From positions 8,372,634-8,436,633 of the forward strand of contig CP154954.1 in NCBI GenBank assembly GCA_039621445.1: a stretch of 64,000 nucleotides of DNA, read 5' to 3'. The translations under genes and the position numbers were made by a program. How positions within the stretch are numbered: position 1 is the first letter of the stretch; each line of letters opens with the position of its first letter. Of this stretch, positions 1 to 64,000 are shown piece by piece. Origin of the DNA: Euglena gracilis. Its lineage: Eukaryota. The notes beneath the pieces were generated by a model, which had not been told where the DNA came from, did no database searches, and saw nothing but the letters and a program-made list of their open reading frames with translations.

Positions 1-1097
1 GACTTTTTCAGCCACTGGCTGTTCTTTCAACACTAAAACTTGCGCGGATAGCGCGGTAAGGTTATTTTGCAGTTTTGTGACATCCTACTTCACCGTTTTC
101 TCGGTGTTCGTGAGACTATAACACAATCCTTGCATTATTTGATCTTTTTCCGCACTCATTTCAGCGCAAAACTGCTCCAAATTTGTGGGTATGGATGTGG
201 GTGTGGGTGTTGGCGGTGGTAATGTGCCTTGGGTTGGTGATTGCACCTGAAGCACTTTTGGGCTCAATTCTTGCACGTTTTTGTGCAAATCCGATATCAC
301 GGTTTGAATGCCGGTCACATCCGGGATACTACCGGCTACTTCCGCATTGCGGGCAAGATTTCTGCTCCAGTCGAGAAAGTCTCTCCTCAAATTGGTACAC
401 ATACGTGCGGGAGGCAAAACTTTTGTTTCCTTGGGAATAAAAATGGCAAAATTCGCGGAATCAACGCCCAACTGGAAAATGCGCTGTTGCACTTCCTGGA
501 ACGCCGTTGCAAGTGCGTAGAATTGCTCCAATGTGATAAATTGTCGCAAATCGGGATTTTTGATCGGGGTTCATGCAACTTTTGCTGCAACTGTAAAAAA
601 ATTGCCGTAATTTGCTCCAATGTATGGGATAAAGCTTGCAAACTATGTTGCATGTTGGAGAAAAGCACATCATTGCAGGATTGTGTTTCACACACGGCTT
701 CACTCACTTTTTGGAAGTGTTGTGAAAAATGTGCCTGCAAGTGTGTCTCCAAACCTTGACGCAAAGTAGCTACGTCCACATTGGTGGATTGAAAATTCGT
801 TTGGCAACATTCGCCAACGTCACACACATAACTCCAGAGGTAGCCCAGCTTGTTTTCTACAAACTTTTTGTTGTTTTCATCAAATCCTAAACCTTGTTAA
901 GCGTCATAGCGTAATCCACTACAGTGGCCATGAAAGATTTTCCGCATAAGCAGGTGGTCCACTGGAAGATTTGCGACTATGCGCTGAATCACGGTAACGG
1001 GATGAAGGGAAATTTTTTCCGACTCTTCCACTGACTCACGATGGGAAGGAGGAATACCTGAACGCTTGAGTACCCCTATGGGGTTGAGAATGCTCAT
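1..1097 (-). pseudogene. Frameshifted coiled-coil ORF remnants, possibly the 5' part of a gag from another LTR element running off the window
   Basis: Consecutive minus-strand ORFs 897-1097, 387-827 and 85-549 are Q/E/L-rich heptad-like with a Pro/Thr stretch, like the gag N-termini elsewhere in the window. They start just downstream of a PBS-like sequence. Confidence 0.3.
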
Positions 1098-1117
1098 TAC
1101 AGCTGGTCAATGATGCC

Positions 1118-1144
1118 GCAGGTTCAAGTCCTCGAAGTGAACCA
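1118..1144 (-). promoter_or_regulatory. tRNA 3'-end-like sequence, candidate primer-binding site
   Basis: Plus strand reads GCAGGTTCAAGTCCTCGAAGTGAACCA (T-arm-like GGTTCAAGTCC plus CCA end), so the minus strand starts TGG. No complete cloverleaf seen. Confidence 0.3.
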
Positions 1145-1749
1145 ATCAATGCAGCGTAGTCAATGGCTGTTGGTGTTGTGCTCCGCATTTTTGCAGGGAA
1201 AACACAAAAACCAAGTGTAGATTGAAATGTAAATTGCAGAAATAAGTGTAAGAAGAGAGGATTGTATTAAAATAAGCAGAGACCTGAACTCTGAGGGTTG
1301 AGACAGGGTATACTGCGAACCGTCAGAGGACGTGTCCGTGTCCGGCTTTGGCCAGAAACGGCTTGTAGTGCCTGTGGTCGCCTATAGGCGGGGCACCACA
1401 CGACCGTTTGTGGTCAAAAGGATCGAAAACCTAAACTGCTACCAGGTGTACGTCCAACCTTTCCTTGTTTTCGCCCTTGGGTGCGCAAAAAGGTAAAAGT
1501 TGGAGTAACAGAAAAAAAAATATAAAAAATTGAAAGCCCTTTTCCCCCAAAAAGAGGCAGAGCACAAAGCAGGTGAAGGAGCCCTATGCACTGCAACAAA
1601 GAATGCCAAGTGACTTGGCTGTCCTTTCCGGATTTTTGAAAACAAACCAAACTTGAAATCAAGTGAAGTCAAGAATAATAAAAAAGAATATAATACCACC
1701 TGTGGAGAGTTTTGCTCTATGGAGCTAGGTATTCCTAATTCAGGCCGTT

Positions 1750-2900
1750 GGCCATCTTTAGGAATACCACCTAGCATAATACTGTGTATGGGGCTCAGAA
1801 CTATATCTGACCGTAGGCTTATACCTACATACACAGTACCATGGCCTTAAGGCTGCCTGGTGCACAACCAGCCCGTAATACATACAGCGCTACGCTTTGA
1901 TAGGTTTTGGTGCGCTGAGATTCTACACCCTGTTAACCCTAACAAGATGCTTTGGAACCAAAATCTGGAGAAGTATGGGGCATTTTGGGCTCCGCTCCCA
2001 ATCCTCCTGGGGCTGGTAAAGGTGTCTATGCCCATGGATATTTGTACATTGCGAACACAACTTATTTTTTTGCTCACACATACTCTGTTTATACAGATAT
2101 TCATACCTGGCACAGGTCACCACGAACCGCCAGCGTGTTGAGTAGGGCACCCTTCATCAAAATAAGGCACAAAGGCCAAAAAATCCACAAGGTTGTGTCC
2201 ATACCCAGTGCCCACAAATAAGCCCCTTTCTTTTAATGATGTGTTATGTGGTGACCACGCATTTCTTCGTGATACCTGGCGGCCACTCCTGATTTCATTA
2301 AAACACCCCTCCACAGCCATAAGTGAAGACACCATTGCTTCTATCACAAAAGATTTTTTGTCCAAACATGGGGTTACCCCCCAAGTGATGGGGGCCCACT
2401 GTATGTAGGTTTAGCCACCCCGCTGTTGGACGGCCACGAGGCAGCTCATGCTGCTTGCCGTGGCGCGTCCGCTAGCGAGAGGCCACGCTCGTGGTAATCC
2501 GACCGGTCAACGTTAGTCCACGTGCGCAGCCTCACGCGCCGATCGATCCCCGCGGTATGCCCTCTGCCCGTACGGGATCGATCAGGACTCACACGGCGGG
2601 ACCTGGGCCTCGAACCCACGACCTCCCGCGTGTGAGCCCAGTGCCTTACCGAATAAGCTACTGCAGCGATACTCGGCTTGGTACTACGCGCCGGCGACCT
2701 ACTCCCGTAGGATCTCCCGTCTGCCGCACACACCAACTCCACCAGAGCGGCAGGAGTTGGTTTACTCAAAAAAACTGGGGATTTCTGCCCAAGAGATTTG
2801 TGAAATTGGCCAGTGGAGGAGGATGGAGGCTTTTACAGGCCATTATCAACGACTTGGGGCCCAGGGTGCTCTTGAAAATGCCCTGTTCCCCCAGCCTCAC
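1750..2900 (+). pseudogene. DIRS-type tyrosine recombinase remnant, interrupted by a ~336-bp insertion
   Basis: LLISLKHPSTAISEDTIASITKDFLSKHGV..GAH, then insertion, then STRAAGVGLLKK-(fs)-LGISAQEICEIGQWRRMEAFTGHYQRL. Removing the insert restores the H-x-x-R motif (GAHSTR) followed by the W and catalytic Y. Confidence 0.7.
2400..2735. mobile_element. Solo-LTR-like insertion (TG...CA) within the recombinase remnant; second copy at 26514-26845
   Basis: GC-rich block splitting the HSTR codons, beginning TGTATGTAGG and ending CACACCA. Only 2-3 bp of duplication (AC/ACT) at the junctions. Confidence 0.5.
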
Positions 2901-3723
2901 AAGGGCAAAGTGCGGACCCCGGGGGGTCTCGTAATCCCCCAAGGCAAACCGTTCATCATTGTACATTGCCATTGATGACATCTTTGAAATTGTAATTACA
3001 GGTCCTGGTGCTGACCCGTGAGGCACGGCCTTCGAGAACTTCGAGGTGGAGCATCGAGATGAGACGTGAGACATGTAATGGAGAACCAGTTGGTGGTTAT
3101 TTGTAGTTTTGGTGGTCATTTGCTGTTGTTGACATTACAGTAGGTTTGCGTCATCGCTGGGTTGTGAGTTCACCTACCGTTTACAAAAAAAACTCTCGCC
3201 GTTCCGTTTGGCAATTGGTGCTGCCATGTGCTGGTGTTCTGCGGCAGAAGGTGGTTACTTTCATCCGTTTTACTTCGTCTTCGACTTCTTCTTGTCGTGT
3301 TCCAAGTGGCCCATCAAGATGTTCAACGTGGGATAAAGGTCTGTCCTATGTCGCTGCGAACGCTGGGTAAATTGTGGACAATTTTTCTGTGAAGGGGGTG
3401 AGAGCAGACATCAAAGTATTCCAGAATCTGTGATTGCAATCTTAAATTAGGCATTGCTAGAAAAGAGATTTCGCCCAGTGAAATTCTACTTGGCTTTTTT
3501 CACATTGGTGTGGCAAACAGTGCGTGACTTTGTAGTAGTTGTATCTTGCAAGTTCTTGGATTGCTGTGTTCAGAAGTTTGGAAGGGATTTGGAGAATTAA
3601 AGTTCAAGGTTCTACTCTGGCAGATTGCCATATGGGAGGTTGATCGGAAAGGCTTTCCTATGTTGCTTGCCCTGGGGGCCTGGCCCACGTGGTGGGGAAA
3701 GTTCAGTTGTGTTTGAAGCGATG

Positions 3724-4120
3724 TACTCCCCCCTGTGGCCTAAACCCAAATAATAAACCCTCCCGTTTACTATTTGGACACCCGAAGTCGGGGTCCAGGG
3801 GGGGGTTTATATTTGGGGGGTTTATTTTTAAGCAAAAATTTTGAAGTCATAAATCAACCAAAAAAACCCTCCAAGGGCTCCAATGCTCACTTTGTTGGCA
3901 TTTTTGGGCTTTTTTGAAAATTGGGTGCTTTATTGGCGTATTCTCTGCACCAGTTTGATCAATTTTTGTGATTTTTTTTGAAACTTTCCCGCAAATTTTT
4001 TGACTCTTTTTTCTTTGCCATCACACCTAACACACGGGGGGGGGTTATTTTCTGGGCCGCCGAAGTCGGTCCTCGGGGGGGGGGTTATTTTTGGGGGGGT
4101 TATTATTTGTTGGAGGGGTT
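3724..4120. repeat. MITE/DNA-transposon-end-like sequence with repeated CCGAAGTCGG..GGGGGG(T)TTAT motifs (copy at ~27834-28230)
   Basis: Motif ccgaagtcgg-N-gggggggttat-N-tttgggggg occurs at ~3782 and ~4060, and its inverted form (taataaaccc) at ~3750. Confidence 0.35.
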
Positions 4121-6059
4121 TTCAAGGGGCAAGAATCCAGGTCGCCAAGTCGAAGCAGCATCGTCATCCAACTCGGGCGAGGCGACACTCAGCGTTGACT
4201 CCTAACCCAACGCACCACGAACGATCCAAACAACACCGCCGGCGAACAAGGCATGGCCTCATAAGGTCGTTGTGCTTTGCCCTCGGTGTCCCTTCCTTCT
4301 TGTCGGTTTACCTCGAGGGAGTACGCGCGTTAGGTTCAAAAATAATCAAGCGCGTTTTTTGTCCTTGGGTATAGCGCCCCTTTGCCTTTCATAAGCTTTT
4401 CCGAAGCGCCAGTCTTTTTAACAAGCAAAAACTTCCCATCGAAAAGCGGCCACAAAACTGACAGCCCACTGATCGAGAAACGACTGACCATGGCGTGAAA
4501 AAAAATTAGATAAGGAAGACATTGTTGTTCCAACTCGAAATTTGCCCAGGGCGGAGCGTTGAAAATTTTACGGGAATTGGCGCTGTGTGAGTGACATGGA
4601 CATCCCTCATCTTCAACGAGCCTGCCCGGCCCAGGTCCGGGGGATGGTCCGGGTGGCTTGATGGGCTGGGCGGTCCCAGAAGGCACAAATCAAGCTGGGT
4701 TGACTTTCTTTTTCAGCCAAAATTGAGGTCCCCAAACCCCGGAGGGAATGTTTTAATGTGTTTTTAAAAAAGATGGGTTTTCTTCAGGTTTCCGTTCCAT
4801 TTCTTTGAAAAGTCCAACCGATGAATTTGAGGATGGAGCCAAAAGAGGGTCTGAAACTCATTTTCGAACTGCCCGAGATACCCTATCAAGTTAACCATCA
4901 CAATGGTGCCGAAGGCGTTGCTTGCAAGAAGTAGAGAACCAGGAAGTCCAGCAATCTGCTGTCAAATCGTCAAAAAAGGGGGGTTAGAAATAATGCCAGA
5001 GCACTGCACCATACACTGGAGCTCCTTGCACGCAGAACAGTGAACAAAGGTAACCTTTCGAGAGACCAATTAATGCACCAGACTGATGAGAGCTGGAAAA
5101 GGAGGACCATAAAGCAACGCAAATTATTGTTCCAACAGGATGCCGTTACAGAGCGTCGAGCAATAAGGTGGAAACCAGCAATTGGGGATTTACGTTGTCA
5201 TATTCATTTACATTGGAACGCGCTTGTTGTGCATGGACAAAAAGACACACTACAACAACGGTGGTGTGGCAAACCGAGTCCACCGACCAGAGGTACAGCT
5301 TACTGGATTTGTTGTCTTCAAGGGGTAAGGCTATGTACAGAAGCGACAGTCTGTGCAAGGGCCAGGCGATGGGAGGGCAGGGAAAAGGGGATAAGATGTG
5401 AGCTGGAGAAGGGTGCGAGGTGGGGCCGCGATTGATCGGCTGCCAGAGTAGCTTCCGGGCACTAGTTTCTCAGATTGTGGTTGAGGAAGTTGGCGGATAC
5501 TCTGCCACGTGGGTTATCATGCGTCGCTACGGGGCTCGCGCTTTTGTTTACAACGCCGCCGGAGATGGAGGACTGTCGTGCCCGCACGTGCACATGCGCT
5601 CCGAGAGGAACGTTTCCCAAGCCTTTGTCGGTTATCAGGCAGTCTCTCACCGAACGGCTGCGTTGTAAAACGCGGGTCATTGAAGGTGGGCGTTTCGCCG
5701 GACTAACCTAGCCGGATGGCAGACCAACCTAGCCAGCCAACATGCCGGCTGTCCCGCCGTCCGTCCAGATGAAAGTCAATGTCCCTAGCCGCCCGGCTAC
5801 CCAGACCAAACAACACCCACGCCGTACGCAGTGACGGCTGGATCAGGAATGAATGTGTGCACCGGAGGGGGACTAAGTTGATTACCAAAGTGCACCCGGG
5901 TGAACGTTCGGACCTAAATACGGCCCGCCTGTTGGCTTTAACCCGCACGGGCGGACAAAAGACGTACCGGCCGGTGGCACCCCCGCCCAAAAAAACTTGT
6001 GGCCACTCGTTCGCCTCGTTAGGAAAATATCGCCAGCAAAAGTAGCAAAAAACACGGCC

Positions 6060-6410
6060 ACCCATCGGTCCAAAACTGCCCACTACAAACCCGCCAAAAC
6101 GTACCCATTTGCCCACCACAAACCCTCCAAAACTTACCCATTTCCCAGACTCAAAAACCGAACCCCCCAATTTTTTAGCTTGTTTGAGCAAGAGAACTTG
6201 TGGCACAGAAAAAAAAAGAATGCAAGAAACAAAAAAAAGTTTCAGAAGAAAACGATCATCTCCGGACAACACCTTTCTGGTCAAAATGTGGCACCATCTG
6301 TCCCAAAACTGGCAGGCACACCTGGCCCAAAACTGGCCAACACATGTGGCCCAAAGCTGGCCACCACCTGTAGCCCACAAATCTTCAAAATCTTCAAAAT
6401 CCCTTTCACA
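6060..6410. repeat. Short degenerate tandem repeats (AAAACTTACCCATTT, TGGCCCAAAACTGG, AAATCTTC units); copy at ~30190-30610
   Basis: Repeated 9-30 bp units seen directly. Copy 2 has an extra ~50-bp local duplication. Confidence 0.6.
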
Positions 6411-6685
6411 TTTAGCACACTGGCACAATCTGAATGGGAGCGTTGCAAAAACAGACCGAAGTTTCTCGGTTTCCTTTGTTCTGGGGCTACTTTGTAAACA
6501 GAAACAAAAAGAACAGGCAAGAAACAAAACAGTTCACAAAAAGTAAAACAGACCGACTTAAAGTCAATTCTGCAGTAACCAGCAGCATACGGCCAAATAA
6601 GACCCAGCACTGAGGCTAGAAGTCCTGTGCACCAGCGTACATAGGCTCTTGTAAACAGTTCACCACTTCGCCCTGGTCTTGAACT

Positions 6686-7275
6686 TGTTTTTCCCTCTTG
6701 CCGGGTCGGTGACCGTGTGCGGAATGGGCTCCCCGGCAGGCCGAGTAGGGGAAAACAGTCACCCGGCGCTCCGTTAAAAATAGGCACACGCGCCCCAAAA
6801 ATTCCTTTTTTTGTGTCCTTCGTTCCCTGAATTCAGCCAGAACCTGGCTTCCGGCAGCCAAATAATTCAAAAATTCGTGGGGGGACTGTGTTTTTGGCCA
6901 ACTGCTGGGGGTGCCTCAGAAGCAGTAGGGGGGGGGGGGGAAAGCCTGGGTTTAATTTAAAAAGGGTAGCGGGGGGGACGGAAGAACACCTTCACCTTGA
7001 TTCCCAGCGCCGTTTGCTTTTCCTTTTTTTGAATTTGAATTTTGTCTTTTGATTGACCTTCCGGACTGACTTTTTGAACTGATTGGACAATTGTTTCCTT
7101 GAACTCAGATTTAATTTTTGAAATTCCTTCCTTCAGCATGCACAATTCTTTGAATAAAACATTCGGAAGAGAGAACCTGGGGGGAAAAGTACACACGTAA
7201 AAAAGTAGCGGAATGGGGCAGAATATTCGCAACTTCCAGCGCGCAGGCGCCAGGCCGGCTCCCGCCGCCCACACT
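6686..7275 (-). repeat. Family A 3' LTR
   Basis: ~590-bp direct repeat of 18607-19211 and 30875-31465, preceded on the minus strand by AGGAAGGCG (PPT-like, 7276-7284). Confidence 0.85.
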
Positions 7276-7699
7276 CGCCTTCCTACCGAGGCGCCCGGCC
7301 TCGCCTGCCTTCGGATAACCTCGGAGGCGGGAGCGGGGGGCGATGCGCACCTCATCGGCGAAGTAAACGAATTGTACAAACAAACGTCGGGGCGGTTCCG
7401 GTATACGGAGGGCAGGGGTGAAGCCTCGGGCTCGGCCTTGACCTTTGGCGTTTGGCGCCCGGGGGCGCCTCTCGCGTGTGGCCTCGCGCGCCACAGGAGC
7501 CTGGTCGGTGGCTGGCGTTGGTCCCCGGGCAATCGGCTGGCAGGCACGCCGCAGGCTCCTGTGAGCGCCTTGGGTGGGTGTGGAACTCCTCCGGGCTCTG
7601 GGCGGGTGCCGCTGTCCTGCTGGGTCGCTTGGCAGCCGCGAAGCGGCGACCTGCAGGCTGGTGGCAGAGCCCGGAGCATTCAGCCTTTCGGCGGCCGGT

Positions 7700-8453
7700 G
7701 CGCTCCCCTGCTTGTTGGGGGGGGGGGCGGTCCCTTGGGCTCCCTTGGGTCTCTCTGGTGCCTGGGGGGTCTCTTCGGCTCGCCTCCTTTGCCCCCTGCC
7801 TGGATTCCTTCTGCTGGCTTGGGGGGGGGGCTTACCCTTCTCTCCCTTGGGCCTGCTCGGTTCTCCTGTGGCGCTCTTGGGGGGGGGGGGGCTCCTTGCG
7901 CCCTCTTCGGTTCTCGCTTGGCGCTCTGGGGCTCCGGTGGGTGTGGGCGCCCCTGGGGGGGGCGCTCTTTTTTTTTTTTTGGTCGGGGGGGTCCGGGGGC
8001 GTTTTTTTTTTGCCCCGGGGGGTCCCCCTGGGGCCTTCTGCCTTGGTGTGTGGGGGTCTTTGGTCGTGCTCTCTGGGCCTCCTGGGGGGGCGGCATTGGT
8101 TGGTGGCCTCTGGGCCCCCGGGGGAGGGGGGGGGGGCGTTCTGGGGTTGGTGGCCTCTGGGCCCCCGGGGGGGAAGGTCCTGGCTCGGTTGCCTCTGGGG
8201 CCCCCTGTGGGTGGGGGGTCCTTGCTCGGTTGCCTCTGGGGCCCCCTGGGGGGGGGAGGTCCTAGCTCGGTGGCCGTCTGGAGCCCCTTGGGGGGGTCTT
8301 AGCTCGCTGGTCCTCTGGGGCCTCTCGGTGGCCCTCTGGGGAACCTTGGCTCGGTGGCCCTCTGTGGCCCCTCGCCTTGCTGGTGCCCCCTGGGTGCTTT
8401 GGCTGTTCGGTGCCCCCTGGGGGGGGGGGCTGGCTTCGGTTCCCCCTGGGGGG
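7700..8453. repeat. G/C-homopolymer-rich degenerate repeat in the 3' non-coding region of family A (copy ~31890-32650)
   Basis: Reiterated GGTGGCCTCTGGGCCCCC and CCTTGGCTCGGT units with long G and C runs. Confidence 0.75.
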
Positions 8454-11400
8454 GTGCTCCCTCAGCACTTCCGCCAGCACCGCGCTCTGCACACACGACC
8501 TCCCCGCCGAGACGAGCCGCCCATCCACCAGCTGGAACCCTCTGGGCCAGCCCGGGCCGTTGTGGGCCTGGTCCCAGATGGGCTTCCGGCGCGGGCACAC
8601 CGCATACGCCTTGCTCCAGTCCACGTCGAAGACGTTGACGTCCAGGTCAGGCTGCGGAGGCACGTGATCTGCGGTTGACGCCACACCCGCTGCGGGTGCT
8701 GCACACGGGACTGACGCGGCCGGTGACTGCACACCGGCTGCGGACGCTGGGACGGGCATGGCCGGTGATGACACCCCGGCTGTGGGCGCTGCAAACGGTG
8801 CGATGGACTGCAGTGCGGTGGACTGCGGTGCTGGTGATGGGGTTGGCGATGGTGCGTTGGATGATGGTGCTGGCACGGACGCTGGGGATGTTATGCACGA
8901 TGCAGACGATGGGACTGCCGCAGCCGATGCCGACGGTGGGACTGCTGCGGCCGCGGGAGACGAGGAGTTTCCCGAACGATGTTGTTTTTGCCCAGCCTTC
9001 ACTCCCGGGGGTCCGTGAGGGGGTACCGGCGGGGTGGGGGGTAGGCGCGATGTGCTCTGGGGAGAGGGGTAGGTTCGGGATACTCCCCTTCCCACGTAGG
9101 GTTTTTTCCCGGGGACCGAAGGCCCTCCTTTTTGGGAGTGGTTGGAGGGGGGAATCCGGCTTGGCGTCCCTTCCGGCAGTGGGGGGGGTTTAGGAAAAGG
9201 CCTGGTTGCCCTCCCCTAGGCTTCAGATACCCCAGCACCAACACCTTTTTGGCTTGTACTGCTCTCCTGCTCCAGCAGATAACCAATCTTTTTTGTAATC
9301 CTTTGCTTGCTCCGCCCTTGGGTTTTTGACTTTCTTGAACTTTTGCACTTCCTTGGCTCCAGTGCCTTTCTTTGAATTGCCTTGAAAATCCTTTAAAATT
9401 GATATAATTTGACCTTGGTCTTGATTCAGCAGGCACAATCTTGAATTGAAACCATGGGTAAAAAGAGGGAGCCTGCAGTGAAAAACAGAACAGTTAGAGA
9501 GCGGTTTGCGCTATTTTGATGCTGAATTAGCGCAGTGGTTCGCTATATACAACAGCGGGCTGTTATAGTGGCAATGGAAGGTGCAGCGGCCGGTCAGCCA
9601 ACTCTCCCCTTCCTCGGCCTTGCCTCCGGCTGCCGGGCCTGGCCGCTGCCTCTCTCGCCCCCCTGCCACAGGAGCCTGGCCGGGACTCCCCGGTCCTTCG
9701 TTGCGCCGCTGCCTGGCGTGCACACCGGCTGCGAACGCTGGGACGGGCATGGCCGGGGATGACACCCGGCTGTGGGCGCTGCAAACGGTGCGATGGACTG
9801 CGGTGCGGTGGACTGCGGTGCTGGTGATGGGGTTGGCGATGGTGCGTTGGACGATGGTGCTGGCACGGACGCTGGGGATGTTATGCACGACGCAGACGAT
9901 GGGACTGCCGCAGACGATGCCGACGGTGGGACTGCTGCGGCCGCGGGAGACGAGGCTGACGGGTGCATCTCGCGTGGGTGCTCGGATCGCGTATCGTGCG
10001 GGGCGTCTGCTGGGGCGTCTCGGGCGCTGCGCTGCGTGTCGAGGCGGCTGCGCGTGGTGACGGCGATGTGGGACGCTTACGGGACCGCGGCGAACGACTG
10101 GAGCGGGATCAGCTGGATGACGGCCAGCTCTCTCCCCTCCTTGAGGGTTGACCTCTCCACCTGTTCCGCCTTGGTCTCCTTGTTCAGGATGCACCGACTT
10201 CGGGGTGGACTTCTCACGCAGCTTCTCCTGCAGGATTTGGCCTTCGCCTCCTTCGTGTCGGCCTCGGTGCCGTGCCACTCGGTGTCGCGCCAGCCTTGTG
10301 AGGCCGGGTAGCCTCAGCAGGACATGGCATCGCCCACCACGTTGGTCTCGCCGGGGACGTGCAGCACGGTGATGCGGAACTCGTTGAGCTTCGCATGCCA
10401 TCTGGCCCGCCTCCCTTGCGGGCCCACTCCGGCGACGTATTCCTTGTACCACGACTCCAGGCTGCGGTGGTCGGTCAGGACGAGGATCTCGTTGTCCAGC
10501 AGGAAGCCCGCCCACTTGTCGAGGACGGCCACCACGGCATACGTCTCCTTGTCCCGGACATCCCACCGAAAGCGCTGCCCCTCGGTGAGCTTCCGGGACA
10601 TGAAGGCCACCGGGACGGAGGTCCCCAGCCGCAGGTCCCCCTACGCGGCACGCCGTCGATGTTCGGGAACTGCTCCAGAACCGCTCCGATGGCGTAGTCC
10701 GACGCGTCGGTGCGCAGGACGAACGGTCTGGCTGGATCGATGTCGTACAGCTCCAGGTCGGCGACGAGGGCCTTCTTCAGCTTGTCGAACGCCTCCTTCT
10801 CCTGCTCCGTACACACCACTGGGTGCTTGGATCCCGCCCTGGTCAGCTCCCTCGGCATCTTCAGCTTCTCCTGCAACGGCGCCACCAGTTCCGCGTACAG
10901 TCTCACGTAGCCTGCATAGTAATTGCAGATACCGAGAAACAAAACGCGCGGAGACTGCTGACCGTCGGCGGCGGCTGCCAGTGCGGCACCGCCGACAGTT
11001 TGCCTGGGCCCGGCACCCTCCTGCCGTGCCCCAGGACATTCCCCACGAACTCGACCTGCCTCACGAAAAGCTTGACCTTGCGGCTGTCGCTGACCCATCT
11101 GTCCTTCTCCAAGGCCAGCAACGTCTCACGGATGTCTCGGGCGTGCTTCTGGTAGAACTCCTCGTCCGTCTCCTCCGCTCCCTGCCGCGTACTGACGATG
11201 ATGTCGTCGAAGTATGGGCGGGGGTGCGCCTTCACCGCCGTGCAGGTGGGGTCGATGTCCCGCTGCAGGACGGGGGGCCCGACGTTGATCCCCTGCGTGA
11301 CCACACGCCACTGCCACAGCTCACCCGGCAGCTGGACGTTCGTCACCGGTCGGCTCTCCTCCGCCAAGGCCCCCCTGGTGGAACGCGTCCCGCAAGTCGA

Positions 11401-13083
11401 TGGTGCTGAAGAGGGTACACTTCGCCTGCTCCGCCACGATCTCCTCCGTCAAGGGCAAGGGGTAGCAGTCCGCCATGATCTGCAGGTTCGTCACCGCGTA
11501 GTCACACACCATCCTCCACTTCCCGTTCTTCTTCCGAATCGGGAAGGCCGCCGCCCGCCACGGGCCGCGTCCCGGCTCAACCTTCCGGTCGCGGCAGCAC
11601 TCCTCCTCCATCTCCCGCAGCTCCTCAGGCCGCTCGCCCTTTAGGTGGATCACCCTCCCCACCACCTGGTTGGCGTTTGGCTTGTGGCGCAGCACCGCCA
11701 TCCCGTGCTGGCCTCGGGACGGCGGATCGGGGTGGACGCGGTCGCAGAAGACGCGGCCCTCGAACTCCTTGAGCATCTCGGCGCGCAGTTGGAAGGCCAG
11801 CGGATGTTGCTCCTCCGCCTCGGCAGCGCCCACCCCACGAACTTCCTTCGCCTCCTTGGCCGCGTCGATCAGCACCTTGGCCACCATTGCCTCCACCTCG
11901 GCGTCCAGGACCTCGTCCTCCTCGTCTCCGTCGGGGCCGTTGACCCCGACGGTGAGCCTCATCTTCCTCACCTCGGCCTCCATCTCCTCCTCCACTTCGG
12001 ACGGCGTGCGGGGCAACGGCGACGGGCTGCAGGCTCGGACGGTCGCGTGTGTGCGTGTGCATAGCGCTGCGATCTCGCTTGCTTCGGTGCCGGCGATGAC
12101 ACATCGGGTGTCGTCGTGGAGCTGGAGTGCATCCCGCCAGGGTTTCACATCCAGCCCGTGCTCCGTCAGCCAGGGGTAACCCAGAATCAGGTCACACCCT
12201 ATATCACCGTCATGGACGGTGATCTGGCTGTGCCACCTCTGCACTCCTCCCTCCTCTCTCCTTCACTCCTCGCGTTGAACACCAGGAGGACGTCCGCCTC
12301 GATTTTGCCGCCTGCCAGCAGGTCGCCGTTCACGGTCCGCAGCAGCAGCGGCCGCTCGCTGCGGCGGAAACATCCGTTCGGGAACAAGTCCCGACAGATC
12401 AGCGACGTCTGCGCCCCGGTGTCGATGAGGGCCTCCGCCTTCTCCTCCCGGCGGGTCGGCGTCCACCCAGACGACGAAGTAGCCGAGGTTCTCCAGCGCC
12501 CGCTTCACCGAACCCGTTCCGGAGAACAGGTCCAGTGCACACCTCTTTGGCGTCGAGGTTGTCGGTGACGATGCGGCCGGCTTCGGTGCCGGCCGGTAGG
12601 ACGGTGCGCTCTGCGGTGGGAACGGGGCGCTGGTTGCTGCGGGTGCGGAGCGTGGTGCCGCTGACGGCGCTGCTGATGGCGGGGGAAGCGTCGTCCGGCT
12701 TGGTGCGGTCTGGCGCGGTGCTCGCTTTTGTTGCTGCCGGACTGGGGGCGTCACGGTGGCACGATGCTGTGTAGACGATGGCATGGACGCTGCTGGCTTT
12801 GCGGGGGGGGAGGACTGCGCAGACAAGACCGGTCGCGCCGCAGACGGTTGCTCGGAACGACGGGACTTCTTCTGTAGCACGGACCAGTAGTTGTTTGTTG
12901 AAACCTGATGGGCCCGCCTTGACAGTGTGCTTCAGGGCACGGTCTCTCCCCTCCTTGGGAGATTTAGGGCTTGTTGGGTCTGGGTGGCGTGCGGGGCTCT
13001 TGGGTGATTGCCCGCACGCTCACGCTGGCGTTGGGATTTGACGGCCGGCCCAGACCCCCATCACTGGGACCTGGGCAGCCCCG
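8454..13083 (-). pseudogene. pol: Family A pol pseudogene (MTase motif I remnant, protease, RT, RNaseH, start of integrase)
   Basis: ALDLFSGTGS (~12510-12540), LIDTGAQ, DLRDAFHQ, RPYFDDII, FVLRTDASDYAIGAVLEQ, DKETYAVV, TDHRSL, DWSKAYAVCP...VLREH. Multiple frameshifts and deletions; interrupted at 8966-9721. Confidence 0.9.
8966..9721 (-). mobile_element. Family B fragment: LTR (8966-9603), PPT (9604-9615) and ~105 bp of 3' region
   Basis: Nearly identical to 33163-33918. AGTT...AACT termini. GAGGAAGGGGAG lies immediately 5' of the LTR on the minus strand. Confidence 0.9.
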
Positions 13084-16000
13084 TCACTCATGATACTGCT
13101 CCTGGACCGCCGAGACGTTGCTCTTGCCGAACTTGCCTTTGCCTTTGGACTTTCCTTTTCCTTCATCTCCTTTGGCTCCACCTTTCGCCTTGCCTTTTCC
13201 TTTGCCTTCATCTTGTCTTGGGGCATTCGATGTCCACTGCTCGCCTTGGTACCCACCACCTTTCCCTTTTTCTTCATTTCCTTGCCATGCACTCGATGGG
13301 TTTGGTATCCACCCTTTCCATTTCCTTCTTCACTCGTCCATGGGCTCGATGACCACTACTCCGGGTACCCACGTCCCCCTTGGCCTTTGTGCTTTGCCTT
13401 GGGGCGCGGGCACCGGCGGCGTTGGCGGGCATGGTTGCTGCGCTTGCTCCTCCTTCTTCGGCGGCACATTCGTCTTCTCCACCTCCTGGATGTACGGCTC
13501 CTCGGTGGTGTCGTCGACCTCCACGTCCCACTGCCACCGTGGTACAGGCCGCTTCTCCGGGATCTCCTTCTCCTTCTCGGGGGCCCTCTTTGCCTCCATC
13601 CGCAGCCAATTCACCATGAGGTTGTGGATGTCCTTCGCCGGTAGGTCGCACGGTTCGGCCGTCACTGTGACGATGCTGTCGCCCTCGAGCCCCTGGCGGT
13701 CGTACACGGCCTTCACCAGGGTGCGGTACTCGTCGCCCACTGGCACCACCACGAAGCGGTGCCCCGCCTTCCGCACTGAGGCGGGGGCCACCGTGTTCTC
13801 TTGCCTGATCATCTCCTTCACCTCCTCTACCGTCGTGTCCATCGGCAGGCCCTCCAGCACGAAGGACCGGTGGTCTACCCGCTTGTCCTCCTCCTGTGCC
13901 ACCTTCCGGCGCCAGGGGTGGAGGGGCATGGCTTCCACGAGGAGCTTCCCCAGCTCCTCCTCCTCCATGCCCACCTGCCTCGCCATGGACGCCATCTGCG
14001 CGTAATACTCCCCCCAGGACTTCTCGGTCAGCCTCCTGCTCGTCACCAGCTTCAGCTTCCTAATTCGGCGCCGCAGGACCTCCTTGTCCTCTCCACCGTT
14101 CGCCAGGTCCACCTCCGCGAACAGCACGGCATACTCCACCTCTCCCTTGGTCTCGATCTCCTCGTGCAGCATCAGCACCGTGGCCTCGTCCAAAGCCGCG
14201 CGGAACATGGCGAGACGCTGGGCTGACGTGATGGATGGCCACGCCTGCTCGAGTTTCCGAAGAAACAGGAGACACCGCCTCCGCCACTGCGGCCAGTCCT
14301 CCGGATGCCTGGAGAACCGGCCCGGGTGGAGGCCGATGACGGAGTCCACCAGTGGCGCCGGGAGGAAGTGCAGGGCCGCTGGCTGGGCCTGCACCGGGGC
14401 GATGCGGACCTCTCGCACCGCGGACGCGACTGGGACGAGACGGCGGACGGCGTGGTCAGGCGGGCAATGGAGAGGGACGGCACCCCCCCCCTCCCGCCTC
14501 GGCCTGCTTCGGGACAAGCCGGAGAGCTGGTCGGAGGCTGGACGACGACTTCTCCTGCACCACGAACTCCTCCTGCATAGGCTTCTCCATCTGACCGTTC
14601 TCACCTCTGGCACTGGCTGCTTCCGGGCCACCAGCACCGGCTGCTGCTCGGCCGGGGGTTGGCAGAGCCTTGGCGGGCTTTGCCAGCAACGCCTTGGCTT
14701 GGGAGGATACGATGTGTTTTACCCCTGGTGCCCTTTGCATGCTTCCACAGTTTCCAACTTGCAACTTTTCTTGACTTCACCAGCTGCATGCAAAATTCCC
14801 AATCAGAGTGCACTTCCAGATATGTCCAAAGACATCCAGGTAAGCCCAGGTAAACAGTGCACGTTTGTTGCCGGCTACACAGAAACAGATGAAATGAACT
14901 GAAATTAGGATTCACTTTTTTGAATTAGGGAATGCCACTGGTAGTAATTACAATTGCCAGGACCAGTGACTCACACTCCCCTCCTCGGAAAAATTGCCTG
15001 CAATTTTCTCTCGACTCAATTTTTAGGAACGGGTCCTGCAAAGCCCCTCCAAAAATTGGAGCAAGGCCCGCCGTAAAGCGAAATGTCAGACGATCCGTAA
15101 TTACAATTCGAACAATTGTCGAACAACACGACCCCAATGTCCACGGTTCTTCACCAAGGCGAACTGCAAACCCAAAAGGTCTTCACCGTTGGGCGAGTCC
15201 AGGTATTTGAATTCGTAACATTTTGCAAGCCAAGCACAGCACGAAGCAATCACCTGCAATCAGTCTCAGAGGCGCACAGTGATGTCGGAACGAATTAAAA
15301 TCCCGGCTTCAGGCGATGATCACGTCACTGGGCCATCCCACACTGGAGAGGCGCGCTGGTGGCAGCCAGATCGAGGGGGGGGGGGGGCTGGGGCACCCCA
15401 TGCCAGGGGGCTCACAAGTCACCAAACCCCAACGCCAATGCCAAAAAGGGAGGACTGGGCCACCAACCTTGAGGGGCACACTGGTCACACCCCATTGCTG
15501 TCGGGCCATCCCCATTGCAGGCGCACAAACAACACCCGAAAACAAGTATGGATGGGCCATCCTGGCAGAAGAGGCTCCCTGTCCAACTTACAGAATCACA
15601 TGCCAGATGGGCCATCACCAGAAGAGGCACACTGTCTGACATTTCCAGGCTGGCCATCCTTCGCAGAGGAGTCTCCGTGCCCAGAATCACCAAAATTACG
15701 CTTCAACTGCCTTGCTCGCCATCTCCTCCTTGAACCACTTGTGCGTCTGACCTTGTCATCCAACTCAGCAGTCGAATAACAGTGATCTGGCTTGATAAAA
15801 TCCTCCTTCATCTGGACCTCCGGTCCCATCAGAACAGCCCAAAAACTTCTGCAGCCATCTTCTTCAATTGGTCGAGACTCCGGCGGATAAAAGTACCATC
15901 TGTGACCTCTGGACCACACAGCTGACCAAAGACTTGATTGTGGCTTGCCTTCGACCAGCAGGATGACAACGTGATCTTCAAATCTTTGACATACTTCTGC

Positions 16001-18554
16001 AGGGAAAGCATGACTTCCTTCCATCTCTTCTTCCCCAAAGACATGAATCTCAGCACTCACATCTGGTGGAAGTTTCAATCTCAGATAGTTGTCATTCAGC
16101 ATCTTCAATCTCACATTGCAATCTCTGTTGGCTTGCACACACTTGGGCACAGGGGGCACCTTCAGAGTGTCCTTCTTCTCGGGCTCAGACTGTCGATACC
16201 GGGCGCAACCTGATGCACTGTTTATGTGTTTTACCCCTGGTGCCCTTTGCATGCTTCCAGCAGTTTCCAACTTGCAACTTTTCTTGACTTCACCAGCTGC
16301 AGGCAAAACTTCACAATCAGAGTGCACTTCCAGATAAGTCCAAAGACATCCAGGTAAGCCCAGGTAAACAGTGCACGTTTGTTGCCAGCTACACAGAAAC
16401 AGAAGAAATGAACTGAAATTAGGATTCACTTTTTTGAATTAGGGAATGCCACTGGTAGTAATTACAATTGCCAGGACCAGTGACTCACAACCATGACCTT
16501 CGAAACGATCTGGTCCAGCTGCACGGCCATCACCACGGCTTGCGTCTGGACGTTCACCTTCTGCACTTCGGTCTCCACCACCCAGATCATATAACCAAGG
16601 CTGTCCGCCGCGAGCCGTTGCACGGCCACGGTCAGCCCTTGGGCTTGGGCTCCCACCTTCTGGATATCCGTCTCCACCTTCTGGATCCTCCCCACGATCA
16701 ACGGCGGCAGCTCAGCGACCTTTGGCTCCTTGGCCGCGGCTGCCTCCACCTTGGTGGTGAGGGAGGACTCCTGCGTCACCAGGAACGTGACCTGCTCCTT
16801 CAGCCAGGCGTTCTCGGCCTGCTGATACTGCAGCTGCTCCACCAGGCGCGGCGTCACCTCCACCTCCTTGCGCTGCGCCACCGCCATCGCCTCCACCCTG
16901 GCGGTTAAGGCGGCCATCTGCACCTCGACGGCATTGAGCTTCCCCTGCAGCTGTATGTTCTCGGCCCGCTGCCGCTCCTTCTCTTGCAGCAGCTCCTGCA
17001 CCGCGGCCCTGAGATGCGCCACCTCCACCAGCTCGGTGAGTCCACCCGCCGGTACGCCGCTCTTCACCGCCATCACCGCGGCCGCGGCGTTGTCTTCCGC
17101 CTCCTTCACCTTCGCCCGGATCCTTCGGAAATCTTCACCGAAGTCTCCGACGGCGTCGTGGGTGTACTTCTCCATTCTTGTCATCCGCTCCTCCGCCGTG
17201 GCCACCATGGGCAGGAGCTTGTGGAGTTGTGATATTCCTTGATGTAGTCTGACGATGTCGTCCTTCACCTTCACCACGTTCTCCATCAGGTCCACGTGGG
17301 CCCCTTCTTGGGCCGCCATCCTTTTCTTCAGCTCTTGCACCGCCACTCCCTGCTCGTCCACCTTGTCCTTCATGGCAGCGGCCGCACGGCCGCCCAGCTG
17401 TCCCACATCTCCTTCGCCTTTGAGCCGATGAAGTCGACGGTGTTGCAGAGGCGGTCCATCCGCGTCTGCAACTCAGCGTATGCTGCCTCCCACTCGGGGA
17501 GGCCCTGCATGATCTCGTCCGGCTTTTCCTCGGTGTCGTACATCTCGCTCTGGTCCCGCCCGCCAGCCACTCCTCGTCGTCATCACGAGGACCTTCTCCC
17601 CGGCGTTGTTGTTCACTTTCACCTTCTCCTTCATCCTCTTCAGTTCCTTCGTCATCGGAGAGGCCCAGCCGCGGCACCTTGTGCGGCCGGACCGAGGATG
17701 GAGGGGTGCGGAAGTGCGGGTGCACCGCGGTGGGGCTCGGGTGTTCGCTGGGTGACCGGTAGGGAGGCGGCACTCCCACCGGTGCGACGATGGCTTGGCT
17801 GGACGACGACGCTATCTGCGACGGCGAGGGCCCTGCCACGGGCACCGGTGGCAGAGCAGACTGCAGGGACGGATGCACAGATGGGATCAGGCCAGCCACG
17901 GGGACGGGGATCCCGTCTCGGCCCTCGGACTCGCCGGGGCCGACCTCGTGGGCAGGGTGATAAATGATGGCCCGCATGCCCTCATCAGGGCTCATCGGTG
18001 GCTCCGGGCTGGGCACGGGCACTGGCAGGCCTGCGAAGGCCCCCTCACTCTGCAGCTCCTGGACGTCCCACAGGTGGGGCACCTCGGACGGGAACGGGAA
18101 CGGGAAGGGCAGGGAAGGGATCAGCTGGGGGAAGGGTGGGATCCCGGGGAAAAGCAGAGAGGGTGGGGACCCGGGTGGTAGTCAGGGGGTCGGGTCCCAG
18201 CTCTGGGGCTGGGCTGATTTCGGGAACAGGAGGGGGACTTGGGACGAGTCTCGAGGGCTATCGACTAGGGACTCGGATTGGAGGGGGATTGAATGGGAGT
18301 TGGGGTGGGGCTGGGAGCGCGGGAAACGGGGATTGTGGGGATGAGAGTGGGGATGGGGCAGGGGATCGGGGGTATCTTTTCGGGTAGTTTTCTTGCGCTT
18401 CCCGAGGGCTATCGGAAAGACTTCCTTTGGGGACTACCACTTCAGAGTCCGCCGCAAGGGTTGGCATCCTGTCTGTATCCCGGTGGGCCGTAGCCTCTTC
18501 GTGTGTGGAAAATTCTGGGGAGTTGTGCAGCTTGGCATTCCAAAAAGAAGGCAC
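13084..18554 (-). pseudogene. gag: Family A gag pseudogene, interrupted by element D
   Basis: Coiled-coil segment (16490-17570); core HPGRFSRHPEDWPQWRRR...LDEAT...LTEKSWGEYY (13330-14400) aligning with family B gag; GK-rich C-terminus; TGA at 13084-13086. Confidence 0.85.
14713..16489 (-). mobile_element. Small non-autonomous LTR element D (TRIM-like or internally deleted)
   Basis: ~264-bp direct repeats 14713-14975 and 16225-16489 with TGTG...CACA ends, PPT complement ctcccctcctc at 14976, and 4-bp TSD acga/acca. Excision restores the gag frame (KVMVSSQAKALL). Confidence 0.85.
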
Positions 18555-18595
18555 TGGAGAAAATGGCCTTCAATGGAAAACGTAGAACGAACAAG

Positions 18596-18607
18596 CCTCT
18601 GCTTCCA
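18596..18607 (-). promoter_or_regulatory. Primer-binding site, initiator Met tRNA-like (one mismatch)
   Basis: Minus strand TGGAAGCAGAGG versus TGGTAGCAGAGG in family B, directly abutting the 5' LTR. Confidence 0.8.
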
Positions 18608-19211
18608 GTTTTCCCCTCTTGCCGGGTCGGTGACCGTGCGCGGAATGGGCTCCCCGACAGGCCGAGTGGGGGAAAACAGTCACCCGGCGCTCAGGTAAAA
18701 ATAGGCACACACGCCCCAAAAAAATCCCTTTTTTTGTGTCTTTCGGTCCCTGAATTCAGCCAGAACCTGGGTTACGGCAGCCAAATAATTCAAAAATTCG
18801 GGGTGGGAGTGGCGGTGTTTTTGGCCAACTCCTTTGGGCTGCCTCTGAAGCAGTAGGAGGGGGGGGCGGAGGAAAAGCCTGGGTTTAATTTAAAAAAGGG
18901 TAGCGGGGGGGACGGAAGAACACCTTCACCTTGATTCCCAGCGCCGTTTGCTCTTCCTTTTATGACTTTGATTTTTTGTCTTTTGATTGACCTTCCGGAC
19001 TGACTTTTTGAACTCCTTGGACAATTGTTTCCTTGAACTCAGATTCATTTTTTGGACTCCCTTCCGTCAGCATGCAAAATTCTTTGAATGAAACATTCGG
19101 AAGAGAGAACCTGGGGGGGGGAGTACACAGGTAAAAAAGTAGCGGAATTGGGCAGAATATTTGCTAATTCCAGTGCGCAGGCGCCAGGCCGGCTCCCGCC
19201 GCCCACACACT
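18607..19211 (-). repeat. Family A 5' LTR
   Basis: Direct repeat of 6686-7275, followed on the minus strand by PBS and gag. Confidence 0.85.
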
Positions 19212-19834
19212 TCGCCTTGGTCTTGTCCTTGTACCTACAAAGTTGTACAGAAACTTGAAACTTGAAAACTTGTACTTGATAATCCCAGCTTGTAACTAGA
19301 ACCCCACCAGGGGACATGTCAGCAATGTGACATGTCGAAAAAAACAAGCAGAAAGGCTTTTTTTCCCCCGTCGACCATGACCGGTGTACCGGGGTTTCTC
19401 GCCCGTGGAGCTACACTCAGCCAGGGGGCATTAGCCCTAGGGTTCGAGCCACTCGAAGACCTCCATCCGTTGCCTCAGGTCCTGATGCTTGGCGATGGCG
19501 TGCTTGATAGGGGTTGCTTGTCCTTAGTGTCACTGCTCGGCCGAAGCCGCAATGGTTTAATCGTGACACGTCAGGTAGGCAACAGCCGGTGAACCGATGG
19601 TTCACCGGCCCTCACCCATCAGGCACGCCATGGTCAAGCCTCTGGTTGCTGATTTCCACCTCGGCGCCATCGGAAATTCCCGCCGTACGGCGGCCATTCC
19701 AGACCCCGCCTGGCAGCGCCGTATGCCATGGCTGGTTCACGTCCCGTGCACTCCCGACTCGGAGTTTAGCTTATCGGGACTCGGAGCAGAAAAGCTACAA
19801 AAATTAGGAATAAGTTCACTCTTGCTACTTTGAG

Positions 19835-19935
19835 ACCAGCCGTCCGTCCGTCCAGCCAGAATGCACCCTGTCCAGCCGTCCGTCCAGATGAAAGGACTTT
19901 CCTCTAGCCCTCCGTCCGTCCGTCCGTCCGTCCGC
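19835..19935. repeat. (CCGT)n-containing simple repeat at the 3' side of the CRE-like element
   Basis: Runs of ccgtccgtccgt. The motif ccgtccgtccagatgaaag also occurs at ~5757 and ~29890. Confidence 0.7.
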
Positions 19936-19949
19936 ACGCCTCCAAGGTG

Positions 19950-22554
19950 GCCACCATTGGGGCTTTGTTCGTGGTGCCTGGGCAATATGGATCGCATGGC
20001 TTGAGAAGCTGACGCAGGCGGCATGCTTGCACCTCCCCATTACTGGACGGAGTAAGGTTGATGAAGGCTTGTTTCACCACCGTCAGCAAGCTCCTCGGGA
20101 ACTGTCCCCAAGCAAGCTGCTTCGCCAGCTCCCTGGCCAGGGCCATGCTCAGGCCCTGTCAGCAGTTTGCCTCTGTTGCTCGCCTCTCCCAAGAGTCGTG
20201 CTGCCCCATGAGTAGACGTACGCATTGGCCAACGAAGGGAAGGGCCGCATCACCCATGTCCCCGAATCAACCCAGACAAAGGGAACGAACGTCCATCCCC
20301 TTCGTTGGCAGCCAGCACCATACTTCTTGATTTTGTCCTCCTCTTGCGTCTCATGCCATCTACCAAGGCCCTCTGTCCCTGTTCGCGTTCGGGAGGGTGC
20401 TAAGGGGTGGCGGACCGTCACGTCGATTGCGGCTGGACCGATGGAATCGTACACGAAGACATCCCCGGGTCGTCAACCATCAGGGGCAGCTTCCTTTCGT
20501 CTCGCTGGGAACCCAGCATTTTGAGCAAGCCCCAAGAGGTAGGACTGCACCGCCCCGTGTCGCCGAACAATGTTGTTCAGTTGCAACAGACGACATGTTG
20601 GCCTCGCACATCCAGGGGATTGTGGCACCTTGGGCATCAGGGACCACTGGACCAAGACTTGGAATTCCCTGGTCGGCATGAGGGTTCTTGCACTAGCTGA
20701 AGGCATCACTGACGCCCAAGTTATTGCAATGGGCTTCATTTGGCATGTCAGTTTGAGTTTGCCAGCTCCAGAGAGAGAATTGTGTAACGTTTGCTGCAGA
20801 TCCTTTGCACACAACTGCCCCCGGAATTTCTGGGAGACGACTTCATGAGGTAACATCCCGCAACTTTGGGGGTCATCCATGAACGATTTGACCACCGGTG
20901 GCACCTCACATGACGCTTTTATGTCATCCACCAGCTTCGAGAAGTCCGTAGGGGGTCGGTTTGTTCCAAAAAAAAAACAGGGGGAAATCGAGAATGTGAT
21001 CACCACAGGTTAAAAAATCGAAGGTTGCAGCCCAACTTGCGTGTGTGCGTTCAGTGCTGGGGTCTCTTATTCACAGCCCACCAAGGCGGACTGGCAATGT
21101 GGCCTGGCTCCACCGGTCGTCTTCCAGGGACCGTCCGGCAATGGCACTCATTGTGTGTCGTAGAGTCTTGCTGAGCAACCTGCACTGGGTGGACGCGAAG
21201 AGGATTAGTGTTGTCCGTAGGAGGTCGTTAACCTTGCAGGCATCCAAGCACATTCGGAGCATCGTGAATTGGATGTGTGAAGACGGTGCCTTTTACAGAA
21301 GGGAGCACGCCTTCAATACTGCTTCACATCGTCCGAACCAAACTCCCAGTCGCCCGACTCGGGCATGGTGCAGCGTGGAGACCAAGTTCTGTTGACCCAT
21401 ACCATCGAGTCCACAGGCGTCTTGGCAGCCAACACCGAATTGCCCCCGGCATCCCTTCCACCGTTGAATTTCCAGACAGCTGGTTGGCGCATCAAGACCT
21501 TGCCCACGAGCCGCCTTAGGCACTCACCTGATGCGATGGGCCGCGTACCTTCACGTGATGGATCTTGTTGGATGGGATCCAGGTTGCGGGCATCGTCCAC
21601 AGCACTGGAGGGTTTTACCTTGCGAAGCGCTGTCAGGCGGGCAGAGTTGGGAATCTCCGCAGCACCGGCAGGCCACCCCTCATTGATATACCGGCACACG
21701 AAGGTTGTGAGGCCTTCCAAGAGTGTCTCAGCCTGGCCCCCAGACTCTCTGCTCAGCATGTCCTTTACATGCGGCTTGAGCCCCGAAGGCCCGGCAGCAA
21801 ACTTCTTTCCAAAGCTGAGGTCGGCTTTGCGCACCAAGGACATTTGGTCCCTCCTTTCGTCATCATCGGCTGGTGGCGGGATGCACGTCCGCTTCTCTGG
21901 GGGACCCCGGCCTGGGGGCTCTTCGGCTGGGTTCAAGTCTTTCAGCCGTTGACGTACAATGAGGTTTTTGTCTTCTTGGACGCCATCAGACAAGTGGAGT
22001 CGGTAGGCTTTATCGACGGCCCCCATGCTGTCCAGCTTTTCAAGGCGGCGCAGGGAGCCCTCCTCCTGCGCTTCCTCTTCGCGGCGTACCTGCCCCCTTG
22101 TGCGTATGGTTTGGTTCATTTGCGGGCGTCGGGTGGATTCCTTCCAGCTGTCCGCTACTATCCAGTTCAAGTATGCTTCGGCCATCCCGCGAATGGCCCT
22201 ACCCAGACATGCCCAATGTCCGCGTCCTCCCTTCCCAGGGGAAGCCAACACTGCATTCGGGAATGCCCAAAGAGCATGCAGCGTCTCCCACCAGGGCTTG
22301 TCATTGAATGCCCGCAGGAGGGTGGAGTACGTGTCGGTTACTGCTAGAAGCGCCCACTTCAGGATGTTCGATACCGTCCCCCGAGGGTCGAGAGAGATTT
22401 CGGCCCATGAAGGGGCCAGATCCGGGCCTGGCAATGTCAAGGGGACTCCGCACTTCATGCCAGGTACAGCGGTCTCGGAACAAAATTTTCCTGGGGGGGG
22501 TGGGGGCGACATCGTTCCTAATTGCAGCAGGCAAAGGATCGGGGCTGTGGTCAA
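19950..22554 (-). mobile_element. CRE-like (restriction-like endonuclease) non-LTR retrotransposon remnant
   Basis: AAGPSGL, RPIASGECLRRLVGK, QFGVG, WSQATLPVRLGGL, zinc knuckle CPRC-x8-H-VVCC, RRHGAV, PGDVFV..AIDVTV..K..KY..FVPF. The central RT core is deleted and there are frameshifts. Confidence 0.8.
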
Positions 22555-24860
22555 CTATTGGGCCAGCGCAAATGTTGCCGATCGCAAGGTGTTTTTGCTG
22601 ACGAACTCGTCAAGGAGGAGTTCCAAATTTAACGCCCAAAGTTCCTCTTTGTAAATGTTGCAAACGGCCAAATGGTTCAAGCGTGCTTGCCCCGTCTGGG
22701 CACGAAGGTGAGTTTTCAAACGGAGGAGGGTTTAAAAGGAGAGTTCGGCAATTGCAGAGGTCACGGTGATGGTTAGACAAAGCCTCGCCAACAAAATAAC
22801 CAGCGTGATAACCGAGCGAAATGCTGCCCAAAGGATGACTTATGGATACTTTATAGGCACATTTTGAGGAGGAAAACCGGACTGTATTTACCAAAGCATG
22901 TGTTGTGGAAACATTTTTTGTGCATCCAATAAAAGGGAAGAAAACGAGGAAAAACATCACAACAATGTGCAAAAATAACCTCATTGCATTCATGCATTCA
23001 CTCCCTCGAGGGGGGCATGGCATTTTGATTAATTGAACAATTTGCATAATGATAATAGAATAAGTGTTTGACCCAAGATCACAAGGAAAAAGAGGAAAAC
23101 CATCCTGGTTCTAGGCGCAGTTTGAAGAAAATCAACCACGTCGGCAAATGTTCTCAGTTCTACTCCCCTTTGTTTGCATATGTCATGCAACATTTGGCGC
23201 CTGAATTGAAGCGATGTGGGTTGATCAATGTCATCACCATAGAAGCGAAGCATCTTTACTGCCGACACGGAAAGTAGTATGGGGATTGCGATGGTTGTCA
23301 GCTTGTTTTTTTTAAAAAAATTGTGTTTTTGTTCTTATATTTACACTTTTTTTTAAAAAAAACCCAAAAAAGCCCACGGGGTTTTTTGGCAGACCAAAAC
23401 GAGCCCGCAACGAAAAAAACCAACTGTTGAAAGGGGCCTAGAATCAAGGGGAGGGATCGGGGACTTTAGTGTTTTGGGCGTTCCATGGGCAGGCTCTCTT
23501 CATTGTCGTGCAGAAGAAAATTCTCCACATCCAAAATGTTTTTTGCTGCCGCTCCATCAACAAACCGCTCCAAAATCCTTTTGGAAACTGCCTCCAAATA
23601 CGTCTCATACTTTTCTTGGAAATGTTCCTTTACACTCTTGGGCGCGGGTTGACTGCCATCAAGTGTAGATTTCCTTGCTCGTGGCTGGGTAGGTTCATCA
23701 ATCCCATGTTTGAGTGCCCCAATTTGGCAAGCGTCCAAAAGGTTTCAAAGCGCTCCTTTTTCTTGAGGTCCTCCAAAGAATCCCTGACGGTTTCGACGAC
23801 CTCCTTGGCTTCAGTGAAGTGAAATTGCACAGTCTGCAGCACACTGAAGGCAGAGTTGTTTTGAAAGGGTCAAAACCACGGTGCGACCATGCCATGACAA
23901 GGGGGGGAGATGGCAAAACCCTTATTGTTGGCTCGATCCCCCGTCAGGAAGATGAACCTCAGCAAATGAAGGGAAAAGAAGGTGTCAAACTGCAGCAGTC
24001 GTATGGCAAACCCATGGGCTGTAGTCCCAACTTCACTTGTAGCTTGGTTGTCAACTTCATTGAAAAATTCCAGCAAGGTCCGGTAGTTGCTGCATATGCC
24101 TGCGAGGGATTTCGCTCGCATTTCCACCTCGTTGGGCACAGTGCTGTCAAATTCATCCCTTCATCTGTGTCGCTCGCAACATCCTTAAACCAGTGCATCC
24201 TCTTTGTGGAGTCTCTTATGAATGATATCAAGCTGCCAACCAACGTCATCATGTCCCTCATGGTCTTGAAATCCTTCAGCGAATTTTGAATCACAAGGTT
24301 GAGGGAATGGGCAAAAACAATAAACATACAACGCCCGTTTCTCTTCCGAAATAACCAATGCTTGCAGGCCATTGAACTTCCCTGCAATGTTGCTGGATCC
24401 GTCATAGCCTTGTCCGGGACAATTAGCAATTTTCAACTGGAACCTTGTCAAAATGTCTTTCAACACAGAAAAAAGGGCAACTGGTCCAGGGCTCTACCAG
24501 TGTTCGCATGAAAATCAGGCAAGTACCATTATCCCCCCTAAATGACCCCCTCTTGTCCCGACCAATTCGTGATGTACACACGTTCTCCCATCAAGTCAAA
24601 ATATTTTCAGAAAAAACCCAACAAAACTCCAAAAAAATAGGTGTATTATGATCATTTTAGCACAGAAAATGGGAGGTGAAAGCGGGAGGGAAAAGTGTCG
24701 TAGAACCCTAGTTGCCACTCACGTCGTGCACTTCATAAAATCCAGACCAAATCTCCTCTATGTGAAGATCTTCATCAACAATTCGCAATGTGAAGGATAA
24801 TTGCTCCATGACGGAAATGTCGCTCGTCTCGTCCATGACCACGGCAAAATGCTGGGTTCC
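22555..24860 (-). pseudogene. hAT-superfamily transposase remnant with short insertions
   Basis: FAVVMDETSDISVMEQLS, GQGYDGSSNIAGKFNGLQA, AHSLNLV, LCPTRW, and a C-terminal dimerization-like VTSAIAELSF..LKTHLRAQTGQARLNHLA. Confidence 0.85.
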
Positions 24861-26500
24861 AAACAGGATTTGGGAAGGTTTAATCTGAAACCTGCCAGTA
24901 GGAGGTCTTTTTTCACTTCTGCCAAATGTTGGGCTGCTGTCTTTTTGCTGGGGGCTAACAGCAAAATGTCGTCCAGGTGGATGAAAAGCACTTTTCCCTC
25001 CTTTCTCCATTTTCTTTCCCAGACTCTCATGAGAGTCATGAATTTTTGTGGCAGGCTGCTGATGCCAAAGCATGCAGCCTGAAACTGCCAAGATCCCCCC
25101 CCCCACTTGCATGCAAACTTGTTTCCAGGCTGCTGTGCAGCTTTAGGTGAAAATAAGCATCTTTCAGATCTATTTTTTCACGGAAGCAACCCTTTCTCAA
25201 ATATGAAATATGGGAAGATGCTTCCCATGTGTGCCAGTCTGAATTTCTGGGGGGTGAAATGGTGATTTAACTGTCCACAGTCCGAAATTAGTCTTTCCTT
25301 TGTCTTTTCCCCCTCTTTTTTGGAAATGTCGAAATAAGGGACAAAATGTTTTGCCTCCTCTGGGGGGATTTGCCTGGTTGCACCTGCACATTCGTATTCT
25401 CTCAGAATTTTTTGGGCAGTCATCATTTCTTGGGGGTTTTGAAGGGAACTTTTAAGGACATCTGACGGGGGAGGGGAAGATCTGCCCTGACGCCTTCCCT
25501 TATCAGGTTTAATACCTCTCTGCTGGCACCTGCTTTGACCCAATGGGGAATGCTGGCCTGCAGTGCCTTGTAGGGGGGCACCCCTGGGTGTAATGTGTCT
25601 GGGGATTCCACAGGCCCCATCACTGGGGTCCTTCCCCCTGGTTGCCCCATCACTCGCGTCACCCCTGGCTGCCCCATCACTAAGGCTGCAGCTGGCCCTG
25701 CCATAGGGCTTCCCAAATACAGGCTTTCCCCCTGTTTCTGAATGATGGGGGAAGGTCTGTGGCTGCAGTGAGGAGGTACATATAAAGCTGGGGTGCCTGG
25801 GCTGATTATCTTCAAGGGGGGGGCCTGTCTGAGCCAATCTTGGGCCTCCCCCCCAAGGGCTGATGTGGTGATTGTATTGGCCACCATTTGCCTTCAGGGC
25901 CATTTGGCCTCCATTGGCACTTAGGCCTGCATGGCCTCCATTGGCCTTCTCTCCAGGACTTCTCTCTTGTCTCTTCTCTGTCCCTCTTGATTCCCCATAT
26001 AGGCCACCATGGCCTTTTTTTGGCATTGGCTTGCTGCCCCTGGGGGGTGTGTGTCTGAAATTCCTGGGGGGAAAGTTGGACATACCTTTCCCCAATGGGA
26101 CCTTTCCAGGCTGGGATAGTGTCTGCCATAGCCTTGCCCCTGGGCCCACTGCCCCCTTGAATGATGGCTGCCACAGCCTTGATTCTGGACTCAAGGTCCT
26201 TTTTGATGATGGCTGCCATAGCCTTGATGATGACTTGAATCCCTTGTATTTCTGATATTTGTTGAAAGGCTGCCATAGCCCTTGCCATGTCCACTGGAAG
26301 GGGGGGTGACTTAGTTGTTGGACCTGTGATGGTATTCCCTTCTGTCTTCTTGTCTTAATGACCACAGTTGTCCATGATCCATGGCCATTTTCATGTTGAG
26401 TGGGGGATTTTTGAAATCTCTGATGTGGTGGGGGCTGGGGGGGTTGCGATGGCCACGGACTTACGTGTTTCTGCCGCCCCTCCAGCTTCTGCAGCTTTAG
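24860..26500 (-). pseudogene. DIRS-type gag/RT remnant, truncated after the RT palm
   Basis: HWVKAGASREVLNLIREG, RLISDCGQLNHH, KIDLKDAYFHL, FGISSLPQKF, FIHLDDILL, GFRLNLPKSCLEP, then fused to hAT sequence. Confidence 0.8.
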
Positions 26501-26513
26501 GTAGGTACCTACC

Positions 26514-29500
26514 TGTAGGATTAGCCACCCCGCTGTTGGACGGCCACGAGGCAGCTCATGCTGCTTGCCGTGGCGCGTCCGCTAGCGAGGGGCCACGCTC
26601 GTGGTAATCCGACCGGTCAACGTTAGTCCACGTGCGCAGCCTCACGCGCCGATCGATCCCCGCGGTATGCCCTCTGCCCGTACGGGATCGATCAGGACCC
26701 ACACGGCGGGACCTGGGCCTCGAACCCACGACCTCCCGCGTGTGAGCCCAGTGCCTTACCGAATAAGCTACTGCAGCGATACTCGGCTTGGTACTACGCG
26801 CCGGCGACCTACTCCCGTAGGATCTCCCGTCTGCCGCACACACCGACTCCACCAGAGCGGCAGGAGTTGGTTTACTCAAAAAAACTGGGGATTTCTGCCC
26901 AAGAGATTTGTGAAATTGGCCAGTGGAGGAGGATGGAGGCTTTTACAGGCCATTATCAACGACTTGGGGCCCAGGGTGCTCTTGAAAATGCCCTGTTCCC
27001 CCAGCCTCACAAGGGCAAAGTGCGGACCCCGGGGGGTCTCGTAATCCCCCAAGGCAAACCGTTCATCATTGTACATTGCCATTGATGACATCTTTCAAAT
27101 TGTAATTACTGGTCCTGGTGCTGACCTGTGAGGCACGGCCTTCGAGAACTTCGAGGTGGAGCATCGAGATGAGCCGTGAGACATGTAATGGAGAACCAGT
27201 TGGTGGTTATTTGTGGTTTTGGTGGTCATTTGCTGTTGTTGACATTACAGTAGGTTTTCGTCATCGCTGGGTTGTGAGTTCACCTACCGTTTACGAAAAA
27301 AACTCTCGCCGTTCCGTTTGGCAATTGGTGCTGCCATGTGCTGGTGTTCTGCGGCAGAAGGTGGTTACTTTCATCCGTTTTACTTCGTCTTCGACTTCTT
27401 CTTGTCGTGTTCCAAGTGGCCCATCAAGATGTTCAACGTGGGATAAAGGTCTGTCCTATGTCGCTGCGAACGCTGTGTAAATTGTGGACAATTTTTCTGA
27501 GAAGGGGGTGAGAGCAGACATCAAAGTATTCCAGAATCTGTGATTGCAATCTTAAATTAGGCATGGCTAGAAAAGAGATTTCGCCCAGTGAAATTCTACT
27601 TGGCTTTTTTCACATTGGTATGGCAAACAGTGCATGACGTTGTAGTAGTTGTATCTTGCAAGTTCTTGGATTGCTGTGTCAGGAAGTGTGGAAGGGATTT
27701 GGAGAATTAAAGTTCAAGGTTCTACTCTGGCAGATTGCCATATGGGAGGTTGATCGGAAAGGCTTTCCTATGTTGCTTGCCCTGGGGGCCTGGCCCACGT
27801 GGTGGGGAAAGTTGAGTTGTGTTTGAAGCGATGTACTCCCCCCTGTAGCCTAAACCCAAATTATAAACCCCCCCGTTTATTATTTGGACACCCGAAGTCG
27901 GGGTCCAGGAGGGGGTTTATATTTGGGGGGTTTATTTTTAAGCAAAAATTTTGAAGTCATAAATCAACCAAAAAAACCCTCCAAGGGCTCCAATGCTCAC
28001 TTTGTTGGCATTTTTGTGCTTTTTTGAAAATTGGGTGCTTTTTTGGCGTATTCTCTGCACCAATTTGATCAATTTTTGTGATTTTTTTTGCAACTTTCCC
28101 GCAAATTTTTTGACTCTTTTTTCTTTGCCATCACACCTAACACACGGGGGGGGTTATTTTCTGGGCCTCCGAAGTCGGTCCTCGGGGGGGGGGTTATTTT
28201 TTGGGGGGTTATTATTTGTTGGAGGGGTTTTCAAGGGGCAAGAATCCAGGTCGCCAAGTCGGAGGAGCATCGTCATCCAACTCGGGCGAGGCGACACTCA
28301 GCGGGGACTCTTAACCCAACGCACCACGAACGATCCAAACAACACCGCCGGCGAACAAGGCATGGCCTCATAAGGTCGTTGTGCTTTGCCCTCGGTGTCC
28401 CTTCCTTCTTGTCGGTTTACCTCGAGGGAGTACGCGCGTTAGGTTGAAAAATAACCAAGCGCGTTTTTTGTCCTTGGGTATAGCGCCCCTTTGCCTTTCA
28501 TAAGCTTTTCCGAAGCGCCAGTCTTTTTAACAAGCAAAAAACTTCCCATCGAAAGGCGGCCACAAAACTGACAGCCCACTGATCGAGAAACGACTGACCA
28601 TGGCGTGAAAAAAAAATTCGATAGGGAAGACATTGTTGTTCCAACTCGAAATTTGCCCAGAGCGGAGCGTTGAAAATTTTACGGGAATTGGCGCTGTGTG
28701 AGTGACATGGGCATCCCTCATCTTCAACGAGCCTGCCCGGCCCAGGTCCGGGGATGGTCCGGGTGGCTTGATGGGCTGGGCGGTCCCAGAAGGCACAAGT
28801 CAAGCTGGGTTGACTTTCTTTTTCAGCCAAAATTGAGGTCCCCAAACCCCGGAGGGAATGTTTTAATGTGTTTTTAAAAAAGATGGTTTTTCTTCAGGTT
28901 TCCGTTCCATTTCTTTGAAAAGTCCAACCGATGAATTTGAGGATGGAGCCAAAAGAGGGTCTGAAACTCATTTTCGAACTGCCCGAGATACCCTATCAAG
29001 TTAACCATCACAATGGTGCCGAAGGCGTTGCTTGCAAGAAGGAGAGAACCAGGAAGTCCAGCAATCTCCTGTCAAATCGTCAAAAAAGGGGGGTTAGAAA
29101 TAATGCCAGAGCACTGCACCATACACTGGAGCTCCTTGCACGCGGAACAGTGAACAAAGGTAACCTTTCGAGAGACCAATTAATGCACCAGACTGATGAG
29201 AGCTGGAAAAGGAGGACCATAAAGCAACGCAAACTATTGTTCCAACAGGATGCCGTTACAGAGCGTCGAGCAATAAGGTGGCAACCAGCAATTGGGGATT
29301 TAGTTTGTGAAATTCATTTGCATTGGAACGCGCTTGTTGTGCATGGACAACAAGACTCACTATATCAACGGTGGTGTGGCAAACCGAGTCCACCGACCAG
29401 AGACACAGCTTACTGGATTTGATGTCTTCAAGGGGTAAGGCTATGTACAGAAGCGACAGTCTGTGCAAGGGCCTGGCGATGGGAGGGCAGGGAAAAGTGG

Positions 29501-32500
29501 ATAAGATGTGCGCTACAGAAGGGTGCAAGGTGGGGCCGCGATTGATCGGCTGCCAGAGTAGCTTCCGGGCACTAGTTTCTCAGATTGTGGTTGAGGAAGT
29601 TGGCGGATACTCTGCCACGTGGGTTATCATGCGTCGCTACGGGGCTCGCGCTTTTGTTTACAACGCCGCCGAAGATGGAGGACTGTCGTGCCCGCACGTG
29701 CACATGCGCACCGAGAGGAACTTTTCCCAAGCCTTTGTCGGTTATCAGGCTGTCTCTCACCGAAGGGCTGCGTTGTAAAACGCGGGTCATTGAAGGGGGG
29801 CGTTTCGCCGCACCAACCTAGCCGGCTGGCCGGACTAACCTAGCCGGATGGCAGACCAACCTAGCCAGCCAACATGCCGGCTGTCCCGCCGTCCGTCCAG
29901 ATGAAAGTCAGTGTCCCTAGCCGCCTGGCTACCCAGACCAAACAACACGCACGCCGTACGCAGTGACGGCTGGATCAGGAATGAATGTGTGCACCGGAGG
30001 GGGACTAAGTTGATTCCCAAAGTGCACCTGGGTGAACGTTCGGACCTAAGTACGGCCCGCCTGTTGGCTTTAACCCGCACGGGCGGACAAAAGACGTACC
30101 GGCCGGCGGCGCCCCCGCCCAAAAAAACTTGTGGCCACTCGTTCGCCTCGTTGGGAAAATATCGCCAGCAAAAGCAGCAAAAAACACGGCCACCCATCAG
30201 TCCAAAACTGCCCACTACAAACCCGCCAAAACTTACCCATTTGCCCACCACAAACCCTCCAAAACTTACCCATTTCCCAGACTCAAGAACCGAACTCCCC
30301 AAATTTTTTAGCTTGTCTGAGCAAGAGAACTTGTGACACAGGAAAAAAAAGAATGCAAGAAACAAAAAAAAAGTTTCAGAAGAAAACGAGCATCTCGGGA
30401 CAACACCTTTCTGGTCAAAACCTGGCACCATCTGGCCCAAAACTGGCAAGCACACCTGGCCCAAAACTGGCCAACACATGTGGCCCAAAGCTGGCCACCA
30501 CCTGTAGCCCACAAATCTTCAAAATCTTCAAAATCCCTTTCACATTTAGCACACTGGCAGCCCACAAATCTTCAAAATCTTCAAAATCCCTTTCACATTT
30601 AGCACACTGGCACAATCTGAATGGGAGCGTTGCAAAAACAGACCGAAGTTTCTCGGTTTCCTTTGTTCTGGGGCTACTTTGTAAACAGAAACAAAAAAAA
30701 AACAGGCAAGAAACAAAACAGTTCACAAAAAGTAAAACAGACCGACTTAAAGTCAATTCTGCAGTAACCAGCAGCATACGGCCAAATAAGCCCCAGCACT
30801 GAGGCTAGAAGTCCTGTCCACCAGCGTACATAGGCTCTTGCAAACAGTTCACCACTTCGCCCTGGTCTTGTCCTTGTTTTCCCCTCTTGCCGGGTCCGTG
30901 ACCGTGTGCGGAATGGGCTCCACGGCAGGCCGAGTAGGGGAAAACAGTCACCCGGCGCTCCGTTAAAATTAGGCACACGCGCCCCAAAAATTCCTTTTTT
31001 GTGTCCTTCGTTCCCTGAATTCAGCCAGAACCTGGCTTCCGGCAGCCAAATAATTCAAAAATTCGGGGGGGGGGACGGTGTTTTTGGCCAACTGCTAGGG
31101 GTGCCTCAGAAGCAGTAGGGGGGGGGGAGGAAAAGCCTGGGTATAATTTAAAAAGGGTATCGGGGGGGACGGAGGAACACCTTCACCTTGATTCCCAGCG
31201 CCGTTTGCTTTTCCTTTTTTGAATTTGAATTTTGTCTTTTGATTGACCTTCCGGACTGACTTTTTGAACTGACTGCACAATTGTTTGCTTGAACTCAGAT
31301 TTAATTTTTGAAATTCCTTCCTTCAGCATGCACAATTCTTTGAATAAAACATTCGGAAGAGAGAACCTGGGCGGAAAAGTACACAGGTAAAAAAGTAGCG
31401 GAATGGGGCAGAATATTCGCAACTTCCAGTGCGCAGGCGCCAGGCCGGCTCCCGCCGCCCACACTCGCCTTCCTACCGAGGCGCCCGGCCTCGCCTGCCT
31501 TCGGCTAACCTCGGAGGCGGGAGCGGGGGGCGATGCGCACCTCATCGGCGAAGTAAACGAATTGTACAAACAAACGTCGGGGCGGTTCTGGTATACGGAG
31601 GGCAGGGGTGTGGCCTCGGCCTCGGCCTTGACCTTTGGCGTTTGGCGCCCGGGGGCGCCAAACGCCAAACGTGTGTGGCCTCGCGCGCCACAGGAACCTG
31701 GTCGGGGGCTGGCGTTGGTCCCCGGGCGGTCGGCTGGCAGGCACGCCGCAGGCTCCTGTGAGCGCCTTCGGCGGGGGTGGAACTCCTCCGGGCTCTGGGC
31801 GGGGGCCGCTGTCCTGCTGGGTCGCTTGGCAGCCGCGACGCGCCGACCTGCAGGCTGGTGGCAGAGCCCGGAGCATTCAGCCTTTCGGGGGGGCGGTGCG
31901 CTCCCCGGCTTGTTGGGGGGGGGGGGCGGTACCTTGGGCTCCCTTGGGTCTTTCTGGTGGCTGGGGGGTCTCTTCGGCTCGCCTCCTTTGCCCCCTGCCT
32001 GGCTTCCTTCTGCTGGCTTGGGGGGGGGGCTTACCCTTCTCTCCCTTGCGCCTTCTCGGTTCTCCTGTGGCGCTCTTGGGGGGGGGGGTGCTCCTTGCGC
32101 CCTCTTCGGTTCTCGCTTGGCGCTCTGGGGCTCCGGTGGGTGTGGGCGAGCCTGGGGGGGCGCTCTTTCTTTTTTTGGTCCGGGGGGTCCGGGGGCGTTT
32201 TTTTTTGCCCGGGGGGTCCCCCTGGGGTCTTCTGCCTTGGTGTGTGGGGGTCTTTGGTCGTGCTCTCTGGGCCTCCTGGGGGGGCGGCCTTGGTTGGTGG
32301 CCTCTGGGCCCCCGGGGGAGGGGGGGGGGGCGTTCTGGGGTTGGTGGCCTCTGGGCCCCCGGGGAAAGGTCCTGGCTCGGTTGCCTCTTGGGCCCCCTGG
32401 GGGTGGGGGGTCCTTGCTTGGTTGCCTGTGGGGCCCCCTGGGGGAGGAGACTTCCTGGCTCGGTGGCCCTCTTGAGCCCCTTGGGGAGGTCTTAGCTCGC

Positions 32501-33918
32501 TGGTCCTCTGGGGCCTCTCGGTTGCCCTCTGGGGAACCTTGGCTCGGTGGCCCTCTGTGGCCTCTCGCCTTGCTGGTGCCCCCTGGGTGCTTTGGCTGTT
32601 CGGTGCCCCCTGGGGGGGGTGGGGGCTGGCTTCGGTTCCCCCTGGGGGGGGTGCTCCCTCAGCACTTCCGCCAGCAGCGCGCTCTGTACACACCACCTCC
32701 CCGCCGAGACGAGCCGCCCATCCACCAGCTGGAACCCTCTGGGCCAGCCCGGGCCGTTGTGGGCCTGGTCCCAGATGGGCTTCCGGCGCGGGCACACCGC
32801 ATACGCCTTGCTCCAGTCCACGTCGAAGACGTTGATGTCCAGGTCAGGCTGCGGAGGCACGTGATCTGCGGTTGACGCCACACCCGCTGCGGGTGCTGCA
32901 CACGGGACTGACGCGGCCGGTGACTGCACACCGGCTGCGGACGCTGGGACGGGCATGGCCGGTGATGACACCCCGGCTGTGGGCGCTGCAAACGGTGCGA
33001 TGGACTGCAGTGCGGTGGACTGCGGTGCTGGTGATGGGGTTGGCGATGGTGCGTTGGATGATGGTGCTGGCACGGACGCTGGGGATGTTATGCACGATGC
33101 AGACGATGGGACTGCCGCAGCCGATGCCGACGGTGGGACTGCTGCGGCCGCGGGAGACGAGGAGTTTCCCGAACGATGTTGTTTTTGCCCAGCCTTCACT
33201 CCCGGGGGTCCGTGAGGGGGTACCGGCGGGGTGGGGGGTAGGCGCGATGTGCTCTGGGGAGAGGGGTAGGTTCGGGATACTCCCCTTCCCACGTAGGGTT
33301 TTTTCCCGGGGACCGAAGGCCCTCCTTTTTGGGAGTGGTTGGAGGGGGGAATCCGGCTTGGCGTCCCTTCCGGCAGTGGGGGGGGTTTAGGAAAAGGCCT
33401 GGTTGCCCTCCCCTAGGCTTCAGATACCCCAGCACCAACACCTTTTTGGCTTGTACTGCTCTCCTGCTCCAGCAGATAACCAATCTTTTTTGTAATCCTT
33501 TGCTTGCTCCGCCCTTGGGTTTTTGACTTTCTTGAACTTTTGCACTTCCTTGGCTCCAGTGCCTTTCTTTGAATTGCCTTGAAAATCCTTGAAAATTGAT
33601 ATAATTTGACCTTGGTCTTGATTCAGCAGGCACAATCTTGAATTGAAACCATGGGTAAAAAGAGGGAGCCTGCAGTGAAAAACAGAACAGTTAGAGAGCG
33701 GTTTGCGCTATTTTGATGCTGAATTAGCGCAGTGGTTCGCTATATACAACAGCGGGCTGTTATAGTGGCAATGGAAGGTGCAGCGGCCGGTCAGCCAACT
33801 CTCCCCTTCCTCGGCCTTGCCTCCGGCTGCCGGGCCTGGCCGCTGCCTCTCTCGCCCCCCTGCCACAGGAGCCTGGCCGGGGCTCCCCGGTCCTTCGTTG
33901 CGCCGCTGCCTGGCGTGC
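26514..33918. repeat. Segmental duplication copy 2, including recombinase 3' end, family A 3' LTR (30875-31465), A pol fragment (~32650-33162) and B LTR
   Basis: Colinear with 2404-9721. Confidence 0.95.
33163..33800 (-). repeat. Family B 3' LTR of copy 1
   Basis: AGTT...AACT ends with adjacent PPT; differs from 45892-46529 at roughly ten positions by eye. Confidence 0.9.
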
Positions 33919-34099
33919 CGGCTGCGGGCGGGCTCCTGTGGTCCGGGTGGGGGTGGACGCCAGCCAATCCCTGGCCGTGCTCCGCAGGCGTTCGGTGAGC
34001 GTCGCTGCTGACGTCGTCCGGCCTTGCGGGCTGGCCTCAGGAATTGGCTGGGCTCGTGCTTTGGCTCTCCTTGGCTCTCCTTGGTGGGTGGTCTTGTGT

Positions 34100-35230
34100 G
34101 GGTTCGGTTGCCCCCCCCCCTTTGGGGCTGGCGGTCCCCCTGGCCGCTTTTCCGGCGGCCGTGCGTGCCCCCCCCCTGGGGTCTGGGCGGCCCCCCTGGG
34201 GCGCTTTTCGGCCCCCCCCCCCCCTGGGGTCTGGGCGGCCCCCCTGGGCCGCTTTTCGGCGCCCCCCCCCCTGGGGTCTGGGCGGCCCCCCCTGGGCCGG
34301 TTTGCGGCGCCCCCTCCCCTGGGGTCTGGGCGGCCCCCCTGGGCCGTTTTTTCGGCGCCCCCTCCCGGGGTGGTCTGGGGCGGCCCCCCTGGGCCGCTTT
34401 TCGTCGCCCCCCCCCCCCTGGGGCCTGGGGGCCCCCCCTGGCCGGCTTTTGGCGCCCCCCCCCCCCCGGGTCGGGCGGGCGCCCCCCCTGGGGCCGCTCT
34501 GGGTTCCCCCCCCCGGGTGTGGGGGCGGCCCCACGGCCGCTTTTTTTTTTTGCCGGCCCCCCCGGGCCGTTCGCTTCCCCCCCCCCCCCGGGGGGTCTTG
34601 GGCGGCCCCCCTGGGCCGCTTTTAGCCCCCCCCCCCTGGGGTCTTGGGCGGCCCCCCTGGCCGCCGTTCTTCGGCGCCCCCCCCCCCCCCCCGGGCGTGG
34701 GCGGCCCCCCTGGGCCGCTTTTCGGTGCCCCCCCCCCCCTCGGGGCGTGGGGGGCCCCCCTGGGCCGCTTTTCGGCCCCCCCCCCCGGGGTCTGGGCCGC
34801 CCCCCTGGGTGTGGGTCTTGGGCGGCCCCCCCTGGGACGCTTTTCGGCGGCCCCCCCCCCCCCTGGGGTCTGGGCCGCCCCCCCTGGGCCGCTTTTCGGC
34901 GCCCCCCCCCCCCCTGGGGTCGTGGGCGGCCCCCCTTGGCTGCTCTTGGGTCCCCCCCCCGGGTGTGGGCGCGGCCCCCCCGGCCGCTTTTTTTTTTGTG
35001 CCGGCCCCTCTGGGCCGTGCGTGCCCCCCCCCCCCTCGGGGCGTGGGCGGCCCCCCTGGGCCGCTTTTCGGCGCCCCCCTGGGCCGCTCTTGGGTTCCCC
35101 CCCCCCGGGTGTGGGCGCGGCCCCCCGGCCGCTTTTTTTTTTTTTTTTTTGGCCCCCCTGGGCCGCTTGTTCTTCCCCCCCCCGGGTGTTCTTGGCCGCC
35201 CCCCCTGGGCCGCTCTTGGGTGCCCCTGGT
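34100..35230. repeat. Hypervariable GC-rich minisatellite-like array in the B1 3' region
   Basis: Reiterated GGGCGGCCCCCCTGGGCCGCTTTTCGGCGCCCCCCC units with variable homopolymer lengths. Confidence 0.85.
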
Positions 35231-35610
35231 CCGGGTCCTTTGGTCTTCCCTGGGTCCCCTCTGGGCCCCCTTTGCCCCCGGGGTCGGTTGGGTTTCCCCC
35301 CTTGGGTCCCCTTTCTTTCTCCTTTCCTCTCCTTCTTTGCTCGCCTCTCCCCGGGGCTTTCGCCCCCGTGCTTCGTCGCTCTCCTCTCCTCTCCTCTCTC
35401 TCTCCTCTCTGGGCTCTCTCCGGTCTCCCTTCTCCTGGCTCGGCCTCGGCCGGGCTCACCGTGGCTCAGCCTTGGTTGGGGAAGAGAGGGGAGGGGTGGC
35501 ACACCAGTAAGAGGTTGGGTTGGTGGGTGAGAGCCTCCACAGTATCCATCAGGTCAGTAGGGGGTGAGCCAGCTGCCGCTGACGTCACCACATCTCCTCA
35601 CGACGACAGC

Positions 35611-38600
35611 TCAGCTCCTGCGCGCGCGCTGCCAGCTGCCTGTCCTGAGCGTCGAAGGCGAGGGGAAGGAACAGAAAGATGAACTGGAACACGACCACCA
35701 TGGAGAAAATCCCAGGTTGACGCCAGGCCTTTTCCATTTCCCCATGGGGTGTGGGCAGGGGGCAGGGGTGGCCTCCTTGTTGGGAAGGAAGGGCCGGGTC
35801 GCACCGTGGCCATGCAGGGGCACGCCTCCGGTGGTGGTGCCCCCTCGCCGCAGGGACGGGTCATGGGGGTGCACGGGAACGGGGCCCCCTGGTGGGAGGG
35901 GGGGATCCCGAGCTGGGGCGTCCCTGCGGGTCGACACGCGGGGGCGGCGACCTCTACCCGTGGGGGCAGAGGAGACTCGGGGACCGGGTCTCTGAGGTAC
36001 GCCTGGACTGCGGGGTGGGTACGCGTGTGACATAGGGAGTGATGGTGTGGTGGACGGTGGAGCTGGGGCAAGGGAAGCGCGGGAGAGCGCATCCCTCGCA
36101 GACGCGGATCGCACGGAGACGGGGCGCTTGCCGCTCGCGGGCTGCCGGTGGACCCTGACCGGGTACCTGGGGTGGGCCGCTTGTTGGGGACCCGCCGGGC
36201 CAGCATCTCCTCCGTCTTCTTGGTCTCGATCTCCTTCGTCTCCTCCATCACCTTCATCATCGTCTCCAGCAGAATCATCACCTTCTCGACATACATCTCC
36301 GTCCTCGGGGTCCTGCCACATCCACTCCTCTGGTGGCTCCTCCCAGGACAGCCCAAACTCCTTCTCCTTCTCCTTCTCGATCTCCACGGCGTGGCAGATG
36401 GCGATGTGGGCTTCCTCCGGGAACCTCGAAAGGTACTTCATGATGTCCTCCTTGATGTCGTGTTCAACGAAGTACGACACGATGGGGGAGGCGTATCGGT
36501 GGAAGAAGTGCCGCAGCGGCTCCCACGTCTTCTCCTCGTACCCCAGCCACTTGACGAGGAACTCGAGGTCGCCGTTGGCATCGCGCCGGTGGGTGACCAC
36601 CGCCTCCACCTCCCACTCGTCCAGCCGGGAACCCTCCTCCGGCCTGGATTGGCGGAAGTGGAAGAGACGGAGCGGTGGCCCCATCAGGGCTGGATCGTGG
36701 CGGTAGCTCTTGATTTGGGATCGGTGGGCCACCTGCTTCCGGCCATCCTCCATCTGGAGCACGTACGTGTGCTCACTGGTGCGCTCTGCCACCACGCACG
36801 GCCCGATCCAGTACGTCTCCAGCTTCTCGCCGGCGCGGGTGCGTGGGCGGAGATACCAGACCTTGTCGTTGATCTCCAGCTCCGGCAGCTCTTTCCTCCG
36901 CTTGTTGACCGCCTCGGCTGTCTTGGCGTGCTCCTCGTTCAGGATCTTCGCAACTCGATGATCGATGTCCTGCATGCGCTCGAAGAAGGCCACCGCGTCC
37001 TCGGCCCGCGTGGGCGGCTGGTACGGCACCCCGCCATACCACCGCTCGCGGCCGAAGAGCACCTGGAAGGGGCTCAGGCCGCTGGGCCCAGCACTGTCGT
37101 GCAGGGTCCGCAGGGCCCGCGGCAGCGCCTCCGGCCACTCCACGCCCTCCGCCGCCTTCATCTTCCTCAGCCGCTTCTGGATCTGCGCGCCGAGGACCTC
37201 CGCACGGGCGTTACCTTCGTGGTGGTATGCTTGGGAGAAGGCATAGCGCACCCCCAGTCTTGCGCACATTGCCCTCCACCAGGCCCCCACGAAGTGGGGG
37301 CCCCGTTCCGACGTGATGACGCTTGGCACGCCGAACTGCGCCCACTGCTCATACATAGCCTTAGCCACCGCCTCCGCCGTTAGCCCGCGGGTGTGGTGCA
37401 CGGTTGCGATCGCCCTGCCAGAGTGCCGATCGATGCATGCTGCGAACACATTCACCAGCTTGCCGCCCTCCACCTCCACCTCCGGCATCTGGAACAGATC
37501 CACGCTCACCGAACACATCACATGGGGCGGCACTGGCGTGGGCGTGATGCGGAGCCGGAGGGGTTGGTGTGGGTGCTCCGACGCCTGGCAGAACTCGCAC
37601 ACCGCCAGAATCTTGCCCGCCAGCTCGCGTGCTCGGGAGGGCACCGCAAACTGGAAGTTCTGGCTGGCCTCATCGAGGAGGCGCTCACCACCGACGTGCC
37701 CCGACGTCCGGTGCTGCTCTCGGATTGCCCGCTCGGTCAGGGCATCCGGCACGCACCAGACAGAATCCTTCACCAGCTTGCCTGCCTCCTTCCGGTAGCC
37801 GGTGGGCCATGGCCGGCCGCGCTTGATGGCCTGCCACGGCTCTTTGAACGTTGGGCACTTCTCATACGCCTCACTCCAGTCCGTCGCCATCAGGTCCTGG
37901 TCCTCGTCTTGCGGGGCTGCGGCCGGGGTGGCTGCAGCTGGCGGCACGGCAGCCGCCACAGGCGGCACGGCGGCTGCCACTGGCGGCACGGCGGGAGGGC
38001 TGGGGTGCCCCCCCACCTTGGGTGGGACGGCTGGCTTCTTCGGGACGGCGGCACCGGGCGGCTTGGCGGCCGCCTGGCTTCGGGTTGTCACGGCGATCGC
38101 TGCGGACGGTGGGATGCTGCGTGCGCTGGCCGCGGGCGGGGACGATGCTTGCTCGGCGGACGGGGATCGCACGGCGGGTGCTGCTGCCGGTGCCGCTGCT
38201 GGTCGTACGGAAAACCGCACAGTGCGCGGTGTGGCGGGCTGCTGCTGCTGCTTGGGCTGCGCGGACAACGCCGGGTGCTACGGCTGCTCGGGCTGCCCGG
38301 GCGATGCCAACGCTGTCGCACTGGGCACTCGCACGGTCGGTGCTGCAGTCGCAGCCGACGCGGTGGGGTGCGGTAGGGGCGGCGGTCGGATTGCCGGACT
38401 TCCGGCTGCCGGAATCCCGGCGGGCGCCGCCTCGGAGGCCGGTGTCCCGGCCGATGCCGCCGTGGTTGCCGGTGTCCCGGCTGGCGGCGATGGGGATGCC
38501 GCATTTGCGGTCGGGAGGGGACACACCTTATCCACCGGGTGTACTGCCTTCGGGCAACTGCGCTCCGCGGCCTTCTCCTCTCGGACCTGCTGCTCCATCT

Positions 38601-41600
38601 CCTCGGCGTCCGCTGCCGTCCCGTGCCAGCAGGAGTCTCGGTACTCCTGGCTGGCCGGGTACGCCCACCGCGACAGAGCGTCCCCCACCTCGTTCTTCTC
38701 CCCCGGCACGTACACCACCTCCACCATGTGCTCGTTGAGCTTGGAGTGCCACCTCGCCCGCCGGCCCTGCGGTCCCGCTCCTCGGGCGACGTGCTCCTTG
38801 TAGCAGCTCTCCAAGGACCGGTGGTCCGTCAGCACCAGGACCTTCTGCCCGGTGATGTAGCCGCCCCACTTGTCCAGCGCGCTCACCACCGCGTACGTCT
38901 CCTTGTCCCGGGTATCCCACCGCAGCCGCTGCCCCTCCGTCAGCTTCCTGCTCATGAAGCCCACCGCCACCGTCGTCCCGGGCTTCAGGAGCTCCTCCAC
39001 CGAGGGGATGCCCTCCACCTTCGGCAGCTGCTCCAGCACGGCGCCCACCGCATAGTCAGAGGCGTCCGTGCGCAACACGAACGGCTTGTTCATGTCCATG
39101 TGCCACAGCTCCAGGTCCGCCACCAGCGCTGCCTTCAGCTTCTCGAACGCCTCCAGCTCAGCCGCGGACCACACGATGGGGTGCTTGCTGCCTGCCCGTG
39201 ACAAATCCCGCGGTAGCTTCAGCTTCTCCTGCAGGGGGGCGGCCAGCTCCGAGTACATACGTACATACCCCGAATAATAATTGCAGAGGCCGAGAAAGGC
39301 GCGCAAACTCGTCACATTGGCCGGGGGTTGCCACCGCTGCACCGCCGCCAGCTTGCCGCTCGCGGGCACGCGCTTGCCCTCCCCCAGCACGTGCCCCACG
39401 AACTCCGCCCTCTTGCGGAACAGCTGCGCCTTCTTCTTGTCCGCCACCCACCGATCCGCCTCCAGCGCCCGCAGGGTCTCCCGCAGATCCCCCGCGTGCC
39501 GCCTGATCAGCTCCTCGTCGCTCCAGCCCGGCAGCCGCCTCGTGCTCACCAGGATGTCGTCGAAGTAGGGGTGGGTGTGGGCGGAGACGTTGCGGCAGGT
39601 CGCGTCGATGTCCCTCTGGAGCAGCGCCGGACCGACGTTGATGCCCTGGGGCACCACGGTCCACTGCCAGAGGCCGCCGGGCAGGTGGATGTTGGTGATG
39701 GGTCGGCTTTCCTCCGCCATGGCCACCTGGTGGAAGGCGTCCCGCAGGTCCACCGTCGAGAAGATCTCGCACTTCGCCTGCTCGCTCACGATGTCCTCCG
39801 TCAGCGGTAGGGGGTCGGAGTCCATCTGCAGCATCTTGTTGGTCAAGCTGTAGTCGCACACCAGCCTCCACTTGCCCGACTTCTTGCGGATGGGGAAGGC
39901 GGCCGCCCTCCACGGCCCCCGCCCCGCCTCCAGCTTGCCGTCCGCCAGGCACTCCCGCTCCATCTCCCTCAGGGCCTCCAGCCGCTCGCCCTTGAGGTTG
40001 ATGATCCGGCCCACCACCGGGGTTGCTCCCGGCTTCAGCCTCAGCACTGCCTTCCCATGGGTGCCCCGCGCCGGGGGACACGGCCAGACTCGCTCACGGA
40101 ACACCCGGCCTTCGAACTCGTTGATGATCTCGTCCCGCAGCTGCCGCGCCAAGGGATGGTCGACATCATCTTCCGTCTCCACCACCCCTCGCACCGCCTT
40201 CGCCGCTTCTTCGGCCTCCTTCAGCATCATTGCCACTTCTCGGACTGCTGCCTCGTCCGTGGTCAGCTGCCGCATCTTCTTTACCGTGGAGAGGTAGCCG
40301 TCCAGCTCGTCTTCGTCTTCATCGCCATCTTCCTCCTTCTTCTCTTCGTCTCCACGCCGCCTCAGGATCCACTTGGGGTCCGCGTGGAGCTGCAAGGTGT
40401 CGCGCCATGGCTGGACATCCAGCCGGTTCTCCCGGAGCCATGGATACCCCAGGATCAGGTCCGTGCTGATGCAGCCGTCGTACGCCACCACCTTCGTCGT
40501 CCACGTCCTCGGTCTCCGCTCCTCGTCGTCGGTCTGGGCCGCGAAGAACAGCTTCAGCTCTGCTTCTCGTTGTCCTCCGGGTAGTGCTTCTCCGCTCACC
40601 GTGTGCAGCACCAAGGGTCTTGTTGCCGCGTAGAACACCGACTCCGGGAACAGCTCCTTCTTCACGAGGGATGTCTGCGCCCCCGTATCGATCAAGGCCT
40701 TCGCCTGGATCTTCATCCCGCCTGCCTCCACCTCCACGTCCATCAGCAGCTGGTAGCACCCCCCACGGTGCTCCATCCGGCCGACCGTGAACGGCCGGTT
40801 CGGGAGGTGCTGCCACGGCCGCACCACCACCTTCCACACCTTCTTCGCCTCCTCCGCCGCCGCCACTTCTTCCCGTGCCTTCTCCCCCAGGCACAGGTAC
40901 CGCACCACTCCCTCCGGGATGCGATAGGCCTCCTCCCTTGTGCACCTGCGCTCGCCGCCACTGCCTCCCAGCTGTAGCCGATGTCGTCGTACGCCGTCTG
41001 GTCCTTCCACCATGCTGCCGCACTTCCCACCACAGATGACGTCGTCCAGCTCCTTCGCCATCGCGTCGCTGACCCAGAAGCGGGTCGGCTTGCGATACCC
41101 ATACTCCGCGAAGCGGCAGTAGTCGATATCCACGTACCGCACTCCGCGCAGGACTCGTCGCCACCGCAGCAAGCCGAACCTCGGGTTTTCAATCCACCAC
41201 CGCGTAGGCGCCAAGTACTCCACCAGCTCCCTCGTGGCCTTCACCACCGCGTCCGCCATGCGGAGCCTCCTCTTGCGGGTGGTGAGGGCTGCGGAGTACT
41301 CGGTACAGGGCGGGGACGCCGCGATGACCTCGAAGTAGCCGGGAGCGTACTGCTCCCAGTACCTCCACTTCCTCACGTCGGCCACGATGTCCGGCTTCCA
41401 CTTCTCGTCCCAGTCCACGCTGATCACCTTGAAGCCCATCTTCTCCAGCGCTCTTCTGACACTGCCCGTTCCGGAGAACAGGTCCAGCGCCCATCTTTCC
41501 TTTTCTTCCTTCGCCGCCTTCTTCACCGGCTCTTTCTTCTCCTTCTTCGCCGGTGCTTTCTTCACCTCCTTCGCCGGTGCTTGTCTTTCTTGTGGTGGTG

Positions 41601-42069
41601 TCTTGTGGATACTTGGTGATGCCTTCGGTGATGATGTTGTCGGTGTTGTATATGGCGATGACGTGGATCTTGGTAGACTCGATCTCGATGTAGTCTTCGT
41701 TGCCGATGCCGTCGACGTTGATGAGGTCGATGATGTCTTCGTTGCCGATGCCGTCGGCGTTGATGAGGTCGATGATGTCTTCGTTGCCGATGCCGTCGGT
41801 GTTGATGAGGACGATGATGTCACCTTCGCCTTCGGCACGCTCGGTGATGTTGATGGGGACGATCGTGTCGGCTTCGCCTTCGACACCTGCCGCAGGCAGG
41901 GTCTCTCCCCTTCCTTTGGAGACTTCCTGCCTCTTCTCTTTCTTTGGACCAGCCGCCATCCTTCTTCTTCATACTCCACTGCTCTTACCAGCCTCGTCCC
42001 TGGTGCGGATGTCGGCTGGGGGGTTGACTGCCGGTCCTGGCCCTTCACCTCGGGACCTGGACGGCCCCG
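35611..42069 (-). pseudogene. pol: B1 pol: C5-MTase, aspartic protease, RT, RNaseH, Pro/Ala linker, integrase, chromodomain; one premature TAG at 38278-38280
   Basis: ORFs 38278-42048 and 35611-38268 are in frame. Motifs LIDTGAQ, YFDD, TDASDY, H-x4-H..C-x2-C, SVDLF/ITS(E/D)RG/RAE, WIGP, EWEVEAV..LVKWLGYEEKTWEP. Confidence 0.92.
40890..41493 (-). other. C5-cytosine DNA methyltransferase domain within B1 pol
   Basis: Motif I ALDLFSGTGS, motif IV ASPPCTEYS, motif VI WWIENP, motif VIII-like GYRKPTRFW. Confidence 0.88.
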
Positions 42070-45000
42070 TCATTGCTGCGTCGATGTCGTCCCGGCCGCT
42101 TCTCCTTTGCCGGAACCCTTCTCGCCGCCTTTGCCTTTCCCCTTACCCCTGCCTTTGCCTTTTCCACCATCTTTCCCCTTGGCTTCGCCGCCTTTGCCGG
42201 TCCATCCTTCATTCCACGGCTGCTGGTTGCCTTTGCCTCGGCCAGCCCAGCCTTGGGCATCGTTGGAGTCCTTGGTCTCGTCCACCTTCTTCGCTTCACC
42301 TTCCTTTTCTTTCTTCACCGCTTCCTTCTTCACTTCCTTGATGTTGGACTCCTCCTGGACTCCTTGGTTGGCCTTGGTGTCGGTCTCGTCATCTTCATCT
42401 TCGACATCCACTTCCCGCTGCAATCTTGTGGGTGCCGCCGGTTTGTGGTGGGCCGGCTCGGGGTCGCCCATGGTGGCGGCCCGCTGGTCCACCCTCAGTC
42501 ACCGCACCATGAGGTCGTTGACTTGGGTGGCGGTGAACTCCACGGTGTCCGGGGCCACCCGGACGATGGCTCCACCAGACAGCTTCTGCCGGTCGTACAC
42601 CTCCTTAATGGCCGCCCGGTGGTCATCATCCGCTGGGACCACCTTGATTCTTCTGCCTTGGCGATCCACTTTCTTCGGCACGACACCCGTCTCCTCCACC
42701 ACCATCTCCGTCGCCTCCGCCACCGTCACATCCTCCGGTAGGCCTTCCAGGACCAGCGCCGCGTGGTCACGGCACCGATCCTCTTCTTGGGCCAGCCGCT
42801 TCCTCCATGGCTGGCCCAGCTGGTCCACCACCAGGCGGGCTAGCTCCACGTCCGTCATGTCCCCGATCTGCATCGCCAGCGCCTTGGCGTTGGCGAAGTA
42901 CTCCCGCCACTCGCGCTCCGTCAGCTTGCCCCGCGTCACCACCTTGAGGTGACGGAGCTTCCTTCGTAGTGCTTCGTAGTGCTTCTCGGTCGTCTCCACC
43001 CAGCTCGAGGTCCAGCCTCGCCCACAGCTCCTCGAACGGCATCTCCGGGTAGGTCTCCACCATCAGGTCGATGTGCAACGCCGTCGCCTCGTCCACCGTA
43101 CTCCGCAGCAGCGCCACCCGCTGCGCCTCGCTGAGGAGTGAGACCATCCCCTCCACCTCGCGCTGGTACGGGAGCCACCGCCGCCTCCATTGGGGCCAGT
43201 CCTCGGCGTTACCCGAGAACCGGCCCGGATGCCTCCCCCCGAGCGCATCCAGGAGGTGCGGTGGCAGGATCTGCAGCTGGGGAGCCCCCAGCGGCGGGGT
43301 GGTTGCTTGGACTTCTCGGATGGCGGTTCCCCTCACGGGTGCGGGCACGCTCGCCCCCGCACGCATGAGGAGCATCGGTGCTGCATTCGTCGGCACCGGG
43401 CGGGATCGCACGAGCCGCAGCTCCGGTCGGAGCCGCGACGCGGGCGGATTGGCTGGGTCCGCTGGTGTGGCCGCAGTCGCAGCCGGCACCGCAGACTGCA
43501 TCACCAGCGGGGGCCTGCCGGCAGGATGGGATGATGGCTGCATGGCTGGCTGGGGAGACACCCCGGTGGCGAACGCCACCGCGGGGGTCTGATGCATGGC
43601 ATGCGATGGGTTGGGATGGACGGCTTGCTGGTACACCGTGCATTCGGCACACTGCGGATCAGTGCCTTCGGCACCCAGTGGCTGGCTTGACACGGGCACA
43701 GAGACTTGGGAGACGGGTCGGACTTGGACTCGGACAGACTGGGCAGCAGCCACCGGCACCGAAAGCGGTGCTGACGGCTTGGACAGGGCTGCGGTCGCCG
43801 CTTGCGGGTGTGATGCCGGATGCTGCGCTGCTCGGTGCGCTGGTGGGGCGGCGGTGCTGGCGGGTCGCGATGCCGGGGCAGACGGATGCGACGACAGCGC
43901 GGACTGCTGCACTTGCACGCGGGACGGTTGCGGATGGGACGGTGCACGTTGGGCCGCGGAGGACGACGGTTGGCGCTGGGACACGGACAGCGGCTCTGCT
44001 CGGATGACTGCGGCGGTGCTCGATCGGCGGGGGAATGCATACGCGGATTGCGGCATGGATATCCCTTCCCTTGCCGGGCGCGCGGTGGTTGACGATGAGG
44101 ACCGCTCAGCCGGGGCTCGGGCCGCCCCCGCCGACGCAGGCTGCGGGGCGGACTGGTAGGGATCGGCTGCCCCTCGGGTTGGCGGCGTGGTCTGAGCCGC
44201 CGAGGACACCGGGGGTCCCCCGGCTGGGCGGAGACCGGACATCTTGACAGACCACTGCTTGATCTCCACCTTTGCCATCTGAATCTCCCTGAACAGCGCC
44301 GTCACCACTTGGTCCACTTCCCGGAGGGCCTTCTCCAAGTACACCCTGCACTTGCCCTCCAACTCCACGGATATCCGGTCGGCCAGCTTGTTGAAATACT
44401 GCACCTGCAACGCCGGGATCTCGGTCTTGGAGTTGAGCTCCATCCGCTGCAGTCGCTCCTCCATCTGCCGCACCACCGTGGCGATCTCCTCCCGCGTCAC
44501 CATGGCTCCCCGGAGACGGGCCACCTCCACTGCCGTTTCCGGGTCCACCACCCGGGCCGCACCCTCGCCGGGGCCGGCACGCACCATCGCCGTCAAGCCT
44601 TGCACCTCTGCCTCGCGGCATCGGTGCTCAGCCTGCACGGCGGCGATTGCTTGGGCCGCCTCATCCGCCGCCTTTCGGGCGGCCGCCTTGGCTTGCGCCA
44701 CTTGGCCCTCGAGCCGTCCGTGCTGGGCTTGGATGGTCTCCATGAACTGCGCGATGACCTTGCCTTGCCCCTCCGCCACTTGTCGATAGGCCGCCGCGGA
44801 CGCCTCCTTCGTGGCTTTGATCTCCTTATCCATCTCCTCCAGCGCCGCGGTGGGCCAGTCATCAGACATCTCCCGGGTGCGGTTGCCCAGGAGGTCGAGC
44901 TGGGCCACCACCTGCCCGAGACTCGCCTCCACGCCGCGGACTTGGGCACCCACGGCGTCGATGCGGCTCGGCAGCCACACCGCCACCTCCTCCGACACCC

Positions 45001-45835
45001 CGGGATACTCGTCCTGCATAGGCTGGTCTTGCACCGGGACTTCATCCCCGGCACCCATCTCCTCCTGGTACACCTCGGGGGCCATATCTTCCTCGTATCC
45101 CTCACCTACGGGCTCCGCCTCGTCGTACATCTCGAGGGTATGCTCGTACGTCTCCTCTGCCTGGTCATACTCCACACCCGTCGCGTCCTCGTCCATCTCG
45201 TCCACGATCCTTGGCATCTTGAGCGGCCGGTGGGACGATGAGGCTTCAGAAAAGGGGGTTCGTTCCCCCCACACCCTTTGATCCCCCTTGCGGCTCCCTC
45301 TGGGGGTGGTGGTGGGTGAGAACAGCAGTGCCGCCCCCGCCGCGGCCAGCAGCGGGAAGCGGGCCCGCAGCGGGGTGGCGTCCAGCGGGGACTCCAGCTC
45401 CGGCAGCTGGAGCGGCACCAGCGCGAACGCCGCCGCGGACGCCGCCGCGGATGCCGCCGCGGACCCCGCCGCGGACGCCGCCGCGGACCTCCCCGGGGAC
45501 GGCGTGTCTGCTGGGGTGGTGCGCAGGGAGTGGGACAGGTACGAGGGTGGGGATGGGGTGGACAGGATGGGGAATGTTAGCTGGAGTGGGAATGGGAGCT
45601 GGGGGTTTGGGCTGAATGGGAGCTGGGGGTTTGGGCTTATCGCCTTTTCTTGATCGGGGCTAGGCGGGGAAATGGGGGATTCTTTTTCTGCTGTGCACGC
45701 TGAGGGGGACTGAGCAGCGGCATGCGTGTGCGGGGGATTGGGATTGGGTATGGGGCGGTCTGTTTCATGTTGGGGAGTCCCATGGTGGGGGACACCCACC
45801 ACCGGGGCGGGGTGAGCCTGGGGAGCCGGATCCAT
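42070..45835 (-). pseudogene. gag: B1 gag (long; acidic, coiled-coil, Pro/Ala/Ser, capsid-like core, GKG tail) with one frameshift and one stop
   Basis: ORFs 42767-45835, 42499-42999 and 42070-42492. Compared with B2: a 10-nt duplication near 42962-42981 and TGG>TGA at 42499-42501. Confidence 0.88.
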
Positions 45836-45880
45836 CTTGTCGGTGTGGTTTGTTCCCAGGAAATTTTGTTCTGTGAAAAG

Positions 45881-45892
45881 CCTCTGCTACCA
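45881..45892 (-). promoter_or_regulatory. Primer-binding site complementary to the initiator Met tRNA 3' end
   Basis: Minus strand TGGTAGCAGAGG is the complement of ...CCUCUGCUACCA. Its first T overlaps the last base of the LTR. Confidence 0.88.
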
Positions 45893-46529
45893 GTTTCCCG
45901 AACGATTTTTTTTTTGCCCAGCCTTCACTCCTGGGGGTCCGTGAGGGGGTACCGGCGGGGTGGGGGGTAGGCGCGATGGGCTCTGGGGAGAGGGGTAGGT
46001 TCGGGATACTCCCCTTCCCACGTAGGATTTTTTCCCGGGGACCGAAGGCCCTCCTTTTTGGGAGTGGTTGGAGGGGGGAATCCGGCTTGGCGTCCCTTCC
46101 GGCAGTGGGGGGGGGTTTAGGAAAAGGCCTGGTTGCCCTCCCCTAGGCTTCAGATACCCCAGCACCAACACCTTTTTGGCTTGTACTGCTCTCCTGCTCC
46201 AGCAGATAACCAATCTTTTTTGTAATCCTTTGCTTGCTCCGCCCTTGGGTTTTTGACTTTCTTGAACTTTTGCACTTCCTTGGCTCCAGTGCCTTTCTTT
46301 GAATTGCCTTGAAAATCCTTGAAAATTGATATAATTTGACCTTGGTCTTGATTCAGCAGGCACAATCTTGAATTGAAACCATGGGGAAAAGAGGGAGCCT
46401 GCAGTGAAAAACAGAACAGTTAGAGAGCGGTTTGTGCTATTTTGATGCTGAATTAGCGCAGTGGTTCGCTATATACAACAGCAGGCTGTTATAGTGGCAA
46501 TGGAAGGTGCAGCGGCCGGTCCGCCAACT
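45892..46529 (-). repeat. Shared family B LTR (5' LTR of B1 and 3' LTR of B2)
   Basis: Flanked by PBS on one side and PPT (46530-46541) on the other. Confidence 0.92.
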
Positions 46530-46839
46530 CTCCCCTTCCTCGGCCTTGCCTCCGGCTGCCGGGCCTGGCCGCTGCCTCTCTCGCCCCCCTGCCACAGGAG
46601 CCTGGCCGGGGCTCCCCGGTCCTTCGTTGCGCCGCTGCCTGGCGTGCCGGCTGCGGGCGGGCTCCTGTGGTCCGGGTGGGGGTGGACGCCAGCCAATCCC
46701 TGGCCGTGCTCCGCAGGCGTTCGGTGAGCGTCGCTGCTGACGTCGTCCGGCCTTGCGGGCTGGCCTCAGGAATTGGCTGGGCTCGGGCTTTGGCTCTCCT
46801 TGGCTCTCCTTGGTGGGTGGTCTTGTGTGGGTTCGGTTG

Positions 46840-48230
46840 CCCCCCCCCTTTGGGGCTGGCGGTCCCCCTGGCCGGTTTTTTTTTTGTGGGCGGCCCCCCT
46901 GGGCCGCTTTTCGGCGCCCGGGGTCTGGGCGGCCCCCCTGGGCCGCTTTTCGGCGCCCCCCCCCCCCTGGGGGGGGGGGGGGGCCCCCTGGGCCTGCCCC
47001 CCCCCCCCCCGGGTGTGGGCGCGGCCCCCCGGCCTCTTTTTTTTTTTGCCGGCCCCTCTGGGCCGGGGGTGCCCCCCCCCCCTCGGGTCGTGGGCGGCCC
47101 CCCTGGGCTGCTTTTCGGCGCCCCCCCCCCCCTCGGGTCGTGGGCGGCCCCCCTCGGCCGCTTTTCGGCGCCCCCCCCCCTGGGGTCTGGGCGGCCCCCC
47201 CTTGGCCGCTTTTTCGCTCCCCCCCCCCCCTGGGTCGTGGGCGGCCCCCCTGGGCCGCTCTTGGGTTCCCCCCCCCCGGGTGTGGGCGCGGCCCCCCGGC
47301 CGCTTTTTTTTTTTGCCGGCCCCCCCGGGCCGTGCGCTTCCCCCCCCCCCCGGGTGGGTCTTGGGCGGCCCCCCTGGGCCGCTTTCCCCCCCCCCCCTGG
47401 GGTCTGGGCGGCCCCCCCTGGGCCGTTTCTTCGGCCCCCCCCCCCCCCGGGTCGTGGGCGCCCCCCCCCCGCCGCTTTTCGGCGCCCCCCCCCCCCCGGG
47501 TCTGGGCGGCCCCCCCGCCTGTGGGTCTTGGGCGGCCCCCCTGGGCCGCTTTTCGGCGCCCCCCCCCCCCCCTGGGGGCTGGGGGGGCCCCCCCTGGGCC
47601 GCTTTTGCGGCCCCCCCCCCCCGGGGCGTGGGCGGCCCCCCCGGGCCGCTCTTGGGTCGCCCCCCCCCGGGTGTGGGCGCGGCCCCCCCGGCCGCCTTTT
47701 TTTTTGTGCCGGCCCCTCTGGGCCGTGCGTGCCCCCCCCCACCTCGGGTCGTGGGCGGCCCCCCTGGGCCGCTTTTCGGCTCCCCCCCCCCCCTCGGGTC
47801 GTGGGCGGCCCCCCTGGGCCGCTTTTCGGCGCCCCCCCCCCCCGGGGTCGTGGGCGGCCCCCCCCTGGGCCGCTCTTGGGTTCCCCCCCCCCGGGTGTGG
47901 GCGCGGCCCCCCGGCCGCTTTTTTTTTTTGCCGGCCCCCCTGGGCCGTGCGTGCCCCTCCCCCCCCGGGTCGGTCTTGGGCGCCCGCCCTGGGCCGGGTG
48001 TTGGCCCCCCCCCCCCCTGGGGTCTGGGCGGCCCCCCCTGGGCCGCTTTTCGGCGCCCCCCGCCCCCCTGTGGTCGTGGGCGGCCCCCCCTGGGCCGCTC
48101 TTGGGTTCCCCCTCCGGGTGTGGGCGCGGCCCCCCGGCCGCTTTTTTTTTTTTTGCTGGCCCCCCTGGGCCGCTCGTGCTCCCCCCCCCCCCGGGTGGTC
48201 TTGGGCGGCCCCTCCTGTTCCGCTCTTGGG
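46840..48230. repeat. Hypervariable GC-rich array in the B2 3' region
   Basis: Same units as 34100-35230 but in different order and number. Confidence 0.85.
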
Positions 48231-48563
48231 TGCCCCTGGTCCGGGTCCTTTGGTCTTCCCTGGGTCCCCTCTGGGCCCCCTTTGCCCCCGGGGTCGGTTG
48301 GGTTTCCCCCCTTGGGTCCCCTTTCTTTCTCCTTTCCTCTCCTTCTTTGCTCGCCTCTCCCCGGGGCTTTCGCCCCCGTGCTTCGTCGCTCTCCTCTCCT
48401 CTCCTCTCTCTCTCCTCTCTGGGCTCTCTCCGGTCTCCCTTCTCCTGGCTCGGCCTCGGCCGGGCTCACCGTGGCTCAGCCTTGGTTGGGGAAGAGAGGG
48501 GAGGGGTGGCACACCAGTAAGAGGTTGGGTTGGTGGGTGAGAGCCTCCACAGTATCCATCAGG

Positions 48564-51500
48564 TCAGTAGGGGGTGAGCCAGCTGCCGCCGACGTCACCA
48601 CAGCCGCTCTGCCAGCTCTGCCAGCTGCCTGTCCTGAGCGTCGAAGGCGAGGGGAAGGAACAGAAAGATGAACTGGAACACGACCACCATGGAGAAAATC
48701 CCAGGTTGACGCCAGGCCTTTTCCATTTCCCCATGGGGTGTGGGCAGGGGGCAGGGGTGGCCTCCTTGTTGGGAAGGAAGGGCCGGGTCGCACCGTGGCC
48801 ATGCAGGGGCACGCCTCCGGTGGTGGTGCCCCCTCGCCGCAGGGACGGGTCATGGGGGTGCACGGGAACGGGGCCCCCTGGTGGGAGGGGGGGATCCCGA
48901 GCTGGGGCGTCCCTGCGGGTCGACACGCGGGGGCGGCGACCTCTACCCGTGGGGGCAGAGGAGACTCGGGGACCGGGTCTCTGAGGTACGCCTGGACTGC
49001 GGGGTGGGTACGCGTGTGACATGGGGAGTGATGGGGTGGTGGACGGTGGAGCTGGGGCAAGGGAAGCGCGGGAGAGCGCATCCCTCGCAGACGCGGATCG
49101 CACGGAGACGGGGCGCTTGCCGCTCGCGGGCTGCCGGTGGACCCTGACCGGGTACCTGGGGTGGGCCGCTTGTTGGGGACCCGCCGGGCCAGCATCTCCT
49201 CCGTCTTCTTGGTCTCGATCTCCTTCGTCTCCTCCATCACCTTCATCATCGTCTCCAGCAGAATCATCACCTTCTCGATATATATCTCCGTCCTCGGGGT
49301 CCTGCCACATCCACTCCTCTGGTGGCTCCTCCCAGGACAGCCCAAACTCCTTCTCCTTCTCCTTCTCGATCTCCACGGCGTGGCAGATGGCGATGTGGGC
49401 TTCCTCCGGGAACCTCGAAAGGTACTTCATGATGTCCTCCTTGATGTCGTGTTCGACGAAGTACGACACGATGGGGGAGGCGTATCGGTGGAAGAAGTGC
49501 CGCAGCGGCTCCCACGTCTTCTCCTCGTACCCCAGCCACTTGACGAGGAACTCGAGGTCGCCGTTGGCATCGCGCCGGTGGGTGACCACCGCCTCCACCT
49601 CCCACTCGTCCAGCCGGGAACCCTCCTCCGGCCTGGATTGGCGGAAGTGGAAGAGACAAAGCGGTGGCCCCATCAGGGCTGGATCGTGGCGGTAGCTCTT
49701 GATTTGGGATCGGTGGGCCACCTGCTTCCGGCCATCCTCCATCTGGAGCACGTACGTGTGCTCACTGGTGCGCTCTGCCACCACGCACGGCCCGATCCAG
49801 TACGTCTCCAGCTTCTCGCCGGTGCGGGTGCGTGGGCGGAGATACCAGACCTTGTCGTTGATCTCCAGCTCCGGCAGCTCTTTCCTCCGCTTGTTGACCG
49901 CCTCGGCTGTCTTGGCGTGCTCCTCGTTCAGGATCTTCGCAACACGATGATCGATGTCCTGCATGCGCTCGAAGAAGGCCACCGCGTCCTCGGCCCGCGT
50001 GGGCGGCTGGTACGGCACCCCGCCATACCACCGCTCGCGGCCGAAGAGCACCTGGAAGGGGCTCAGGCCGCTGGGCCCAGCACTGTCGTGCAGGGTCCGC
50101 AGGGCCCGCGGCAGCGCCTCCGGCCACTCCACGCCCTCCGCCGCCTTCATCTTCCTCAGCCGCTTCTGGATCTGCGCGCCGAGGACCTCCGCACGGGCGT
50201 TACCTTCGTGGTGGTATGCTTGGGAGAAGGCATGGCGCACCCCCAGTCTTGCGCACATTGCCCTCCACCAGGCCCCCACGAAGTGGGGGCCCCGGTCCGA
50301 CGTGATGACGCTTGGCACGCCGAACTGCGCCCACTGCTCATACATAGCCTTAGCCACCGCCTCCGCCGTTAGCCCGCGGGTGTGGTGCACGGTTGCGATC
50401 GCCCAGCCGGAGTGCCGATCGATGCATGCTGCGAACACGTTCACCAGCTTGCCGCCCTCCACCTCCACCTCCGGCATCTGGAACAGATCCACGCTCACCG
50501 AACACATCACATGGGGCGGCACTGGCGTGGGCGTGATGCGGAGCCGGAGGGGTTGGTGTGGGTGCTCCGACGCCTGGCAGAACTCGCACACCGCCAGAAT
50601 CTTGCCCGCCAGCTCGCGTGCTCGGGAGGGCACCGCAAACTGGAAGTTCCGGCTGGCCTCATCGAGGAGGCGCTCACCACCGACGTGCCCCGACGCCCGG
50701 TGCTGCTCTCGGATTGCCCGCTCGGTCAGGGCATCCGGCACGCACCAGACGGAATCCTTCACCAGCTTGCCTGCCTCCTTCCGGTAGCCGGTGGGCCATG
50801 GCCGGCCGCGCTTGATGGCCTGCCACGGCTCTTTGAACGTTGGGCACTTCTCATACGCCTCACTCCACTCCATCGCCATCAGGTCCTGGTCCTCGTCTTG
50901 CGGGGCTGCGGCCGGGGTGGCTGCAGCTGGCGGCACGGCAGCCGCCACAGGCGGCACGGCGGCTGCCACTGGCGGCACGGCGGGAGGGCTGGGGTGCCCC
51001 CCCACCTTGGGTGAGACGGCTGGCTTCTTCGGGACGGCGGCACCGGGCGGCTTGGCGGCCGCCTGGCTTCGGGTTGTCACGGCGATCGCTGCGGACGGTG
51101 GGATGCTGCGTGCGCTGGCCGCGGGGGGGGACGATGCTTGCTCGGCGGACGGGGATCGCACGGCGGGTGCTGCTGCCGGTGCCGCTGCTGGCCGTACGGA
51201 AAACCGCACAGTGCGCGGTGTGGCGGGCTGCTGCTGCTGCTTGGGCTGCGCGGACAACGCCGGGTGCTGCGGCTGCTCGGGCTGCCCGGGCGATGCCAGC
51301 GCTGTCGCACTGGGCACTCGCACGGTCGGTGCTGCAGTCGCAGCCGACGCGGTGGGGTGCGGTGGGGGCGGCGGTCGGATTGCCGGACTTCCGGCTGCCG
51401 GAATCCCGGCGGGCGCCGCCTCGGAGGCCGGTGTCCCGGCCGATGCCGCCGTGGTTGCCGGTGTCCCGGCTGGCGGCGATGGGGATGCCGCATTTGCGGT

Positions 51501-54500
51501 CGGGAGGGGGCACACCTTATCCACCGGGTGTACTGCCTTCGGGCAGCTGCGCTCCGCGGCCTTCTCCTCTCGGATCTGCTGCTCCATCTCCTCGGCGTCC
51601 GCTGCCGTCCCGTGCCAGCAGGAGTCTCGGTACTCCTGGCTGGCAGGGTACGCCCCACGCGACAGCGCGTCCCCCACCTCGTTCTTCTCCCCCGGCACGT
51701 ACACCACCTCCACCATGTGCTCGTTGAGCTTGGAGTGCCACCTCGCCCGCCGGCCCTGCGGTCCCGCTCCTCGGGCGACGTGCTCCTTGTACCAGCTCTC
51801 CAAGGACCGGTGGTCCGTCAGCACCAGGACCTTCTGCCCGGTGATGTAGCCGCCCCACTTGTCCAGCGCGCTCACCACCGCGTACGTCTCCTTGTCCCGG
51901 GTGTCCCACCGCAGCCGCTGCCCCTCCGTCAGCTTCCTGCTCATGAAGCCCACCGCCACCGACGCCCCGGGCTTCAGGAGCTCCTCCACCGAGGGGATGC
52001 CCTCCACCTTCGGCAGCTGCTCCAGCACGGCGCCCACCGCATAGTCAGAGGCGTCCGTGCGCAACACGAACGGCTTGTTCATGTCCACGTGCCACAGCTC
52101 CAGGTCCGCCACCAGCGCTGCCTTCAGCTTCTCGAACGCCTCCAGCTCGGCCGCGGACCACACGATGGGGTGCTTGCTGCCCGCCCGTGACAAATCCCGC
52201 GGTAGCTTCAGCTTCTCCTGCAGGGGGGCGGCCAGCTCCGAGTACATACGTACATACCCCGAATAATAATTGCAGAGGCCGAGAAAGGCGCGCAAACTCG
52301 TCACATTGGCCGGGGGTTGCCACCGCTGCACCGCCGCCAGCTTGCCGCTCGCGGGCACGCGCTTGCCCTCCCCCAGCACGTGCCCCACGAACTCCGCCCT
52401 CTTGCGGAACAGCTGCGCCTTCTTCTTGTCCGCCACCCACCGATCCGCCTCCAGCGCCCGCAGGGTCTCCCGCAGATCCCCCGCGTGCTGCCGGATCAGC
52501 TCCTCGTCGCTCCACCCCGGCAGCCGGCCTCGTGCTCACCAGGATGTCGTCGAAGTAGGGGTGGGTGTGGGCGGAGACGTTGCGGCAGGTCGCGTCGATG
52601 TCCCTCTGGAGCAGCGCCGGACCGACGTTGATGCCCTGGGGCACCACGGTCCACTGCCAGAGGCCGCCGGGCAGGTGGATGTTGGTGATGGGTCGGCTTT
52701 CCTCCGCCATGGCCACCTGGTGGAAGGCGTCCCGCAGGTCCACCGTCGAGAAGATCTCGCACTTCGCCTGCTCGCTCACGATGTCCTCCGTCAGCGGTAG
52801 GGGGTAGGAGTCCATCTGCAGCATCTTGTTGGTCAAGCTGTAGTCGCACACCAGCCTCCACTTGCCCGACTTCTTGCGGATGGGGAAGGCGGCCGCCCTC
52901 CACGGCCCCCGCCCCGCCTCCAGCTTGCCGTCCGCCAGGCACTCCCGCTCCATCTCCCTCAGGGCCTCCAGCCGCTCGCCCTTGAGGTTGATGATCCGGC
53001 CCACCACCGGGGTTGCTCCCGGCTTCAGCCTCAGCACTGCCTTCCCATGGGTGCCCCGCGCCGGGGGACACGGCCAGACCCGCTCACGGAACACCCGGCC
53101 TTCGAACTCGTTGATGATCTCGTCCCGCAGCTGCCGCGCCAAGGGATGGTCGACATCATCTTCCGTCTCCACCACCCCTCGCACCGCCTTCGCCGCTTCT
53201 TCGGCCTCCTTCAGCATCATCGCCACTTCTCGGACTGCTGCCTCGTCCGTGGTCAGCTGCCGCATCTTCTTCACCGTGGAGAGGTAGCCGTCCAGCTCGT
53301 CTTCGTCTTCATCATCTTCCTCCTTCTTCTCTTCGTCTCCACGCCGCCTCAGGATCCACTTGGGGTCCGCGTGGAGCTGCAAGGTGTCGCGCCATGGCTG
53401 GACATCCAGCCGGTTCTCCCGGAGCCATGGATACCCCAGGATCAGATCCGTGCTGATGCAGCCGTCGTACGCCACCACCTTCGTCGTCCACGTCCTCGGT
53501 CTCCGCTCCTCGTCGTCGGTCTGGGCCGCGAAGGACAGCTTCAGCTCTGCTTCTCGTTGTCCTCCGGGTAGTGCTTCTCCGCTCACCGTGCGCAGCACCA
53601 AGGGTCTTGTTGCCGCGTGGAACACCGACTCCGGGAACAGCTCCTTCTTCACGAGGGAGGTCTGCGCCCCCGTATCGATCAAGGCCTTCGCCTGGATCTT
53701 CATCCCGCCTGCCTCCACCTCCACGTCCATCAGCAGCTGGTAGCACCCCCCACGGTGCTCCATCCGGCCGACCGTGAACGGCCGGTTCGGGAGGTGCTGC
53801 CACGGCCGCACCACCACCTTCCGCACCTTCTTCGCCTCCTCCGCCGCCGCCACTTCTTCCCGTGCCTTCTCCCCCAGGCACAGGTACCGCACCACTCCCT
53901 CCGGGATGCGGTAGGCCTCCTCCCTTGTGCACCTGCGCTCGCCGCCACTGCCTCCCAGCTGTAGCCGATGTCGTCGTACGCCGTCTGGTCCTTCCACCAT
54001 GCTGCCGCACTTCCCACCACAGATGACGTCGTCCAGCTCCTTCGCCATCGCGTCGCTGACCCAGAAGCGGGTCGGCTTGCGATACCCGTACTCCGCGAAG
54101 CGGCAGTAGTCGATATCCACGTACCGCACTCCGCGCAGGACTCGTCGCCACCGCAGCAAGCCGAACCTCGGGTTTTCAATCCACCACCGCGTAGGCGCCA
54201 AGTACTCCACCAGCTCCCTCGTGGCCTTCACCACCGCGTCCGCCATGCGGAGCCTCCTCTTGCGGGTGGTGAGGGCTGCGGAGTACTCGGTACAGGGCGG
54301 GGACGCCGCGATGACCTCGAAGTAGCCGGGAGCGTACTGTTCCCAGTACCTCCACTTCCTCACGTCGGCCACGATGTCCGGCTTCCACTTCTCGTCCCAG
54401 TCCACGCTGATCACCTTGAAGCCCATCTTCTCCAGCGCTCTTCTGACACTGCCCGTTCCGGAGAACAGGTCCAGCGCCCATCTTTCCTTCTCTTCCTTCG

Positions 54501-55020
54501 CCGCCTTCTTCACCGGCTCTTTCTTCTCCTTCTTCGCCGGTGCTTTCTTCACCTCCTTCGCCGGTGCTTGTCTTTCTTGTGGTGGTGTCTTGTGGAGACT
54601 TGGTGATACCTTCGGTGATGATGTTGTCGGTGTTGTTGATGGCGATGACGTGGATCTTGGTGGACTCGATGATGAGGTCGATGATGTCTTCGTTGCCGAT
54701 GCCGTCGGCGTTGATGAGGACGATGATGTCTTCGTTGCCGATGCCGTCGGTGTTGATGAGGACGATGATGTCACCTTCGCCTTCGGCACGCTCGGTGATG
54801 TTGATGGGGACGATGGTGTCGGCTTCGCCTTCGACACCTGCCGCAGGCAGGGTCTCTCCCCTTCCTTTGGAGACTTCCTGCCTCTTCTCTTTCTTTGGAC
54901 CAGCCGCCATCCTTCTTCTTCATACTCCACTGCTCTTACCAGCCTCGTCCCTGGTGCGGATGTCGGCTGGGGGGTTGACTGCCGGTCCAGGCCCTTCCCC
55001 TCGGGACCTGGACGGCCCCG
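48564..55020 (-). pseudogene. pol: B2 pol (MTase ~53878-54480, PR, RT, RH, IN, chromodomain ~49495-49608) with a single-base frameshift near 52525
   Basis: ORFs 52045-54930 and 48564-52436; cagccggcct versus cagccgcct in B1. Confidence 0.92.
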
Positions 55021-56079
55021 TCATTGCTGCTTCGATGTCGTCCCTGTCGCTTCTCCTTTGCCGGAACCCTTCTCGCCGCCTTTGCCTTTCCCCTTACCCC
55101 TGCCTTTGCCTTTTCCACCATCTTTCCCCTTGGCTTCGCCGCCTTTGCCGGTCCATCCTTCATTCCACGGCTGCTGGTTGCCTTTGCCTCGGCCAGCCCA
55201 GCCTTGGGCATCGTTGGAGTCCTTGGTCTCGTCCACCTTCTTCGCTTCACCTTCCTTTTCTTTCTTCACCGCTTCCTTCTTCACTTCCTTGATGTTGGAC
55301 TCCTCCTGGACTCCTTGGTTGGCCTTGGTGTCGGTCTCGTCATCTTCATCTTCGACATCCACTTCCCGCTGCAATCATGTGGGTGCCGCCGGTTTACGGT
55401 GGGCCGGCTCGGGGTCGCCCATGGTGGCGGCCCGCTGGTCCACCCTCAGCCACCGCACCATGAGGTCGTTAACTTGGGTGGCGGTGAACTCCACGGTGTC
55501 CGGGGCCACCCGGACGATGGCTCCACCAGACAGCTTCTGCCGGTCGTACACCGCCTTAATGACCGCCCGGTGGTCATCATCCGCCGGGACCACCTTGATT
55601 CTTCTGCCTTGGCGATCCACTTTCTTCGGCACGACACCCGTCTCCTCCACCACCATCTCCGTCGCCTCCGCCACCGTCACATCCTCCGGTAGGCCTTCCA
55701 GGACCAGCGCCGCGTGGTCACGGCGCCGATCCTCTTCATGGGCCAGCCGCTTCCTCCATGGCTGGCCCAGCTGGTCCACCACCAGGCGGGCTAGCTCCAC
55801 GTCCGTCATGTCCCCGATCTGCATCGCCAGCGCCTTGGCGTTGGCGAAGTACTCCCGCCACTCGCGCTCCGTCAGCTTGCCCCGCGTCACCACCTTGAGG
55901 TGACGGAGCTTCCTTCGTAGTGCTTCTCGGTCGTCTCCACCCAGCTCGAGGTCCAGCCTCGCCCACAGCTCCTCGAACGGCATCTCCGGGTAGGTCTCCA
56001 CCATCAGGTCGATGTGCAGCGCCGTCGCCTCGTCCACCGTACTCCGCAGCAGCGCCACCCGCTGCGCCTCGCTGAGGAG
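55021..56079 (-). pseudogene. gag: B2 gag 3' part, with a premature TGA at 55375-55377
   Basis: ORFs 55375-56154 and 55021-55374 are in frame and match B1 gag. Confidence 0.88.
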
Positions 56080-56603
56080 TGTCGGCCGCCGGCTTGCGCC
56101 GGCAGCCAAAAATTGCCAGAAGGCGCAAATTTCAAAGTCGCGGCTAACAGCCAATCAGTTAAAAATACCCGCGACTTAAATTGGAAGCGGGTCAAATTTC
56201 GAAGCGCCTTCGAATTTGTTTTTTTTCACAGAACTTGAGGGGTTTTCCCCAATATTTGGCAAGAAGGAATACTATTGTATTGAATTTGGCATTTGGACTT
56301 TGATTTGGAGTTGCAAGCTGAGTTCATTGTTGGTCATTGATTCATTGAAGTCAATTCAATTGAAGGAGCCTTAAACACCACCGCCCACTCCCTCTATACC
56401 GCCACCTTCGCCTCCATCACCTACCACTCCTTGCCCCAAGGTTTGCACATTTCATACATTCACATTTCACAGTTTCAGTTTCAACTGTCTTCTCATTCAA
56501 GTTTCAGAGTTTCAGAAATCAAGTTTCTTTCAGTTTTGGCTTCAAAGTTCCAAGTTTCAGTAGGTTGGTTTTGCAAGGTGTGCAAGAGAGTGTGAGAGTG
56601 AGT

Positions 56604-56643
<40 letters not shown>

Positions 56644-56938
56644 GTGAGTTTTTCGCACCAAATGGCAGATTTTTCGATTTTGAGCAAAATTTCAGAAACC
56701 GCAAAAAAAACGATCCTACGCACCGGCTGGGGTTGGGGAAACCACCTGGGTGAGAAAACGGGGGTTGATTTGAGCCCACCAACCCCTGGAGAAAGCGCAG
56801 GCCCCACCCCGGAAACACCCACCCCCCTGCTGTCGGTGGTCCTCCCCACCGGCGAGGACCCCCCGGGGCCCTCGGCCCGAAGGGACTCGGCGGTCGCGGG
56901 GGCGACCGGCGGCCCGGGGGTGGCGGACCCGGTCAACA
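56080..56938 (+). repeat. Putative family C 5' LTR (~860 bp) containing a (GA)n microsatellite at ~56585-56642
   Basis: Begins TGTCGGCCG and ends CGGTCAACA (imperfect inverted termini), followed by TGGTTAGCAGAGG. The partner LTR is outside the window. Confidence 0.65.
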
Positions 56939-59900
56939 TGGTTAGCAGAGGTTGGCTCACTGACTTCGTCAGTAAGGATTTTTCAGATCCGGTAAACATG
57001 GTACACGAGGGCAGTTTCACCAACCCAGTTGTCTGTGAATTTTCAGAAGAATCTGCAGAAATGTGCTCGTTTTCAGATCATTCTGTCCGAGTTTCAGATT
57101 GTGGTGAAAATTTTCTGAGATCTGTGGCAGAAATCAATTTTCAGAACGAAAAGGAAACTGTGTTTTCTGCAGCCCAGTTTTCAGAACCTGTGGCATCATT
57201 GCAAATCGTGACGGAATCTGTGGCAGAAAACAATTTTCAGGCTACAGAAACTTTATCGTCTTCAGAATTTTCAGAAACGACACAGGAATCAGAATCTGAT
57301 GCTGATTCGGGGAGGGGGTCAATTACATTCATAAGGCCCATCACGGTGGCAGGGCCAGAAAATTTTCAGCTGGTTCCACTGCACAGCAGTGATGAGGAAC
57401 CAGACCCCCCAGCTTACGAAAGCGAAACAGAGGAAGAAAAACAGGCTGAAAACGCCATAATTCAGGAAATGGTTATGCAAAGAATGAAAGCTGCTGGCAT
57501 GTGGCCAGTAAATTTTTCTGGTTTTCAGCAAATTTCTGTGTCGTCACGAGACAGCAGCCCAGGGCCAGAACAAAAAATGTTGTGTTTAACAGCCCAGCCA
57601 GAACCATTGCTGTTAACACAGAGTTCAGAAACGCAGTCAGCACAGCCAGCTGCAGCCCAGCTGCAGGTTTTTCAGCCAGCCCAGCAGTTTTCGGCTGGGT
57701 CATCTGTTCCAGCAATCATGGGGCCAGCCCAGATGACTTCACAGGTTTTTCAGCCAGCCCAGCAGTTTTCGGCTGGGTCATCTGTTTCAGCAATCATGGG
57801 GCCAGCCCAGATGACTTCACAGGTTTTTCACCCAGCCCAGCAGTTTTCGGCTGAGTCATCTGTTCCAGCAATCATGGGGCCAGCCCAGATGACTTCACAG
57901 GTTTTTCAGCCAGCCCAGCAGTTTTCGGCTGGGTCATCTGTTCCAGCAATCATGGAGCCAGCCCAGATGACTTCAAAGGTTTTTCAGCCAGCCCAGCAGT
58001 TTTCGGCTGGGTCATCTGTCCCAGCAATCATGGGGCCAGCCCAGATGACTGGGCAGGTTTTTCAGCCAGCGTCAACAGTGTCTTCAAACACAGGCCCAGC
58101 CCAGGTTTTTGAGCCAATTCAGCCAGATTTTCCACAGACCCAGCCACAGAATTTACAGCCAAACACCAGTTTTTCTGCAGAAACTGGGTCCGAAAACCCT
58201 GAAAATCAGCATGATGTGGAAATGGAATCGGGCTATGGCCAATCTGATGATGATTGGAACAATTGGGGTGAAGAAATCAGTTGCAAAATTGAATGTTTAC
58301 ATGGCAGGCTTTTGGTGCAGGAAGGAAAAAATCCTGAAAAAATGGCTGAAAATCTGGTGGGGGAGGCAGAAAACAGGCTAAATCGGGCATTGGCCATGTC
58401 ACATCGGCAGACATTGAATCTGGTCAATGAGGCATTGGGCATGCATGATCAGCGAATGGCTGATCACATTGCCATGGTGAAACGTGAAATTCAGGCTGAA
58501 CTGAGTGCAACCATAAACGACTTGCTTTTGCAGTTTCAGCAAAATGGTGAAATGGTGCAAAATCTGGCCCAATGCCAACGGCATTTGTTGAGTGTGGAAA
58601 TGGAACGGCAGTTTGCTGAAAAAGTTAAGAAAGTGGAGGATGGAGTTAACTCGTTTTTTGAGGCCCAGGTTGAGGGGTTGAGAAAAAATAAGAGGGATTT
58701 TTCTCAGAAACTGTCGATTTTGGAAAAATCTGTGGGGGAGATGCACGTGGTGGTGCAACAAGTGGGGGAGAAGGAAAAGCAGCAGGAAATTGCTGTTAAT
58801 CAGGTCAAATCTGCAGTCGGTGAGCTAAGCTCTGATCTGGAGGGACGCTTTGGGATCATTTTTCAGCAATGCAAAGGTTTGGGGGAGACTGAGTGTGCCA
58901 ATTTTCAGGCACAGGCTGAGAAATTGAAGGAATTTTCACAGTCCCTGGAGCGAGAGAGCAAAGCTCTGAATGATCGTTTGGGGAGGTTGGAGAATTTTCT
59001 GGGTCGGAAAGATTTTCCCATTGAGAAAGTCTGTGACCTGATTAACAAGAGCGAGGAAACAATTCGGTTGGAGGTGCAAAGGGAGTTGGGGCTGCAAACG
59101 AGAAAGAATTTGGAGGTCATTATCAGTGAAATGTTGCAGGAAAGGTTGAGGCTGAGTGAAAGGGAGGGGCAGTTTGAAAAAGTTCGGGCTGAAATGGAAA
59201 ACTCAATGAAACAGCAGGTTGGAATTTTACTGCAACAGCAGTGCATTGAACTTCGAAAAGAACAGCAGGAGCGGAAAAAATTGCAACAAAAGCTGGATTT
59301 ATTTCAGGCTGAGTTTTTGGTGATGAAAAATCAGCAAGCTGAATCTGCCAAATCTGCGACAGTGGATCTGACAAAGGAAACGAGAGAAAAATCAGCTGGA
59401 AACCCAGAAATCGAAGAGTTTGATCTTTTTGGTTACAACGATTTACCTGTGATCGGGAAAAATCCGGTTGAAATTGAAGGCTATGAATACGCTGAACCAG
59501 GGTCACATGCGACACATGTCAGGCAGGTTTGTGCACGACCTGTGGGGGCAGTGCCTGCAGGTGCAGGACTGGTTTCATCAAATGCAGTGGCAACGCATCA
59601 ATTGATGAAAAACCTGGTAGCTCCAAATTTTTCTGGACAGCCAAAAGACTGGTCGTCCTTTGTGCGGGATTGGGATCAATATTTCAGGACGTTGGTTATT
59701 TTGCAAAATGGACATATGTCTGATTCACTCAAGCTTCAGCTTTTTGCAATGACGCTGGACGACACAAATCAAAAGGAATTGCAATTCCGACTGGAATTGA
59801 ACGGAAAAACATCTTTCGAGGAGGAATTTGACAGGCTTGAAGGGAAATATGCTGGAACTCAATCCGAGTGTGCCAGAAAAAAATGGTATGATGTGAACCT

Positions 59901-60888
59901 CGTGAACCAAGGGAAAATTACCGTACAGGAATGGCGAGATTTTGTCATAAATTTCAGAATAGCCTGGAGACAGGTGAAAAGCGCCACTGACGATGAGGCA
60001 GAAAGACTGGTCAAGGGAAAACTGCCAAATTTCATTTTGCATTGGGTCGCCGATGAGGAGGAAAGGAAATCAACGTGTGGACCGAAAGTCCAAATATACC
60101 CTGGAGTGCCTGCAACCGAGGAAAACATTATTTGTGCTGTGGAACGTGTCACTGGGGAAAAGCCCTGCAAGGTTTCGAAAGTTTCACCGCTGGAGTTCGA
60201 AGTCTTTTTGCCCAACACTACGATTTGCGACAAACTGAAAGAGGTCAGTGGGAAACCAATCACAGGCACGGATAAAAGGATCAAAATTGTGGAGGAACAG
60301 CCAAAAATGGGAGTTGAAGAAATTTTCCGTTTTGTTGAGCGAAAATTGTCATCCAGGGATTCTCAAGACATGATACACAGTTCCAGGGAGCCAAATGCAT
60401 TTGGAAACCGGAGGGCCAGGTCTGCTAAGGCAGATCGGGCCAAGGGGTCCAGGACACCCTCCCCAACACGGTCAGCAAAGGGGGGCGAAACGGTGGCAAA
60501 ACCGTCCGTTGGAAAATCAGATTCACAGGTGGCAGCTCCTGCGACCAATGCAAACGTGAACCCCCCCGTGCAAAATCCAGTGCCAGTGGTTCGATCACAG
60601 TCATTGCCACCCCCCCAGCAATCTCAATTTGGCAATGGGGGGGGATGGAGAAACGATTCTGGGTGGAATTCCAATGCCAATGCCAATTTTCAGGGAAATC
60701 AGTGGTGGCACTCAAATCAACAGAATTTTGATTCACAGTCTGGTGGTGGCAAAGGCAAAGGCAAAGGCAAGGGCAAAGGAAACAATTCTTGGGGGAAAGG
60801 AAACAATGGAAATGACTGGTCTAGGGGAAAGGGCCAGGATGGTGGAAAAGGCAAAGGAAAAGGAAGGGGGAAAGGAAACCGTTGCTAG
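56662..60888 (+). CDS. gag: Family C Gag (start uncertain: ATG 56662 or 56998)
   Basis: ~1300-1400 aa open frame. Core APNFSGQPKDWSSFVRDW...TLDD...GKITVQEWRDF aligns with B gag (FSGNAEDWPQWRRRW...GKLTEREWREY). Coiled coil and GKG/W-rich tail. Confidence 0.85.
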   Translation: MADFSILSKISETAKKTILRTGWGWGNHLGEKTGVDLSPPTPGESAGPTPETPTPLLSVVLPTGEDPPGPSARRDSAVAGATGGPGVADPVNMVSRGWLTDFVSKDFSDPVNMVHEGSFTNPVVCEFSEESAEMCSFSDHSVRVSDCGENFLRSVAEINFQNEKETVFSAAQFSEPVASLQIVTESVAENNFQATETLSSSEFSETTQESESDADSGRGSITFIRPITVAGPENFQLVPLHSSDEEPDPPAYESETEEEKQAENAIIQEMVMQRMKAAGMWPVNFSGFQQISVSSRDSSPGPEQKMLCLTAQPEPLLLTQSSETQSAQPAAAQLQVFQPAQQFSAGSSVPAIMGPAQMTSQVFQPAQQFSAGSSVSAIMGPAQMTSQVFHPAQQFSAESSVPAIMGPAQMTSQVFQPAQQFSAGSSVPAIMEPAQMTSKVFQPAQQFSAGSSVPAIMGPAQMTGQVFQPASTVSSNTGPAQVFEPIQPDFPQTQPQNLQPNTSFSAETGSENPENQHDVEMESGYGQSDDDWNNWGEEISCKIECLHGRLLVQEGKNPEKMAENLVGEAENRLNRALAMSHRQTLNLVNEALGMHDQRMADHIAMVKREIQAELSATINDLLLQFQQNGEMVQNLAQCQRHLLSVEMERQFAEKVKKVEDGVNSFFEAQVEGLRKNKRDFSQKLSILEKSVGEMHVVVQQVGEKEKQQEIAVNQVKSAVGELSSDLEGRFGIIFQQCKGLGETECANFQAQAEKLKEFSQSLERESKALNDRLGRLENFLGRKDFPIEKVCDLINKSEETIRLEVQRELGLQTRKNLEVIISEMLQERLRLSEREGQFEKVRAEMENSMKQQVGILLQQQCIELRKEQQERKKLQQKLDLFQAEFLVMKNQQAESAKSATVDLTKETREKSAGNPEIEEFDLFGYNDLPVIGKNPVEIEGYEYAEPGSHATHVRQVCARPVGAVPAGAGLVSSNAVATHQLMKNLVAPNFSGQPKDWSSFVRDWDQYFRTLVILQNGHMSDSLKLQLFAMTLDDTNQKELQFRLELNGKTSFEEEFDRLEGKYAGTQSECARKKWYDVNLVNQGKITVQEWRDFVINFRIAWRQVKSATDDEAERLVKGKLPNFILHWVADEEERKSTCGPKVQIYPGVPATEENIICAVERVTGEKPCKVSKVSPLEFEVFLPNTTICDKLKEVSGKPITGTDKRIKIVEEQPKMGVEEIFRFVERKLSSRDSQDMIHSSREPNAFGNRRARSAKADRAKGSRTPSPTRSAKGGETVAKPSVGKSDSQVAAPATNANVNPPVQNPVPVVRSQSLPPPQQSQFGNGGGWRNDSGWNSNANANFQGNQWWHSNQQNFDSQSGGGKGKGKGKGKGNNSWGKGNNGNDWSRGKGQDGGKGKGKGRGKGNRC
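56939..56951 (+). promoter_or_regulatory. PBS-like site, initiator Met tRNA with a 1-nt bulge
   Basis: TGGTTAGCAGAGG versus TGGTAGCAGAGG in family B. Confidence 0.6.
57664..58070 (+). repeat. 78-bp coding tandem repeat (26 aa QVFQPAQQFSAGSSVPAIMGPAQMTS, ~5 copies)
   Basis: Units start at 57664, 57742, 57820, 57898, 57976 and 58054 (partial). Confidence 0.95.
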
Positions 60889-63800
60889 GACAGCCGGGGT
60901 GGACCGTTGGGGGCGGGAGCCGCCCCGGGCTCGCATACCCAGCCCCACACAAAGACATACGCAAATCCCAGGTGGCAAGAAAACTCTCGTGTGAGTGAAA
61001 CCACGATGAAAAATCTGCCATCCCAGGAGAGCTCTACACAAGGTGTGTCCAGTGTGTCGGGTGCGTGCCTGCGTGACGTGCAAATCTGTGACTCGGCCCA
61101 AATCTGTAAAAAACCAGACCTCATAAGAGGTCGTGCACAGCCTTCCGTAAAGAAAAGAGCTTTAGACCTTTTTTGCGGTAAAGGCTCGGTTGGGGATTGC
61201 CTGAGAGAGCAGGGGTTTAAGGTTGTGTCAGTGGACATAAACCCCAGATTTAACCCAACCCACTGTGCAAATATTTTGGAGTGGAGATATTGGAGGTACC
61301 CCCCCGGATATTTTCAGATCATCGCTGCGGGGGTGCCCTGTACAGAATATAGCTTGGCCAAAACATTGGGAGTCAGAAATTTGGAGGGGGCAGATCGGCT
61401 GGTCAAAAAAACTTTGGAGATTGTCGAATATTTCAAGCCAAAATTGTGGTGGATTGAAAATCCCCGTCATGGACTTTTGCGGAAAAGACCCTGTGTTCAA
61501 AATCTGACTTTTGTCGATGTTGATTATTGTCAGTTTTCAGATTGGGGATATCAAAAGCCCACCCGAATCTGGGGGAGCGAAAATCTGAGCAAGCTACAAA
61601 ACAAACTTTGTGATGGCCAGACCTGCCCGAATTTGATTCCTGGGGGGAGGAGTCACCGAGAAAAGTTGGGAGGATATGGAATGACAGTTGGCACTCAGAA
61701 AAAATGGAGGATGCCCAAACAACTGGTGGAGTATTTGTTAACCGTGTTGGAACGAAAAAGCGGATATCGTAGGGAGGATTATGCTGTTAGGAAAGTTTGT
61801 ATGGAGGAAATTGAGAAGGAATTTCGGGTTAAGGCGGAACGGGATTGTTTTGCAACCAGCCAAAATGCCAGGTGTGAAAAGTTTTACGGGGAGGATGATG
61901 ATGCCATGAAAAAGGATTGGGGGGCGGAGGAAACGTTGTGGATGAACCCCCCCTGGACTTTGTGGCCTGAGGTGGCTGAAAAATTGCAAAATTCCAATTG
62001 TCGGGCAATTTGTATTTGCCCAGACTGGAATAGGAGGTGGGTGAAAAATCTGGTGGCTATGGCTGTCAAAAAGATTTATTTTCCCAAGGGGACAAAGTTG
62101 TTTGAGGCTGATGGGAGGATTTTGAGGGGTACCCGTTGGGGGGTGTGGGCCTTGTTGGTTGATAGAAGGCAACTCTCCCAGGGGGGGGCAGCCCCAGGGA
62201 AGAAAAAATTGGTGCGGCTGAAAAAAAGAATGTTGAGGGGGACGAAAACTCGGGGAGGATCGAAGAAACTTGGGGAGGACAGACAACTGCTGTTAAAAAC
62301 CCAGATTAAGTTGGCAAATGGGGAGGAAAAAACGGCCAGAATTTTGATTGACACGGGGGCGGAGGCAAACCTCATTCGACAAGGGTTGATAGGGGACCAC
62401 CTAATGTATCCTGCTAAGGACCCGCTAAGGTTTGAAACTGCCAATGGGCAAACTTTGGCGGGGGGGAGCAGATGTGCAAAGGTGAAAATGATCCTACAAC
62501 AAAATTGGAATGAGGAAAGGGAAATTGAGAGGGTGGAGTATGAGGTTGAATTTTATCAGGCAAACATCAACGTTGATGCCATTCTTTCTTATCCATGGTT
62601 GGCGGAGGCAAAACTGGGAATTTTTCCACACCACAAGGCGTTGGTGAAAGACAGCCCAGACCTGATTTTTTTGCGGGGTGTTGAAAGACGGAGGGGTCCG
62701 CAAAAATTCAGTGATGACAAAAATTTTTCAGTGGACAATGTGACTGTGGCAGACGGGTCTTCGTTTGGGTTGCAAAAATTTGGTCTTTGTTTGCCATTGG
62801 AGGGGTTGGACCAAGAATTGCAATTTTTGAGCGATGAGGACCTGGGGGAGGTTGCCACAAATTTGGAGGGAAGTGACCCCCCTGTGCAAGTTATCAACCG
62901 AATGATAATTGCAAGGGAGGGGGAGGACAAAAAAGAGGAGGAACGGGTAGTCAAGTTGAGGGAACAAGTTTTGGAAGATTACAGGGGGACGGTATTTCGG
63001 TCATCGCCATTTCCAGACCCCCCCGAAAGAGGACAATATGGTTATGCATACATACCTTTGAAGGAGGGGGCAAAGCCAACCAGACAGAAGCCTTTTTTCA
63101 TGCACGGTGAGAGGAAAGAGGCACTTGAGAAAATCACACAAGACTGGCTCGACAAAAAATACATTGAGCCAGCCGCAGCCAAAAATTCTGAATGGCTGTC
63201 CCAGACTTTTCCGGTTCCAAAAAAATCCAACGATTTTCCTTGGAGGGGGGTGGTGGACCTCAGGGGCCCAAACAGCCAAACAAGGCGATGCAACTACCCC
63301 CTACCCAAAATTGAAGACATTTTGGTCAAACATGGTGCAAACCAAATGTTTTCGATCATCGATTTGAAGCAAGCTTTTCACCAACAACCCTTGCACCCAG
63401 AAAGTCGACCCATAACGTGTTGTTTTACCCCCAAAGGCATTTTTCAGTGGAGGGTGAACGTAATGGGTTTGACAAATGCCCCCCAACAATTTCAGCAAAT
63501 GATCGATGACCGTTTGACACCAGTAAGGGATATCGCCACAGGGTACATAGACGACATACTGGTGAGGACAACGGTCGGGGAAGGGGAGGATCTAGTGGGG
63601 GCACATGAAAAAGATTTGAGGAGGGTGTTGGAGGTGCTGAAAACAGAACTTTTGGTGGCTGATGAATTCAAAGCCAAACTTTTCGTTGAGGAGGTCGAAT
63701 TTTGTGGACAAATTTTAGGAAACGGGACTAGGAGGCCTGCACCGGGTAAGTTACGAGCGATCGAAAAGTGGGAGGTTCCAAAAACAATTACGGCTTTGAG

Positions 63801-64000
63801 AGCCTTTTTGGGATTCACAAATTATTACAATGCATACATTCACATGTATGCGGAAGTAGCTGCCCGGCTGCAAGACAAATTGAAAGTCCCCAGGGAGGTG
63901 GGAAAGAAAGGAAGTCGAAAACCTGTGGAATTTGATGGGGAGGATTTAAAAGCTTTTGAGGAGCTGAAAAAAAGGTTGTGTTCGGGCCTAATGTTGCAAC
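60889..64000 (+). CDS. pol: Family C Pol, partial: C5-MTase, Dam-like amino-MTase, protease, RT; in frame with gag after one TAG
   Basis: Manual translation shows no stop from 60889 to the window end. ILIDTGAEAN at ~62341, IDLKQAFHQ at ~63358, YIDD at 63544-63555, LRAFLGFTNYY at ~63796. Confidence 0.93.
61156..61740 (+). other. C5-cytosine DNA methyltransferase domain in C pol
   Basis: RALDLFCGKGS, AAGVPCTEYS (PC 61336-61341), WWIENP (ENP 61456-61464), DVDYC..WGYQKPTRIW. Confidence 0.88.
61770..62165 (+). other. Dam-like (phage/DIRS-type) amino-methyltransferase domain in C pol
   Basis: RDCFATSQNARCEKFY..DDAMKKDW..ETLWMNPPW (NPPW 61945-61956)..AICICPDW..WV. Confidence 0.8.

Follow-up and report, generated by a model that had tools for sequence, protein, structure and literature searches.

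A Euglena gracilis chromovirus of the EpiLTR kind with C5-cytosine and Dam-like methyltransferase domains in tandem ahead of the protease

Introduction

The pol frame of an LTR retrotransposon in Euglena gracilis opens with a C5-cytosine methyltransferase domain (DNMT) followed directly by a small Dam-like domain (DAM), both placed ahead of the protease, and this fusion is confirmed as real. The element lies in the 64,000-nucleotide stretch that we analysed, hereafter the window (assembly GCA_039621445.1, contig CP154954.1, positions 8,372,634 to 8,436,633 of the forward strand), which holds the 5' two-thirds of a chromovirus-type Ty3/Gypsy retrotransposon of the kind called EpiLTR. The domain order, the confident folds, the intact and conserved motifs, an excess of synonymous variants and the recurrence of the same fusion in other sequencing runs and in relatives are all observed. 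On this basis we consider it fairly probable that the element writes both methylation marks on its own reverse-transcription products or on the new insertion, and that its DAM was inserted into an ancestor having DNMT followed by the protease (PR).

Architecture of the element

A single reading frame encodes, in order, the DNMT, a 6-residue linker, the DAM, a basic linker, the PR with its DTG motif and the reverse transcriptase (RT) with its YIDD motif. The initial annotation had read these four domains in one frame from the letters of the sequence, and the frame, the Pfam matches and the motif coordinates agree with it. Upstream lies ORF1, in the same frame as pol and closed by a single TAG. 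The features are the following, in positions of the window.

56082..56661, forward strand: putative 5' LTR and leader (5' terminal region of the element), starting where copy 2 of family B stops matching copy 1
56662..60885, forward strand: ORF1, gag-like, counted from the first ATG; its stop-to-stop frame of 1428 codons runs from 56602 to 60888
60886..60888, forward strand: single in-frame TAG at the ORF1/pol boundary, from the reading of the frame
60889..63999, forward strand: pol frame P0001, 1037 open codons (1037 aa), open up to the end of the window
61150..61758, forward strand: compact C5-cytosine DNA methyltransferase domain, aa 88-290, from profiles, model, fold and motifs
61777..62178, forward strand: small Dam-type (PF05869) N6-adenine methyltransferase-like domain, aa 297-430, from profiles, model, fold and the DCFA and NPPW motifs
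62179..62283, forward strand: basic linker from DAM to protease, modelled with low confidence (pLDDT 39-54 over the final four blocks)
62284..62568, forward strand: aspartic protease, DTG at 62350-62358, with weak Pfam matches to gag-asp_proteas and Asp_protease_2
63217..63714, forward strand: reverse transcriptase, YIDD at 63544-63555, Pfam RVT_1 E=1.2e-17
53881..54477, reverse strand: DNMT of family B copy 2, 47.5% identical to P0001 aa 91-283, with the protease directly after it and no DAM
40894..41490, reverse strand: DNMT of family B copy 1, with the protease directly after it and no DAM, from sequence comparison and Pfam

The 5' end of the element is placed at 56081/56082, where the homology between the two copies of family B (D13) stops, and the element sits inserted inside another retrotransposon. 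A second copy of 56082..56661 was looked for within the 64-kb window and none was found, the position of a 3' LTR falling past the window end. ORF1 contains 78-nt repeats (family D3) at 57586-58148 and ends in a Gly/Lys-rich tail; the Pfam search assigned it to no family, and its residues 1009-1193 bear a weak likeness to the ORF upstream of the pol of family B. The linker between DAM and PR varies among the aligned relatives and closes on a conserved LK.RM motif. An Rfam search of the window returned zero families at the gathering score.

The element is considered a chromovirus because a relative that is 98.5% identical to P0001 over the shared 733 aa, P0015, continues with RNase H, an integrase (rve and Integrase_H2C2 in Pfam) and a chromodomain. 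The last of these, PF00385 Chromo, is found at the C-terminus of the integrase in P0015 (E 4.8e-13) and in the more distant P0007 (E 2.2e-9), and would lie beyond the window end in the window copy. The order PR, RT, RNase H and integrase is thus composed of two domains seen in the window and two read in P0015 and P0007, and from the near-identical P0015 the window copy may be expected to possess RNase H, integrase and chromodomain too. The ratio of observed to expected CpG is 0.54 in the element, with TG and CA in excess, a depletion that is compatible with long-term CG methylation.

Reality of the fusion and constraint upon it

The fusion is not an assembly artefact, because the DNMT/DAM junction, near 61759-61776, is spanned by contigs of three further runs: record 11 of run X15 (61675-62213), record 20 of X18 (61558-62872) and record 29 of X20 (61598-62012). 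More broadly, at least half of the sampled words of the element are present in 20 of the 24 listed runs, which derive from 16 studies. Run X20 is an RNA library and contains the family, as judged from contigs alone, which do not in themselves prove transcription; in this library, one of 30 bins (63450-63563) is without cover.

Could the apparent fusion nevertheless be an assembly chimera, or the product of one element nested in another? Caution about nested insertions and assembly artefacts has been expressed for the LTR retrotransposons of Euglena that carry a DAM, or DAM-LTRs (bioRxiv 10.64898/2026.05.21.726589), and the element studied here is itself inserted in another retrotransposon. Against this stand the single uninterrupted frame, the independent contigs from three runs spanning the junction, a structural model of the two domains that is confident through the junction, and the finding that 8 of 67 first-round relatives keep the order DNMT-DAM-PR, with 50-76% identity in the DNMT domain. 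An artefactual or nested origin is consequently exceedingly unlikely.

Seven relatives with the same domain order (P0003-P0009) are 55-76% identical in the DNMT, 49-70% in the DAM and 52-66% in the protease, with an RT identity of 78-85% in the four that extend to the RT. The methyltransferase domains show identity as high as that of the protease, which is consistent with constraint. Among the listed variants between copies, 25 of 39 are synonymous versus 21.6% expected at random; five fall inside the two methyltransferase domains (three synonymous and two nonsynonymous), too few for evaluating constraint domain by domain.

The C5-cytosine methyltransferase domain

The DNMT domain presents motif I as ALDLFCGKGS (61159-61188), motif IV as PCTEYS (61336-61353), motif VI as ENP (61456-61464) and a motif VIII-like QKPTR (61552-61566), the names I, IV, VI and VIII following the literature on the family. 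The characteristic C5 set, namely FxGxG, Pro-Cys, Glu-Asn-x and the Arg of motif VIII, is present in the window DNMT and conserved in its relatives: PC is found in 186 of the 198 domains covering this position, and ENP in 167 of 205, a further 30 having ETP. Similarly, the catalytic residues are retained as Cys151 in 196/199, Glu190 in 207/208 and Arg226 in 191/201 relatives.

In profile searches, Pfam PF00145 DNA_methylase matches the domain with E=3.4e-4 and 20.6 bits, just below the cut-off of 22, over profile positions 4-117 of 324; scores among relatives lie on both sides of this cut-off, with P0007 (26.7) and P0014 (23.2) above it, and family B (16.5) and P0023 (17.8) below. The PHROGs families give stronger values, E=4e-13 for phrog_363 and E=3e-11 for phrog_757. 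A plain sequence search of PDB with 61156-62380 produced nothing significant (best E 0.33; DIM2 E 1.1), and the profile of alignment A3 found in PDB only a weak match to DNMT1 (E 0.0025), through the DNMT parts of its full-length rows, its DAM part having no match. The AlphaFold2 model of DNMT and DAM together has a mean pLDDT of 88.5 and is confident across the junction. When this model was compared with Foldseek, all the 36 matches listed (within ranks 1-50) were C5 DNA methyltransferases, with E of about 1e-7; MET1 was among them, as were DNMT3A/B/C, M.HhaI, M.HaeIII, DNMT1 and DIM2, these last with probability 1.00.

The usual target-recognition domain is missing, since only about 45 residues separate the strand of motif VIII from the last helix. 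In its place, this gap is occupied by a conserved Cys/Cys/His set, part of a Cys3-His cluster formed by Cys214, Cys241, Cys246 and His256. The window DNMT is a member of a compact family in which this Cys3-His cluster is conserved, and which is also encoded by stand-alone genes on phage-like contigs. Given its motifs and modelled fold, the domain would be a writer of 5mC.

The Dam-like domain

The DAM domain contains DCFA (61843-61854), NARC (61864-61875), NPPW (61945-61956) and CPDW (62017-62028). That the segment 61770-62165 would be a Rossmann methyltransferase with a conserved NPPW had been advanced from the letters alone, and both profile and fold bear it out. Pfam PF05869 Dam passes its cut-off of 28.1 with 40.0 bits (E=4.1e-10), covering profile positions 19-70 of 169 only; phrog_111 of PHROGs gives E=1.4e-11, and TIGR01712 phage_N6A_met of NCBIfam E=7e-11, under its curated cut-off. 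Among relatives, 49 of 52 DAM domains have NPP[W/F/Y], and at least 43 of 49 have DxFA. Modelled alone, the domain reaches a pLDDT of 93.2, and its best matches in BFVD are small phage N6-adenine methyltransferases (E 1e-8, TMq 0.70-0.80), giant-virus PCIF1-like proteins being weaker (E 1e-4 to 1e-3). Within PDB the best match is PCIF1 (Z 10.1, 136 of 145 residues aligned; E 4.5e-5 and TMq 0.62 by Foldseek); the rRNA adenine methyltransferases ErmE, Erm38, DIMT1 and KsgA come next among solved structures, and T4 Dam and E. coli Dam have Z 8.7 and 8.5.

These structural likenesses raise a question of substrate: does the domain act on RNA, or only on RNA:DNA hybrids? PCIF1 is an RNA cap adenosine methyltransferase, and the domain might deposit m6A, or cap-adjacent m6Am, on the genomic RNA of the element, as PCIF1 and enzymes of the Erm and KsgA type do on their own RNAs, instead of 6mA on double-stranded DNA. 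Eukaryotic DAMs expressed in dam- E. coli produced no rise of 6mA in DNA, and the authors of that work raise an RNA-DNA hybrid as substrate (bioRxiv 10.64898/2026.05.21.726589). However, the profiles favour the Dam families acting on phage DNA (PF05869, TIGR01712 and phrog_111), the models of phage DNA N6-adenine enzymes outscore those of giant-virus PCIF1-like proteins, and T4 and E. coli Dam score on a par with the rRNA enzymes (Z 8.5-8.7). Moreover, copies of DAM-LTRs are enriched in 6mA in the DNA of three species, as the same preprint reports. An RNA-directed activity is accordingly, in our estimate, distinctly unlikely, and the DAM domain is predicted by its sequence and model to write N6-methyladenine on DNA.

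The negative assay in E. coli could also be taken as a sign that catalysis has been lost in one domain or in both, with retention as nucleic-acid-binding or structural modules. Agreeing with this are the truncation of the DNMT with respect to PF00145, its score under the curated cut-off and the equally partial match to the Dam profile. Yet nearly all relatives preserve the DNMT's catalytic Cys, Glu and Arg and the DAM's NPP[W/F/Y], and stand-alone phage homologues of about 236 aa share the compact layout, so that loss of catalysis appears very improbable.

Relatives and the gain of the DAM module

In evolutionary terms, the contrast between the window element and family B concerns how the DAM came to reside between DNMT and PR. 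Family B lies on the minus strand and, as had been noted initially, has the DNMT joined directly to the protease. In Pfam, its copy 1 shows DNA_methylase (weak), RVP, RVT_1 and RNase H at 38281-42069(-), and rve and Chromo at 35614-38277(-). The proposal that the DAM was gained or lost within this lineage agrees with the RT tree, in which a clade of seven rows with DNMT-DAM-PR-RT (support 100/99) is nested in a clade of 17 rows (100/99) that otherwise have DNMT-PR-RT, P0028 being the exception. The tree does not sustain the further view that family B is the sister of the window family, because DNMT-PR-RT elements in environmental assemblies are closer relatives without DAM. Most likely, judging from this topology, the DAM module was inserted between DNMT and protease in a DNMT-PR ancestor.

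As a source of the module, the initial annotation had suggested DIRS elements like those in the window, which we did not find. A six-frame scan of the window with the DAM profile (565 ORFs) matched this element alone, with no second DAM, and the 98 ORFs that reach 130 aa or more within 1-33.5 kb match neither tyrosine recombinase nor Dam; in two Pfam sets of 10 and 88, their matches were confined to RVT_1 (3) and RNase H (1 each), a search that short or decayed DIRS fragments could escape. Homology searches with the DAM only retrieved 2 and 15 proteins, either unnamed environmental ones or P0015, with no DIRS sequence among them.

Stand-alone relatives of both modules exist in phages. Ten viral contigs of IMG/VR encode a stand-alone DNMT homologue with 33-41% identity, and one of them also matches a D5-like primase and a terminase. 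One such phage-like homologue (L020), of 236 aa, has the signature DYC..GY.KPTR, the same Cys/His cluster and the same compact layout. A similarity look-up in the Atlas, at 0.89 and hence below the 0.9 line, points as a lead only to small DNA_methylase clusters of Uroviricota. The metagenome scan yielded 38 loci out of 60 pattern matches, none with the domain order of the window; no locus carries a DAM, because none matches past query residue 239. In a cluster look-up of nine proteins, the only organism named was 'Genlisea aurea' (M569_12700), the labels being otherwise generic (transposase InsO family, hypothetical protein).

Among the relatives in environmental assemblies, the two methyltransferases occupy at least eight different orders within Pol. 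What is new here comprises these orders, the nested DNMT-DAM-PR clade, the compact DNMT family with its Cys3-His cluster and the finding of no DIRS in the window. Together they allow a wider reading, which we put forward tentatively as a possibility: the DNMT-DAM-PR family would be a lineage of dual-methylation chromoviruses apart from the two published EpiLTRs, within a large superfamily, seen to date in environmental assemblies only, in which two phage-type enzymes were transferred, each as a module of its own, to at least eight positions of Pol. This pair consists of the compact C5 methyltransferase, with the Cys3-His cluster replacing the recognition domain, and of the small Dam. If this were true, both marks would be phage-derived and not host-derived, and there would have been repeated selection for both enzymes wherever the polyprotein can accommodate them.

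Comparison with known elements

LTR retrotransposons having DAM, DNMT and chromodomain have been named EpiLTRs and described in Euglena gracilis and Cymbomonas tetramitiformis (bioRxiv 10.64898/2026.05.21.726589, May 2026); the earlier statement that no Ty3/Gypsy element was known with both enzymes is hence out of date. The window element combines DAM and DNMT in one LTR retrotransposon, with the chromodomain read in P0015 and P0007. It shares with EpiLTRs a Ty3/Gypsy-type pol with Dam-like and C5 methyltransferases and, through P0015, a chromodomain, as well as a DAM pared down, relative to bacterial Dam, to the surroundings of the NPP pocket. EpiLTRs are further characterised by a DNMT in the clade sister to DNMT4 and by a DAM in the eukaryotic TE-DAM clade; on this point the sequence search gave only the weak match to DIM2 already mentioned. 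The DNMT of the Cymbomonas element lies at the 3' extremity of pol, whereas the window element has its two enzymes at the 5' extremity, ahead of the protease. The Euglena EpiLTR, compared by its text description, which omits the domain order, may be the same family as that of the window or a different one.

In the same preprint, the DAM-LTRs comprise five lineages of LTR retrotransposons, with a DAM of DIRS type acquired by capture. As in the window family, a PF05869-type DAM with NPP lies inside a gypsy-like pol, with a patchy distribution suggesting capture; the difference is that the relatives found here always pair DAM with DNMT, as follows from a search that took the DNMT as its anchor. 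DIRS elements likewise have a small Dam-like domain in pol (PMC5890265; bioRxiv 10.64898/2026.05.21.726589), but use a tyrosine recombinase, whereas the window family has a DDE integrase and a chromodomain, as seen in P0015.

A C5-DNMT within the coding region of a retrotransposon is also present in KnitGypsy-Dnmt3, SymbioDIRS-Dnmt3 and SymbioLINE-DNMT (de Mendoza et al. 2018, PMC5890265). C5 methyltransferases in retrotransposons of dinoflagellates and charophytes, to which the initial annotation had appealed, are indeed on record there, though the Gypsy element is that of the charophyte and those of dinoflagellates are LINE- and DIRS-like. In KnitGypsy the DNMT is inside pol and under purifying selection. 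As described there, these DNMTs are of Dnmt3 type or host-derived and have no adenine methyltransferase alongside; the window DNMT is instead a compact domain of about 200 aa, the nearest profiles of which are phage families. The small phage methyltransferases (PF05869/TIGR01712/phrog_111 and phrog_363/phrog_757) resemble the window domains in profile (E 1e-10 to 4e-13) and fold (TMq 0.70-0.80), but they are free-standing genes, while in the window the two are fused in tandem within the polyprotein of a eukaryotic retroelement, with NCBIfam scores under the curated cut-offs.

A possible mechanism

In retroelements, Pol domains placed upstream of the protease and behind the gag stop are usually made at low level as Gag-Pol and packaged. 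For the window element, Gag-Pol could be formed by read-through of the TAG, or else pol could initiate at the ATG at 61006. Read-through is without support because the RNA downstream of the TAG folds no better than its shuffled versions (96 nt around the TAG, z = +1.07, with 171 of 200 shuffles folding at least as well). Synthesis of Gag-Pol would bring both enzymes into the particle, where the protease would free them; in the particle or the pre-integration complex they would then methylate the reverse-transcription products of the element or its new insertion, the DNMT writing 5mC and the DAM 6mA. The new copy would thereby arrive already marked with host-like methylation. Following published models, 6mA may attract the host maintenance enzyme and permissive chromatin, 5mC may imitate the default methylated state, and the chromodomain would direct where the copy lands. 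Retrotransposon DNMTs are able to methylate CG de novo (PMC5890265), and the deposition of 6mA on reverse-transcription intermediates has been proposed as a model (bioRxiv 10.64898/2026.05.21.726589).

Alternatively, the enzymes could act on DNA in trans, on host chromatin at the integration site or throughout the genome, rather than on the element's own cDNA in the particle. Such elements could alter the epigenomic environment of the host (PMC5890265), the chromodomain links the integrase to chromatin, and packaging of the enzymes is for this element presumed from its layout. But that layout, with both domains upstream of the protease in Pol and behind the gag stop codon, is one for which packaging is usual, and the published models prefer an action on reverse-transcription intermediates (bioRxiv 10.64898/2026.05.21.726589); we therefore regard an action in trans as unlikely and favour methylation of the element's own reverse-transcription products or new insertion.

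Significance

Only very recently have retrotransposons been discovered that bring their own writers of 5mC and 6mA together with a chromatin reader; the window element is a good example of them, neither the first nor a new category. The copy in the window is clean and apparently intact, with both enzymes in tandem before the protease, and its family is abundant in the sequencing runs of the host. Comparison of its relatives reveals frequent reshuffling of the two modules, and phages encode close, free-standing relatives of the cytosine methyltransferase. The family thus offers testable material on the substrate of each enzyme, on the Cys3-His cluster as a possible substitute for the recognition domain, and on whether self-methylation may serve a retrotransposon in escaping, or exploiting, the epigenetic system of its host.

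Layout of the Element

The Ty3/Gypsy element under study (family A) extends from position 56082 to the window end; the remaining 3' portion, with the 3' LTR if there is one, lies beyond. When the frames and motif positions were re-read, the two-methyltransferase layout and the coordinates of the initial annotation proved accurate:

56602-60888, + strand: ORF1, a gag-like frame of 1428 codons (stop to stop, standard code)
60886-60888, + strand: single TAG between ORF1 and pol, the two frames being in phase
60889-63999, + strand: pol frame of 1037 codons, open to the window end
61159-61188, 61336-61353, 61456-61464 and 61552-61566, + strand: motifs ALDLFCGKGS, PCTEYS, ENP and QKPTR of the C5-cytosine methyltransferase domain (DNMT, aa 88-290 of pol)
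61843-61854 and 61945-61956, + strand: DCFA and NPPW of the Dam-type domain (DAM, aa 297-430), in the order DCFA, NARC, NPPW, CPDW
62350-62358 and 63544-63555, + strand: DTG of the protease (PR) and YIDD of the reverse transcriptase (RT), in the pol frame after DAM

The 5' end was placed at 56081/56082, the point beyond which unit 2 of family B, a tandem pair of minus-strand elements in the window, no longer matches unit 1; this start sits within the upstream ORF of family B. ORF1, which matched no Pfam family, is unusually long, with a helical-looking middle and a Gly/Lys-rich tail replacing a recognisable zinc knuckle. It contains six copies of a repeat unit (66-100% alike, 78 nt or 26 aa spacing, 57586-58148), and aa 1009-1193 are its sole part weakly resembling the upstream ORF of family B.

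Beyond the methyltransferases, Pfam recognised in pol two weak aspartic-protease matches and RVT_1 (1.2e-17). A related protein of 1540 aa (P0015), 98.5% identical to the window pol over 733 shared residues, continues downstream into RNase H, Integrase_H2C2, rve and a chromodomain, while another (P0007, 63% identity) joins DNA_methylase (26.7 bits, above cut-off), Dam, RT, RNase H, integrase and Chromo in a single protein. Since both carry RNase H, integrase and chromodomain, the window element is classed, by homology, as a chromovirus-type Ty3/Gypsy retrotransposon. A 22-residue segment of the chromodomain region is directly duplicated at the C-terminus of P0015.

Assembly error is a very unlikely origin for the two-domain fusion. 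Of the 24 public sequencing runs listed, 20, from 16 studies, contain at least half of the words sampled from 60600-63999; all but one carry a single organism label, and one is a leaf-litter metatranscriptome. The DNMT/DAM junction is crossed by contigs of three runs; of these X20 is an RNA library, whose contigs do not prove transcription:

61675-62213: X15 record 11, 3 differences
61558-62872: X18 record 20, 17 differences
61598-62012: X20 record 29, 2 differences

Variants among copies comprised 40 listed positions and 101 further ones; leaving out one in ORF1, the 39 listed variants divide into 25 synonymous and 14 non-synonymous, the random expectation being 21.6% synonymous. Just five fall in the two methyltransferase domains together (three synonymous; the other two, both at the C-terminal edge of DAM, non-synonymous), too few for a per-domain reading of constraint among copies.

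Two Methyltransferase Domains of Different Kinds

Pfam supported the two domains unequally: DAM matched Dam PF05869 well above cut-off (E=4.1e-10, 40.0 bits vs 28.1, aa 305-357), whereas DNMT scored slightly below that of DNA_methylase PF00145 (E=3.4e-4, 20.6 bits vs 22), with aa 92-199 aligned to profile positions 4-117 of 324. PHROGs profiles scored above Pfam (phrog_363 at 4e-13 and phrog_757 at 3e-11 for DNMT; phrog_111 at 1.4e-11 for DAM), and NCBIfam returned phage_N6A_met TIGR01712 (7e-11) and dcm (9e-5), each below its curated cut-off. A plain sequence search of the PDB with the two-domain region was uninformative.

The AlphaFold2 model of aa 80-467 (45-row alignment) had a mean pLDDT of 88.5 and pTM of 0.69, low confidence being confined to the basic tail following DAM. 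All 36 Foldseek matches listed for it within ranks 1-50 of the PDB were C5 DNA methyltransferases, including DNMT3A/B/C, M.HhaI, M.HaeIII, DNMT1, DIM2 and MET1 (E about 1e-7, probability 1.00, ~185 aligned columns). For DAM modelled alone (145 aa, 25 rows; pLDDT 93.2, pTM 0.88), the top PDB match was PCIF1, a methyltransferase of cap adenosine (Foldseek E 4.5e-5; Z 10.1). ErmE and Erm38 ranked next, ahead of T4 Dam (Z 8.7, rmsd 2.5 with 104 residues), E. coli Dam (Z 8.5), DIMT1, KsgA and METTL5, N6-adenine methyltransferases throughout. Among viral models, the small DNA N6-adenine methyltransferases of phages matched best (E 1e-8 to 1e-7, TMq 0.70-0.80). These profile and fold matches bear out the reading of 61770-62165 as a Rossmann methyltransferase; an alternative for its substrate is RNA or a hybrid. 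Because the motif has the adenine-type form, NPPW, the mark of DAM is more likely to be 6mA than 4mC.

The window DNMT is compact, at only some 200 aa, and has a Cys3-His cluster (61528-61656, aa 214-256) where a normal target-recognition domain would stand. The cluster residues are kept at nearly all covered sites, both in retroelement relatives (Cys214 206/207, Cys241 189/190, Cys246 187/188, His256 166/172) and in ORF segments of metagenome loci (38/38, 35/35, 34/34 and 22/24, respectively), and probably form a zinc site. Distant loci of 31-41% identity share the signature DYC..GY.KPTR with the window DNMT. IMG/VR viral contigs account for ten of these loci (L020 [same contig as L044], L039-L048), with stand-alone DNMT homologues 33-41% identical; on the L020/L044 contig the homologue, the sole ORF measured for length, has 236 aa (L020 7995-8705) and neighbours a D5-like primase and a weak terminase match. 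An Atlas look-up pointed in the same phage direction with a sub-threshold score.

Conservation among Relatives

A word-indexed search with aa 80-460 yielded 67 proteins, nearly all from environmental assemblies. Among 1.84 billion representatives, searched exhaustively without a profile, 3769 matched at E<=0.001, of which 261 reached E<=1e-30. Motifs were counted among 231 relatives, over the domains covered at each site. The PC motif is present in 186 of 198 DNMT domains and ENP in 167 of 205 (ETP in 30 others), with Cys151 kept in 196/199, Glu190 in 207/208 and Arg226 in 191/201; DxFA occurs in at least 43 of 49 DAM domains. The NPPW motif holds up as well, 49 of 52 DAM domains having NPP[W/F/Y].

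Seven proteins (P0003-P0009) share the domain order of the window element; their identity to it is 55-76% in DNMT, 49-70% in DAM and 52-66% in protease, and 78-85% in RT for the four that extend so far. Because the methyltransferase identities are as high as those of the protease, both enzymes are under constraint at least equal to it; a rival reading is that the methyltransferase domains are dead. The only relative with an organism name, P0021 (GenBank EPS62093.1, 'Genlisea aurea' M569_12700, partial), is a DAM-PR-DNMT fragment, which could be a contaminant from a protist trapped by the carnivorous plant or a genuine plant copy.

Evolution of the Domain Order

Elements related to family A lie elsewhere in the window:

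about 33.1-46.1 and 45.9-56.08 kb, - strand: family B units 1 and 2, head-to-tail, ~13 kb start to start, 96-100% identical
10248-12556, - strand: decayed gypsy pol resembling that of family B, frame-broken, its PR, RT and RNase H remnants spread over several frames

Family B is a chromovirus with GC of about 66% (33100-56081, - strand), each unit having one tandem array of ~49-bp repeats (34.1-35.2 and 46.9-48.2 kb). Its DNMT, 47.5% identical to window aa 91-283, is followed by the protease within about 35 residues, then RT, RNase H, integrase and chromodomain, and it has no DAM, as the initial annotation had recognised.

How did DAM come to stand between DNMT and protease? In an RT tree of 48 rows (those with <170 of 200 RT residues excluded), the window element and six DNMT-DAM-PR-RT rows form a clade (support 100/99) nested in a 17-row clade (100/99), the other rows of which are DNMT-PR-RT except P0028, whose DAM, placed as in the window element, is more divergent. 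Family B lies apart, in a clade of three rows, and a second clade of 28 rows has DNMT after the protease and DAM in variable position. This tree is most simply explained by one or two insertions of DAM between DNMT and PR, losses being also possible; the nesting agrees with the earlier proposal that the second methyltransferase was gained or lost within the lineage. Capture from DIRS elements, as proposed earlier, is a possible origin of DAM. In the window itself, a six-frame DAM scan and Pfam on 98 ORFs of at least 130 aa from 1-33.5 kb found no DIRS element, and DAM-only homology searches retrieved no DIRS DAM.

At least eight domain orders occur in the relatives, proteins P0010-P0052 of environmental assemblies among them: DNMT-DAM-PR-RT, DNMT-PR-RT, PR-DNMT-RT, PR-DAM-DNMT-RT, DAM-PR-DNMT-RT, DAM-DNMT-PR-RT, PR-DNMT-DAM-RT and PR-DNMT-RT-DAM. 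Counts per order are lower bounds, since many rows are fragmentary. Pfam confirms the positions of DNMT, DAM and RT in P0007, P0014 and P0023; in P0044 it gives a weak Dam match and RT, and no PF00145 match.

Relation to Described Elements

Retrotransposon DNMTs have been described in SymbioLINE-DNMT, SymbioDIRS-Dnmt3 and KnitGypsy-Dnmt3, with de novo CG methylation demonstrated (De Mendoza et al. 2018, PMC5890265). A preprint of May 2026 (bioRxiv 10.64898/2026.05.21.726589), the one description of the DAM + DNMT combination in a full-text literature search, reports DAM domains in five lineages of non-DIRS LTR retrotransposons and names 'EpiLTRs' those with DAM, DNMT and chromodomain, the DNMTs being sister to DNMT4. 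The claim that no Ty3/Gypsy element with both methyltransferases was known is thereby contradicted in kind: the window element either adds a new member to the group reported in 2026 or, possibly, re-sights one of its elements. The initial observation stands, its interpretation in part only. According to the preprint text, the EpiLTR of Cymbomonas tetramitiformis has DNMT at the 3' end of pol, whereas the window element has both enzymes at the head of pol; that of Euglena gracilis has a 'structurally distinct' layout, its order being without detail in the text, and the window family may be among these Euglena elements. The preprint further states that eukaryotic DAMs align to bacterial Dam only around the NPP pocket, consistent with the partial Pfam match of the window DAM, that 6mA is enriched on DAM-LTR copies in three species, and that heterologous DAMs in E. 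coli gave no 6mA.

Functional and Evolutionary Implications

In the window element, pol follows a gag-like ORF and a single TAG. At its head stand two methyltransferase domains, tethered and well folded, which keep their catalytic motifs intact and are conserved across relatives; a basic disordered linker comes between them and the protease. By analogy with retroelement pol expression, Gag-Pol would be made by read-through of the TAG, or pol would be initiated at ATG 61006. The two frames in phase around a single TAG resemble read-through retroviruses; RNA downstream of the TAG folds no better than shuffled sequence and offers no structure supporting read-through. As in other retroelements and in line with the two papers, both enzymes might be packaged and then freed by the protease, whereupon RT products or the fresh insertion would be methylated, with 5mC by DNMT and 6mA by DAM. 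Alternatively, the methyltransferases may act in trans on host chromatin.

Families A and B, adjacent in the window and with related DNMTs, contrast in CpG observed/expected: 0.54 in family A (56082-64000), with TG + CA in excess, and about 0.9 in family B (35600-42100). The deficit of family A is compatible with a heavily CG-methylated genome and proves nothing.

What the window element and its relatives add to present knowledge is the reshuffling of modules among them, a DNMT-DAM-PR clade nested in DNMT-PR, and a compact DNMT of phage type with a conserved Cys3-His cluster.
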